Shown here one piece after another: positions 1 through 64,000 of a stretch of DNA of 64,000 bases. The notes beneath the pieces were generated by a model, which was not told where the DNA came from, did not search any database, and saw only the letters and a list, made by a program, of their open reading frames with translations. How positions within the stretch are numbered: position 1 is the stretch's first letter; each line of letters opens with the position of its first letter. A program made the translations under genes and the position numbers. The stretch is from Macrostomum lignano (lineage: Eukaryota), in assembly GCA_002269645.1 (NCBI GenBank), contig NIVC01000108.1, positions 124,001 through 188,000 on the forward strand, given 5' to 3'.

Positions 1-265
1 CCCCAATGTACACACTGAGATTCCCCAGTGTACACACAAGAGAGTCCCCAGTGTACACGCATGAGATTCTCCAGTATACACGCATGGGATTCCCCAGTGT
101 ACATACATGGGATTCCCCAGTGTACACGCGTGGGTTCCCCAGTGTACACGCATGGGATTCCCAAGTATACACGCATGGGATTCCCCAGTGTACACGCATG
201 GGATTCCCAAGTGTACACGCATGGGATTCCCAAGTGTACACGCATGGGATTCCCCAGTGTACGCG
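1..265. repeat. Minisatellite, 23-bp unit ACGCATGGGATTCCCCAGTGTAC (truncated by window edge)
   Basis: Unit recurs at 171, 194, 217 etc. Confidence 0.95.
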
Positions 266-644
266 CAAGCAACTGCTTGAGATTACTACTGTTGAATAAT
301 TGCTAAGAGAGTTATTAACTCAATGCTATTAAATACCTGATTTACTCTCTGTTAATTGTGACTTGTTTAAATTTCTGCGTATATCTTTGTCTGTTGTCTG
401 TTTTCTTAGCCATAATATTACTAGTAACCATAGCTCGTATATTAGCTGCTTCTTAAATAAAAGAGTACTCTATGAATTAAAAATTTCCACTGCATTCTGC
501 TTTTCTGTGTATTGCAGCAATTTTTATCAACTTTCTTTTCTTCGTCGATATTTTAACTGCATGCGTGGGCAGAGGGAACAGGGTAGCCCGGTGATGTGGG
601 AAATTTTTAACCAAATATCGGAGATTGACCCAGTCAGTGGGTCA

Positions 645-3600
645 CTTCATAAACTAGACACTTCACAAACTGGACACTTCACAAACTGCATGGACACTTC
701 ACAAACTGCATGGACACTTCACAAACTGCATGGACACTTCACAAACTGCATGGACACTTCACAAACTGCATGGACACTTCACAAACTGCATGGACACTTC
801 ACAAACTGCATGGACACTTCACAAACTGCATGGACACTTCACAAACTGCATGGACACTTCACAAACTGCATGGACACTTCACAAACTGCATGGACACTTC
901 ACAAACTGCATGGACACTTCACAAACTGCATGGACACTTCACAAACTGCATGAACACTTCACAAACTGCATGGACACTTCACAAACTGCATGGACACTTC
1001 ACAAACTGCATGGACACTTCACAGACTGGACACTTCACAAACTGGACACTTCACAAACTGCATGGACACTTCACAAACTGGACACTTCACAAACTGCATA
1101 GACACTTCACAAACTGCATGGACACTTCACAGACTGCATGGACACTTCACAAACTGGACACTTCACAAACTGCATGGACACTTCACAAACTGCATGGACA
1201 CTTCACAAACTGCATTGACACTTCACAGACTGCATGGACACTTCACAAACTGCATGGACACTTCACAGACTGCATTGACACTTCACAAACTGCATGGACA
1301 CTTCACAAACTGCATTGACACTTCACAAACTGCATGGACACTTCACAAACTGCATGGACACTTCACAAACTGCATGGACACTTCACATACTGCATGGACA
1401 CTTCACAAAATGCATGGACACTTCACAGACTGGACCCACTTCACAGACTGGACCCACTTCACAGACTGGACCCACTTCACAAACTGCATAGACACTTCAC
1501 AAACTGGACACTTCACAGAATGGACAATTCACAAACTGGACACTTCACAAACTGGACACTTCACAGAATGGACAATTCACAAACTGGACACTTCACAGAA
1601 TGGACACTTCACAAACTGCATGGACACTTCACAAACTGGACACTTCACATACTGCATGGACACTTCACATACTGCATGGACACTTCACAAACTGCATGGA
1701 CACTTCACAAACTGGACACTTCACAGACTGGACACTTCACATACTGCATGGACACTTCACAAACTGGACACTTCACATACTGCATGGACACTTCACATAC
1801 TGCATGGACACTTCACATACTGCATGGACACTTCACATACTGCATGGACACTTCACAAACTGGACACTTCACAGACTGGACCCACTTCACAAACTGCATA
1901 GACACTTCACAAACTGGACACTTCACAGACTGCATGGACAATTCACAAACTGGACACTTCACAAACTGGACACTTCACAGAATGGACACTTCACAAACTG
2001 CATGGACACTTCACATACTGCATGAACACTTCACATACTGCATGGACACTTCACAAACTGCATGGACACTTCACATACTGCATGGACACTTCACAAACTG
2101 CATGGACACTTCACAAACTGGACACTTCACAGACTGGACACTTCACATACTGCATGGACACTTCACAAACTGGACACTTCACATACTGCATGGACACTTC
2201 ACATACTGCATGGACACTTCACAAACTGCATAGACACTTCACAAACTGGACACGTCACAGACTGGACCCACTTCACAAACTGCATGGACACTTCACAAAC
2301 TGCATGGACACTTCACAAACTGGACACTTCACAGAATGGACAATTCACAAACTGGACACTTCACAAACTGGACACTTCACAGAATGGACACTTCACAAAC
2401 TGGACACTTCACAGAATGGACAATTCACAAACTGGACACTTCACAAACTGGATACTTCACAGAATGGACAATTCACAAACTGGACACTTCACAGAATGGA
2501 CACTTCACAAACTGCATGGACACTTCACAAACTGCATGGACAATTCACAAACTGCATGGACACTTCACAAGCTGGACACTTCACAAACTGCATGGACACT
2601 TCACAAACTGCATGGACAATTCACAAACTGGACGCTTCACAAACTGCATGGACACTTCACAAACTGCATGGACAATTCACAAACTACAAAGACACTTCAC
2701 AAACTGCATGGACACTTCACAAGCTGGACACTTCACAAACTGCATGGACACTTCACAAACTGCATGGACAATTCACAAACTGGACGCTTCACAAACTGCA
2801 TGGACACTTCACAAACTGCATGGACAATTCACAAACTGGACGCTTCACAAACTGCATGGACACTTCACAAACTGCATGGACACTTCACAAACTGCATGGA
2901 CAATTCACAAACTGGACGCTTCACAAACTGCATGGACGCTTCAAAAACTGCATGGACACTTCACAAACTGCATGGACAATTCACAAACTGGACGCTTCAC
3001 AAACTGCATGGACACTTCACAAACTGCATGGACACTTCACAAACTGCATGGACAATTCACAAACTGGACGCTTCACAAACTGCATGGACACTTCACAAAC
3101 TGCATGGACAATTCACAAACTGGACGCTTCACAAACTGGACGCTTCAAAAACTGCATGGACGCTTCACAGACTGGACACTTCACAAACTGGACACTTCAC
3201 AAACTGGACACTTCACAAACTGGACACTTCACAAACTGCATGGAAACTTCACAAACTGGACACTTCACAAACTGCATGGACACTTGACAAACTGGACACT
3301 TCACAAACTGCATGGACAATTCGCAAAATGGACACTTCACAAACTGGACACTTTACAAACTGGACACTTCACAAGCTGGACACTTCACAAGCTGGACACT
3401 TCACAGACTGGACACTTCACAAACTGCATGGACAATTCGCAAAATGGACACTTCACAAACTGGACACTTCACAAACTGGACACTTCACAAACTGGACACT
3501 TCACAAACTGCATGGACACTTCACAAACTGGACACTTCACAAGCTGGACACTTCACAAGCTGGACACTTCACAGACTGGACACTTCACAAACTGCATGGA

Positions 3601-4270
3601 CAATTCGCAAAATGGACACTTCACAAACTGGACACTTCACAAACTGGACACTTCACAAACTGCATGGACACTTCACAAACTGGACACTTCACAAGCTGGA
3701 CACTTCACAAGCTGGACACTTCACAGACTGGACACTTCACAAACTGCATGGACAATTCGCAAAATGGACACTTCACAAACTGGACACTTCACAAACTGGA
3801 CACTTCACAAACTGGACACTTCACAAACTGCATGGACAATTCGCAAAATGGACACTTCACAAACTGGACACTTCACAAACTGGACACTTCACAAGCTGGA
3901 CACTTCACAAGCTGGACACTTCATAGACTGGACACTTCACAAACTGCATGGACACTTCACAAACTGGACACTTCACAAACTGCATGGACAATTCGCAAAA
4001 TGGACACTTCACAAACTGGACACTTCACAAACTGGACACTTCACAAACTGGACACTTCACAAACTGGACACTTCACAAACTGCATGGACAATTCGCAAAA
4101 TGGACACTTCACAAACTGGACACTTCACAAGCTGGACACTTCACTAACTGCATGGACACTTCACAGACTGGACACTTCACAAATTGCATGGACACTTCAC
4201 TAACTGCATGGACACTTCACAAACTGCATGGACACTTCATACACCGGACACTTCACACACCGGACACAAC
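645..4270. repeat. Large minisatellite of mixed 20-bp (GGACACTTCACAAACTGCAT) and 16-bp (GGACACTTCACAAACT) units
   Basis: Direct reading. Nearly pure 20-mer at left, variant-rich to the right. Confidence 0.98.
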
Positions 4271-4495
4271 ATAAAATGGACACATTTTCAAAATAAGAAA
4301 CTTCCGTTTTCAGGCTTTTCAACTGCAGCACCCAAAAAATGAAGATACGAGCTGTAATCCGTGGCTCCGATTCAGTGCTCTTCCTCTCCTTACTCAAGAA
4401 ATCAATAGATCAGCAGATCTCTGAGGAGTGTCGCGCTCTTTATTATTGCGAGCTCATCAGGCACGCTGAGGTCGGGGGTTCGATTTGCAGCGAAC

Positions 4496-6932
4496 TCAGC
4501 CGTCAGCCTCGAGCAGCGCAGCCAGCTCCGGCTGCCCCAGCCGGCGCAGCAGCCGCCACAGCACCAGGCGGGCGGCGCCGCAGCACCGGTCCAGGCCGGA
4601 CAGCCAGTCTTCCAGCGGCTCCGTCGGCTCCGGCAGCGGCTTGCCGAGGCCGCCGGTCAGCAGCAAGCCGCCGTCCTCAAGGCCGTCGCGTAGTCGCTGC
4701 GCCAGCTCGACTGCCAAGCGGCGCAGAACGTTGCGCGGCGTGTCGGCCAGCGGCTCCAGGAGGCGCCGGCTGTGGCGGCCGAGAAGGCTCCGGACTGAGG
4801 CGTCTGGTGACGTCCGGAGCCACTGGTCGTCTTCCAGATCCACCTGGAGTGATTCGTTTAATGTTCGGCTTTATTTAGTGGCTGACACTGGTCAGCTGGC
4901 TCATGGATTGCTAGTCTAGCTGATGGATTGCTAGTCTGGCTCATGGATTGCTAGCCTAGCTCATGGATTGCTAGTCTGGCTCATGGATTGCTAGTCTAGC
5001 TGATGGATTGCTAGTCTAGCTCATGGATTGCTAGTCTAGCTGATGGATTGCTAGTCTAGCTCATGGATTGCTAGTCTAGATGATGGATTGCTAGTCTGGC
5101 TCATGGATTGCTAGTCTAGCTCATGGATTGCTAGTCCATGGACTAATCCAAAGGTGCTCAAAACTCACCTGCGCCAGGCCGCCAGTCAGCAGCAGTTCGC
5201 AGGATTCCACCGCGCCAGCCTCCGCAGCCGCAGCCAACGGGCTGAGGCCGCGCCCGCTGGCTTGCCGGGCCTCCCAGTCGGGCAGCAGGCGCTGCCTCTC
5301 AGCGAAGTCGCGCAGTTCGCGCAGGCCGCAGGCGGAGTCGGGTCGGCGCGCCAGCCAGTGCACCGGCGTCCAGCCCTCTGCGTCTGGCGAGTTCAGCGCC
5401 TCCGTCAGGCTCTCCCGGAGCCACCGCAGCTGCGCCCCGGCCTCGTCGGCTGTCGGCTCAGCCTTTGCTGCCTGATTTGTCTGAGCAGCTCCACTGCAAA
5501 GTTGAGCGCGATTTGCTGCTTCATTTTAATAATAATAATATAATTATGAAACATTATTAATACAGTTGCGAAAAAGGCTGCGGGCATCCTCGCGGGCATC
5601 CTCGCGCACAAATTCTGCCCATTCCGCCATTCCGCTGACTTCTGACCTGACCTGAGCTGGGTGTACAGCGGCACTGAAGTTCCAATCGTCAGGCATGCTC
5701 TCGGTGCCTGGGGGGCTGGCCCTCATGGCTGTGGATCGCACTCTCGGTGCCTGGGGGGCTGGCCCTCATGGCTGTGGATCGCACTCTCGGTGCCTGGGGG
5801 CTGGCCCTCATGGCTGTGGATCGCACTCTCGGTGCCTGGGGGCTGGCCCTCATGGCTGTGGATCGCACTCTCGGTGCCTGGGGGGCTGGCCCTCATGGCT
5901 GTGGATCGCACTCTCGGTGCCTTGGGGGCTGGCCCTCATGGCTGTGGATCGCACTCTCGGTGCCTTGGGGGCTGGCCCTCATGGCTGTGGATCGCACGGC
6001 AAGCCCGACGGCAGCCACTTTCTCGTGCACACATGCCCCAAACAGCCGGTCAGTCAGTGCGGCCACATGGCCTGCATGTGTACCTGTCGGCATCCACTGG
6101 CGCCTGCGACTGCCCTTGCTCCGCCAGGTGGCGCCGCTGCTCCAGCAGTTCCAGGGTGGCCTCCAGCTCCTCCAGCACGACGCTGAACACTCTAGGACGT
6201 CCAGCTGCTGCCGCTGCGGCTGCCAAGTGCAGGGTGTTCCTGCCGCGTCTGTCCACTCCCAGCCGGCAGCAGTCCCTGGCGGAGGAGGCGTCGCCATGCC
6301 GGGCGCAGCGGCAGCAGCAGCGGCAGCCGCAGTGCAGGAGCCGCTGCCGCAGCAGGCGCCGAAGGACGGCCTCGTCTGCCGGCTGCTCGGCATTGATCGC
6401 CAGCGCCAGGGCGTCCTCGCCGGTGTCCGGCGCCCGGCACCCGATGCCGCGCAGATTCTGGGCCGCCTCGGCCATGGCCAGCAGCCTGCTGGCGGCCGTC
6501 CAGCTGCGGGCGGCCACCGCGGCGCCGACGGGCGCTCGGCCGGAGCAATCGGCAGCGCCGAGGACCTCCGGCGTGAGGCTGAACAGGCGCTCCAGACTTT
6601 GCTCGGCGTCGCCGTCGGAGTCGCAGAACAGGAAGCAGGCGTCCGCCACGGCCTGCCGGTACTTCTGCATGGCGGCCAGCTGCTCTGCTGTCAGCTGGAC
6701 CGCCCCCGCGGACGGCGGCTCCAGCTTGACTCCGGTGCCTGCTGGGCGGGAATATGATGGCTTTTGCTGTCACGAATTTGGGTCGAATTCACAAGCTCGA
6801 AGCTTCACGATTTCGACGACGTGAAATCGTTGAAAGGCTCTTGACGACGGGAAATTTTAAGCTTCTTACCCTAAAAGTGCGTTTTTTCAGGCCCAGGTGG
6901 GGAATAAAAACATGAACCGACTCACCGCTCAT
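4496..6932 (-). CDS. Ankyrin-repeat protein with C-terminal death-domain-like region, ~444 aa; complement(join(4496..4843,5169..5493,6084..6738,6926..6932))
   Basis: All junctions are GT-AG with matching phases (1,2,0); total 1335 nt. Ankyrin motifs: DCSGRAPVGAAV, DRRGRNTLHLAAA, DAEGWTPVHWLA, GRGLSPLAAAAEAG..CELLL. Last exon reads ..LRRLAVELAQ..EPTEPLEDWL..LWRLLRRLGQPELAALLE, resembling death-domain helices (recognised by eye, not by HMM). Confidence 0.85.
4897..5137. repeat. Intronic minisatellite, 20-bp unit TGGATTGCTAGTCTAGCTCA
   Basis: About 12 copies filling most of intron 4844..5168. Confidence 0.95.
5695..5997. repeat. Intronic minisatellite, ~42-44-bp unit G(n)CTGGCCCTCATGGCTGTGGATCGCACTCTCGGTGCCT
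   Basis: About 7 copies with variable G-run, inside intron 5494..6083. Confidence 0.95.
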
Positions 6933-7732
6933 CTTTGTCAGTCGCAGCGGAGGAGGCTGTGAAGTCAGCAGAAAATTATTCGGCATTCATTCCATTGCTA
7001 GCTTGCGTGCGTCTGCGCTTTATCAGGGCGCTGGGACCAAAAACTCAACAACCCCACCCCCGCCTCCTTGCGGATGGGTGTCGCGCCTCAGCCAATCAGA
7101 AACCGGCTTGTGCAAGACAGCGAGAGAAAAGCCACGGACTTCTAAATTTGGGGATCTGGATTGGAAATTGGCTGGCCCAAGGAACACTGGACTGCAGTGG
7201 AGTCTAAAAATTCTCAGATACTGCAAATTTGTTTGAACCATGCGCTGAGTCGGCAGCGGAGTTCCAGACTCCAGACGCTAGATCTAGAACTCCTTGGCAA
7301 GGCCGGGTATGTGTGCACCAGCTTGTGCGCAGCTAGTTCGCTGCCCTTTCTTGAACAGATGCCTCCCTCTCCGTGCAGCAAGGCAGAATGATTGGCATGC
7401 GAGCTACCTGGGGTGTCTTGCCTTGCCTTGTCTGCAGCAGCAGGAGCAGATGCACAAGAAACAATTAAGGTCTTGCAGCCCTGTAGTATCTATCCATTAT
7501 GTGACTGCGTCCATTAAGTTGGATTCAGGTCATCGCTGCACGATTTCAGTGCTGATACAGGAGTCACCGTGTAAACAGCTGGTGCTAGAAATCGCTAGGC
7601 TGCCAGAAATTCAAGTTCAAATCTTTATTAAAACAAATTTGGTGCGAAACTTGGACCAGGTTTCGCTTGGCTTATTTGATAGGGCCAGCTTCGAAAACAC
7701 TGCAGTCAGCGTCACCAGGTGCTGAATTGCCC

Positions 7733-7982
7733 TCCTCTAGCACCCTGTCTGCACCCTCTAGCGCCCTGTCTGCACCCTCTAGCACCCTGTCTGTCCCCTC
7801 TAGTACCCTGTCTGTTCCCTCTAGCACCCTGTCTGCACCCTCTAGCACCCTGCTCTAGCACCCTGTCTGCACCCTCTAGCACCCTGTCTGCACCCTCTAG
7901 CGCCCTGTCTCCTCTGTCCCCTCTAGAACCCTGTATGTTCCCTCTAGCACCGTCTGTCCCCTCTAGCACCCTGTCTGTTCCC
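7733..7982. repeat. Minisatellite, ~21-bp unit CCCTCTAGCACCCTGTCTGCA
   Basis: About 11 degenerate copies. Confidence 0.9.
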
Positions 7983-8243
7983 ATCAAGCAGTTCTTTTCC
8001 ATTGCCAGTGAAAGAAAAAATCTCAATACACAAAACACTTGAGGTTTTAACATAGGGATTCTAGTGCAGCTTGATGGGAGTTGATGTTAAATTTAAAAAA
8101 TGATGTAATTGTTCAATAACCAACATGGGACAGTACTCCAGAGGGAGTGTTTTGAAGCAAATATTAGTTAAAGGGCGCTATGGAGAGTTTTTGTTATTCC
8201 AAGCCATTTTGCGGCGGATGAAGCAGAGGCGAATCCATGCAAG

Positions 8244-11200
8244 CTAAGAGTAGAGCGCCAGCTGAAGAAGCTGAAAGTGAAATTCAAATCAGGCATGAGT
8301 TTTTAAATCGTATTTAACTGAATCTTCGTTCGTAAAATACAAAATCGCAACCGACAAATTTGCACAATTGTAGCAACTTGCCTCATCCAAGCTGAATGAG
8401 GTCTGGGCCTTCCCATCGCTGTTCTGGGCCCTGAAACTCTCCAGAATGGTCCTCATGCGGACGCACAGAATCACAAAATCGTCGAACTTGATGGACCCGG
8501 ACTTGCCAGCGTACCGCATCACCAGGGACTGGTAGATCTTGTTTGGCACTCGGTAGCCTGAAGTTTGGAAGGCCGATATGGTTTTATTGAGCTGATAGGG
8601 AACCTTCGGTTTGTAAACTCTTAGCTTTACTAAACCGAAGTTTTTAGTTAGTTTGTTGCTGGGGGCTTTCGGCACCCCCGCCAATCAAGGCAGCAGGCGA
8701 CTCTACTAGTAGGTTACAAGTACGGCTCGTAGTGATGCCGGTTTCGCTCATCCAGAGTAAGGACAGGTCCACACTCACGCAGGATGTACAGCGGCCCCGA
8801 ATTTCATCGTCAGGCATGAACAGTCTGCACCCAAAGACTACTCAAAGTAGAAGGACGGGAAACTACGTTTCTTGGAATTTTTAGGAGGCAGGTTTTACCG
8901 AAAGACTACATTACGGTGATAGGAGGTTTTCGTTTCTTCAGCCCAAAAAATGTTATTACTTTTGATCGGAGGCAGACTCAGTGTTCATCTTTTGATATAA
9001 CTTGCCTTTCTTATAGCTCTATTGATAAGGCAAGATATATCAAAATATGAACACTCTCTTCCTATCCAAAGCAATGTAATAATAGAGCATGGTTTCCGAG
9101 GTCTTTAATGATATGGCCGAGGGGAACGAAGCTCTCGATGCTCTATGGTTATTGCTACACGATGATAGTTTTCATAGCTATTTTTAAAATAGACCTAAAA
9201 ACGGATCGGTCCGAGGACGCGAAAGACCGCTTAACTGGGAATCACGCATTAATGACCGATGTCGATTTTTCTTATGTCTGTGGCCAAAACCCACAGAATT
9301 GGAAAGAGAGGGACGCGAGAGCCAGAGCCATCAGAGAGCGCTAATAGACATTCACTGGCGACAAAATGGAGGACGATTCATCATATCCCACCGGTCTACT
9401 GCACATTGAATACGGTGACATCGTCGGACTGACAAAGGCCGAAATAGCAGCACGAATGGAAGCCGACAACATTCTATTCGCCATGGAATGGACGCGAACA
9501 GTCTGGAAGACATGGCTTCCGGATTCGCCTCGAGGATTGAGGATTCGACGATCTCCGAACTGCTGGACTCCAGAGCTACGACCAACGAAGACATCGAGAT
9601 TATTATGCGTGACCTGGATCTGGTAGAGGTGTGCTGGACATGAGCCGCCAGTAAATGGCCCTCAAGATGCCAGTCTGTCTATTGCTGAAACCACACGTAC
9701 AGTTACAGTTACCACGGCTTCATCTGCTTCCAATGGTGGATTCCATGGAACCTTCAGCGGCTGTACGTTCAATGTCTATTAGAAGTGAGAATTCTAATTT
9801 GAAACATGGTGACAATCTGTTGCGTTGAACAACAGTAGTGCATTATTAGTGACCTACAAAGTTTCATTGTTATTGGCTGCATTGTATTTTTTCTCTCGGC
9901 TTGTTCTATCGTTGTTTATGTTAATCGTTGGATTTTAAAAAGTCATATACAACAAATATATGTCTTGCTTCTTGTTGAGCTTCAAAGCGACCATAGACAA
10001 TATAAATCGCAGTGTAATTCCGGGATTCCCTAGGGAAATCCCAGGGACGCGAAAGACCGCTTTCATCGTGTAGCAATAGCATTTTTTGTGCTAAAAAGAT
10101 TAAAACCTATCTCCGAAATGTAGTCTTTAGGTAAAACCTGTCTCCTAAATGTAGTCTTTAGGTAAAACCTGTCTCCTAAATGTAGTCTTTAGGTAAAACC
10201 TGTCTCCTAAATGTAGTCTTTAGGTAAAACCTGTCTCCTAAAAATTTCCAAGAAACGTAGTTGTCACTAGTTGAGTAGTCCTTGTCTGTGCCTTTGGAGT
10301 TGGTCTTCGTGCTGTGAATCGCACGACGCACCAGCTCAGGGGAAATTTTAGTACGCGATTCCCAAATTAATCCGGCTGAGCACAGAAGCGAACCCAGGTT
10401 ACTTTGATTCTTGTACAAGAGAATCAGGCGAGTTACCACCGCTGAGCTACTCTGTGCCATCCCAACCCCCAACCACAGCTCAGAAACAGCTCAATCCCCA
10501 GTGGAGCACGGACCCATGCATCCCAGAGCGGCGCGCAGCTCAAAGCTGTTGAAGTCGCCCGAGCTGTCAGCGTCGAAGGCCTTGAACACGACACTCCAGA
10601 GCCGGAGGCACTTCCAGAGCGCTTTGAACTCATCGAATTGCAAATAGCCACTCTGGTCAACGTCAACGAATGCAAGAAGCGATCGGCAAGCCTCCTTGGA
10701 GAAGCCGGTGAAGCCCGAAGGACCTGTAGGAAAAGTTCGTTGTTCGTTTTATTTTATTTTGAAAGTGACTTGTGAATGCTGAACAAGTAACAAGTGCGTC
10801 AAAAACTACCTGATTTGGTGAACGCCATGTTCAGGATCTCCATCAGGTCCTCCACAACGAAGCCGGGCCGATCGCCCAGCAGAATGCTGAAAGCTTTGCA
10901 CGCGGCGGCCTCCATCAGCTTCTCCCTCCCGGTTGGTTCCACGTTCTTTTCTGAGTCAGTCCCGCCACCGACGGTGCCGAGTTCCTGCTCAGAAGAAGTT
11001 GGTGGCTGTTGAGAATTTAGCGTTCCAACGTTTTTGAAGTTTGGTTACCTTCCAGCTGCTTTAGATGCGGCTGCAAATATTAGTTCAGTTTTTCACCTTC
11101 CTATAGAAACCTGCGCACCATCCATTTTTAAAGAAGTTTCCCTCACTCACCTCGACTTCGGGCACATTCACGGTGTCGTCCATCTCGTCGGATTCGTTCG

Positions 11201-13079
11201 GCTGCTCAGAGTAGATCCGGAGCAGGAACTCCGCCTCCATGTTCGGATCGAAGGTGCTGGGCACAATAATGTAGGTGCCAGGAGCCAATTTGTGCCGGCC
11301 GGTGATCTCGCGGGTATCGCCGAATGTCGGCGACCTGGCGGCACTGGCCTTGTACTTGAAGAAGTTCATTTCCTTCGGGCCCGGCGGATCCGACTCGCCA
11401 ACTTGGTAGAGGATGTAGCCGATGAAATGATTTGCTGCCCCCTGCTTTCGCATGTTCTTCTGCATGAGCCCGATGATCACTGAGCCCAGGTCCTCATCAT
11501 CGCCCTCATCGGGGTCCACAATTTTCACTTGGAATTGCGGATTCAACCAAAAGGAGTCCAGGTACTTGCGGCAGCCTCCGGCGTTCACGTTGCGAACCCA
11601 GCTGCCGTGGTGGGTGATGGCTTCCCAGCGCGTCTTTCCCGTGGTGCTGTCCTGTCCGAGGGAGTCGGGACCCAGGTGGCAGATCTCAACCTTGTGGAAG
11701 TTCTGCGCAAAGTCTTCGAAACTCATCCAGAATTCGCCGTCGTCGGCATTCGACAGGCCGATGCGCTGCTTTTCTTCGGCACTTAGCTGGTCCCATTCGC
11801 TGGAGTCGTCTCCCCAGCTGCCCTTCCACTCCTCCTCGTTACCCCAAGGATTTCTGATTCTCACAAGACACTCCTCGTCACCAGACAGCAGTTTTACCTG
11901 AGGATTGTTTTACATTTTCAACAGTTACGATACGAGCTCCTTATATATATTTGAGTTTAAGAGATTAATTACCTACCTTTTCTACAGCCGTAATGGAGTA
12001 GGCATGCCCCATGATCAACCCATTTTCCAACCTGGCCTCAATTTGATTGGCATCTGCATTGATTCCGCAGCCCATCAGCGAGCACCTCTTTGTCGCCTTA
12101 TGCATAGTCTCAAACAACTCAGCCGAAGGCCCGTTAACAAGATCGAAGAATTCGGTTATTCCTCCAGTAAAGTCCTCCATGGCCTCGGAGCTGGAGCCAC
12201 CGACAAGAGCTCGGTAGCTGCCCATTGTTTTGGCATATGCTTTTTCCAGGAGAGCAGACCAGAACTCATCCGAGTCCGCTGAGTGCATGAAGATCAGCTG
12301 GTTAGCATAGGTAGGCAGACGGTCGTCAATCCAGATGTCTTTCCACTCGCCAAACATCCAGAAACGAAACTTGAACATTCCGCAGTATTTTTTATCGAAA
12401 AACTCCTGGTCAGTTGGCACTACTTGGTCGAAGAGGTCCTGGTACATCGACAATGAGGCCACGGCAGCCAACAACCAACAGTCTCCTAGAACAGGGATTA
12501 ACTAGCTTTAATTTATTTGAAGCTTGAGCATCTGCCGATCTCAGCACCACCCTGACTCGAAGTCCTGGACTCACCGATCGCTCCTTGACGAACATCAAAT
12601 CGGCTTGTGCCATCGCTGACAAACTTTGCCGTGTCGCAAAACTCCTGAAATTTATGGAATTAGCCGTGATTATGAGTGTACTTTTAACAGTGCTATCGTT
12701 CTGTGAATAAATGGTTTCATTCTACGGATCGTCCTACTGGAGGTCGCTTCCAGACAATCTCAGCTCCCGGAGGGAGGGCTTCATAAAGGTCATCAGGCAG
12801 CACAGAATCGTCGGCCGGAAACTCCAGGTCCTCGAACAGCTCACCCTTGGACCTCAGCTCGTCCTGCTGAGCCAGCAAGCTTTGCTGGCTTCGCCGCAGC
12901 TCCTCCGATACTTTGACAGCCAGTCGATTTGAGCCTTCAAAGAACGCCATGGCTGGTGAGTGTTGAGAGAGAGAACAGCAGCGACTCAAGCCTGCACTTC
13001 GATCTACCTTACCTGGCGCGAACAATTTAGAGGGCTCGTAGGGGTGCGCAGAGGGTGGATGCCATTCAGCCGATTCCAT
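8244..13079 (-). CDS. Classical calpain (CysPc + C2-like domain III + penta-EF-hand), ~738 aa; complement(join(8244..8270,8382..8557,10514..10723,10810..11005,11151..11897,11977..12485,12575..12644,12738..12952,13013..13079))
   Basis: Catalytic triad motifs QGAIGDCWLLAA, GHAYSIT and RNPWG. Domain III GGC..NPQF and Y.IVPSTF.PN.EAEFLLR. EF-hands DVDQSGYL.FDEF, DADSSGDFNSFEL and SGSIKFDDF. C-terminus LLQLALYS*. All phases consistent (2217 nt). One GC donor at 8381. Start codon is the least certain part. Confidence 0.93.
8861..10262. mobile_element. Non-autonomous/degenerate DNA element with ~120-bp imperfect terminal inverted repeats, in the largest calpain intron
   Basis: Left end AACTACGTTTCTTGGAATTTTTAGGAGGCAGGTTTTACCGAAAGACTACAT matches the reverse complement of the right end (..ATGTAGTCTTTAGGTAAAACCTGTCTCCTAAAAATTTCCAAGAAACGTAGTT). 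No TSD seen. Frameshifted coding remnant at ~9366-9782. Confidence 0.75.
10383..10452 (-). mobile_element. tRNA-derived SINE-like head (Pol III A/B-box-like)
   Basis: Minus strand GTAGCTCAGCGGT (A-box-like) then GGGTTCGCTTC (B-box-like). No convincing cloverleaf. Confidence 0.35.
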
Positions 13080-13590
13080 TATTCCCGCCAGTTTTCTTGA
13101 GCGCGCGGTATCTCAACCAGACACAGTTGAGAGCCGGGGTTCGCTGGGGACATGCAGGGTCCGCAGAGGGGGGCACATTGTCTGCCTGCAGCTGCTGCAA
13201 TAGAAACTGCACTGGGGTGCTATAGCAAGACTCAAGACTAGGGCGCCAATGAAGCTCTCTGTTACTCAGCGAATGCAGAAGCTCGAGCTTTCTCTCGAGA
13301 AGGGGTCTGCCTACAATGAATGGCTCGGGTAGGAAATGAATAAGCATTACAAATTAAAAAGAGGAGCGTGCAGAAAGACAAGCGTAGCACGCAGCACAGC
13401 AGCATACTACCAGGCCAGGGCATTATAAAACGAGATATGGCTCGTAAGAATAGCAAAGGAATCATGAATTGCTATTTGCTGGCAGCCGAATTTTTTTATT
13501 AAAGTTCATTTATGTAATATAAAAATGTATAATCACGGTATATGTCTCACAAAATCAATGGATTTAAAGCTTTCTAATTTACATAATGTA

Positions 13591-13769
13591 TAATAATAAT
13601 ATAACAACTGATTACGCCTGTCCCAATTGGGCCAGATATGCCTCCGACAGCTCAGCCGCAGCTATTGCGCGGCGCATCTGAAGACTGCGTACGGCTGTTT
13701 AGTCCAGAGACTGGGGGGGGGGGCACCTTTCAGTCGTGGGTCCGCCGCTCTAACCTCTAGACTACAACC
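13591..13769 (-). mobile_element. SINE-like element with tRNA-like head and (ATT)n tail
   Basis: Minus strand starts GGTTGTAGTCTAGAGGTTAGAGCG (A-box-like) and ends TATATTATTATTA. B-box not recognisable. Confidence 0.45.
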
Positions 13770-14243
13770 TTAGTTCATAATGTATGAAAGCTATGAAAAA
13801 ACTGTCAATATTTCAAAGCTGTAGTCTTCGTACGAGTAAATCGCCGTAAGTAAATTGCAGGAAATCTGACATTTAATTGTCAAATTATGCTGCTCTGTTG
13901 TTTTTCTAGCTTTGCATAGCTTTTTACTATGTCTACTTCAGGTTTAACAATCCGTCAAAAAAACTGCGGAAAAATGGTTAAGCGTAGCCGACTTTACTCT
14001 GCAATCGATTTCAGGATTTGTTCGCTACTTGCTACTGTAAGTAGATATATAAGTTCAGTAGTAGTGTAGCAAGATAGTGCAAAATAAATGTTGCATACTA
14101 ACTTGTCAGCGGCATGACATCTATATTTAGGGACATTTCATTTCCTTGTTGATACAGAAATGGGACATAGCTCGTAGAATAGAAGCGAAATTTGTAAAAT
14201 AAGACTTAGAATTTCGACGTAGATTCGAATCAAATGATGTGAA

Positions 14244-14671
14244 GCAGGGATGTCGATTCCCGGGGAATTTTCTCATCGGGGACCCCGGGGAAAAAAAATA
14301 AGTAAAAAACGGCGGATAACTTAAATCAAAGTGAAAAAAATTATCTTGCAGATAAATCACCGTTTTGTCCTTGTCTAATAAGGACTAAGGAGTATTTTGA
14401 CAAAGGTGCGCGCACGATTTGATGCTGCTACGTTGTCAAATACAGTTTTAAATAAACATTGTTTAAAGTTTTTACCCTTGCGCGTTGAACATGTAGTCCA
14501 AGGCTTAAATCAATCAAAGTAAAAAAATGCCACTTAAGATGTGGCATTAATGCCACTTAATTCTCCGCCGTTTTTTACTTATTTTTTCTTTTCCCCGAGG
14601 TCGCGGGGGAATGACAGTAAATTCTCCGGGGTCCCCGACAAGAAAATTCCCCGGGGAATCGACATCCCTGC
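14244..14671. mobile_element. MITE with CAGGG termini (hAT-like)
   Basis: GCAGGGATGTCGATTCCC(C)GGGGAATTTTCT at left and its reverse complement at 14641-14671. Inverted match continues through AATAAGTAAAAAACGGCGGA. No TSD recognisable. Confidence 0.8.
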
Positions 14672-16119
14672 ATGACACTATGTCCTATAGACTATAGTCC
14701 CAAGCTAAGCCCAAGCTGTAATTTAATCGAAGCTACAATACCAGCATGAACTTAAATCAAATTCGCTATTCCGTTTAGAATTCAGACCAGACTCAGACTG
14801 GGTTCGACTTTCGATTTTCGAACTTTCTAAAATAGAAAATGGCGCCACTTTGATATTAGATGTAAGAAAAATAGAATGACTGAAGTAAACAGCTATTAAT
14901 CTAATCTCGTTTTTATAGAACCAGTTCGCTCTAACTGCGTCATTTGCCTTTGGAATTTTTAAAGTAGCAGTAGCAATAACATTTTCAGACAGAAGGTACG
15001 AGGGCAAAAGACAAGAGACAAAAAACAGATAGTTAACCAGTACCATAACCATACCAACGGAAAAACACAAGCTTGTTTTTCTGCTTCGCCTTTCCGTCCA
15101 TTTTGCATAGCTTTGCCTTTGAGCCTTTATTCTAGAGAGGTCTAGTACGAAAGAACTAAAAAAGAGAGGCTAACAGCTGTTTCCAGTGTACAGCTTGTGT
15201 TTTCTGTACACTGTATGGCAAGGCAAAACCTCAGCTGGACCTAATCGATATTTCTCGTCTTTCCAACTGTCTCCTTTCTCTTTCCAACCCACAACACACT
15301 GGCTAAGCGCTGACTAAGAAAATAGCTATCGTCCAAGGCCCAAGCCAAACTCTGGTATGAAAACTCTTTCCGAAAAGGCTGATATAGAGTGTACATTTGT
15401 TAGTGTACACTCTTATCTTCTGTAGGGAATGCTGAGGCCACTGGTTTATCGATTTTCCGTCTCTCCCTTCCCTCATTCACCCTGTCCCTAGCTGCTGGCT
15501 CTTGTAGATAGAATAGGCAGGGGGAGTCGTTTGTGGAGCATCCAGTAATTAGAGCACGGAGAGGAGCGGGTCGGGGTAGAGTGTAGACTCCTCTTCGTCT
15601 TCGCCTCGTCCGCTGTTGCCTGTGCATGCGATTTGAGTCATACCATGGCAATCGGCAAGCAAGCAGGCCAGGCAGAGACGGTACACTGCATTTGGCTGCA
15701 AACATTTTTTATCACAACTGGTTTTAGACTGTCGACGAGAATATAGCCTATAGGTGAACTGCGCGAAGCATACAGATTGAACCGGATATGTGCAATAAAG
15801 CAATATTGATTTTGAAAATTAAATTCTTCACTAAGTTCCGTAGGGCTATATCTATTAAATGTAATAACAGCAAGGATAAGAGTTTGTGCTTGCGAAGATA
15901 ATGCTAATTTGATGGGATGTTAATTGGGAAACAAATGCAAACCGCGTCGCTGTCATGACGCCGATGAAACGGTTCAAACGAACTTAAAATTATATTTATT
16001 GACCGAGGGCAACAACTAAAGTTCCACATGACAAGAATGGGTGCGAATCAAGGGCAAGAAAATCATGTGACTCTCAGGGGTAGGTGGGGTGGGGGTTGGT
16101 TGGATGGGGGGTTGGTTTG

Positions 16120-16365
16120 TGGGGTTGACGTGGCATCTTGGAAACCCTTTCCCGTGCCAGTCCAAACCTGCCACGCGGAAAGCGCATGACTGATAAGAGC
16201 CGAGTAAGTACACTCTACGAGCGCGTATTGGCCCACTATTGGTTAAAGTGAAGGCCAAACCACGTACAAGATTCAACGTCAGCTGCGCGTAGTCAAAACG
16301 ACGACAGTAAAAATAGTCTTTGAATCATAGACTACGACAACCCCCCCAAACGCCTCTCTATAAAA
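16120..16365 (+). promoter_or_regulatory. Polyubiquitin promoter: TATAAAA (16359-16365), two reverse CCAAT boxes, TGACGTGG (16126-16133)
   Basis: Motifs read directly; TATA lies ~105 bp upstream of the ATG. Function inferred. Confidence 0.55.
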
Positions 16366-16457
16366 CAAAGCTGCGGAGCGGGCTTTCTTGTCAAGCCATC
16401 GTTTTCAAAGCGAAACGTCTCGAAGTTACAAGCTTCTTACAAACCATTCAATTCTAA

Positions 16458-17843
<1,386 letters not shown>

Positions 17844-18609
17844 ACTTGTGAACGGAATATTCTGAGCGCGTGTGACGCTATTTGACATTATCAAGAGAAA
17901 TTAACCTAGTATAACAGTTTAGTTTCAACTTTCCTCTTATTAATATAAAAGATTAAACAAAACAAGCAATCTCTTGTCAAAACCAGTCAAACCGCTTTTA
18001 ATGGTTCAGTTTGATACCAAAATCTGTATCAATAACCCGAATGTCCTTTTCAATACTAGCTTTCGAATAGCAACAAGAAAATAAACCGAGTTTTACCACC
18101 AGCAGAAATAATAGTTCTCGAAATCGAACTTGCATTACTAAGTTTTCTGTTTTGTTCTTAATTATTTGCTGTTAGTGTTGTACGAAAGCATAGATTTGTT
18201 TAAATACGGTGATACTCTGCAGAAGCAAATGACTGCTGATCTTCGGTTTTTTCCTTGATCTCGATCGCATTGTCTTCAGTCTAGGCTGGCCTCTCCTGAC
18301 CCAACCCCATCTCTTGATATTTCACCCAGATTTTTTATTTTACTTTTACTGTAAAATCAGGTGATCCGTGTCATCTTAAAAGGAAGGCGATTTATCTGGG
18401 GAAGCAATCCAGATTGTTCAACGGATCAGGACCAGGCTATTATAAAGTGACCCGCGGCATTCACTTGTTTGCCGCTGTGAATAGTGATGGGATGATTTAG
18501 TCAGGTATTTGTTATCAGATCTACAAGGCGTAGTTCCTGTTGTACTACATGTATAATGTCAATATTTGTCAATGTCAATATAATATCAAAGAGTGCAGTA
18601 GTGTTGACC

Positions 18610-19460
18610 ACTCTCACCATCGCGATCTTCCCACCACTCACCGGCACTCCTACCACCACTCACCGTCACTCTTCCCACCACTCACCGACACTCTTACCAC
18701 GACTCACCGTCACTCTTACCACCACACCGTCACTCTTGCCACCACTCACCGTCACTCTTCCCACCACTCACCGTCACTCTTACCACCACTCACTGCCACT
18801 CTTCCCACCACTCACCGTCACTCTTACCACCACTCACCGCCACTCTTACCACCACTCACCGTCACTCTTACCACCACTCACCGTCACTCTTACCACCACT
18901 CACCGCCACTCTTACCACCACTCACCGCCACTCTTACCACCACTCACCGTCACTCTTACCACCACTCACCGCCACTCTTACCACCACTCACCGCCACTCT
19001 TACCACCACTCACCGTCACTCTTACCACCACTCACCGCCACTCTTACCACCACTCACCGCCACTCTTACCACCACTCACCGTCTGCACTCTTCCCACCAC
19101 TCACCGGCACTCTTCCCACCACTCACCGGCACTCTTCCCCCCTGCTTGCCCAACCATGGTCAAATCATGCATGAACCGGGGGACAACAACCATGGAGGGC
19201 AACCACTTCCCACCACTCACCGTCTGCACTCGATCTCACCACTCACCGGCACTCTTCCCACCACTCACGGCACTCTTCCCACCACTCACCGTCTGCACTC
19301 GATCCCACCACTCACCGTCACTCTTCCCACGCCACTCACCGTCACTCTTCCCACACCACTCACCGGCACTCTTCCCACCACTCCCCGGCACTCTTCCCAC
19401 CACTCACGTCGCTCTTCCCACCACTCCCCGGCAGTCTTCCCACCACTCTCAGTATTATAC
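18610..19460. repeat. Minisatellite, 22-bp unit ACCACCACTCACCGTCACTCTT
   Basis: Direct reading; degenerate at both ends. Confidence 0.95.
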
Positions 19461-20004
19461 TTCCACCACTCAGAGTCCCTTTTGGACTCTCCGTTACAGT
19501 AGTTTTTCACACCCTTGTTTAAAGTAGCCACTACATGTACTTTACTGATCAAACTTTGTCAAATAGATGAGTCAAACTAGAAAGCCTTAGTAGAAAGTCT
19601 GTCTTGTACCTTTCACACCCACTGCGCAGTCTACCGGTACTAGCAACAAACTGCTCATAAAATATTAAATCTAGAACTTTAAACCACCTAGGAATGTATA
19701 TACCCATAAATCCCTTGCCGTCTCACACATCTACCAACGGCATCTACTCGTATGTACACACCTTGACATCTACACAGCCTCAAAAAGTTCTGGATACCCT
19801 TGGTATGCTGATAGTAGCTAGGCGCGTGAAACGTTGCCGTTTTTGAGGGCTTAACATCAGTAGTAGCTCGTATTCAGTTAATAGTTAATAACGCATCTAC
19901 TGGCTGCAGTAGGTGTTACATTTCTGCGAAACCTTTTTGCAGACTAACATTGCTCGCAGAATCTCTAAATCTGTCTGCTGTAACTGGGTGAAAGACTTGC
20001 TCAC

Positions 20005-20125
20005 ATATGTCACTGGATTAAAGACTTGCTCACAGATGTCACTGGATGAAAGACTTGCTCACAGATGGCACTGGAATGATGAAAGACTTGCTTACAGATG
20101 TCACTGGATGAAAGACTTGCTCACA
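20005..20125. repeat. Short tandem repeat, ~29-bp unit GTCACTGGATGAAAGACTTGCTCACAGAT, ~4 copies
   Basis: Direct reading. Confidence 0.85.
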
Positions 20126-20939
20126 GATATCTCGGATGTACCAGCTGGAGCAGTCGCTCACCTATTCGTCAAAAGTCAGTGAAAATTCTATATCAGACAC
20201 TTAATTACATAAATCAAAGACGTTGATGGTCAGAGTTATCGGTATAATTTATCGGGTTAAAATATTGATTATAATTATATTGATTGAACTACCGATGCAC
20301 TCAGATCAGGTCTTAGTGATGGACAGAGCGACCCTATCTATTCTGAACACCATGGGGCAGCGAGTTTTCGTTGGGCTGTAAAACAAACATTCTGCCGCAA
20401 ACTGGAATCCTAAGCCAGAGAATGTGGCTTCCGGTCAGGAGCTCCCGCTGGGAGTCGAGCCAAGCCAGGCGAGGTGCTCACAAATAATTGGCGCCAGGAT
20501 ATTCGGCAAACCGACTTGTTGAGAGGAGGTTTTGAAGTCCGTGCTTCTGTTGTGCACCATGCACGCCCCGGATGTCGGCAGAGTCCCAAGCTAACGGGTT
20601 TGCACTTTAACCCAGGCTGCCTAACAGCATTCAGATGCGAGCTAGATTGGTATCCTGCTCAAAAACCGGCATGTCATGTCTGCCCGATGGCCCACACGAA
20701 CTGCGCGAGTTTATGCAAATTGAGCCGCCAAGGGGCAGGCAGAAAGCGGCTTTCAAAGCGGGCTGCCTTGGCGAGGCGCTGACTTAATTGACCAATGCAC
20801 AGAATATTTATGGGAAATAAGGCGAGTGGGAAGCTATTAAACAAAATCAACCCGATTCCCAACTGAAAAGGCCTCAGATGGACAAGGGTGAGCTTGGCCG
20901 CCCGCGATTTCAGTTGGTCACTACATTTTCAAGTATCTT

Positions 20940-22985
20940 TCAGTGGGTTGCCACAAACCTCCAATCATTCATGGGTTGCCACAAACCCCAAATCATTCAT
21001 GGGTTGCCACAAACCCCAAATCATTCATGGGTTGCCACAAACCCCAAATCATCCAGTGGGTTGCCACAAACCCCAAATCATTCTGGGTTGCCACAAACCC
21101 CAAATCATCCAGTGGGTTGCGACAAACCCCAAATCATTCAGTGGGTTGCCACAAACCCCAAATCATTCAGTGGGTTGCCACAAACCCCAAATCATCCAGT
21201 AGGTTGCGACAAACCCCAAATCATTCAGTGGGTTGCGACAAACCCCAAATCATTCAGTGGGTTGCCACAAACCCCAAATCATTCAGCGGGTTGCCACAAA
21301 CCCCAAATCATTCAGCGGGTTGCCACAAACCCCAAATCATCCAGTGGGTTGCGACAAACCCCAAATCATCCAGTGGGTTGCCACAAACCCCAAATCATTC
21401 AGCGGGTTGCCACAAACCCCAAATCATGCAGTGGGTTGCCACAAACCCCAAATCATTCAGTGGGTTGCCACAAACCCCAAATCATTCAGTGGGTTGCCAC
21501 AAACCCCAAATCATTCAGTAGGTTGCGACAAACCCCAAATCATTCAGTAGGTTGCGACAAACCCCAAATCATTCAGTAGGTTGCCACAAACCCCAAATCA
21601 TTCAGTAGGTTGCCACAAACCCCAAATCATTCAGTGGGTTGCCACAAACCCCAAATCATTCTGGGTTGCCACAAACCCCAAATCATTCAGTAGGTTGCCA
21701 CAAACCCCAAATCATTCAGTGGGTTGCCACAAACCCCAAATCATCCGGTGGGTTGCCACAAACCCCAAATCATCCAGTGGGTTGCCACAAACCCCAAATC
21801 ATCCAGTGGGTTGCCACAAACCCCAATCCACTCAGTGGGTTGCCACAAACCCCAAATCATCCAGTGGGTTGCCACAAACCCCAAATCATCCAGTGGGTTG
21901 CGACAAACCCCAAATCATTCAGTGGGTTGCCACAAACCCCAAATCATTCAGCGGGTTGCCACAAACCCCAAATCATTCAGCGGGTTGCCACAAACCCCAA
22001 ATCATCCAGTGGGTTGCGACAAACCCCAAATCATCCAGTGGGTTGCCACAAACCCCAAATCATTCAGCGGGTTGCCACAAACCCCAAATCATGCAGTGGG
22101 TTGCCACAAACCCCAAATCATTCAGTGGGTTGCCACAAACCCCAAATCATTCAGTGGGTTGCCACAAACCCCAAATCATTCAGTAGGTTGCGACAAACCC
22201 CAAATCATTCAGTAGGTTGCGACAAACCCCAAATCATTCAGTAGGTTGCCACAAACCCCAAATCATTCAGTAGGTTGCCACAAACCCCAAATCATTCAGT
22301 GGGTTGCCACAAACCCCAAATCATCCGGTGGGTTGCCACAAACCCCAAATCATCCAGTGGGTTGCCACAAACCCCAAATCATCCAGTGGATTGCCACAAA
22401 CCCCAAATCATTCAGTGGGTTGCCACAAACCCCAAATCATCCAGTAGGTTGCGACAAACCCCAAATCATTCAGTAGGTTGCGACAAACCCCAAATCATTC
22501 AGTAGGTTGCCACAAACCCCAAATCATTCAGTAGGTTGCCACAAACCCCAAATCATTCAGTGGGTTGCCACAAACCCCAAATCATCCGGTGGGTTGCCAC
22601 AAACCCCAAATCATCCAGTGGGTTGCCACAAACCCCAAATCATCCAGTGGGTTGCCACAAACTCCAATCCACTCAGTGGGTTGCCACAAACCCCAAATCA
22701 TCCAGTGGGTTGCCACAAACCCCAAATCATCCAGTGGGTTGCCACAAACCCCAAATCATCCAGTGGGTTGCCACAAACCCCAAATCATTCAGTAGGTTGC
22801 GACAAACCCCAAATCATTCAGCGGGTTGCCACAAACCCCAAATCATTCAGTGGGTTGCGACAAACCCCAAATCATTCAGCGGGTTGCCAAAAACCCCAAA
22901 TCATCCAGTGGGTTGCGACAAACCCCAAATCATTCAGTGGGTTGCCACAAACCCCAATCCACTCAGTGGGTTGCCCCAAACCCTA
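20940..22985. repeat. Minisatellite, 29-bp unit GTGGGTTGCCACAAACCCCAAATCATTCA with higher-order duplications
   Basis: About 70 copies. Rare variant ATCATGCAG recurs at ~21426 and ~22091. Confidence 0.98.
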
Positions 22986-23225
22986 ATCCACTGCCCATTT
23001 TCCATTCCGTTTCAGTTTAGCAAGAGGCCAAAACCATAATTTCACTTCAAGTCCTTTTTTCTTAGAAGCAGACGGCACGTTGGCGTCGATAACCAGCATC
23101 AGAGCCAGTATATTTGGTTAATAAAGACAAAAATGGTTCCAATCGGAAAGAGAAATGTTTCAAAATTTGAATTATAAACAAAATTTAATGATGAAATATT
23201 AAAATGAAGAAGTCTTCCACGGGGC

Positions 23226-26200
23226 TCAGGGCTTCGCTTCTTGGGGCGCCTCCTGCTTGAAGTCTGAGCGCATGATGTACAGTAGGAAGGCGAGGAACTG
23301 CAGCACGGCGGCGGCCACGGCCACCCAGTAGGACCAGCGCAGCGAGTTGCGGTGCGCCCGGTTCGCGTCCCCGTGGCTCACGAAGTCGCCCCAGACGGCC
23401 ACGGCCACCAGGAGGCACAGAACTGCGCGAGCGAGGATGAGGGCGACAAGAAGGTTTGGGACTAGGTGTACATTATGACTAGGTGTACACGGTGCGTGAG
23501 AGGGCCAGGGGTTTGAGTTATGTCATAAATAGTGCAAAGCAATTTCCGATACAGAAGTCACACTACAGAATACAGAAATACAGAATACAGAATACAGCAC
23601 ACTACAGACTCTCAAAGTACAGCACACTGCGGACTCTCAAATACAGCACACTACAGACTCTCAAAGTACAGCACACTGCGGACTCTCAAATACAGCACAC
23701 TACAGACTCTCAAAGTACAGCACACTATTGCAGACTCTCAAAGTACAGCACACTGCGGACTCTCAAATACAGCACACTACAGACTCTCAAAGTACAGCAC
23801 ACTATTGCAGACTCTCAAAGTACAGCACACTGCGGACTCTCAAAGTACAGCACACTATTGCAGACTCTCAAAGTACAGCACACTGCGGACTCTCAAATAC
23901 AGCACACTACAGACTCTCAAAGTACAGCACACTGCGGACTCTCAAATACAGCACACTACAGACTCTCAAAGTACAGCACACTGCGGACTCTCAAATACAG
24001 CACACTACAGACTCTCAAAGTACAGCACACTATTGCAGACTCTCAAAGTACAGCACACTGCGGACTCTCAAATACAGCACACTACAGACTCTCAAAGTAC
24101 AGCACACTGCGGACTCTCAAAGTACAGCACACTGCGGACTCTCAAATACAGCACACTACTGCAGACTCTCAAAGTACAGCACACTGCAGACTCTCAAATA
24201 CAGCACACTACTGCAGACTCTCAAAGTACAGCACACTGCAGACTCTCAAAGTACAGCACATTACTGCAGACTCTCAAAGTACAGCACACTGCAGACTCTC
24301 AAATACAGCACACTACTGCAGACTCTCAAAGTACAGCACACTGCAGACTCTCAAAGTACAGCACATTACTGCAGACTCTCAAAGTACAGCACACTGCAGA
24401 CTCTCAAATACAGCACACTACTGCAGACTCTCAAAGTACAGCACATTACTGCAGACTCTCAAAGTACAGCACACTGCGCACTCTCAAATACAGCACACTG
24501 CAGACTCTCAAAGTACAGCACACTGTAGACTCTCAAAGTACAGGACACTGCAGACTCTCAAAGTACAGCACACTGCAGACTCTCAAAGTACAGCACACTG
24601 CAGACTCTCAAAGTACAGCACACTGCAGACTCTCAAAGTACAGGACACTGCAGACTCTCAAAGTACAGCACACTGCGGACTCTCAAATACAGCACACTGC
24701 AGACTCTCAAAGTACAGCACATGCAGACTCTCAAAGTACAGCACACTACAGACTCTCAAAGTACAGCACACTACAGACTCTCAAAGTACAGCACACTGCA
24801 GACTCTCAAAGTACAGCACACTACTGCAGACTCTCAAAGTACAGCACACTACTGCAGACTCTCAAAGTACAGCACACTGCGCACTCTCAAAGTACAGCAC
24901 ACTACTGCAGACTCTCAAAGTACAGCACACTGCAGACTCTCAAAGTACAGCACACTGCAGACTCTCAAAGTACAGCACACTGCAGACTCTCAAAGTACAG
25001 CACACTACTGCAGACTCTCAAAGTACAGCACACTGCGGACTCTCAAATACAGCACACTACAGACTCTCAAAGTACAGCACACTGCGGACTCTCAAAGTAC
25101 AGCACACTGCGGACTCTCAAATACAGCACACTACTGCAGACTCTCAAAGTACAGCACACTGCAGACTCTCAAAGTACAGCACACTGCAGACTCTCAAAGT
25201 ACAGCACACTACTGCAGACTCTCAAAGTACAGCACACTGCGGACTCTCAAAGTACAGCACACTGCAGACTCTCAAAGTACAGCACACTGCAGACTCTCAA
25301 AGTACAGGACACTGCAGACTCTCAAAGTACAGCACACTGCGGACTCTCAAATACAGCACACTGCAGACTCTCAAAGTACAGCACATGCAGACTCTCAAAG
25401 TACAGCACACTACAGACTCTCAAAGTACAGCACACTACAGACTCTCAAAGTACAGCACACTGCAGACTCTCAAAGTACAGCACACTACTGCAGACTCTCA
25501 AAGTACAGCACACTACTGCAGACTCTCAAAGTACAGCACACTGCGCACTCTCAAAGTACAGCACACTACTGCAGACTCTCAAAGTACAGCACACTGCAGA
25601 CTCTCAAAGTACAGCACACTGCAGACTCTCAAAGTACAGCACACTGCAGACTCTCAAAGTACAGCACACTATTGCAGACTCTCAAAGTACAGCACACTGC
25701 GGACTCTCAAATACAGCACACTACAGACTCTCAAAGTACAGCACACTGCGGACTCTCAAAGTACAGCACACTGCGGACTCTCAAATACAGCACACTACTG
25801 CAGACTCTCAAAGTACAGCACACTGCAGACTCTCAAAGTACAGCACACTACTGCAGACTCTCAAAGTACAGCACACTGCAGACTCTCAAAGTACAGCACA
25901 CTGCAGACTCTCAAAGTACAGCACACTGCAGACTCTCAAAGTACAGCACACTGCAGACTCTCAAAGTACAGCACACTACTGCAGACTCTCAAAGTACAGC
26001 ACACTGCGGACTCTCAAAGTACAGCACACTGCAGACTCTCAAAGTACAGCACACTGCAGACTCTCAAAGTACAGCACACTGCGGACTCTCAAAGTACAGC
26101 ACACTGCAGACTCTCAAAGTACAGCACACTACTGCAGACTCTCAAAGTACAGCACACTGCAGACTCTCAAAGTACAGCACACTGCGCACTCTCAAATACA

Positions 26201-29200
26201 GCACACTGCAGACTCTCAAAGTACAGCACACTGCAGACTCTTAAAGTACAGCACACTGCAGACTCTCAAAGTACAGCACACTGCAGACTCTCAAAGTACA
26301 GCACACTGCGGACTCTCAAAGTACAGCACACTGCAGACTCTCAAAGTACAGCACACTACTGCAGACTCTCAAAGTACAGCACACTGCAGACTCTCAAAGT
26401 ACAGCACACTGCGCACTCTCAAATACAGCACACTGCAGACTCTCAAAGTACAGCACACTGCAGACTCTTAAAGTACAGCACACTGCAGACTCTCAAAATA
26501 CAGCACACTGCAGACTCTCAAAGTACAGCACACTGCGCACTCTCAAAGTACAGCACACTACTGCAGACTCTCAAAGTACAGCACACTGCAGACTCTCAAA
26601 GTACAGCACACTGCAGACTCTCAAAGTACAGCACACTGCAGACTCTCAAAGTACAGCACACTGCAGACTCTCAAAGTACAGCACACTGCAGACTCTCAAA
26701 GTACAGCACACTGCAGACTCTCAAAGTAAAGCACACTGCAGACTCTCAAAGTACAGCACACTGCAGACTCTCAAAGTAAAGCACACTGCAGACTCTCAAA
26801 GTACAGCACACTGCAGACTCTCAAAGTACAGCACACTGCAGACTCTCAAAGTACAGCACACTGCAGACTCTCAAAGTACAGCACACTGCAGACTCTCAAA
26901 GTACAGCACACTGCAGACTCTCAAAGTACAGCACACTGCAGACTTGCACAAAACGGCGCATTCTCTCGCAGCTTTCCAGGCTACACCAGCTGCGCCGCAC
27001 TCACACGATGCCAGCAGGCAGCTGACGAACATCAGCCTGACTGTCTTGCTGTGCTGCGCGCTGCCCAGCCGAAGCCGCACCAGGCCGACCACCAGAGACG
27101 CCGCTGACGCTGCCAGGCCCAGAATGAAGGCGGCTTTTGTTTTTACAAAGTCGGCTGAGGCGGGAGCGAAGGGAGGCGGGAGGGTAGGAGGAGATTAAGA
27201 TGAGGCACAAATTTGACAAGGTTTATTGATCCTCTCAGCTGAGAATCTCCGCAGCCTCCCCGATATAAAAACTGGTTACCGCCCTGCCGCAGCTCCCAAA
27301 GCTTCAGCATTTTCTGGCCAAGTCTGTAAGTGGCCGGCGGCCAATTCAATTTCGCTAATCGGTTACGAAACCTGTTGCAGTGCGCGGGGGCTTGCGCTCG
27401 GATTTCATCTGGATGGCTGCGCGAGCGCTAAGAGGAGACCCACCTGTAGATATCGGCGCTAAGAGGAGACCCGCCTGTAGATATTGGCGCTAAGAGGAGA
27501 CGCGCCTGTAGATATCGGCGCTAAGAGGAGACCCGCCTGTAGATATCGGCGCTAAGAGGAGACCCGCCTGTAGATATTGGCGCTAAGAGGAGACCCGCCT
27601 GTAGATATTAGCGCTAAGAGGAGACCCGCCTGTAGATATTAGCGCTAAGAGGAGACGCATCTGTAGATATTGGTGCTAAGAGGAGACCCGCCTGTAGATA
27701 TTGGCGCTAAGAGGAGACCCGCCTGTAGATATCGGCGCTAAGAGGAGACCCGCCTGTAGATATTGGCGCTAAGAGGAGACGCGCCTGTAGATATTAGCGC
27801 TAAGAGGAGACGCGCCTGTAGATATTAGCGCTAAGAGGAGACGCATCTGTAGATATTGGTGCTAAGAGGAGACCCGCCTGTAGATATCGGCGCTAAAAGG
27901 AGACGCGCCAGTAGATATCGGCGCTAAGAGGAGACGCGCCTGTAGATATTAGCGCTAAGAGGAGACCCGCCTGTAGATATTAGCGCTAAGAGGAGACGCA
28001 TCTGTAGATATTGGCGCTAAGAGGAGACGCGCCTGTAGATATTAGCGCTAAGAGGAGACGCGCCTGTAGATATTAGCGCTAAGAGGAGACGCATCTGTAG
28101 ATATTGGTGCTAAGAGGAGACCCGCCTGTAGATATCGGCGCTAAAAGGAGACGCGCCAGTAGATATCGGCGCTAAGAGGAGACGCGCCTGTAGATATTGG
28201 CGCTAAGAGGAGACGCGCCTGTAGATATTGGCGCTAAGAGGAGACGCGCCTGTAGATATTGGCGCTAAGAGGAGACGCGCCTCTATTATGATATGTGCAA
28301 TCCCACAGGTCCCAGAGTTTAGCATCTTAGTCATTGAATTTTGAGCTAAAAAGCCAGCAATTAAGAATCGTCCCCCAATCTCCCAGAAAGCCCCCACCCG
28401 GAATGAGAAGCGTCCAATTAGTCGGGCCGCCGCGGCGAAATTTTCCGATTCTGCCGCAGGCTGTTTCGATCACGTGACCTAGCAGCCTAGCGGCCGGACG
28501 GAGCCGAACGAGGAGGATTCGAAGAAAAAAAGGCGAGTTACTTTTTAAACCCGATTGACAGCGCGCGGTGAGAGGGGGTTGGGGCGAAGCGTCTGCGACT
28601 TGAAAATTGGATGGCGAGCAGCAGGGGGGGATTTGCAAGTCAAATGCCGCCGCGAGGAGGCTGCCGCGGCAAGCCGGAGCGGCACTTCAGCGGAGGCTTT
28701 AAAATTCCTGACTGGAGGGCTGGGGAGGCCGCGGCAGCAGATATCACAGCGCACTCGCGCTTCCCGCGAGACCCGGGCCGACCCCCCCTCCACCTCGGAG
28801 CGGCAATTCCGCAGAATCGGGCATTCTCACCGCCATTAATTTTTATTTTTACCCCACCCGAGCACTGCTCAGTTGCTCAGCCCAGCCTCCCGGATGCGGT
28901 GGCTGTGGGGAAAGGAAGAAGTTTCGGTGGAAGTGGCTTTATACCTTATCGCCCAGTAGTTTTTTTCAGTTGAGCAAAGTCTGGAATCGAGATTCCCATC
29001 CTCGTAAATTCCGCTCACTGAGGAGGCTGCTGAGACTCGAGCAGATGGTGCTGTTTGCATTCTGGAGATGCTAAAATCCCTATGGGTCAGGATAACTCCC
29101 TCAGGACTTGGCGGCTTGAACTGGGGAGGCTATCGCCTGGCTGACAGGCTGGCCGAGTGTCTGTCTACCCTGGTGACCAGGATGTCTATTTAGACATCTT

Positions 29201-30041
29201 AAAATATAAACACCCTGTCTAGCAGGTGACTGTCTAGCAGGTGACTGTCTAACAGGTGACTGTCTAACAGGTGAATGTCTAACAGGTGACTGTCTAACAG
29301 GTGAATGGCCAGCAGGTGACTGTCTAACAGGTGACTGTCTAACAGGTGAATGTCTAACAGGTGACTGTCTAACAGGTGACTGTCTAACAGTTGACTGTCT
29401 AACAGGTGACTGTCTAACAGGTGACTGTCTAACAGGTGACTGTCTAACAGGTGACTGTCTAACAGGTGACTGTCTAACAGGTGACTGTCTAACAGGTGAC
29501 TGTCTAACAGGTGACTGTCTAACAGGTGACTGTCTAACAGGTGACTGTCTAACAGGTGACTGTCTAACAGGTGACTGTCTAACAGGTGACTGTCTAACAG
29601 GTGACTGTCTAACAGGTGACTGTCTAACAGGTGACTGTCTAACAGGTGACTGTCTAACAGGTGACTGTCTAACAGGTGACTGTCTAACAGGTGACTGTCT
29701 AACAGGTGACTGTCTAACAGGTGACTGTCTAACAGGTGACTGTCTAACAGGTGACTGTCTAACAGGTGACTGTCTAACAGGTGACTGTATAAGGCCCCCC
29801 TCCGAGCCGGAATCCCGCGCCGCTCACGCTCAGCAGAATGGTCCTCCTGCAGCACCACGGGCCAGCGGGCCAGCTGCGAGATGGACACGACTGCAGCAGC
29901 GAAGCCGGCGGCGCACATCGCCAAGATGGTCCGGTCTGCCGCAGTCACGGTCAGGCACATCACCCGCGCTCTGAGTGGAGGCTGCGGAGCTGCGTCGGAG
30001 TCGGGCTGGGGCAGCTCGATCAGCGGCGACCGGCTGATCAT
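23226..30041 (-). CDS. PMP22/EMP/claudin-superfamily-like four-TM protein, ~186 aa; complement(join(23226..23422,27005..27154,29828..30041))
   Basis: Phase 1-1 junctions fit (561 nt). Four hydrophobic segments: ILAMCAAGFAAAVVSI, FILGLAASAASLVVGLV, LMFVSCLLASFLCLLVAVAVW and VAVAAAVLQFLAFLLYIM, with the family-like WSYWVAV motif before TM4. The last two exons are well supported; linkage of the first exon is less certain. Confidence 0.6.
23590..26945. repeat. Intronic minisatellite, 25-bp unit CAGACTCTCAAAGTACAGCACACTG
   Basis: About 130 copies with 24/28-bp variants; fills intron 23423..27004. Confidence 0.98.
27425..28282. repeat. Minisatellite, 31-bp unit GCGCTAAGAGGAGACCCGCCTGTAGATATTG
   Basis: About 27 copies. 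Confidence 0.97.
29215..29787. repeat. Minisatellite, 15-bp unit CTAACAGGTGACTGT
   Basis: About 38 near-perfect copies. Confidence 0.98.
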
Positions 30042-30196
30042 GCTCGGTTAAGTAGATCCGCCCAGGCCGTGATAGGCTGCGGGCCCTTCACTCCGGGCCA
30101 GGGAGCTCTGGAGCCAGCATCTGGTGAGGAAAAGTGGTGAAAATCAATTCTTGAAGGACCACAATGCCAGGCGGGAAGTTAGAGGAAGGAGTCAAG

Positions 30197-30412
30197 GGGG
30201 TGCTGGCGCCCCTTGGTGCTGGCGCCCCTTGGTGCTGGCGCCCCTTGGTGCTGGCGCCCCTTGGTGCTGGCGCCCCTTGGTGCTGGCGCCCCTTGGTGCT
30301 GGCGCCCCTTGGTGCTGGCGCCCCTTGGTGCTGGCGCCCCTTGGTGCTGGCGCCCCTTGGTGCTGGCGCCCCTTGGTGCTGGCGCCCCTTGGTGCTGGCG
30401 CCCCTTGGTGCT
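30197..30412. repeat. Minisatellite, 16-bp unit GGTGCTGGCGCCCCTT
   Basis: About 13 perfect copies. Confidence 0.97.
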
Positions 30413-31321
30413 GTACCGACGGCGTCAGGTTGATGACGAAATGCTTGAGAGACTAGCTGAGCATGTCCAGCAGTTGAGGCTTGATCAGCGAAACTAGAAA
30501 ATTTTGCAACAGCGTGTCCATAGTCAGCTGGTGCCACCTGTTGAAGGTCCAGAAGCTCCGCTCCGACCAACAAAGTCAGAGCTGATGCAGACACATGTGG
30601 TCCACGTGCTGTTGAAATTTGGAGGCTTGGCAAGGCTGCACTGAGGCGCAGTGCTGATTGGCGCACAGGGGTGTACTGAATACACTGGCGCTTATGGGAA
30701 AAATCCGACCTTCTGGCAGAATCGTCGAATATCTTGACGGTCCGGAGGGCTGGCGACTTGATTTTTGTTTGAGAAGGTGCGCAACAAAAAGTTAGCCGGT
30801 GTTCTTGAATTTCGTGTGGCTGCTTTGCTCTGTTCCGGCGCAGCAAAAAGTGTCAGGGGGGGGGTGGTAGTTCTACTATTAATACATTTAACATATTACA
30901 TTAACTGAGTTGACGACGTTTGCAAAAAAAGCTTATTTAAAAAAATATCCACAGAAACAAAAAATCCGCAGTGCAATCCAGATGCTATCTCCAGAGCTCC
31001 TTGGCTGCGGCCGTTTGATCTGGTGGCTTTGCGGACACAGATAGCGCATTAATTAGACCCGGACAATCAGCGGCAATTGAGTCTCTGTCTCAATAATTAA
31101 TTTAGCTGCAATATTTGCTCTAAGCTGGTCAACTAAAAAGCAAAGCTTGGTTCGCGGCATCTCAGAGAGAGTTGACTCAGCGGCGAGCTGGGGTCGAGAT
31201 GAGGATTGGCCTAATCTGCCTAATTAACTCGTTTAATCCACTGTTTGCTTCCGATTCTGTTGAGCGAACGAAGTTGCTGATAAATCTTCGGAGTTGTTGA
31301 ATATTGATTCGTATTGGCGTT

Positions 31322-31770
31322 GGAATATTTGCCAGCCTGGATATTTGCCAGCCTGGATATTTGCCAGCCTGGATATTTGCCAGCTGGATATTCGCCAGCC
31401 TGGATATTTGCCAGCTGGATATTTGCCAGCTGGATATTCGCCAGCTGGATATTTGCCAGCTGGATATTTGCCAGCCTGGATATTTGCCAGCTGGATATTC
31501 GCCAGCCTGGATATTTGCCAGCTGGATATTTGCCAGCTGGATATTCGCCAGCTGGATATTTGCCAGCTGGATATTTGCCAGCCTGGATATTTGCCTGCTG
31601 GATATTCGCCAGCTGGATATTCGCCAGCTGGATATTTGCCAGCCTGGATATTTGCCAGCTGGATATTCGCCAGGTGGATATTCGCCAGCTGGATATTTGC
31701 CAGCTGGATATTTGCCAGCTAGATATTTGCCAGCTGGATATTTGCCAGCCTGGATATTTGCCTGCTGGAT
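31322..31770. repeat. Minisatellite, 15/16-bp unit GGATATTTGCCAGC(C)T
   Basis: About 29 copies, bracketed by inverted TTGGAATA / TATTCCAA. Confidence 0.95.
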
Positions 31771-32067
31771 ATTTGCTATTCCAATATTTTAGTAAGAATT
31801 AGAATTATAATAAAATAGCTTAAATTAGCAACGGCAAAATTTACGCAACACTCAAAATTAAATCAGAACTTGAATGAATTTCACAAGCCACTCTACTGCG
31901 AGTAGCAGTTTCGGAATAACACCGGAGTTACAAAGTGAGTTCACGAATACTTCTCAGTTAATATTTTTATATTTATATCGAATTTGTTCAAATTCACTGA
32001 AATATGCTGGGCAGGCATCGGCGGTCAAAGGCAATTATTCATGAAAAGTTCATCGAGGACTCTGCAG

Positions 32068-34500
32068 TCACGGCACCACTTCATATTCGTTTTCGTCAGC
32101 GGCATTCAGGTAGTCGGCCGGCCGCTCCGAGGCGCACATCTCGCAGCCCGGCCGCTCCGGCGGGTTCCGGTAGGTGCATATGGGACAGCTCCAGCCGGGC
32201 TGCGGGCGGGGGCGGCACCGCGAGTGAGGCGTCCGTCTGGGGAATCTAGCTGGGGAATCTAGCTGGGGAATCTAGCTGGGGAATCTAGCTGGGGAATCTA
32301 GCTGGGGAATCTAGCTGGGGAATCTAGCTGGGGAATCTAGCTGGGGAATCTAGCTGGAGAATCTAGCTGGGAAATCTAGCTGGGGAATCTAGCTGGGGAA
32401 TGTAGCTGGGGAATAATTTAGCTGGGGAATAATTTAGCTGGGGAATATAGCTGGGAATAATTTAGCTGGGAAATATAGCTGGGGAATAATTTAGCTGGGG
32501 AATATAGCTGGGGAATCTAGCTGGGAAATCTAGCTGGGGAATCTAGCTGGTGAATGTAGCTGGGGAATCTAGCTGGGGAATCTAGCTGGGGAATAATTTA
32601 GCTGGGGAATCTAGCAGGGGAATCTAGCTGGGAAATCTAGCTGGGAATCTAGCTGGGGAATAATTTAGCTGGGGAATATAGCTGGGGAATAATTTAGCTG
32701 GGGAATCTAGCTGGGGAATCTAGCTGGGGAATAATTTAGCTGGGGAATCTAGCTGGGGAATCTAGCTGGGGAATAATTTAGCTGGGGAATCTAGCTGGGG
32801 AATAATTTAGCTGGGGAATCTAGCTGGGGAATCTAGCTGGGGAATAATTTAGCTGGGGAATAATTTAGCTGGGGAATCTAGCTGGGGAATCTAGCTGGGA
32901 AATCTAGCTGGGAATCTAGCTGGGGAATAATTTAGCTGGTAATATAGCTGGGGAATAATTTAGCTGGGGAATCTAGCTGGGGAATCTAGCTGGGGAATCT
33001 AGCTGGGGAATCTAGCTGGGGAATCTAGCTGGGGAATCTAGCTGGGGAATCTAGCTGGGGAATAATTTAGCTGGGGAATCTAGCTGGGGAATCTAGCTGG
33101 GGAATCTAGCTGGGGAATAATTTAGCTGGGGAATCTAGCTGGGGAATCTAGCTGGGGAATAATTTAGCTGGGGAATAATTTAGCTGGGGAATCTAGCTGG
33201 GGAATCTAGCTGGGAAATCTAGCTGGGAATCTAGCTGGGGAATAATTTAGCTGGGGAATCTAGCTGGGGAATCTAGCTGGGGAATCTAGCTGGGGAATCT
33301 AGCTGGGGAATAATTTAGCTGGGGAATCTAGCTGGGGAATCTAGCTGGGGAATCTAGCTGGGGAATCTAGCTGGGGAATAATTTAGCTGGGGAATCTAGC
33401 TGGGGAATCTAGCTGGGGAATCTAGCTGGGGAATCTAGCTGGGGAATAATTTAGCTGGGGAATCTAGCTGGGGAATAATTTAGCTGGGGAATAATTTAGC
33501 TGGGGAATCTAGCTGGGGAATCTAGCTGGGGAATCTAGCTGGGGAATCTAGCTGGGGAATCTAGCTGGGGAATCTAGCTGGGGAATAATTTAGCTGGGGA
33601 ATCTAGCTGGGGAATCTAGCTGGGGAATCTAGCTGGGGAATAATTTAGCTGGGGAATCTAGCTGGGGAATCTAGCTGGGGAATCTAGCTGGGGAATCTAG
33701 CTGGGGAATAATTTAGCTGGGGAATCTAGCTGGGGAATATAGCTGGGGAATCTAGCTGGGGAATCTAGCTGGGGAATCTAGCTGGGGAATCTAGCTGGGG
33801 AATAATTTAGCTGGGGAATCTAGCTGGGGAATATAGCTGGGGAATCTAGCTGGGGAATCTAGCTGGGGAATCTAGCTGGGGAATCTAGCTACCAATATGA
33901 TAAGCAACTGCTGAGGTGTTTTACCTCGATATTTTCTGGAACTGGCGGCTGCGGCTGCATCGGCGGCTCAGGCAGCTGAGGCCGCAACGCTGGCGGCTGC
34001 GGCAGCGGCTCCGCCCACATTTTCTGTGCAGGGGCGGCGGCGGCGACTGGGGCGGGGGCGGCAGGCTGTCCGGGAGCTGGTGGCGGTCGCTGCTGTCCCC
34101 ACCTGTGCTTGAACAGGTCCTTGCTCAGCAGGTAAAGATGCACAACCACCTCGTGCTTGTGCTCCAGCTCGCCCAGCGGGGTGCTGTCCGGCGGGATTCG
34201 GCCGCAGGCGACGCAGCACTGCGCCTGGCGGGGAATCTCCAGCTCGGAGGCCACGCGCATCTTCAGCTCCGCCACGGTGCTGGCCGTGCTGAACTTGAAC
34301 AGCCGCGGCTTGGGCAGCTCTTTGTCGCGGTCGCGGAAGAACACCTTGACTAGGAGACCCTCGCTGGACTGCGGGAACACCCGGATGGAGCCGCCCGACT
34401 GGCACAGCTGCACCACCGCTTGCCTGGCAGCCTCCGCTTTCTGACTGCAGATGGCGTCCTGCAGCCGGTTGGCAAGGTCGGCAGGAGTCTGGTGGCCCAT
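32068..34500 (-). CDS. SHARPIN/HOIL-1L(RBCK1)-like protein: LTM + UBL + Pro-rich linker + NZF, no RBR; ~235 aa; complement(join(32068..32199,33925..34500))
   Basis: [24 protein letters not shown] resembles the LUBAC tethering motif. [28 protein letters not shown] resembles the HOIL-1L UBL (TVASLKDMV..YLYLLS). The second exon, not in the ORF track, gives [26 protein letters not shown], an NZF. Phase 0 junction. An acceptor near 34510 suggests an additional upstream exon. Confidence 0.85.
32238..33890. repeat. Intronic G-rich minisatellite, 13-bp CTAGCTGGGGAAT with 16-bp GCTGGGGAATAATTTA variant
   Basis: About 120 units; occupies ~96% of intron 32200..33924. Confidence 0.98.
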
Positions 34501-35541
34501 TGCTAAAGCCTGAAGATGGCGATGAAGGGGGTGAGTCTCTAAAGAAAATCTTAAAGAATAATTTAAGCATTTGTGATCAAGACATCAACATTAACATAAA
34601 CGAAATTTGTGCCTTAGATAGAGTATTGACCTAAAAATTTTTTAATATATTTTAAGATAGTAAGTTGGCTAACCAAAATAGTTAACAATTATTGCTTTTC
34701 CACATCTTCTAATATCTTGTTACTATTACAAATGAAATTTAGAAATATCAATGATAATATTTTATTGCATAACATTTTAAATAGTTAACCAAATAAATAT
34801 ATTATCCTACTTTTATTCTAATGATATAAATGGGTATTTATTTAGAAAACTTTGCAATCTTTTTACGCTAATGAAGCAGAAGAGCTTTGATCTAGAACTG
34901 GTCAACTGGAAGTATGCTATAGCTATACTAACATTTTCAAAGGACAAAACAAATATTTCAGCAAAATCTAATTTATAGTTAAAGTATTCCATCTAAAAAG
35001 ATTATCTAAAATTTATTTTAAAGGGCCAAATGAAAAATCAGTAAAATTTCAAATGATAAAATATCAAAATATTAGTTTAGTTAGTTTACTTGGATTAAAA
35101 GCAAAAACTGAAACGTTTTGAGCACCACCATTATGTCTCACTCCTCAGTAGTACTAACTACTATGGAATAAATATTTTTCCATTAAATATCACAGCTTCA
35201 TCGTTTATGTCGTGATAAAAGTCATTAAATTTCGTGAAATCAAAAAATAAAATCACAAAATCTGGTCTAGAGGTGCTACTAGCCATAATAAAAAACACGA
35301 TAGTTCGAAAACTTTAAGGTACTAAATCAAATGCAACAGTACCTCATTCTATAACATTTTTGTTTCCCATTTAAAATCAGTTTTAAAAGTAATATGTTAC
35401 ATTAATTAAATTTATTCATTTAAAACATTTTTTGACAGCCTCTTTTGCTTTTATACTACTTTATTTGTTTAATCCTGTAAAAAATTTAAATCAAGTTTAC
35501 TTCTTTCAAGTTAATTTTTCTTTCAAGATTAATTTTGGTTC

Positions 35542-35996
35542 CATGAGAATTGCCCGCAGACGAATTGCCCGCCGAGATTTGCCTGCAGGAGATTTGCCCG
35601 TGGAGATTTGCCCGCCGAGCTTTTCCCGCCGAGATTTTCCCGCAGTGCAATTTGCCCGCGAGTGGATTGCCCGCGAGCGAGTAGTGTTGCCCGTGGAGTT
35701 TTTTCCCGCCGAGGTTTGCCCACAATGCTTTTTTACTGCAGATTTTGTCTACACCTTCCCAATGCTTATTACATGTAATAAATCTTAGTAAAGAGATTTA
35801 CACGATCAAAACTTTTTGATAGTAACTGCATATCAAATGCTTATTTTTTGGGGGGCCGGGCAATACAGACAGAATCTAGCTGCCAAATGCGCTGCAATAA
35901 AAAAGCATTGCGGGCAAACCTCGGCGCGCAAATCTCCACGGGCAAATCTCCTGCAGGCAAATCTCGGCGGGCAATTCGTCTGCTGGCATTCTCATG
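35542..35996. mobile_element. MITE with ~85-bp TIRs built of GAGATTTGCCC subrepeats
   Basis: CATGAGAATTGCCCGCAGACGAATTGCCCGCCGAGATTTGCCTGCAGGAGATTTGCCCGTGGAG at left; near-perfect reverse complement ends at 35996. TSD unresolved. Confidence 0.8.
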
Positions 35997-36799
35997 CTCT
36001 CATTAATTTTTTGAATGATTTCAGAAGAACACACGTACGCTTACATTTGATGCGCATTTCCAATCATTAGTGTTGGATGTATGTACATGCGCTTTTTGAC
36101 AGCAACCCAGCCTTGGCTGCTGTCAGGCTGATGCCGCGTTTGTGTTGGTTGTTATACAGCTTCAAAGCATACAAGGCCATGCTAATTGTTTGCTATAATG
36201 GGTGAAAAGGGGTTCTCAGCATATTACTGTTGCGCTATGTACATGTAGTAATTTGTCTTGCGGATCGTGCGCTCATATTGCACAGCTTTGCACAGCTTGA
36301 GCAGAACCAATCCTAATTCTAAAACTATAATTTCGCACAAATTCAAACACCTAAAGCTTATATGAACAGCGCATCCATGAAACAGTTCTTGGGATTTGGG
36401 AATCAGGGACGTCGTACGTACAGTAGTTATACCATAAGAAAATAAATTCTCATCTTCAGCTTTCTCAAAAATGGTCCAGCCTCGCCTCAGTTGCTGAACA
36501 ATTAGGATTTTACGTCACCTGCTTACCTAGGATTTTGACTTTAGATTTTACATTAGATGTACATTTGCTTTGTGCTTTGTACATCACATAATTAACAAAA
36601 TAGTAAAACAGAAATGAACAGATATGTATAGCCTTATAGCAGTTATATTTACGCAATTGACTATCGATGTGAAGAATGTATAATATCAATCAAAATGTAT
36701 ATCTAATAAAAAATGGATAGAAAATCGATAGCAGCTGCTGGCTGGTCATTCGGCCAATGCTTGTAAAAAAATGTGCATATACAATTCAGGGACTATCTA

Positions 36800-37075
36800 T
36801 AGTACCCTGTGTCCCCTCTAGCTAGTACCCTGTATATCCCCTCTAGCTAGTACCCTGTATATCCCCTCTAGCTAGTACCCTGTATATCCCCTCTAGCTAG
36901 TACCCTGTATATCCCCTCTAGCTAGTACCCTGTATATCCCCTCTAGCTAGTACCCTGTATATCCCTCTAGCTAGTACCCTGTATATCCCCTCTAGCTAGT
37001 ACCCTGTATATCCCCTCTAGCTAGTACCCTGTATATCCCCTCTAGCTAGTACCCTGTATATCCCCTCTAGCTAGC
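36800..37075. repeat. Minisatellite, 25-bp unit CCCCTCTAGCTAGTACCCTGTATAT
   Basis: About 11 copies. Confidence 0.95.
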
Positions 37076-37489
37076 ACAAGAGAATTACAATAATCTAACA
37101 AAATTAGCATACATATCATTAGCAATTAACTATAAGTTGAGGGTGACTGCGTCAATCGAGTAGAACTACATGTATGCTAAAGCTAGTAGTATGGCATAAC
37201 AAATTGGTCGATTTAACATGGATGAAAAACAAAATCGTCGAGTTGGATTTTTACTTTTCGGTAGCCTAGTCAAAATTATTTGAATGATACTCAGTATAGT
37301 AACTGTATATTCACCAAAAATGTACATATGCTGTTTTCTATACTGAACACGCAATGCACATGAATTGTTGAATGCATCGATACGAGCACCGCAACATCGG
37401 AAGAAAATCAAAATTAATCGAGGGATGTATAACTCTTCAGCGTCACGTGTACAAATTATTGACTAATTTCCTCACAGATACACTGTACA

Positions 37490-37682
37490 AGCACACACAG
37501 ATACATTGTACAAGCACACACATATACACTGTACAAGCACACACAGATACACTGTACAAGCACACACAGATACACTGTACAAGCACACACAGATACACTG
37601 TACAAGCACACACAGATACACTGTACAAGCACATACATGTCTAAATACACTGTACAAACACACGGATCCACTGTACAAGCAC
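37490..37682. repeat. Minisatellite, 23-bp unit AGATACACTGTACAAGCACACAC
   Basis: About 8 copies. Confidence 0.92.
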
Positions 37683-38124
37683 TAAAACTTTCCTATTGAA
37701 ATTGGATTTTGGTAAATTAGTTAACTGTTCGATTCTTAATATCTGAGCTGAGCATTGCAGTCGGATCATTGTGCATGGCCTTCGAGTAGTTATAAAAACT
37801 GGCATTCTGTTTCATACACCTTCATTCGTCAGGCTCAACAAAACTCGCGTGACTGACAGGCCACCGGCAGCCAATGCAGGTGAGTCTCTGCTGCAGAAGC
37901 CGCCCCCCCCCAGTGCTTTCCTCTGGGTCGGATGTTGACTGTCGGCAAATTTGCTCTGGGAGTGAGGCGGGAGCTGGCTAGCAAACAGAGCGGCGGAGCT
38001 GGGGACTCAGAGCTGCTCGCCTTCTGACTGGCCTGACTTGTTGAGTCCCGCTAGCTATACAAAAACTTGAGAAAGCGATCCAGCCGAGCCTTGAGCTGCG
38101 TGACCAGCGCAGAGCTGCAGCGGG

Positions 38125-39213
38125 ATGATTCAGGCCAAGCTAAAGAGCTTCCGCGAGCTCAAGGCGGAGAAGGCCAACCGGTTGGAGACCTGGCGGCTGC
38201 AGCTGCGGCTCCGCCTCATGGACAAGGAGAGCGGGCACCGGAGCCACCTCAGCTACTTGGAGCGGAAGAAAATCGTCAGGCAGATGGACTCGGTGCGCAG
38301 CACCACCGGCTACAGTCCTTTGAGCGTGCCGCCGCTGCCCGCCGACCGCGCGCTCAAGGACAGTCAGTACTTCACATCTAGCCAGCGCGTCAGCGAACGC
38401 GCATTGAGAAAATGGCGCGTCCAGGAGGCGCTGCTGGAGAGGGACCTGCGACTCACGGATCTTGAGGTGCGCAAACGAGAAGAGCAGCAGGCGGCGCTGG
38501 TGAGACTGCTTGTCGATCTCGGTGTCATCGAGGAGAGCTCCCAGATTGATAGCCTGCCCAAGGACTCGCCGCGTCAGCAGCAGCAGCAGAGGTCACCGAA
38601 TCAGCCGCCGCAGCAGCTGGCCCATCAACAGAAGCGCCAGCAGGTTCAGCGCCCGCTCACCGCGGCTGCCAGTTCCGGCCCGCTGCCTCCAGTCGCTGAG
38701 GAGAAGCGAACTGCCTCTGCCTCCACCGGGCAGAAGCCGCTTGATCAGCAGCAGTCGGGACCGCCGCAGCGCCGGGGCGTCACCTTCAGCGCCGACTCGA
38801 AGGCGAGTGAGGACTTGCCAGATGGCGCAGCGCCGGCGGCTCCGCTGTCCTCCATGCCACAATGGAAGCGGCAGCTCCGCTACGAGGCGCCACCGGCGCT
38901 GGGGGCGCAGCGCGAGTCGGCCCGCGTCCGCCTGGCCGTGTCGAAATCCGCTCTGCGCCGCGAGCTGCAGCAGATGGTGGACGCGCACGAGAAGGACCCG
39001 GCCAAGATCGCCCAGGCGGAGGCGGCGCGCCGCGAGCAGAGCCGCCTGGCCATGCAGCAGACGGTGAGCCACATGCGCCGGATGAGCATGCTGCCGCCAG
39101 AAGACCACGACCCCAGTCGGAGGAGCTCCGTGTCGGCGCTGCTGCTGCTGGACCGGGACAGCAGCGGCGACGAGAGCGACGGAGCTGACTCGGCCGCTGA
39201 CAAGGAGGCCTGA
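38125..39213 (+). CDS. Uncharacterised single-exon protein, 362 aa (helical/coiled-coil segments, Q-rich disordered middle)
   Basis: Long non-repetitive ORF with GC3-rich codon usage like the other exons; in-frame upstream stop. No family recognised. Confidence 0.75.
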   Translation: MIQAKLKSFRELKAEKANRLETWRLQLRLRLMDKESGHRSHLSYLERKKIVRQMDSVRSTTGYSPLSVPPLPADRALKDSQYFTSSQRVSERALRKWRVQEALLERDLRLTDLEVRKREEQQAALVRLLVDLGVIEESSQIDSLPKDSPRQQQQQRSPNQPPQQLAHQQKRQQVQRPLTAAASSGPLPPVAEEKRTASASTGQKPLDQQQSGPPQRRGVTFSADSKASEDLPDGAAPAAPLSSMPQWKRQLRYEAPPALGAQRESARVRLAVSKSALRRELQQMVDAHEKDPAKIAQAEAARREQSRLAMQQTVSHMRRMSMLPPEDHDPSRRSSVSALLLLDRDSSGDESDGADSAADKEA

Positions 39214-39312
39214 GAAGAGTCGAAATTTGCAGAATGTACACAAAAACAGTCTCGGCCGCTGACAAGGAGGCCTGAGAAGAGTCGCAATTTGCAGAATGTA
39301 CACAAAAACAGT
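39189..39312. repeat. 62-bp tandem duplication spanning the stop codon of the 362-aa ORF
   Basis: 39189-39250 versus 39251-39312 differ by one base (GTCGAAAT / GTCGCAAT). Confidence 0.95.
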
Positions 39313-39821
39313 CTTTGAATTTTTTGCTTTACTTACTATGTTCTACTTTCTCACAACTAAAGTACCATATAGCTGGACCATGCAACATGTAACCTGTACC
39401 TGAAGCGCTGGGCCCCCGGCCCGCTGACAATGCTTCTTCAGTACGTATTTCACTATAAAACAAGGCAGTATGTTTACAATCTTTTGTACATGAACACAAT
39501 TGTCCGCTATCTTTACTTCAATTCGCAACGCGAGACCAGGATAATCAGTCCTGTGCTATGGCAACTTTAAGTTCTTTTCCTGAATAGGAAATTTTCCTGT
39601 AGCACTCGCCTGTTAGAGAAAATTTGTAGTTTTTTTGGACACTAGTACTCATAAATGCCATGAATATACTTTTTAGTATCCTTTTAAAACTAACTACATG
39701 TACAATTTATGCGGTTGGTAACTGCAGAAAAAGTAACCAATGAATATATTTTTTAAAATTTTATAGTTGCTTTTGAGAATACTTGCTATCATGGATAAAT
39801 TTGGATAGACATACCAGCTCG

Positions 39822-40150
39822 CAGGAACGTATCCATGGATTTTATGGTAGGGGGAACAAAGCCAAGAAGTCAACATGTACATGACTAAATTCCTACAATT
39901 CCATTATTTTAAGAATCGTGTTGTCAGCGCTCATTTTGGCGCCGCAGGCACTCATTATTTTAGCGCCGCAGGCACTCATTTTGGCGCCTAAAAAAGGCGC
40001 TATATTTTGGCGCCCTGAAGAAAAATTATTCATTAACACAACGAGTCACAAGGTGGGGTTGGGGGGGACAAAGCATTGGCATATCCCCCCATTGCTTTTA
40101 CTGGGGGGGACATGTCCCCCTTGTCCCCCCCCCGGTTGGCGACGCGCCTG
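39822..40150. mobile_element. hAT-type MITE with perfect 8-bp TSD
   Basis: Termini CAGGAACGT / ACGCGCCTG; CCAGCTCG flanks both ends (39814-39821 and 40151-40158). Confidence 0.85.
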
Positions 40151-41357
40151 CCAGCTCGTATCTATAGTATTTGAACCTTTAGCGAGCGATGGTTAGTTGA
40201 ATGATCGATGTGATTCTACAAGTGCTCGGTGCAGTGAAATTTTTTTTTCATTTCTATTTGCCAATTTATCTGCTTAGCTCGTAGCCTTCAGAAAAATGAC
40301 TCTTTTTGAAAAACGATACAAAACAAGGATGGCTTAATTCGATCTGGTTATGTCGATTATGCATTTTTTGATTATAAAAACTGGCCTTACAAAAATCACA
40401 GAAAATTCGCGTCCCCGTACCTCTATACATTAGTTTCCGAATTTTCGATTTCACCATAAATTTTCAATAAAGAACAATGTTTCTGCAGAACAAAATCATT
40501 TATAAAATTTACAGCAAAACATTTACATTCATAATACGGACTATGACCTTAGGACGAACTGACAGTTATAAGCCAAATTTTATTTGTATTTTCTGTTGCT
40601 GTACATAGTTTCTTTTAAAAAGTTTCCTTGAGATTTTGTTCAATGCAATGCATTCTAAATAATAAGTATTCAATAACTTATTTATAGTCCGTTTGTTTTT
40701 TTACGTTGCACGTGGATGTGCTCCATTTGAGATATCAATGTTCCAAGAAACGAGCCATCACATTCATAGGGGCGATAATTTTACACACCCTCCACTGGCT
40801 GCTGTTTAAGAACCTGTTTCAGTTGTTGTCCAATATAATGCAAAAAGATGAGCAGTCTGATTAGTCATAATTAGTCGCAAACGCGTATTATGTATAGTTT
40901 CATCTAAGTTACATGAATTGAATTGGATAGAATAAAAGATGCTGTGAATTAACCATTAAATTGAATCTTATCATACTAAATCTACCATTCAGGAAAGGAA
41001 TATGATATTAAGGATGTAGTAAGAAAATACGGATTTCAGACCATTATGATATATAGTGTTTTAGTGTTTTAGAATAGTAATATTTAGTTAGTATTTTAGA
41101 TTTTTTTAAACTTTTTATATACATATTTTTAAGCTTCCAATTTTGTTTGTTAATTAAGAACTTTGTTTGATTTATTTTACCTATTATTTCTAAACAAATA
41201 TTATATTACAGTATTTTACTGTTGTCTCAAATGAAAAAACCCAATGTCAAGTTTTCTTATTAGACTTAGGTTCAAGCCTATATGAGACTTCAGATTTTTA
41301 TATTTAAGCAAGGCAGGATTATAGTTCCATTTTTTTGTTTTGAAAATGAGTTGAAAG

Positions 41358-41544
41358 CAGTAGCACAACCTGAAATTTGTTAAGGGGCAGCTTCTGGAGG
41401 GTAAAGACCCAAGAGGGAGAGTAGAGGGGATGGCTCTGTATTTTGATAAAAATTTGCTTGGCCTGTTCCTTTAAATTCCCTCTGTTTTTCTAGTCTCTAC
41501 CTGAGAGGGGCTGCCCCTCTCCCTGCCCCCTGGTTGTGCCATTG
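41358..41544. mobile_element. hAT-type MITE
   Basis: TIR CAGTAGCACAACC / GGTTGTGCCATTG; flanks GTTGAAAG and GTTGAAAA (7/8 TSD match). Confidence 0.7.
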
Positions 41545-42010
41545 GTTGAAAATATACATAAGTTAGAGCCAATTTAAAGCTTGAGAAATGGATATTAAAA
41601 ACCTATAGCATTGGCACAAATAAGAGATGTAGCAGGGTATAGAAAATAGAAAGTATAAAAGTATAGGCTAGAGTCAACACACTTTATACCAAGGCTTATA
41701 GGCTATTACAGACATAAGTTTATGTATACGTGGATAATATGGTAAATTCAGCTTTTTATTGCCTTATACATAGCTTTAGCATATTAATTTTATATTGGCA
41801 CTTGATACAATGTGTGTTAACTGAGCAAAAGCCAATATAGCCATAAAGCCTATATTGTAGAGTATCTAGCAATTATTAAATTACTAATTGACTCATGCCC
41901 CATTGTGCTTAGAAATTTTAATTAATTAGGGTGAATTTCGTTTATGCCTATTATTATTTGGGGATCACTATGGAAAATTCATTTTCTATTCTACAGCGAT
42001 TTCTGTCCTG

Positions 42011-45000
42011 ATGCACCTGTGCAGTGCTGGGCCCAGTGCTTTGCGCCAGTTGTTGCTGTTAGCACTGCTTTCTATAGCGGTTTCTGCTGCACCTGACAAA
42101 TGCAGCGTCTGCAACCGCCTGACAGAGGCTTTTGAGCAAGGCCTGCAGCGCACCGCCAAGGACAACTTTGGCGGGGGCAACACGCACTGGGAGGAGAGCC
42201 GCCTTGGCAGCTGGGCCAGCAGCGAAACTCGCCTTGTGGACATACAGGTAAAGCATTTGCATCCCAATTGCAGTTTTAATCCTCTACAAATAAATCTAAT
42301 TGTTGTTTCACCAGCTCATCCAAATCCAGACACCCGAATCTCGAATTTGAGTATCCCGAATTCCAGAGTTCTGAATCCCAGAATCCAAGAATCCCGAATC
42401 CCAATAACCTAGAATCCTGAATCCGAGAATCCCAAATCCCAGAATCTCGAATACTGAATCCGAGAATCCCAAATCCCAGAATCTCAAATCCTGAATCCGA
42501 GAATCCCGAATCCCAGAATCCCGAATCCCAGAATCCCGAATCCCAGAATCCCGAATCCCGAATCCCCGAATCCCGAATCCCAGAATCTCGAATCCTGAAT
42601 CCCAAAATCCAGAATCCCATCCCAGAATCTCGAATCCCATAATCCCAGAATCCCGGATCCCAGAATCTCGAATCCCCGAATCCCGAATCCCAGAATCCCG
42701 AATCCCACCATCTCGAATCCCGAATCTCGAATCCCAGAATCCCGGATCCCAAAATTCCGGATCCCAGAATCCTGGATCCCAAAATTCCGGATCCCAGAAT
42801 CCTGGATCCCAGAATCTCGAATCCCAGAATCCCCAATCCCGAATCCCAGAATCCGCGAATCCCAGAATCCCAAATCCCGAATCTACGAATCCCAGTTTCG
42901 GACGCCCCATCAGGCAGCAACTGAGATGGCCATATAAAACCCTCCGCTGCCTGGCAGGAGCGCCTGTGCTCAGACGAAGGCAAGGAGGAGGCGGTGGCCT
43001 GTCACGCCCTGCTCGAGCAGTTCGAGGAGCCTCTCGAAGGCTGGTGGTTTGGCGACTTCCGCCGAGATCCGGGCAAATCCGCCGCCAAGGCTGCCGCCGC
43101 CCTGCGCGAACTGCTGTGCGTGCGGACCGGCGGCCTCTGCTGCCAGCACGGCGCCTTCGGGCCACAGTGCGCCGCCTGCCCCGTCTGCGGCCTGCGCGGC
43201 CACTGCGACGGCAATGGGACCCGCGCAGGCAGCGGCCGCTGCACCTGCGACTCCGGCTACCGGGGTGAGCTGTGCGACCAATGCGAGACCGGCCGCTACC
43301 TGGCCACCGCCGAGCCGCTCCTCTGTCTCGCCTGCCACCCCGCCTGCGGCTCCGCCGGCTGCGTTGACGGCCCCAGCGAGTCCAACTGTCGCGACTGCGC
43401 CACCGGCTACCAGCCGGCCGAGGCCTCCGGCGCTGCCGACGGCAGAGTCTCCTGCATCGACGTGGACGAGTGCGCGGCCACGCCCGGGCCCTGCGCCGGG
43501 CCGAACGAAACCTGCGTGAACTCGCCCGGCAGCTTCGCCTGCGACTGTCTGCCCGGCTTCCAGAGACCCGCGGCTGGCGGCGACTGCCAGCCCGCGGAGA
43601 CCGCGGCTGGAACTGACGGCGATTCCGCGGAAACTGGTGGCGATTCCGCGGAAACTGGTGACGATTCCGCGGAAAGTAGCGGAGAATCCGCGGAAACTGG
43701 CGGAGAATCCGCGGAAACTGGCGGAGAATCCGCGGAAACTGGCGGAGAATCCGCGGAAACTGCTACTCCAGCTATGGATAAGGGTACGTTAGTGTTAGTT
43801 GTTACTGCAGTCTTATATAACTGCAGCTAGTTACCACCGCTGCCCCCTCCTCAGTCCTTCAGTGAGCCACCACTGCCTCACCCTCAGTCCCTCAGTGAGC
43901 CACTGCCTCACCCTCAGTCCCTCAGTGAGCCACTGCCTCACCCTCAGTCCCTCAGTGAGCCACTGCCTCACCCTCAGTCCCTCAGTGAGCCACCACTGCC
44001 TCACCCCCAGTCCCTCAGTGAGCCACCGCTGCCCCCCGTCCTCAGTCCCTCAGTGAGCCACTGCCTCACCCTCAGTCCCTCAGTGAGCCACTGCCTCACC
44101 CTCAGTCCCTCAGTGAGCCACTGCCTCACCCTCAGTCCCTCAGTGAGCCACTGCCTCACCCCCAGTCCCTCAGTGTGAGCCATCGCTGCCCCCTCCTCAG
44201 TCCCTCAGTGAGCCACCGCTGTCCCCCCTCAGTCCCTCAGTGAGCCACCGCTGTCCCCCCTCAGTCCCTCAGTGAGCCACCGCTGCCCCCCTCAGTCCCT
44301 CAGTGAGCCACCGCTGTCCCCCCTCAGTCCCTCAGTGAGCCACCGCTGCCCCCCTCAGTCCCTCAGTGAGCCACCGCTGCCCCCCCTCAGTCCCTCAGTG
44401 AGCCACCGCTGCCCCCCCTCAGTCCCTCAGTGAGCCACCGCTGCCCCCCTCAGTCCCTCAGTGAGCCACCGCTGCCCCCCTCAGTCCCTCAGTGAGCCAC
44501 CGCTGCCCCCTCAGTCCCTCAGTGAGCCACCGCTGCCCCCCCCCTCAGTCCCTCAGTGAGCCACCGCTGCCCCCCCTCAGTCCCTCAGTGAGCCACCGCT
44601 GCCCCCCCTCAGTCCCTCAGTGAGCCACCGCTGCCCCCTCAGTCCCTCAGTGAGCCACCGCTGCCCCCCCCCCTCAGTCCATCAGTGAGCCACCGCTGCC
44701 CCCCCTCAGTCCCTCAGTGAGCCACCGCTGTCCCCCCTCAGTCCCTCAGTGAGCCACCGCTGTCCCCCCTCAGTCCCTCAGTGAGCCACCGCTGCCCCCC
44801 TCAGTCCCTCAGTGAGCCACCGCTGTCCCCCCTCAGTCCCTCAGTGAGCCACCGCTGCCCCCCTCAGTCCCTCAGTGAGCCACCGCTGCCCCCCTCAGTC
44901 CCTCAGTGAGCCACCGCTGCCCCCCTCAGTCCCTCAGTGAGCCACCGCTGCCCCCCTCAGTCCCTCAGTGCGCCACCGCTGCCCCCCCTCAGTCCCTCAG

Positions 45001-45160
45001 TGAGCCACCGCTGCCCCCTCAGTCCCTCAGTGAGCCACCGCTGCCCCCCCCTCAGTCCATCAGTGAGCCACCGCTGCCCCCCCCCCCCAGTCTCTGAGTG
45101 TGGACCGCAGCCTCTGAGACATCCAGCCGTCCTTCATCAATAATTTCAGAGGAGCTGTGA
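42011..45160 (+). CDS. CRELD2: CRELD2-like cysteine-rich EGF protein, ~370 aa; join(42011..42247,42958..43783,45111..45160)
   Basis: Signal peptide; CSVC (CXXC); DNFGGGNTHWEE..SETRLVDI; CHALLEQ.EE.LEGWWF; EGF with GNGTR.GSGRC; furin-like repeat; cbEGF CIDVDEC. No TM segment. Modelled last exon ends ..IISEEL*. Phases 0 and 1 fit. An alternative acceptor at 45091 would give a different tail. Confidence 0.88.
42320..42900. repeat. Intronic degenerate 7/8-bp repeat (GAATCCC / GAATCCCA)
   Basis: Fills most of CRELD intron 1. Confidence 0.92.
43610..43762 (+). repeat. Coding 21-bp repeat encoding (G-G/D-E/D-S-A-E-T)n in the CRELD tail
   Basis: GGCGGAGAATCCGCGGAAACT and variants, about 7 copies, in frame. 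Confidence 0.9.
43812..45090. repeat. Intronic minisatellite, ~29-33-bp unit C(n)TCAGTCCCTCAGTGAGCCACCGCTG
   Basis: Fills CRELD intron 2; variable C-run. Confidence 0.97.
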
Positions 45161-45729
45161 TCGCCAAGGCCGCCCGCCCACCGAGACTCCCCAAGTTAAT
45201 TGTGCCAATTCATTGAGTTCGTCTTGTGGACGTTCCTTTTTATCAGCAATTTCGCGAATAGAATATTAAAAATTAAAGTAAATGCTCTGCGCTTTCCTCA
45301 CGTCGTGGCTGATTTTCAATTGCTCTCTGTTTCTGCCTCAGTTTGCTCCTCTCTGCTTTTATTTGCGCCCGTCTGCCTTCGATCGGGCAGCTTTTGTTGC
45401 CGCAATGAGCCGTGCAGTAATCCTGTTAACTGTTAGTCAGTTGTCCTGCTATGCCCAACCCAAGGTTAAATGTTCTCTTGCTTTGAAGTGACATTGTCTT
45501 GATTCTGAGTGTGTCAAATATAATTATATAACTTACAACTGCCTTGATGTGACCAGTTGCTTCTTACAACTGGGGGATCAGCAAATCTAAACTTTTGTGC
45601 CAGTTTTTGCATTTCCTGCGTTTATTATTTGTTAACCGCGGAGTTCAACTCGCTTGAGTGGCTTCAGAGTGAACTCTCGGTCGATTAGAACCATGAAGGA
45701 CAACTCAAGTATTGTCTTAAGCAGTTCTT

Positions 45730-46782
45730 GATTAGAAGCCGCTCGGTTATTGGGTGACATCACTCCGGACTAGAAGCCGCTCGGTTATTGAGTGACATCA
45801 CTCCGGATTAGAAGCCGCTCGGTTATTGAGTGACATCACTCCGGATTAGAAGCCACTCGGTTATTGAGTGACATCACTCCGGACTAGAAGCCGCTCGGTT
45901 ATTGAGTGACATCACTCCGGACTAGAAGCCGCTCGGTTATTGAGTGACATCACTCCGGACTAGAAGCCGCTCGGTTATTGAGTGACATCACTCCGGACTA
46001 GAAGCCGCTCGGTTATTGAGTGACATCACTCCGGATTAGAAGCCGCTCGGTTATTGAGTGACATCACTCCGGACTAGAAGCCGCTCGGTTATTGAGTGAC
46101 ATCACTCCGGACTAGAAGCCGCTCGGTTATTGAGTGACATCACTCCGGACTAGAAGCCGCTCGGTTATTGAGTGACATCACTCCGGACTAGAAGCCGCTC
46201 GGTTATTGAGTGACATCACTCCGGACTAGAAGCCGCTCGGTTATTGAGTGACATCACTCCGGACTAGAAGCCGCTCGGTTATTGAGTGACATCACTCCGG
46301 ATTAGAAGCCGCTCATCTGGGTTAAGGAGTGACCCCACTCCGGACTAGAAGCCGCTCATCTGGGTTAAGGAGTGACCCCACTCCGGACTAGAAGCCGCTC
46401 ATCTGGGTTAAGGAGTGACCCCACTCCGGACTAGAAGCCGCTCATCTGGGTTAAGGAGTGACCCCACTCCGGACTAGAAGCCGCTCATCTGGGTTAAGGA
46501 GTGACATCACTTCGGACTAGAAGCCGCTCATCTGGGTTAAGGAGTGACCCCACTCCGGACTAGAAGCCGCTCATCTGGGTTAAGGAGTGACATCACTTCG
46601 GACTAGAAGCCGCTCATCTGGGTTAAGGAGTGACCCCACTCCGGACTAGAAGCCGCTCATCTGGGTTAAGGAGTGACATCACTTCGGACTAGAAGCCGCT
46701 CATCTGGGTTAAGGAGTGACCCCACTCCGGACTAGAAGCCGCTCATCTGGGTTAAGGAGTGACATCACTCCGGACTAGAAGC
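45730..46782. repeat. Compound minisatellite: 38-bp unit block followed by related 43-bp unit block
   Basis: TAGAAGCCGCTCGGTTATTGAGTGACATCACTCCGGAC, then from ~46303 TAGAAGCCGCTCATCTGGGTTAAGGAGTGACCCCACTCCGGAC. Confidence 0.97.
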
Positions 46783-47339
46783 CACTTGACCTGTATCAGT
46801 CTGACATCACTCCAGGTGAGTAAAAATAACTGAACCAGTGAAATGAGCACACAGTTTTCCTTCAGAGTCATTGGGTGAGACAGAACGCGTCTGACCCGGC
46901 CCCTCATACGAGCGTACAGATTGGAATTCAATAATTGTATTTTCAGAGTTGATGCAGCCACTTTAACATTATCCGTAGAGCAGAGATGCTGAGGATTAAA
47001 GAAACAGTAACACAGTAACAAAGTATAAACAAATTATCGTACAATACAATAGCTGGTGTACAAAGTACAGCATCAGATGCATCCGTGAATAAGAATTAAT
47101 TTCAACACAAAGGCAAGGGTCTTCAGTTCTCAAATATACTCAATTTTTTGCGGCATAAGGTAAAGTTGGCGCACTTTCGAACTTTCAAAAAAAATAAAAA
47201 AAACAAAAGCAGAGATACTGCAATTTAAAATATTCACAGCAAAGATAAAGCAATGAACACACCTACGGGGTTTTAAAACCACACGCTGTGCAATGAAAAT
47301 ATTTTAATATTTTAGGACGTAATGATTCAGCCTGCATCT

Positions 47340-47810
47340 CAACTACCTGTCTGCCTACCACTGCACCTCAGCTACCTGTCTGCCCATCACTGCACCTCTG
47401 CTACCTGTCTGTGTTCATCACCGCACCTCAGCCACCTGTCTGTGTTCATCACCGCACATCAGCCACCTGTCTGCCCACCACCGCACCTCTGCCACCTGTC
47501 TGTGTTCATCACCGCACATCAGCCACCTGTCTGCCCACCACCGCACCTCTGCCACCTGTCTGTGTTCACCACCGCACATCAGCCACCTGTCTGTGTTCAT
47601 CACCGCACATCAGCCACCTGTCTGTGTTCATCACCGCACATCAGCCACCTGTCTGTGTTCATCACCGCACATCAGCCACCTGTCTGTGTTCATCACCGCA
47701 CATCAGCTACCTGTCTGCCTATCACTGCACCTCTGCTACCTGTCTGCCCATCACTGCACCTCTGCTACCTGTCTGCCCATCACTGCACGTCTGCTACCTG
47801 TCTGCCCAAT
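47340..47810. repeat. Minisatellite, ~31-bp unit CAGCCACCTGTCTGTGTTCATCACCGCACAT
   Basis: Direct reading; degenerate ends. Confidence 0.92.
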
Positions 47811-47936
47811 TGCTAGACCATTCTGCCGCTATATTTTATCAGGCAATATAAGCTTAGATTTGAAAAAAAGTCAATCAGATTTGAACCAGCACAGCTTATG
47901 ATCAGTCTGAAAGTTAATAACGAAATCCCCAGTCAG

Positions 47937-49388
47937 TTACAGCAGTTGCTCAGCCTGGATGCTCCGCAGCGCCCGCTGAATGAGCTGCCTGAAGCCGCGT
48001 TCGTGCGCCAGGCTCATCATGAGCGACTCCATCGGCTTCTCAGACATCTTGGCGAGCATCACCGCGGTGCCGTGTTCGCCCGAGAATGCGTTGAGGAACG
48101 CGGTCTCCTTGCCGGTGTCGGCGAGGCCGCTAAGCAGGCGGTGCAGCTCAGCGTCGGAGAGGCCGAGAGGCTGCTGCGAATCCGCGGCCTCCGGCAAAGA
48201 CGAGGCAGCCGGGGCGGCGGCGGCCGACGGCACCGTCGTCTGGCGCTGCAGGTCGCCCGCCGGCGCGGTGCACATGCCGCTGTCTATGGTGCCCACCGCG
48301 CTGCCAGCCGACTTCAGCCAAGTCTCTTCCGCTGCTGCCGCCTCATTTCCGCCTGCGGCCTCCGAGATGCCCGGCTGCAGCTGCTGCTCGAACAGCTCCT
48401 TGAGCTCCGGTCGGTCGGCGGCGAGCTCCTCGGCCGTGACGCCGTCGCTGTCCTCCTCCAGCGGGTCGGCACCGCTGTCCAGCAGGAACCTGACCGCCCG
48501 AGCGGCCCCGGCACTCACAGCTGACATCAGCGGTGTCCACCGCTTGCCGCGGTGCTGCCTCTCGTCCAGGTTTACGCTGATGCCGGCATCTCTGGCGAAC
48601 TGCAGCAGCGGGCTCAGCATGTCCTCCCTGTCCCGAGCTGCCATCATGTGAAGCACCGTGTCACCCGCCCGGTCATTCATGTGGATGGCGGCAGACACCT
48701 GTCCCGCTGCGAGCCGGCCCTCCTCGATCAGCCTCTTTGTAACCCGCAGACCGGAGACGAGCACCTCCGTGGACTCCTCCAGCGCGCAGTGGTGCAGGAA
48801 GTTCCTACCGTCGTTGTCGTACAGTCGGTGAAGCTGGGTCGGCTCCCGGATCAGCAGGCGCTCCATCAGGCTGTCGGCTGAGCTGCCGCTCTGCGTGCTG
48901 AGCATGAGCAGACTTTCTCGATGGCGAGTCCGATCGTCAAGGGCGTCGGGGTTTCGCTTGACCGCAATGTCCACCAGCTTCTCGGCCCGCTCGCCCTGCT
49001 GCCTCGCCAGCGCGGACGCCATCGGGTTGTCGCCATCGCTGTTGTGGACTCTCAGCATCTCGGAGCTGTCCTCGAACGCCTTCAGGAGGATGTCCTCACA
49101 GTTGTCGCCCTCGCTGTACTGGTGCATCGCTGTAGCCAGGATTCTGGGGTACTCGAGCAGCAGGCGGCGCTGCATGTCCTGCGGCAGGGAGCGAAACCTC
49201 AGCGATTCCGGAGTCTCAGGAGCTGGACCATCAGCTCCCAGACTTAACTGCTGCATTTGGTCTTCCACACTGATGTCGCTGGCTCTTGCAGGTTTTTTGC
49301 TTTTCTCTTCTAATTTTTTATCCATGAGCAAGTCTGCTTTTTTATTGGCTAGGTCTATTCTGCAATGCAAAACATCATTTTCATACAT
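47937..49388 (-). CDS. Ankyrin-repeat protein copy A (N1-core-C1), up to 483 aa, DSGMCT degron-like motif, death-fold-like tail
   Basis: Ankyrin motifs SDGDNPMASALA, NDGRNFLHHCA, DRAGDTVLHMMAA, RWTPLMSAV..AVRFLLDSGADP and SDGVTAEELA. The AT-rich N-terminus makes the true start uncertain. Confidence 0.85.
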   Translation of the reverse strand: MYENDVLHCRIDLANKKADLLMDKKLEEKSKKPARASDISVEDQMQQLSLGADGPAPETPESLRFRSLPQDMQRRLLLEYPRILATAMHQYSEGDNCEDILLKAFEDSSEMLRVHNSDGDNPMASALARQQGERAEKLVDIAVKRNPDALDDRTRHRESLLMLSTQSGSSADSLMERLLIREPTQLHRLYDNDGRNFLHHCALEESTEVLVSGLRVTKRLIEEGRLAAGQVSAAIHMNDRAGDTVLHMMAARDREDMLSPLLQFARDAGISVNLDERQHRGKRWTPLMSAVSAGAARAVRFLLDSGADPLEEDSDGVTAEELAADRPELKELFEQQLQPGISEAAGGNEAAAAEETWLKSAGSAVGTIDSGMCTAPAGDLQRQTTVPSAAAAPAASSLPEAADSQQPLGLSDAELHRLLSGLADTGKETAFLNAFSGEHGTAVMLAKMSEKPMESLMMSLAHERGFRQLIQRALRSIQAEQLL

Positions 49389-50299
49389 TTTACATACATT
49401 TCTTTTAATTTTAACAGTCTATACCATATGCACTGATACTATACAAAGTATAGATATATAAGTTTATGATAAGGAACTACAATTTTAGTTTATTAGATAT
49501 TTTTTAAACAAAAAATTGTATGAATTAGACATAAACAGATATTTTTTAACTTATTTTTTGCTTTAACTAAATAATGGATTATTATAAACTATTCAATTGT
49601 GATACAAAATATTTTGAATAACAAACAAGGTATTCATCACAGGTATGGATCCAGAAAATTTTAAATGGGAGGATGCAGATTACTAAGGTATATGTAATAT
49701 ACACTCAGCAACATCAAAAAGTCGCCATCACAGAAGATTCCTTTTTGAGAGGGCAGCAGGTAAAGTCTCTCAATCTTTGCGAGTGACGCAACTTAGCTAC
49801 ACCGTGGCAGACTTGAGTTGAGGAACAAAGTGGGGGGAGTGGTGTGCAAGGGTTGGATGGATCATAGCTACCCCAATCAGTTTTCTTGTATATTTTATTT
49901 CAGAATAGTCCAAGAGAAATTGCTCACTGGCGCATAGAGTGGCAACTTTTCAACATTGCTGAGTATATATATATATATCATATATATGCATATCATATTA
50001 CATATATGAGACAGGCATTAATAATAGCTCTAATACTTTTAAATTTTACTCGTTTTATGTTTGCCTTTCTTAGAAAAACCTTTATTCAAATCTGCGCAAA
50101 ATATTTGTTTGAATGTTGTGGTTTGCAAAAATATTTCTGCAATTATTATTTTGTTTAAACTATAATGCATTGTGGGTATAAATAGACATGCTGAGCAGAC
50201 TTGAGGAAGCAACCATTTGCTGCCTCTTGGTTTTTCGATAAGCAAATTTAGTTTGTTCTAAATATTGAAATCGCTTAAAGACTTAATCATTTCTTAGAG

Positions 50300-50812
50300 T
50301 ATAAGAGCCCCAATTGGGAGTATCAGAAACCGCTACAAGCGAGAAACCGCCTCAGGGCAGTAATAGTAAATTCGCCTCAGGGCAGGAGAACCGCCTCAGA
50401 GCGAGGGAAAGATTGCCTCAGGGCAGAGAAGGAGCACAAGCTGTGACCCTCTGATCCAGGGAACGCCCAGGACTAAGAGAATAATATTAGAGAAAGTATA
50501 GGAATAGAATAGACAGTGCTATTAGACCGCTCAGGCCAGAAAAGTACGATAGAAGTACATACGCTACCAATAGAAAGACAATTAATAACCAGTAGAATTA
50601 TTAAGGAGAAATAGCTTTATTACAACTTTGGGTGGCAGTTAGGATTCTCAGTGTACAGGGAAAAGCACTGTGACAACTTGGTAACAGCAGAGGGATTTTG
50701 TATCGTACAGAAGAAACCCCTAGTACAACTTGGTGGCATAACAGTGGAATTCTCATAGAGAGCCAAAAGGCCTAGTAAAGCTAGCAAAAGAATAATTAAG
50801 AGCCCTGTAACA
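50300..50812. mobile_element. Possible LTR-retroelement remnant
   Basis: Ends in TGTAACA; contains three ACAACT-TGG.. PBS-like junctions and CGCCTCAGGGC subrepeats. No partner LTR or pol sequence in the window. Confidence 0.3.
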
Positions 50813-51058
50813 TATATATATGTACACAATAATGTGTATTTTCCATATAAGAAATAAAAAAAATTCTAACTCAATGAAGGATGGCCTGTGTACCTCCCCC
50901 AAAGTCTGCCACTGATTCAATATTATTTATATAGTTTTAAAATATGATTAGGCCTAAAGTCTTTGCAAATATATTTTAACTAGGCCTAAGCCCTAAGGCT
51001 ATAGCTTCATTAAACTCGTTGTATAGGCCTAGACATTATGTTATATGAATGGTGAAAG

Positions 51059-52002
51059 ACCTGTATAACTTTCGCCGACACATTTTCAGACAGATCTTCC
51101 GACACATTTTACGACACTTAAAATGTCGCAAAGTGTCAGAAAAAGTGTTGGAAAAGTTGACATTTGCCGACACATATTTTCCGACACCTAAAGTAATGCT
51201 GCAGTGTCTGATGCTTTACTTCTGCCAACACATCTTCCGACACTTAAAATGTCACTTCTTAGAGCGAGGTCATATACATGTAGCTCGTACTATTCATGTT
51301 AGCTTCATGTATGTTTGTTAAGGTACTGCAGCAGACTGCAGTGTTGCGCATCATTTAGTTGCATCAATTGATATACACACATGTATATGTACATGTAATA
51401 GTTGGCATTTTCTGATTACAAACAGTACGAGCGTATGTATTGTAAATGAGGGCATGATATTTTCAGTGTCAAATGTATTCGCAGTCAAATTAATACAAAA
51501 AAATGCTAGCTATAATTACTAAGTAAATACATAATACTAAATCCCAGTGAAGTCAGAATATCAGATAATTGTAGTATGGCACTCCAAAGTAATACGAATC
51601 GAAAGCTCGATCTAATTAATGTCCAAATTTTTGAACATTACAGATACTAACTTTTTTGAAATACTTTGTGCATACATGTAGCTACATTTACATGACCTCG
51701 CTCTAAGAAGTGACATTTTAAGTGTTGGAAGATGTGTTGGCAGAAGTAAAGCATCAGACACTGCAGCATTACTTTAGGTGTCGGAAAATATGTGTCTGCA
51801 AATGTTAACTTTTACGACACTTTTTCCGACACTTTTTGCGACATTTTAAGTGTCGTAAAATGTGTCGGAAGATCTGTCTGAAAATGTGTCAGCAAAAGTT
51901 AACCGTTGCGACACTTTTTGCGACACTTTTTGCAACATTTTAAGTGTCGTAAAATGTGTCGGAAGATCTGTCTGAAAATGTGTCGGCGAAAGTTATACAG
52001 GT
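51059..52002. mobile_element. Foldback/MITE-like element with >200-bp TIRs
   Basis: ACCTGTATAACTTTCGCCGACACATTTTCAGACAGATCTTCC.. at left and ..GTGTCGGCGAAAGTTATACAGGT at right. Inverted match extends to CTTAGAGCGAGGTCAT. The right arm has an internal ~80-bp duplication. No TSD found. Confidence 0.85.
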
Positions 52003-53666
52003 ATAGGAAAGGCTAGGCTTATGAAAACAAATCCTTTGCATTTAGACTTAAATAGCCCCCCTCTAAGAGTTTGTACAAAGGCATCATTCATCAAGCAAGC
52101 CTTTTTTAAATTAAAATATACTAAACAGACTAAGCTTGCTTTGCCTTTGTTGGGCTCCTATCCTATGCTATGAGATCTATAGTAAAAAATATTTGGAACC
52201 ATTGCTAAATAAATATTTAATGTTATGTTATTAAGACAGATTACTAGATTAGTAACTAACAATTAAACTGAAATTTCTAATTTAATGTAATATATGGAGG
52301 GCTAATCTTTAGTTCCAATTTTCCAAGATAGGCTTAGACATAGTATGAGCATGACACTATTCATTAAATTAAATAGTTGGCCCTAGAAAGAAATGTTTTT
52401 ATATTTAAAGATTTCTAAAATTAATCGGCTACTGGTCACATAGATAGAGACAACTCATTTCAGTGGGGTTTAGCTGTTAAAACCTTTTGTAGGGTCTAAT
52501 ATAAAATAATTATTTAAAATTAATAATAGATAGTCGGGACTAAATAAAGCAAGTGACTGCCAATTTAATTTATAAACTTCACAAGTCTAAATAGAAAATA
52601 AATGTCAATGATATCTCGAAAAGAAATTCCATGATGCAATTAAATAATTTAGGACAATGAAAAAACACAAATCAATACCTATTGAAACATAATAATTCAA
52701 TTAAGGAAAAGAAGTCCCCGGATAATTCATGGAAGAACGAGCGAAGTAGCAGACAAGACAAATACAAGGTACCAAACTTGGCCCTAACGCAAGTCCAAAA
52801 CGAAATTTTAAACGCGGCAGCTCCACGGCAGTTCCACGGCAGTTCCACGGCTAGTCCGTATGCATTCTCTTTCTGTGTCATGGAAAAACCCTTGGCAAGC
52901 CTGGATATACTCGTCAGTAGTGAAGAGTGAAATAAAAAATTCTGAATATTGAGGGTGGCAGAAATAAGAAATGTTGAAATTTTCATCGTTTTAACAGCTA
53001 AATGAACTTGAAGAGCAGATCGCAGTTGCTTTCTAATTCTACACAGTTTTTTAACCGCTTTATGGGCATCTTTGCAACCTGAGAGAATCTTGGAGGTTGG
53101 AGAGGGAGCCCAATAACTGGGGATCTAAAGACTGTGGGCCCAGCCTGAGCATCTGGGAGGAGTCATATCGAAATTGTCTCACAAAAATCCTAAATCCATT
53201 ATTCCCTTTTTAGTGTGAAGTGACAAGAAAAATGCCAGGAAGAAGTCTTCATATTTTTATCTCTTCAATGAGTAGTGACACATGCTTTTACATTGTATTA
53301 TAATTTGAGGTAATTTACAAAGCCCTTTAAATATTCATATCGATGGCAGGGTATTGGATGCACAAACACAAGATCAGAGTATAATGACAAGTATAAAAAA
53401 CTATAAACTGACGTATACAAGCGTATGCTGTTGAGGCTACTAAACTATGAAGACTATCGGGGATAATATACATGGTTTTAGTACAAACAGTGTAAGATTT
53501 TAGTAGCTATATGGATATAGTGTATACCAGCGCAAGTGAACAAGAAGAGCAAACATATGGAATTTTAAACAGTTGTGATGAGGCAAGAACTATTAAGTGG
53601 CTAAATTAGTCAAGTAGCAGTTAAGCTGCACAGCTCAGTTTGCACTGGGGCAAACCGTGCAGCTTA

Positions 53667-55010
53667 TCAACCTTCTTTAACTTCTTTGAAGGCTTGAAGC
53701 AGAGTTTCCCTGCTCACGTGATGGCCATGGGCTCCCCAGATGCTCAGGGCGGCTCTGAGGGGCCGCTCAGAAAGGGTTGCTAATCCAGTGTGATCTGGCA
53801 GACGATCATCAAGAATGCGGAAGAGTGCGCTGAAGAATGCCGAAGTCTTGCCAGTGCTCAACAGTTGGTCCTCCAGACTCGCTAAGTCCATCTCAGAGAG
53901 CTCACTGCCCCGTTGAGGTTCAGCCGAGGCGACACTCGGCGCACTGAGAGACGACACACCGCTGTCAATGGAGCGCACCTGCCCCAACCCGCAATTTGTC
54001 AGCCACGATTCGGCTTTGACCATCGGCGGGACGGCATCGCAACTCGAGTCCGGGTTGTCTTCCTCAGCCTCAGCGATCTCCATGTCTTCTGAGTGCTCGG
54101 ACTGAAGCAGCTCCTTGAGCTCCGGTCGGTCGGCGGCGAGCTCCTCGGCCGTGACGCCGTCGCTGTCCTCCTCCAGCGGGTCGGCACCGCTGTCCAGCAG
54201 GAACCTGACCGCCCGAGCGGCCCCGGCACTCACAGCTGACATCAGCGGTGTCCACCGCTTGCCGCGGTGCTGCCTCTCGTCCAGGTTTACGCTGATGCCG
54301 GCATCTCTGGCGAACTGCAGCAGCGGGCTCAGCATGTCCTCCCTGTCCCGAGCTGCCATCATGTGAAGCACCGTGTCACCCGCCCGGTCATTCATGTGGA
54401 TGGCGGCAGACACCTGTCCCGCTGCGAGCCGGCCCTCCTCGATCAGCCTCTTTGTAACCCGCAGACCGGAGACGAGCACCTCCGTGGACTCCTCCAGCGC
54501 GCAGTGGTGCAGGAAGTTCCTACCGTCGTTGTCGTACAGTCGGTGAAGCTGGGTCGGCTCCCGGATCAGCAGGCGCTCCATCAGGCTGTCGGCTGAGCTG
54601 CCGCTCTGCGTGCTGAGCATGAGCAGACTTTCTCGATGGCGAGTCCGATCGTCAAGGGCGTCGGGGTTTCGCTTGACCGCAATGTCCACCAGCTTCTCGG
54701 CCCGCTCGCCCTGCTGCCTCGCCAGCGCGGACGCCATCGGGTTGTCGCCATCGCTGTTGTGGACTCTCAGCATCTCGGAGCTGTCCTCGAACGCCTTCAG
54801 GAGGATGTCCTCACAGTTGTCGCCCTCGCTGTACTGGTGCATCGCTGTAGCCAGGATTCTGGGGTACTCGAGCAGCAGGCGGCGCTGCATGTCCTGCGGC
54901 AGGGAGCGAAACCTCAGCGATTCCGGAGTCTCAGGAGCTGGACCATCAGCTCCCAGACTTAACTGCTGCATTTGTTCGTCAACTGGTTCCACGTGAGGCA
55001 TGCTGCGCAT
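53667..55010 (-). CDS. Ankyrin-repeat protein copy B (N2-core-C2), 447 aa, DSGVSS degron-like motif, death-fold-like tail
   Basis: Core translation identical to copy A. Distinct tail ..PLRAALSIW...VSRETLLQAFKEV. Candidate acceptor GCGTTAG nine bases upstream of the ATG. Confidence 0.88.
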   Translation of the reverse strand: MRSMPHVEPVDEQMQQLSLGADGPAPETPESLRFRSLPQDMQRRLLLEYPRILATAMHQYSEGDNCEDILLKAFEDSSEMLRVHNSDGDNPMASALARQQGERAEKLVDIAVKRNPDALDDRTRHRESLLMLSTQSGSSADSLMERLLIREPTQLHRLYDNDGRNFLHHCALEESTEVLVSGLRVTKRLIEEGRLAAGQVSAAIHMNDRAGDTVLHMMAARDREDMLSPLLQFARDAGISVNLDERQHRGKRWTPLMSAVSAGAARAVRFLLDSGADPLEEDSDGVTAEELAADRPELKELLQSEHSEDMEIAEAEEDNPDSSCDAVPPMVKAESWLTNCGLGQVRSIDSGVSSLSAPSVASAEPQRGSELSEMDLASLEDQLLSTGKTSAFFSALFRILDDRLPDHTGLATLSERPLRAALSIWGAHGHHVSRETLLQAFKEVKEG

Positions 55011-55371
55011 TGCTTGGGCCTAACGCTTTGCTTGTTGTAGATATATGAGCAGATTATAATTTAGTTCCAGGTTCAAAGCCTGCAAGCGTATTATAAATAT
55101 ACCCAGGTTAGAATTCTTGCCCGCGGCCGTTCTTTTGGTAACCCGCGAGCAATCCACGGATTCGTCTGAACGATGCTATTTTTAGCACTGGCATAATATG
55201 GAACCGCGTAAAGCGAACGTACTTTGACAGGCACACAATGTGGACCAGAATTTGCTATGCTTTTACTTTAAATTCACTGTCTAAGCTCTAAGCTAATTAA
55301 TAATTGCTTCTTCAAGACTAACCACTGCTAATGCTCAATGTCCAAAAACTGTTTTCTTTAGACCAATTCAC

Positions 55372-56814
55372 TGCTTCCCTCAGTCCAGCCCGCTGTTCCC
55401 CCAGTCCAACCCGCTGTTCCCTCAGTCAAACCCACTGTTCCCTCAGTCCAGCCCGCTGTTCCCTCAGTCCAGCCCGCTGTTCCCTCAGTCCAACCCACTG
55501 TTCCCTCAGTCCAGCCCGCTGTTCCCTCCGTCCAACCCACAGTTCTCTCAGTCCAGCCCGCTGTTCCCTCAGTCCAACCCGTTGTTCCCTCAGTCCAACC
55601 CACAGTTCCCTCAGTCCAGCCCGCTGTTCCCTCAGTCCAACCCGCTGTTCCCTTAGTCCAACCCACTGTTCCCTCAATCCAGCCCGCTGTTCCCTCAGTC
55701 CAACCCACAGTTCCCTCAGTCCAACCCACAGTTCCCTCAGTCCAACCCACTGTTCCCTCAGTCCAGCCCGCTGTTCCCTCAGTCCAGCCCGCTGTTCCCT
55801 CAGTCCAACCCACTGTTCCCTCAGTCCAGCCCGCTGTTCCCTCAGTCCAACCCACAGTTCTCTCAGTCCAGCCCGCTGTTCCCTCAGTCCAACCCGTTGT
55901 TCCCTCAGTCCAACCCACAGTTCCCTCAGTCCAGCCCGCTGTTCCCTCAGTCCAACCCGTTGTTCCCTTAGTCCAACCCACTGTTCCCTCAATCCAGCCC
56001 GCTGTTCCCTCAGTCCAACCCGTTGTTCCCTCAGTCCAACCCACAGTTCCCTCAGTCCAACCCACTGTTCCCTCAGTCCAGCCCGTTGTTTCCTCAGTCC
56101 AACCCACTGTTCCCTCAATCCAGCCCGCTGTTCCCTCAGTCCAACCCACTGTTCCCTCAGTCCAGCCCGCTGTTCCCTCAGTCCAACCCACTGTTCCCTC
56201 AGTCCAGCCCGCTGTTCCCTCAGTCCAGCCCGCTGTTCCCTCAGTCCAACCCACAGTTCTCTCAGTCCAGCCCGCTGTTCCCTCAGTCCAACCCGTTGTT
56301 CCCTCAGTCCAACCCACAGTTCCCTCAGTCCAGCCCGCTGTTCCCTCAGTCCAACCCACAGTTCCCTCAGTCCAGCCCGCTGTTCCCTCAGTCCAGCCCG
56401 TTGTTCCCTCAGTCCAACCCACAGTTCCCTCAGTCCAGCCCGCTGTTCCCTCAGTCCAACCCGTTGTTCCCTTAGTCCAACCCACTGTTCCCTCAATCCA
56501 GCCCGCTGTTCCCTCAGTCCAACCCGTTGTTCCCTCAGTCCAACCCACAGTTCCCTCAGTCCAACCCACTGTTCCCTCAGTCCAGCCCGTTGTTTCCTCA
56601 GTCCAACCCACTGTTCCCTCAATCCAGCCCGCTGTTCCCTCAGTCCAACCCACTGTTCCCTCAGTCCAGCCCGCTGTTCCCTCAGTCCAACCCACTGTTC
56701 CCTCAGTCCAGCCCGCTGTTCCCTCAGTCCAGCCCGCTGTTCCCTCAGTCCAACCCACAGTTCTCTCAGTCCAGCCCGCTGTTCCCTCAGTCCAACCCGT
56801 TGTTCCCTCAGTCC
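55372..56814. repeat. Minisatellite, 21-bp unit GTTCCCTCAGTCCAGCCCGCT, with ~504-bp higher-order repeat
   Basis: About 68 copies. Variant TTGTTTCCTCAG recurs at ~56091 and ~56595. Confidence 0.98.
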
Positions 56815-56826
56815 ATCCCCAGTCAG

Positions 56827-58185
56827 TTACAGCAGTTGCTCAGCCTGGATGCTCCGCAGCGCCCGCTGAATGAGCTGCCTGAAGCCGCGTTCGTGCGCCA
56901 GGCTCATCATGAGCGACTCCATCGGCTTCTCAGACATCTTGGCGAGCATCACCGCGGTGCCGTGTTCGCCCGAGAATGCGTTGAGGAACGCGGTCTCCTT
57001 GCCGGTGTCGGCGAGGCCGCTAAGCAGGCGGTGCAGCTCAGCGTCGGAGAGGCCGAGAGGCTGCTGCGAATCCGCGGCCTCCGGCAAAGACGAGGCAGCC
57101 GGGGCGGCGGCGGCCGACGGCACCGTCGTCTGGCGCTGCAGGTCGCCCGCCGGCGCGGTGCACATGCCGCTGTCTATGGTGCCCACCGCGCTGCCAGCCG
57201 ACTTCAGCCAAGTCTCTTCCGCTGCTGCCGCCTCATTTCCGCCTGCGGCCTCCGAGATGCCCGGCTGCAGCTGCTGCTCGAACAGCTCCTTGAGCTCCGG
57301 TCGGTCGGCGGCGAGCTCCTCGGCCGTGACGCCGTCGCTGTCCTCCTCCAGCGGGTCGGCACCGCTGTCCAGCAGGAACCTGACCGCCCGAGCGGCCCCG
57401 GCACTCACAGCTGACATCAGCGGTGTCCACCGCTTGCCGCGGTGCTGCCTCTCGTCCAGGTTTACGCTGATGCCGGCATCTCTGGCGAACTGCAGCAGCG
57501 GGCTCAGCATGTCCTCCCTGTCCCGAGCTGCCATCATGTGAAGCACCGTGTCACCCGCCCGGTCATTCATGTGGATGGCGGCAGACACCTGTCCCGCTGC
57601 GAGCCGGCCCTCCTCGATCAGCCTCTTTGTAACCCGCAGACCGGAGACGAGCACCTCCGTGGACTCCTCCAGCGCGCAGTGGTGCAGGAAGTTCCTACCG
57701 TCGTTGTCGTACAGTCGGTGAAGCTGGGTCGGCTCCCGGATCAGCAGGCGCTCCATCAGGCTGTCGGCTGAGCTGCCGCTCTGCGTGCTGAGCATGAGCA
57801 GACTTTCTCGATGGCGAGTCCGATCGTCAAGGGCGTCGGGGTTTCGCTTGACCGCAATGTCCACCAGCTTCTCGGCCCGCTCGCCCTGCTGCCTCGCCAG
57901 CGCGGACGCCATCGGGTTGTCGCCATCGCTGTTGTGGACTCTCAGCATCTCGGAGCTGTCCTCGAACGCCTTCAGGAGGATGTCCTCACAGTTGTCGCCC
58001 TCGCTGTACTGGTGCATCGCTGTAGCCAGGATTCTGGGGTACTCGAGCAGCAGGCGGCGCTGCATGTCCTGCGGCAGGGAGCGAAACCTCAGCGATTCCG
58101 GAGTCTCAGGAGCTGGACCATCAGCTCCCAGACTTAACTGCTGCATTTGTTCGTCAACTGGTTCCACGTGAGGCATGCTGCGCAT
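56827..58185 (-). CDS. Ankyrin-repeat protein copy C (N2-core-C1 chimera), 452 aa
   Basis: N-terminus and upstream flank match copy B (offset 3175). Core plus tail match copy A (offset 8890). Confidence 0.75.
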   Translation of the reverse strand: MRSMPHVEPVDEQMQQLSLGADGPAPETPESLRFRSLPQDMQRRLLLEYPRILATAMHQYSEGDNCEDILLKAFEDSSEMLRVHNSDGDNPMASALARQQGERAEKLVDIAVKRNPDALDDRTRHRESLLMLSTQSGSSADSLMERLLIREPTQLHRLYDNDGRNFLHHCALEESTEVLVSGLRVTKRLIEEGRLAAGQVSAAIHMNDRAGDTVLHMMAARDREDMLSPLLQFARDAGISVNLDERQHRGKRWTPLMSAVSAGAARAVRFLLDSGADPLEEDSDGVTAEELAADRPELKELFEQQLQPGISEAAGGNEAAAAEETWLKSAGSAVGTIDSGMCTAPAGDLQRQTTVPSAAAAPAASSLPEAADSQQPLGLSDAELHRLLSGLADTGKETAFLNAFSGEHGTAVMLAKMSEKPMESLMMSLAHERGFRQLIQRALRSIQAEQLL

Positions 58186-58546
58186 TGCTTGGGCCTAACG
58201 CTTTGCTTGTTGTAGATATATGAGCAGATTATAATTTAGTTCCAGGTTCAAAGCCTGCAAGCGTATTATAAATATACCCAGGTTAGAATTCTTGCCCGCG
58301 GCCGTTCTTTTGGTAACCCGCGAGCAATCCACGGATTCGTCTGAACGATGCTATTTTTAGCACTGGCATAATATGGAACCGCGTAAAGCGAACGTACTTT
58401 GACAGGCACACAATGTGGACCAGAATTTGCTATGCTTTTACTTTAAATTCACTGTCTAAGCTCTAAGCTAATTAATAATTGCTTCTTCAAGACTAACCAC
58501 TGCTAATGCTCAATGTCCAAAAACTGTTTTCTTTAGACCAATTCAC

Positions 58547-59560
58547 TGCTTCCCTCAGTCCAGCCCGCTGTTCCCCCAGTCCAACCCGCTGTTCCCTCAG
58601 TCCAGCCCGCTGTTCCCTCAGTCCAGCCCGCTGTTCCCTCAGTCCAGCCCGCTGTTCCCTCAGTCCAGCCCGCTGTTCCCTCAGTCCAACCCGCTGTTCC
58701 CTCAGTCCAGCCCGCTGTTCCCTCAGTCCAGCCCGCTGTTCCCTCAGTCCAGCCCGCTGTTCCCTCAGTCCAGCCCGCTGTTCCCTCAGTCCAGCCCGCT
58801 GTTCCCTCAGTCCAACCCACAGTTCCCTCAGTCCAGCCCGCTGTTCCCTCAGTCCAACCCACAGTTCCCTCAGTCCAGCCCGCTGTTCCCTCAGTCCAAC
58901 CCGTTGTTCCCTCAGTCCAACCCACAGTTCCCTCAGTCCAGCCCGCTGTTCCCTCAGTCCAACCCACAGTTCCCTCAGTCCAGCCCGCTGTTCCCTCAGT
59001 CCAACCCACAGTTCCCTCAGTCCAGCCCGCTGTTCCCTCAGTCCAGCCCGCTGTTCCCTCAGTCCAACCCGCTGTTCCCTCAGTCCAGCCCGCTGTTCCC
59101 TCAGTCCAGCCCGCTGTTCCCTCAGTCCAGCCCGCTGTTCCCTCAGTCCAACCCGCTGTCCCAGTCCCACCCGCTGTCTTCACAAGGTCAACCCACTGTT
59201 TCTCCAAGGTCAACCCACTGTTTCTCCAAGGTCAACCCACTGTTTCCCCAAGGCCAATCGACTGTTTCTCCAAGGCCAACCCACTAGTCTAACCCACTGT
59301 TTTCCCAAGGTCGATCCACTGTTTCACCAAGGCTAACCCACTGTTTCCCCAAGACCAACTCAAAAGCCAACCCACTGCTTACCCAAGGCCAACCCACTGT
59401 TTCCCCAAGACCAACTCAAAAGCCAACCCACTGTTTACCCAAGGCCAACCCACTGTTTACCCAAGACCAACTCAAAAGCCAACCCATTGTTTACCCAAGG
59501 CCAACCCACTGTTTTCCCAAGGCCGACATACTGTGTTATCAAGACCAACCCCCGTTTCTC
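58547..59560. repeat. Second copy of the 21-bp minisatellite (58547-~59170) grading into a diverged CCAAGGCCAACCCACTGTTT repeat
   Basis: Direct reading. Confidence 0.93.
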
Positions 59561-60075
59561 AGTGTCCAACCCACTTTTTTCCTGAGGCCAAACTTGGGGT
59601 CATTGCCAACGGCCACAAACTGCTGCTCGCATGTTTTTATAAACTCTTATTTGTTATAGCAAGAACAGTGCTTAAAAGGCCCGAGGCTGTATTGTTAACA
59701 AAGCACTGATGTCGCAACTAAACGAGCCCTACTGATTCTACTGCTAGCAATTTCAATTTCCTTCTCCAACAGCTCCAAGGCAGCCAATGAGTGGCAGCTG
59801 GAGACAGCAGGCCGCACTCTCACCTGCCCCAGCTCTCCACCTTTCTATCCCTTGCATGTACGGCAGATCCAGCTATTACTTGGCCTCACCCTCAACTCTC
59901 TGAAGCTTAAAGCTTGGGTGGAAGCTACGGCCGCGTACGCTCATCAGGCCAAGTGTACAGCCGTAGCTGAAGCAGTACCAGCTCACTTTCCCGGGCAGAG
60001 ACGGCCAGAGTTGGGCGCGAGCTACCAGCCTAGCGCACTGTCAGTCAGCCGGGCGCAATCCATGCCATCCGGGAC

Positions 60076-64000
<3,925 letters not shown>

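Follow-up and report, generated by a model that had tools for sequence, protein, structure and literature searches.

The Macrostomum lignano locus described here holds two old tandem paralogs, A and B, whose central core has been homogenised, and a third gene, C, that combines parts of both. C probably arose through one accidental ectopic event in this contig, by generic non-allelic recombination in a repeat-rich neopolyploid genome, with no dedicated shuffling system involved. The window, that is, the whole 64-kb stretch of DNA that was analysed, is part of contig NIVC01000108.1 of the M. lignano assembly Mlig_3_7 (100% identical over 18,928 bp). The ankyrin-repeat family to which A and B belong has so far been found in M. 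lignano only; tblastn with A and B finds no fourth member in the 64-kb window.

Each gene consists of a short N-terminal segment (N1 or N2), the core, and a C-terminal tail (C1 or C2). A and B lie in the same orientation, 5.7 kb apart, and the modules are arranged as follows:

47937 to 49388, minus strand: gene A, N1-core-C1, ORF of 483 aa.
48393 to 49259, minus strand: core copy in A, 867 bp, 289 aa, containing the ankyrin repeat domain.
47925 to 48392, minus strand: A's C1 tail together with 12 bp of 3' flank; C contains a duplicate of this segment.
53667 to 55010, minus strand: gene B, N2-core-C2, 447 aa, single exon.
54108 to 54974, minus strand: core copy in B, identical to that of A.
53667 to 54107, minus strand: C2 tail of B.
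54975 to 55368, minus strand: the 12-aa N2 peptide and 358 bp of sequence upstream of B, including a TTGCAG acceptor at 55080-55085.
56827 to 58185, minus strand: gene C, N2-core-C1, ORF of 452 aa.
57283 to 58149, minus strand: core copy in C, identical to those of A and B; the homologous switch from B-type to A-type flank lies somewhere within it.
56815 to 57282, minus strand: C's C1 tail with the identical 12 bp of flank, an exact match to the segment in A.
58150 to 58543, minus strand: N2 and upstream sequence before C, an identical copy of that of B.

The first-pass annotation had reported an identical core in three places, flanked by modules in the combinations A = N1-core-C1, B = N2-core-C2, and C = N2-core-C1. 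Exact comparison of the 867-bp cores (48393-49259, 54108-54974, 57283-58149) gives no mismatch in any pairwise comparison, and the ORFs together with the exact matches confirm the module assignments. Identity between A and B ends precisely at both edges of the core. C matches A exactly over 1335 bp on its 3' side (47925-49259 = 56815-58149) and B exactly over 1320 bp on its 5' side (54108-55427 = 57283-58602), beyond which both enter a 21-bp minisatellite; the two matches overlap in the core only, and over 2.65 kb C carries no difference from A or B. Chance cannot produce three exact 867-bp copies. The assembly was polished by Pilon with multi-mapping short reads, which may erase one or two true differences among near-identical repeat copies; "perfectly identical" cores are therefore to be taken as at least about 99.8% identical, and arguments based on one or two SNPs are weakened.

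The NCBI model of A (P0001, 472 aa) begins at 49355 without a start codon. A TTGCAG acceptor lies inside the N1 ORF and the first ATG downstream of it is at 49325, so the true N1 is probably only ~22 aa long. Intron read-through, with the core edges as splice sites, was considered for N1 and N2 and rejected because the edges are not splice sites. B has no annotation on NIVC01000108.1; an identical protein (P0007) is annotated on NIVC01000625.1. C is present at NCBI as PAA90531.1/Mlig031275g1, a protein of 453 aa encoded with a 3' intron.

Two other contigs of the same assembly, NIVC01000625.1 and NIVC01001583.1, contain a collinear locus with B and A and no C. These two copies (L002 and L003) are 99.0% and 98.3% identical to the window over 7.6 kb; the values fit the three subgenomes reported for M. 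lignano, at 1.4-1.6% divergence (PMC10733133), and the three locus copies are probably the three subgenomes of the species. Because the copies are mosaic, switching near 52.4-52.6 kb, divergence in the upstream unique region gave no assignment of contigs to subgenomes; in the part of the locus considered here, this contig groups with L002 as its sister, and L003 falls outside the pair. Between A and B, the core shows differences at 0/867 positions in this contig, 2/867 in L002, and 10/867 in L003. In this contig, the states at core sites 33 and 789 are compatible with conversion from B to A; site 33 is homoplasious, and multi-mapping during Pilon polishing could give the same pattern.

The sequences on either side of the core have a different history. 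C1 and C2 share 30% identity over 104 aa (E = 2e-5; BLASTP, single comparison), and BLASTN between them returns nothing beyond a 21-nt match, i.e., they are unalignable as DNA; the upstream regions of A and B are unalignable as well. Tail protein identity between A and B is about 30-37%, a divergence as great as that from the tail of an unlinked paralog, Mlig006948, the core of which is only 51% identical: the B tail matches the Mlig006948 tail at 41% (score 116) and the A tail at 37% (score 77). Core and flanks conflict in phylogeny relative to this outgroup paralog. Between locus copies, the C2 tail has 0 synonymous and 8 non-synonymous differences. The near-identity of the cores in the other copies, combined with the diverged tails, indicates that the homogenisation is real and older than the split of the three copies. 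The first-pass annotation had taken C1 and C2 to be homologous yet deeply diverged, and A and B to be an old pair with a freshly homogenised core; the former is borne out by the weak but significant BLASTP match between tails that cannot be aligned as DNA, and the latter by the low core differences in three independently assembled copies, set against tails as diverged as that of an unlinked paralog.

C differs from A and B in how it is bounded. Its left junction lies at 56814/56815, 12 bp past the C1 stop codon, where TTCCCTCAGTCCA gives way to TCCCCAGTCAG and the sequence passes into the 21-bp minisatellite; the join is non-homologous, with imperfect similarity between the minisatellite unit and the 3' flank of A. 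The junction 30-mer is absent from NIVC01000625.1 and NIVC01001583.1, and C itself is missing from both of these locus copies, in agreement with the earlier proposal of a chimeric origin from A and B. By identity to the copy of B, the upstream copy of C carries an allele private to NIVC01000108.1 at the position that corresponds to 55296. Judged from these comparisons, C is a very recent addition to one locus copy. An exact-sequence look-up of its 452-aa product finds no match elsewhere and thus no independent assembly evidence for C. Two other origins were rejected. A retrocopy is contradicted by the absence of a poly(A) tract, the sharing of just 12 bp of 3' flank, and the presence of B upstream non-coding DNA; haplotype merging as the source of the 5' half of C is contradicted by the private allele of this contig, found there in place of the L002 or L003 alleles.

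The repeats around C and the annotated intron that spans one of them are:

55369 to 56819, unstranded: 21-bp minisatellite between C and B, ~69 units.
58544 to 59177, unstranded: 21-bp minisatellite upstream of C, ~30 units.
55080 to 56830, minus strand: intron implied by the NCBI model of C; the GT donor overlaps the C stop codon, the AG acceptor lies 70 nt upstream of the B ATG, and the whole minisatellite is removed.

Up to the breakpoint, the order of variant units in the C-B array is that of the L002 array, minus the 7 distal units of the latter. The array upstream of C has an interior pattern unlike that of the C-B array and is similar to the L002 array at both its proximal and its distal end; 30 units with a different interior are unexpected under a simple tandem duplication and call for additional slippage or contraction. 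An exon at 58185-56831 and an exon at 55079-55073, separated by a GT..AG intron, reproduce the NCBI model of C exactly, the splice junction joining AGCAACTGCT to GCTTTGAACC. The C-to-B splice is known from the annotation, which for M. lignano is transcript-based (PMC5730564), and a splice from the C stop codon to the acceptor before B suggests a single transcription unit for the two genes.

In our reading, tandem paralogs gave rise to C through ectopic recombination or template switching of a generic kind; the order of events and the break-repair mechanism given here are inferred from the sequence. Shortly before the three copies diverged, the core of A would have been overwritten by that of B or vice versa, or gene conversion would have kept the cores alike, with the short N-termini and promoters and the C-terminal tails, deeply diverged, remaining outside the exchanged tract. 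The resulting near-perfect 867-bp repeat may then have served, in this contig only, as the substrate for a single ectopic event. A break in the unstable 21-bp minisatellite upstream of B would have been repaired by copying the B upstream region and N2 and continuing into the core, where the copying strand would have switched to A as template; after copying the C1 tail and 12 bp more, it would have rejoined the minisatellite through a short stretch of imperfect microhomology. In an equivalent two-step route, the B-A unit would first have been duplicated in tandem, and a deletion between cores would have followed. By either route, C would have received the promoter and N-terminus of B and the tail of A.

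It is unlikely that C is an assembly artefact, in which the true haplotype holds B and A only and the extra N2-core-C1 stems from a chimeric PacBio read or from misassembly through the identical core and the minisatellite; in a variant of this explanation, a separate haplotype with a B x A deletion was stitched in tandem to a normal one. Such an error would be in keeping with a gene that shows no difference from both of its "parents" over 2.65 kb and occurs in just one of three locus copies, with an oddly short and differently patterned array upstream of it, and with the lack of a B annotation on NIVC01000108.1. Mlig_3_7 is also known for expanded and collapsed variants and for chimeric scaffolds; by REAPR 64% of its bases are error-free (PMC5730564), and 36% of the assembly length is in scaffolds that mix subgenomes (PMC10733133). 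Yet where C1 plus 12 bp meets the minisatellite, homology is too short to produce a false overlap, and a chimeric read would have had to survive Canu trimming and consensus. The transcript-based gene model has a canonical GT..AG intron from the C stop to the B acceptor, and linear splicing requires C to lie upstream of B; furthermore, the upstream copy of C has the private allele of this contig and none of those of the other two copies.

The private allele also bears on a C-B-A arrangement that is ancestral, with C deleted from the two other copies via the flanking minisatellites or the identical N2-core segments. The direct repeats that flank C (21-bp arrays and 1.3-kb copies of upstream sequence, N2, and core) would readily delete it. 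Since this contig and L002 are sisters with L003 as outgroup, C would nevertheless have to have been lost twice independently, or lost once with an exchange in addition; C has not diverged at all from A or B and carries the allele private to this contig, and the L002 array runs 7 units beyond the C breakpoint without a scar. An ancestral C is accordingly very improbable.

The first-pass annotation went further and suggested that the core acts as a cassette for swapping signalling tails, diversifying a receptor/adaptor family. That the core is a selected recombination cassette, recurrently exchanging regulatory tails among family members, seems to us extremely improbable. The sharp-edged core identity in all three copies, the existence of one chimera, a homoplasious site 33 that hints at more than one exchange, and C2 tail differences between copies that are exclusively non-synonymous could all be cited for it. 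The annotated proteins include just two tail types and two N-termini in three combinations in total; N1-core-C2 or any other combination of modules is absent among them, as is any other protein with C1 or C2. Mlig006948, the only other family locus inspected, is a single gene with a core about 50% identical. At its second junction, 12 bp beyond the stop codon, C has been joined illegitimately to a minisatellite, and a non-homologous connection of this kind points to an accidental rearrangement instead of programmed exchange. No associated recombinase or signal sequences were seen, and the SNP-level evidence is compromised by polishing. With one chimera in one of three locus copies, the proposed diversifying role is not supported. 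A related idea, that recurrent exchange keeps the A and B cores identical while fast-evolving tails with degron-like motifs are re-paired with other promoters and N-termini often enough for selection to act, is a long shot; if true, the locus would be a natural source of variant regulatory tails for an IkB-like family specific to flatworms, with C as the first of its products to be captured.

Generic recombination between the paralogs has well-known counterparts. Non-allelic homologous recombination (NAHR) has given rise to hybrid genes such as haemoglobin Lepore, the red/green opsins, RHD-RHCE, and CYP21A2/CYP21A1P. As in these cases, neighbouring paralogs in the same orientation share a tract of high identity, and the hybrid joins the promoter and 5' portion of one paralog to the 3' portion of the other at a point within that tract. 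A simple unequal crossover, in contrast, yields either the hybrid alone (a deletion) or the arrangement B, N1-core-C2, A; C precedes B and A, both intact, and at its other end is joined non-homologously to a minisatellite. The position of C and its minisatellite join thus call for a second step or for template-switching repair. In FoSTeS/MMBIR, complex duplications form when replication that is break-induced or has stalled at a fork switches template; the features in common are a homologous junction paired with a microhomology junction, a duplicate beside its source, and a breakpoint in a tandem repeat, although here the mechanism is deduced from junction anatomy. Concerted evolution by gene conversion, likewise, may be confined to part of a duplicated gene. 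The A-B pair is similar in its near-identical tract with diverged flanks and sharp edges, present in independent haplotypes or subgenomes, but differs in the extreme contrast between cores of 100% DNA identity and tails that defy alignment at the DNA level and have drifted about as far apart as in unlinked paralogs; one recent overwriting of the core and conversion over a long time are equally plausible. Nothing observed requires a new mechanism.

The only Pfam matches in the proteins are ankyrin repeats (Ank_2 and related models), about seven in number. A usable AlphaFold model was obtained from a 7-sequence family alignment (a single-sequence model of B has a pLDDT of 41), and this AF2 model has a pLDDT of ~85 or more over residues 70-300. 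Its best Foldseek match in the PDB is IkB-beta (1oy3_D; E = 3.6e-8, target TM-score 0.78), with generic ankyrin proteins scoring nearly as high; a PDB sequence search with B returns generic ankyrin proteins only. Short motifs occur in the tails:

48267 to 48284, minus strand: DSGMCT motif in A's C1 tail, found again in C at 57157-57174.
53949 to 53966, minus strand: DSGVSS motif in the C2 tail of B, within a predicted disordered linker.

DSGxx[S/T] is the form of the beta-TrCP phosphodegron. DSGMCT of A, DSGVSS of B, and DSGVQS of Mlig006948 align with each other in the predicted disordered linker, a motif-level match. The C-terminal domain is predicted to be a 5-helix bundle (pLDDT 60-85 in the AF2 model). 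As in IkB and the C-terminal half of the NF-kB proteins p105 and p100, an ankyrin domain of ~7 repeats is found with a DSGxx[S/T] motif in a disordered linker, and the predicted helical domain is placed like the p105 death domain; Pfam, however, detects no death domain, the isolated tails giving no match of any kind at E <= 10. A tail profile searched against the PDB reaches the p75NTR death domain at a non-significant E of about 0.7-0.8, and nothing better. The predicted combination of ankyrin repeats, a DSGxx[S/T] linker, and a small helical C-terminal domain resembles IkB and is taken as a lead only.

For users of M. lignano, one copy of the locus may hold an extra hybrid gene, Mlig031275g1, possibly co-transcribed with its neighbour; short-read expression or knock-down data cannot separate A, B, and C over the core, and the absence of B from the NIVC01000108.1 annotation is a further practical point. 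The proteins offer a modest lead on IkB-like proteins in a phylum, the Platyhelminthes, reported to be without p50/p105 (PMC11432056). More generally, the locus would capture two textbook processes in sequence, in which part of a tandem pair is homogenised and the identical tract then seeds a hybrid gene, dated by comparison of three locus copies, probably subgenomes, in a very young polyploid.

The three ankyrin-repeat genes A, B and C are encoded on the minus strand, each with an 867-bp ankyrin-coding core; a search across the window for a fourth copy found none.

Genes and core copies
47937-49388, minus strand: gene A, uninterrupted open reading frame (ORF)
48393-49259, minus strand: core copy of A, 867 bp
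53667-55010, minus strand: gene B, uninterrupted ORF
54108-54974, minus strand: core copy of B, 867 bp
56827-58185, minus strand: gene C, uninterrupted ORF
57283-58149, minus strand: core copy of C, 867 bp

Exact pairwise comparison confirms the first-pass annotation of an identical core in three places, all copies matching at every base. A and C share 1335 identical bp (47925-49259 and 56815-58149); B and C share 1320 identical bp (54108-55427 and 57283-58602), beyond which both enter a 21-bp minisatellite; identity between A and B is confined to the core and ends abruptly at both edges. The proposed module scheme holds: A is N1-core-C1, B is N2-core-C2 and C is N2-core-C1 (N1 and N2, N-terminal modules; C1 and C2, C-terminal tails). 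C1 and C2 are, as previously described, homologous and deeply diverged (BLASTP, 30% identity over 104 aa, E = 2e-5); at the DNA level nothing aligns past 21 nt, and C1 is more GC-rich (68%) than C2 (57%). The Pfam matches are ankyrin repeats only, every one within the core. The locus annotated for PAA90531.1 corresponds to window 64000-45073 (18,928 bp, 100% identity).

M. lignano is a neopolyploid, with about 70% of assembly Mlig_3_7 present in three paralogous copies that represent subgenomes S, L1, and L2 and diverge by 1.4-1.6% (PMC10733133). Mlig_3_7 is a Canu assembly of PacBio reads, Pilon-polished with Illumina and RNA-seq data and annotated from transcript assemblies (PMC5730564); some variants in it are expanded or collapsed, and many of its scaffolds are chimeric (PMC10733133). 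Two further contigs bear the locus, NIVC01000625.1 (L002) and NIVC01001583.1 (L003), each with two ankyrin genes in the order B then A. They are collinear with window 55368-47805 (99.0% and 98.3% identity, respectively), and their conserved flanks include an NHL-repeat gene on one side and, in L002, an EGF_CA gene on the other. Gene C is missing from both, which supports the earlier proposal that a chimera has arisen, C combining the front of B with the tail of A; a 30-mer spanning the left junction of C is likewise not found in L002 or L003. Compared with them, the window contig carries about 3.2 kb more, made up of N2 and its upstream region, a core, a C1 tail, 12 bp, and another minisatellite array.

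All three copies of the locus have a mosaic structure. Between 55368 and ~52644 the window contig is nearly identical to L002, leaving L003 as the outlier; between ~52365 and 49459 it is the window contig that stands apart from a nearly identical L002-L003 pair. Either subgenomes have exchanged sequence or the assembly followed a chimeric path. The segment 47805-49388, which spans gene A, its N1 region and C1 tail, and 132 bp downstream, differs among the three contigs at two core sites only, compared with 0.5-2% elsewhere; possible reasons are homogenisation from subgenome to subgenome, strong constraint, and polishing with short reads. In L003, gene A has a 1-bp deletion in its core at ~16330 (window position 48670) that cuts short the annotated product, P0008 (236 aa, partial); either this copy is a pseudogene or the consensus is in error.

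An assembly artefact is an unlikely source of C, although C does not diverge from its parents A and B, occurs in one of three locus copies, lies next to an odd upstream array, and belongs to an assembly known as error-prone. The outer junction of C, however, has no homology to cause a false overlap, and the transcript-based NCBI model of C includes an intron, with GT donor and TTGCAG acceptor, that reaches B. This model (P0009, 453 aa; 10001-13113 of L001, the locus in NIVC01000108.1) is exactly rebuilt by an exon at 58185-56831 and a second coding exon of 7 nt at 55079-55073. The intron (56830-55080, minus strand) takes out the whole 1.45-kb minisatellite; its donor overlaps the stop codon of C, and its acceptor lies 70 nt upstream of the B ATG. 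Such a splice in a linear transcript requires C to be upstream of B, and the annotated intron points to a bicistronic transcript reading through from C to B. B is without annotation in the window contig, a gap that a shared C-B transcript unit would explain, as the longest ORF alone would be kept. An ancestral C, later lost on two occasions, is very improbable; in that segment the window contig groups with L002 as its sister, so that two losses are needed, and C is free of private changes.

The chimera has two junctions. The homologous one leaves no visible trace and may lie anywhere within the 867-bp core; at the other (56814/56815), A-derived sequence stops 12 bp past the stop codon and meets a minisatellite unit (...TTCCCTCAGTCCA joined to TCCCCAGTCAGTTACAG), which bears only imperfect resemblance to the 3' flank of A (TCCC[T/C]CAGTC). 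When arrays are compared by coding 21-bp units per sequence variant, the C-B array (69 units) matches the L002 array nearly unit for unit as far as the breakpoint, past which L002 has seven further units and then unique upstream DNA. Upstream of C, the array (~30 units) is L002-like at its proximal and distal ends, with a different interior in which the commonest unit is abundant. At the position equivalent to 55296, the upstream copy of C has an allele private to the window contig; the 5' half of C therefore derives from the same-haplotype B rather than from another locus copy.

Plain unequal crossover in the core was rejected as the origin of C; it predicts the hybrid alone, or B, N1-core-C2, and A, and leaves the observed arrangement unexplained. 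Junction anatomy suggests two routes, both ordinary accidents. In one, the B-A unit would be duplicated in tandem across an illegitimate junction and then undergo a core-to-core deletion; in the other, a minisatellite break would be repaired in one event, with extension from a misaligned copy through the B upstream region into the core, a template switch to the core of A, copying of the C1 tail, and capture back at microhomology.

Homogenisation of the core between A and B is real and older than C. In the three separately assembled copies, the A and B cores differ at 0 (window contig), 2 (L002), and 10 (L003) of 867 positions, and the A and B tails are unalignable in all three. The L002 B core equals the window core exactly and its A core differs at two sites; the L003 A core differs at those same two sites and by the 1-bp deletion, and its B core at nine sites. 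The unlinked paralog Mlig006948 (P0011) shares 51% identity with the core; tail identity is 41% between Mlig006948 and B (score 116) and 37% between A and B (score 77). Given these tail identities and the half-diverged core, the A and B tails parted at roughly the time of the split from Mlig006948. Core differences, diverged tails, and this yardstick together uphold the first-pass view of an old paralog pair with a freshly homogenised core. Either one gene's core must have overwritten the other's, or conversion between them has been continuous; the latest homogenisation came shortly before separation of the three locus copies. The window A core departs from both other A cores at exactly two sites, those separating A from B, with the B state at both; core site 33 is homoplasious. 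An A-B exchange after the locus copies split is weakly indicated and unproven, and the pattern could also stem from multi-mapping reads during Pilon polishing.

An AlphaFold model of B, built with a 7-sequence family alignment, comprises a confident ankyrin solenoid (residues ~70-300), a disordered linker (308-369), and a five-helix C-terminal bundle (373-445, pLDDT 60-85). Foldseek against PDB ranks IkB-beta first (1oy3_D, E = 3.6e-8, target TM-score 0.78), with generic ankyrin proteins close behind. Aligned linker motifs are DSGVSS in B, DSGMCT in A, and DSGVQS in Mlig006948; beta-TrCP phosphodegrons in IkB, p105, and beta-catenin take the DSGxx[S/T] form. For the bundle, a Pfam search gives no match, and the sole hint of a death domain, a match to p75NTR, is non-significant (E about 0.7). 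That A and B may be IkB-like, degradation-controlled ankyrin proteins is a lead from sequence and predicted structure, not a classification. Platyhelminthes are reported to be without p50/p105 (PMC11432056). Past generic ankyrin matches, the relatives found are all M. lignano genes, at four other loci.

Minisatellites are unusually dense near the locus (43611-47804 and 60554-61440), and all four give long spurious ORFs.

Minisatellites near the locus
43834-45083: 32-bp unit, 1.25 kb
45733-46783: 38-bp unit, 1.05 kb
47359-47804: 31-bp unit, 0.45 kb
60554-61440: 28-bp unit, 0.9 kb

Between B and A, 51059-52002 contains nested inverted repeats with arms of 156 nt (95% complementary), 74 nt (99%), and 67 nt (97%), as well as a 94-bp tandem duplication (51790-51995), and resembles a foldback or MITE-like element; within it, locus copies differ by indels of 12 and 24 bp. 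A 172-aa ORF at 61970-62488 (plus strand), with weak ankyrin similarity (Ank_2, E = 5e-4, under the Pfam cut-off), continues directly into a 991-bp (GCCT)n microsatellite (62488-63478); an older fused UniRef model (P0010) reads the region from the opposite strand.

The suggestion that the core is a cassette swapping signalling tails is not borne out: there is one chimera, in one of three locus copies, with one illegitimate junction. A search of all annotated proteins for further module combinations returns A-, B-, and C-type products only, bar a fused B+A model from an older annotation, and neither C1 nor C2 occurs in any other annotated protein; the Mlig006948 locus is a single gene with unrelated neighbours. 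Between locus copies the C2 tail (53667-54107 versus L003 10904-11353) has eight substitutions and a 6-bp indel; every substitution is non-synonymous, one of them turning the stop codon into Arg, compared with six synonymous and three non-synonymous changes in the adjacent core. The C2 tail is fast-evolving or under relaxed constraint, and its substitution pattern is the sole hint toward diversification, with a count too small to carry weight. The history of old paralogs, a recently homogenised core, and a new chimera is supported, and the locus is a fresh case of already known processes.

Follow-up and report, generated by a model that had tools for sequence, protein, structure and literature searches.

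The 64-kb stretch of Macrostomum lignano DNA analysed here (the window) encodes on its minus strand three tandem single-exon ORFs of the BOX15_Mlig014147 family, whose predicted products consist of an ankyrin solenoid, a disordered linker carrying a D-S-G motif and a helical, death-fold-like tail. Judged by its consensus, it is plausible but unproven that this motif acts as a degron of the beta-TrCP type, in a family of ankyrin–death-fold proteins that is lineage-specific.

Gene copies and paralogues

The three copies in the window, referred to as C1a, C2 and C1b (Table 1), have blocks of 867–1335 bp at 100% identity in common, showing very recent duplication, gene conversion or assembly redundancy as the source of these sequences. 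A 1335-bp block of exact identity, including linker and tail, is common to C1a and C1b, and C1b is an exact chimera with 5′ flank and ankyrin part of the C2 type and linker and tail of the C1a type. Upstream of position 49259, the 5′ end of C1a diverges from the other copies, so that its true start is uncertain. The C2 protein is also called on contig NIVC01000625.1 (GCA_002269645.1) and shows 77% identity to the named protein BOX15_Mlig014147g1 (BLASTP). Evidence for transcription of these genes was not found in the collections searched.

A third paralogue lineage, Mlig006948 (49% identity), was found, and the linkers and tails of C1, C2 and Mlig006948 are 30–40% identical, which characterizes them as old lineages. 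Two more distant paralogue types, including the Mlig022666 type, lack linker and motif, indicating that the motif is not required family-wide; the multi-exon paralogue of the Mlig022666 type encoded in the same window has neither a long linker nor a DSG motif. In an exhaustive HMMER search among 1.84 billion representative proteins, all matches were M. lignano paralogues or very large ankyrin proteins of a generic kind, hence no orthologue from other species.

Table 1. Positions of genes, protein domains and motifs within the window.
Feature	Position	Strand	Remarks
C1a gene	47937-49388	(-)	ORF as listed 483 aa
C1a motif DSGMCT	48267-48284	(-)	exact duplicate of C1b motif
C2 gene	53667-55010	(-)	single-exon ORF, 447 aa, stop codon 53667-53669
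C2 ankyrin solenoid	54081-54896	(-)	residues about 39-310; about six repeats plus N-terminal capping helices (Pfam, AlphaFold2)
C2 disordered linker	53904-54080	(-)	residues about 311-369; AlphaFold2 pLDDT below 50 for 308-369
C2 motif DSGVSS	53949-53966	(-)	residues 349-354 of 447; context VRSIDSGVSSLSAPS
C2 helical tail	53670-53903	(-)	residues about 370-447; predicted five-helix, death-fold-like bundle (AlphaFold2)
C1b gene	56827-58185	(-)	single-exon ORF, 452 aa
C1b motif DSGMCT	57157-57174	(-)	residues 338-343; context VGTIDSGMCTAPA
C1b helical tail	56830-57060	(-)	residues about 376-452; homologous to C2 tail
Distant paralogue, Mlig022666 type	4496-6670	(-)	exons 6050-6670, 5121-5363 and 4496-4843; multi-exon

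Ankyrin solenoid and C-terminal tail

The sequence-only reading had counted five to six ankyrin repeats, which is borne out by Pfam, matching C2 exclusively to ankyrin families (Ank_2, Ank and Ank_4), and by the AlphaFold2 models predicting eight helix pairs for the solenoid at pLDDT values of 85–97. With about six repeats in one solenoid, the proteins fit the six to seven of the IkB family. When searching with the whole model, Foldseek ranks IkB-beta from the complex with p65 (1oy3_D) first (E = 5e-8, TM 0.78) and a second IkB-beta structure (1k3z_D) at position 11. However, this lead is within noise, as gankyrin (TM 0.77), Notch (TM 0.80) and DARPins are equivalent. IkB-specific similarity was not detected at the sequence level, where the top 60 PDB matches comprise ankyrins, NOMPC, TRPA1, tankyrase and DARPins, but not one IkB, irrespective of whether a single protein or the family profile served as query. 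Pfam does not detect a Rel homology domain (RHD) in these proteins, the ORFs of which begin about 40 residues ahead of the solenoid, and an RHD signature is absent from every frame of the 64-kb window.

Death domains are six-helix antiparallel bundles of about 80–90 residues. In the tail, AlphaFold2 predicts five helices within about 75 residues (pLDDT 75–89), and linker plus tail of C1b and C2 are about 30–33% identical. The top Foldseek matches of the tail are nearly all death domains or CARDs, albeit weak (E at least 0.77, TM 0.41–0.52); eight of the first nine are death domains (p75NTR, THOC1, UNC5H2 and TRADD; the p75NTR structures matched are 4f44 and 2n80), and Pelle/Tube and p105 (2dbf) are found as well. 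Independently of the fold comparison, a sequence profile built from five tails gives the p75NTR death domain as best match in the PDB, aligned at helices 4–6 with a weak E value of 0.017, which changes to 0.23 or disappears with profiles from subsets of the tails. A match to Pfam Death was not obtained at E ≤ 10. Hence, the description as a helical death-domain-like tail holds for its helical nature, as modelled by AlphaFold2, while the death-domain likeness rests on weak top matches; from the predicted fold we infer that the tail may be a true death fold. Tails of the Mlig022666 type possess an additional C-terminal segment which may correspond to helix 6, and the tail of the paralogue in the window shows a sixth-helix-like end (LGQPELAALLEADG).

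The DSG motif in the disordered linker

Translation of the minus strand confirms the motifs DSGMCT and DSGVSS as real, with the plus strand reading GAHAAV and RRHTAV at the motif sites. While the motif is indeed kept in both C1 and C2, the two DSGMCT copies represent one observation and not two, because the 1335-bp block of exact identity spans the linkers and tails of both C1a and C1b. At the equivalent position, Mlig006948 shows LVDSGVQS, and all three variants (DSGMCT, DSGVSS and DSGVQS) fully match the pattern D-S-G-x(2,3)-[ST] of the ELM DEG_SCF_TRCP1_1 type. The proposed conservation of the degron is thus extended to a third lineage, but does not reach the two paralogue types devoid of the motif nor, with no orthologues found, other species; the six-residue motif is known from three divergent paralogue lineages of one species.

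A chance origin of the motif is excluded by shuffling and a window-wide scan. Across all six reading frames of the window, the pattern DSG-[hydrophobic]-x-[ST] is confined to these three sites, and each protein has the linker motif as its sole match to DSG.{2,3}[ST]. Shuffled linkers yield the motif at frequencies of about 1e-3 to 3e-3 each, with 0 of 200,000 trials showing it in all three lineages, and the common five-residue word hydrophobic-D-S-G-hydrophobic is found in 2e-4 of shuffles. The initial impression that the C1 and C2 linkers are otherwise unalignable applies only insofar as the linker itself is poorly conserved outside the motif; an alignment of the linkers together with the tails shows 33% identity and contains islands at E[ST]WL, IDSG, LS..L..L...L.TGK..AF and LA..SE.P. 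In the three-way alignment of linker and tail from C1, C2 and Mlig006948 (23 of 182 columns invariant), DSG is the longest invariant run and the sole one of three residues. Conservation reaches past DSG, with [IV] preceding it and [VM]-x-[ST]..AP following.

The motif is located in a predicted disordered linker of ~60 residues between ankyrin solenoid and five-helix tail; in C2, this linker begins with an acidic stretch rich in Ser and Pro (SEHSEDMEIAEAEEDNPDSS). Two independent AlphaFold2 models assign pLDDT values of 26–40 to C2 residues 308–369 including the motif, fitting the expectation for a short linear motif. When comparing C2 with its near-identical copy P0002, the linkers differ by five nonsynonymous and zero synonymous substitutions plus a 2-aa indel, all surrounding the motif and none within it, whereas the ankyrin parts differ by six synonymous and two nonsynonymous substitutions. 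Judged by these substitutions, the ankyrin part is shown to be under purifying selection, and a fast-changing linker around the motif is supported.

Comparison with known systems

Like the C-terminal half of NF-kB p105/p100 (IkB-gamma-like; Relish-C), the M. lignano proteins combine ankyrin repeats and a subsequent death domain in one polypeptide, the latter being predicted here from weak matches, and the structural matches of the tail include 2dbf, the death domain of p105. Moreover, degradation or processing of p105/p100 depends on a beta-TrCP degron of the DSG-phi-x-x-S type located within a disordered segment, to which the linker motif corresponds as a pattern match. In contrast to p105/p100, a Rel homology domain is neither attached nor nearby, the tail has five instead of six predicted helices and affinity at the sequence level is lacking. 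In addition, the motif is placed between ankyrin repeats and death fold, while that of p105 follows the death domain. The classical IkBs (IkB-alpha, -beta, -epsilon and Cactus) likewise stand alone, possess about six ankyrin repeats and bear a DSG-phi-x-S motif (DSGLDS in IkB-alpha), and the acidic Ser/Pro-rich segment after the repeats of C2 is a further likeness, as is the structural match to IkB-beta, which is best but not superior to those of gankyrin or Notch ankyrin domains. However, IkBs carry their degron N-terminal to the repeats and not C-terminal, do not possess a death-fold tail and are not singled out in sequence searches with the M. lignano proteins. Consequently, the term IkappaB/p105-like proteins used in the sequence-only reading is appropriate for the order of ankyrin repeats, disordered linker with motif and helical tail, but finds no counterpart in IkB-specific sequence similarity or motif position. 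The family resembles IkB/p105, which falls short of establishing membership in that family.

When considering architecture alone, ANKDD1A and ANKDD1B are comparable to the predicted M. lignano proteins, as they consist of stand-alone ankyrin repeats and a death domain at the C-terminus and have neither a catalytic nor a DNA-binding domain. To our knowledge, a degron has not been described for them, and ANKDD1-type proteins did not rank above generic ankyrin proteins in the exhaustive HMMER search. The p75NTR (TNFRSF16) death domain, best match of the tail by both predicted fold and profile, belongs to a transmembrane receptor without ankyrin repeats, and the similarity is marginal and at the sequence level covers only half of the domain. 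The N-terminal degron of beta-catenin (DSGIHS) shows the identical six-residue consensus, also in a disordered region, although in an unrelated protein context and, in contrast to the linkers, followed by a chain of GSK3/CK1 priming sites. It is the only beta-TrCP degron with evidence from flatworms, as planarian beta-catenins have kept the GSK3 sites and beta-TrCP co-precipitates with them (PMC5643146).

Possible function of the family and alternative explanations

The features described above can be tentatively combined into a Macrostomum-specific modular signalling family with partner-binding solenoid, death-fold recruitment tail and an SCF-beta-TrCP-type phosphodegron in the linker, a reading that we consider possible rather than probable. 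The solenoid of about six ankyrin repeats would hold a postulated partner, while the truncated C-terminal death fold might bring the protein to a death-domain complex, for which a flatworm p75NTR-like TNF receptor is a candidate. Flatworm TNF receptors are reportedly NGFR-like and may have death domains (PMC7519573). Upon a presumed upstream signal, a kinase would phosphorylate Ser and Ser/Thr of the motif [IV]-D-S-G-[VM]-x-[ST] in the ~60-residue disordered linker, and the phosphorylated motif, as its consensus suggests, would be read by beta-TrCP, resulting in ubiquitination. The protein might then be degraded or split into its two modules, thereby freeing the partner held by the ankyrin repeats.

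An alternative explanation would be that the motif has no regulatory role and is left over from a common ancestor, within a family that is young, evolves fast and is restricted to the species, with some copies perhaps being redundant or assembly duplicates. We regard this as rather unlikely; in its favour, every homologue found is an M. lignano paralogue, the window copies are identical over long blocks, expression evidence was not found in the collections searched and two paralogue types manage without the motif. Against an inert motif speak the age of the three lineages, the purifying selection on the ankyrin part, the sparing of the motif by recent substitutions all around it and the fact that the sole surviving multi-residue block in nearly fully diverged linkers is a known degron consensus. 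A functional linker island might also serve another purpose than beta-TrCP binding, either by letting another reader dock or bind to it in its phosphorylated form, or as caspase-type site after Asp ([IV]-D | S-G), where cutting would detach the death-fold tail from the ankyrin repeats in a way similar to cleavage of Relish by the caspase Dredd. The conservation outside DSG is in line with this proposal, as are for the caspase variant the Ser-Gly after Asp, suiting the preference of caspases past the cut, and the death-fold tail suggestive of caspase-containing complexes. Homologues of caspase-3 and caspase-8 are retained in flatworms (PMC4894443). The P4-P3 residues (GT, RS and SL), however, are unconserved and fit no known caspase preference, and a caspase site does not need the full six-residue beta-TrCP consensus with correctly spaced second Ser/Thr present in all three lineages, making this alternative quite unlikely.

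The proteins could also be true IkB orthologues or descendants of a p105-type C-terminal half canonically inhibiting divergent flatworm Rel-homology proteins instead of a non-Rel partner. In favour of this are the IkB-beta/p65 structure at the top of the Foldseek ranking and a layout with ankyrin repeats, a predicted death fold and a DSG motif that is reminiscent of the C-terminal part of p105, with 2dbf among the tail matches. Nevertheless, we regard such orthology as improbable considering the absence of IkBs from the top 60 sequence matches, the motif placement unlike both IkB and p105, the window free of RHD motifs, the lack of orthologues found in other animals and p75NTR instead of p105 as best death-domain match. 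Equally improbable appears a bolder version of the degron reading, in which the proteins would be working IkB equivalents in the absence of canonical Toll/IKK/NF-kB signalling, tethered via the death fold to the complex of a p75NTR-like TNF receptor and, upon destruction through the degron, freeing a divergent Rel-type or non-Rel transcription factor; they might derive from an ancestral p105 C-terminal half or have been reinvented.

Flatworm context

Flatworm wound and infection responses run via TAK1/p38 and TBK1, while loss of Toll-like receptors and of the greater part of canonical NF-kB signalling is reported for flatworms. For the route by which these signals (TAK1/p38, TBK1) reach transcription, a species-specific ankyrin inhibitor-like protein with death-fold-like recruitment and a conserved destruction-type motif would be a concrete candidate, testable in M. 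lignano, for which RNAi and transgenesis are available. The family also bears on how often the p105 layout of ankyrin repeats, death domain and DSG degron has arisen or persisted without Rel domain; with an inert motif, it would be another lineage-specific ankyrin expansion. That NF-kB/Rel is missing in planarians, as stated in the sequence-only reading, agrees with older BLAST surveys of planarians and parasitic flatworms, in which NF-kB, IkB and IKK were not found (PMC4484250), and searches of Platyhelminthes did not recover p50/p105 (PMC11432056). For planarians, this view is only partly right in the light of seven divergent RHD genes reported from Schmidtea mediterranea (PMC13563047) which, together with a planarian gene on record as ‘bcl3-1 aka NFkB-p105’ (PMC4993586), are in line with an IkB-type role. 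A TBK1/IKK-epsilon homologue is present in planarians as well (PMC13563047).

Gene Organization and Copy History

The three tandem ankyrin-repeat genes (C1a, C2 and C1b), encoding an ankyrin part, a linker and a helical tail each, are located on the minus strand, whereas a plus-strand reading at the motif coordinates does not encode any motif. The window comes from the flatworm Macrostomum lignano. Its ankyrin-repeat proteins correspond to BOX15_Mlig014147g1, with the C2 protein being among those called for contig NIVC01000625.1 of GCA_002269645.1. Family proteins are annotated as hypothetical only, and no publications on these genes were found, the papers retrieved on Macrostomum with NF-kB or death domains being general surveys only. 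Look-up of the exact proteins for transcript evidence returned solely the genome assembly itself. Where the first exon of C1a truly lies, and which start codon it uses, is uncertain; the AT-rich 5' end of the gene differs from the other copies, bears an acceptor-like ttgcattgcag and contains the beginning of the database model P0001.

Features of the ankyrin-repeat gene family and other elements in the window (nucleotide positions unless residues are indicated).
Feature	Position	Strand	Description
C1a	47937-49388	minus	ORF, apparently single-exon
C1a 5' end	49260-49388	minus	Upstream of shared block
C2	53667-55010	minus	ORF, apparently single-exon, 447 aa
C1b	56827-58185	minus	ORF, apparently single-exon, 452 aa
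DSGMCT, C1a	48267-48284	minus	Linker motif
DSGVSS, C2	53949-53966	minus	Linker motif, residues 349-354
DSGMCT, C1b	57157-57174	minus	Linker motif
C2 N-terminus	residues 1-30		Disordered (AlphaFold2)
C2 ankyrin solenoid	residues about 39-310		Eight helix pairs, pLDDT 85-97
C2 disordered stretch	residues 308-369		Includes DSGVSS (AlphaFold2)
C2 helical tail	residues 373-446		AlphaFold2
C2 linker start	54020-54110	minus	Residues about 303-325
C1a = C2 block	48393-49259; 54108-54974		867 bp exact identity
C1a = C1b block	47925-49259; 56815-58149		1335 bp exact identity
C2 = C1b block	54108-55427; 57283-58602		1320 bp exact identity
Multi-exon paralogue, Mlig022666 type	4496-6670	minus	Exons about 6050-6670, 5121-5363, 4496-4843
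Arrays beside gene copies	46011-46783; 47345-47804; 55369-56819; 58550-59177; 59211-59521		Long minisatellites
Arrays elsewhere (examples)	363-4274; 18540-19527; 20878-23039; 23483-26779; 62467-63565		Minisatellites
Translated minisatellite	42380-42831	minus	Repeated DSGIRDS, DSGFWDS
Calpain gene exons	11085-12474	minus	Peptidase_C2 (E = 1.7e-62), Calpain_III (E = 4.6e-41)
Polyubiquitin gene	16470-17843	plus	457 aa
Ubiquitin-family ORF	33889-34500	minus	Weak match (E = 6e-4, below Pfam cut-off)
EGF-domain ORF	42994-43830	plus	Calcium-binding EGF (E = 3e-9)
ANK ORF	61970-62488	plus	Weak Ank_2 match (E = 5e-4, below Pfam cut-off)

From the blocks of exact identity it follows that C1b is an exact chimera, combining the 5' flank and ankyrin part of C2 type with the linker and tail of C1a type. 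Hence, although three motif sites are present on the minus strand as proposed, the two DSGMCT sites represent only one observation. C2 departs abruptly from C1 after codon 302, but the linkers are not otherwise unalignable, as the sequence-only reading had it, since the diverged parts can still be aligned, with 33% of protein residues identical and several islands. Old paralogous tails are joined to a recently homogenised ankyrin part, via gene conversion or very recent duplication, and the shared blocks of 100% identity suggest that gene conversion or unequal crossing-over took place very recently, or else that the assembly is redundant here.

Every gene copy is flanked by long minisatellite arrays, built from units of 43, 31, 21, 79 and 56 bp (the 31-bp array with additional TRF periods of 60 and 91, the 21-bp array with 42, 63 and 105). 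As an identical 21-bp unit is found on both sides of C1b, these arrays may mediate the copy rearrangements. Similar arrays occur across much of the window and give rise to long spurious ORFs.

Relatives of the Family

When 1.84 billion representative proteins were searched exhaustively with HMMER, the true full-length relatives were M. lignano paralogues only: Mlig006948 (P0003, 49% identity to C1b), which bears the motif, Mlig022666 (P0029, 35%), which does not, and the partial models Mlig014481 (P0033, 34%) and Mlig015446 (P0121, 30%). Searching with the family profile revealed no orthologues in other species, the matches being P0001, P0002, P0121 and generic ankyrin proteins. A word-indexed protein search with the tail came back empty, missing even the query's own proteins, probably because low-complexity words swamped the candidates, and is uninformative. 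Within the window, a multi-exon paralogue is 32% identical to P0029 (E = 4e-21); LGQPELAALLEADG, at the end of its tail, resembles a sixth death-domain helix. The ANK ORF close to the end of the window was rejected as a family member (BLASTP E > 1 against the C1/C2 family).

Conservation of the Linker Motif

The linker motif DSG-[hydrophobic]-x-[ST], the pattern of the beta-TrCP phosphodegron, occurs in the six-frame translation of the window only at the C1a, C2 and C1b sites. The looser ELM pattern DSG.{2,3}[ST] also matches a translated minisatellite, an artefact from which the stricter pattern is free; such false positives call for caution in motif scans of the M. lignano genome. When linkers were shuffled, the motif appeared at a frequency of about 1e-3 to 3e-3 each and in all three together in 0 of 200,000 trials, while a shared five-residue word of the hydrophobic-D-S-G-hydrophobic kind arose in 2e-4 of trials. 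At the homologous place, the Mlig006948 linker reads LVDSGVQS. Of 182 columns, 23 are invariant in the three-way alignment of linker and tail (C1, C2, Mlig006948), and the longest invariant run is DSG itself, flanked by [IV] and [VM].

Comparison of C2 with its near-identical copy P0002 gives 6 synonymous and 2 nonsynonymous differences in the ankyrin part versus 0 synonymous and 5 nonsynonymous ones plus a two-residue indel in the linker, all of the latter around the motif and none within. Small as the counts are, this is the pattern typically seen where a short linear motif lies in disordered sequence that evolves fast. Motif and long linker are, however, missing from Mlig022666 and the multi-exon window paralogue, which counts against a family-wide requirement for the motif. 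At its start, the C2 linker is strongly acidic and Ser/Pro-rich, SEHSEDMEIAEAEEDNPDSS, reminiscent of the PEST region behind the IkB-alpha repeats; C1 has not conserved this segment.

Predicted Structure and the Tail

In the protein, Pfam assigns only ankyrin families. The AlphaFold2 model of C2, built from a seven-sequence alignment, comprises about six repeats plus a cap, in agreement with the 5-6 repeats and helical tail anticipated from sequence. Separate modeling of linker and tail gives the same picture, with five helices at pLDDT 75-89.

Comparing the tail model with the PDB by Foldseek puts death domains in eight of the nine top places (p75NTR, THOC1/p84, UNC5H2, TRADD), followed by Pelle/Tube, NF-kB p105 and CARDs, with matches that are non-significant (best E = 0.77, TM-scores 0.41-0.52). 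Independently, a sequence profile of five family tails finds the p75NTR death domain best among all PDB sequences (E = 0.017), aligning at death-domain helices 4 to 6. This domain still ranks first with a profile of the three DSG-bearing tails (E = 0.23), while no death domain was found with the two six-helix-type tails. Pfam detects no Death, CARD, DED or Pyrin domain in the tails alone; a weak wHTH match (E about 1e-3) in one of five tails was discounted. Because hhalign relates the two tail groups only weakly (E = 0.021, probability 2%), it is the full-length alignment that supports homology between the two types of tail. The tail is probably a diverged, possibly truncated death fold, as far as model and profile matches suggest.

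Relationship to IkB and p105 and Possible Function

Classical IkBs carry the degron on the N-terminal side of the repeats, and p105/p100 carry it behind the death domain, whereas the M. lignano motif sits between repeats and tail. No IkB is among the top 60 sequence matches to either a single protein or the family profile, which are generic ankyrin proteins only. Moreover, no Rel homology domain (RHD) is attached to the proteins and no RHD signature is present in the 64-kb window. Therefore, several defining features of IkB/p105 are lacking, and the likeness is one of design: ankyrin repeats, inter-domain DSG and death-fold-like tail without Rel domain form a variant of the kind known from IkB and the C-terminal half of p105. 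In structure, IkB-beta in complex with p65 is the first Foldseek match of the whole model (1oy3_D, E = 5e-8, TM 0.78) and recurs at rank 11 (1k3z_D), but scores just as good are obtained for gankyrin, Notch and designed ankyrin proteins.

The assumption that Rel is missing in flatworms is only partly right: older BLAST surveys of planarians and parasitic flatworms found no TLR, MyD88, IRAK, IKK, IkB or NF-kB (PMC4484250), but Schmidtea mediterranea has recently been reported to have seven divergent RHD genes, together with a homologue of TBK1/IKK-epsilon (PMC13563047). A search for p50/p105 in Platyhelminthes was negative (PMC11432056); M. lignano lacks Toll-like receptors (PMC8609888), and flatworms lack FADD, TRADD, RIPK and NIK (PMC4894443). 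An older screen lists a planarian gene 'bcl3-1 aka NFkB-p105' with lethal knock-down (PMC4993586). Given the divergent planarian Rel proteins and the IkB-beta fold match, the proteins might be genuine orthologues of IkB that act on the divergent Rel proteins of flatworms; with generic sequence affinity and a displaced motif, this appears quite improbable.

Tentatively, we consider the proteins modular adaptors or inhibitors. The ankyrin domain would hold a partner and the death-fold tail would allow recruitment to a signaling complex, while the linker motif, once phosphorylated, would be read by SCF-beta-TrCP, resulting in degradation or in separation of the ankyrin and tail modules. Of this picture, the analysis establishes the genes, the order of domains, the disordered linker and how the motif is conserved, while phosphorylation, reading by beta-TrCP, the partner and the signal are inferred. 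Beta-TrCP degrons are in use in flatworms, since planarian beta-catenins keep GSK3 sites and co-precipitate beta-TrCP (PMC5643146). The TNF receptors of flatworms resemble NGFR and possibly bear death domains (PMC7519573); such a receptor would fit the p75NTR match of the tail and might be a docking partner. The conserved linker island could instead be preserved for another function, for example, caspase-type cleavage after Asp, and we regard this as unlikely. Somewhat more probable, though still doubtful, is that the motif is a functionless relic in a young, species-restricted family; the motif-free paralogues would suit such a relic, the unchanged motif amid a changing C2/P0002 linker less so. 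The evidence consists of a six-residue motif in one species and weak fold matches. On the adaptor/inhibitor reading, the family would offer a candidate, amenable to testing, for regulation under signal control in animals whose innate-immune toolkit is reduced.

Other Genes in the Window

The window also harbors a polyubiquitin gene of six head-to-tail ubiquitin units, whose proximity to the putative degron-bearing genes is most likely a coincidence, and exons of a calpain gene. The ORF with the EGF domain continues into a repetitive acidic GDSAET tail and probably represents one exon of a protein that is secreted or membrane-bound. In the ubiquitin-family ORF, the match is followed by a proline-rich tail.
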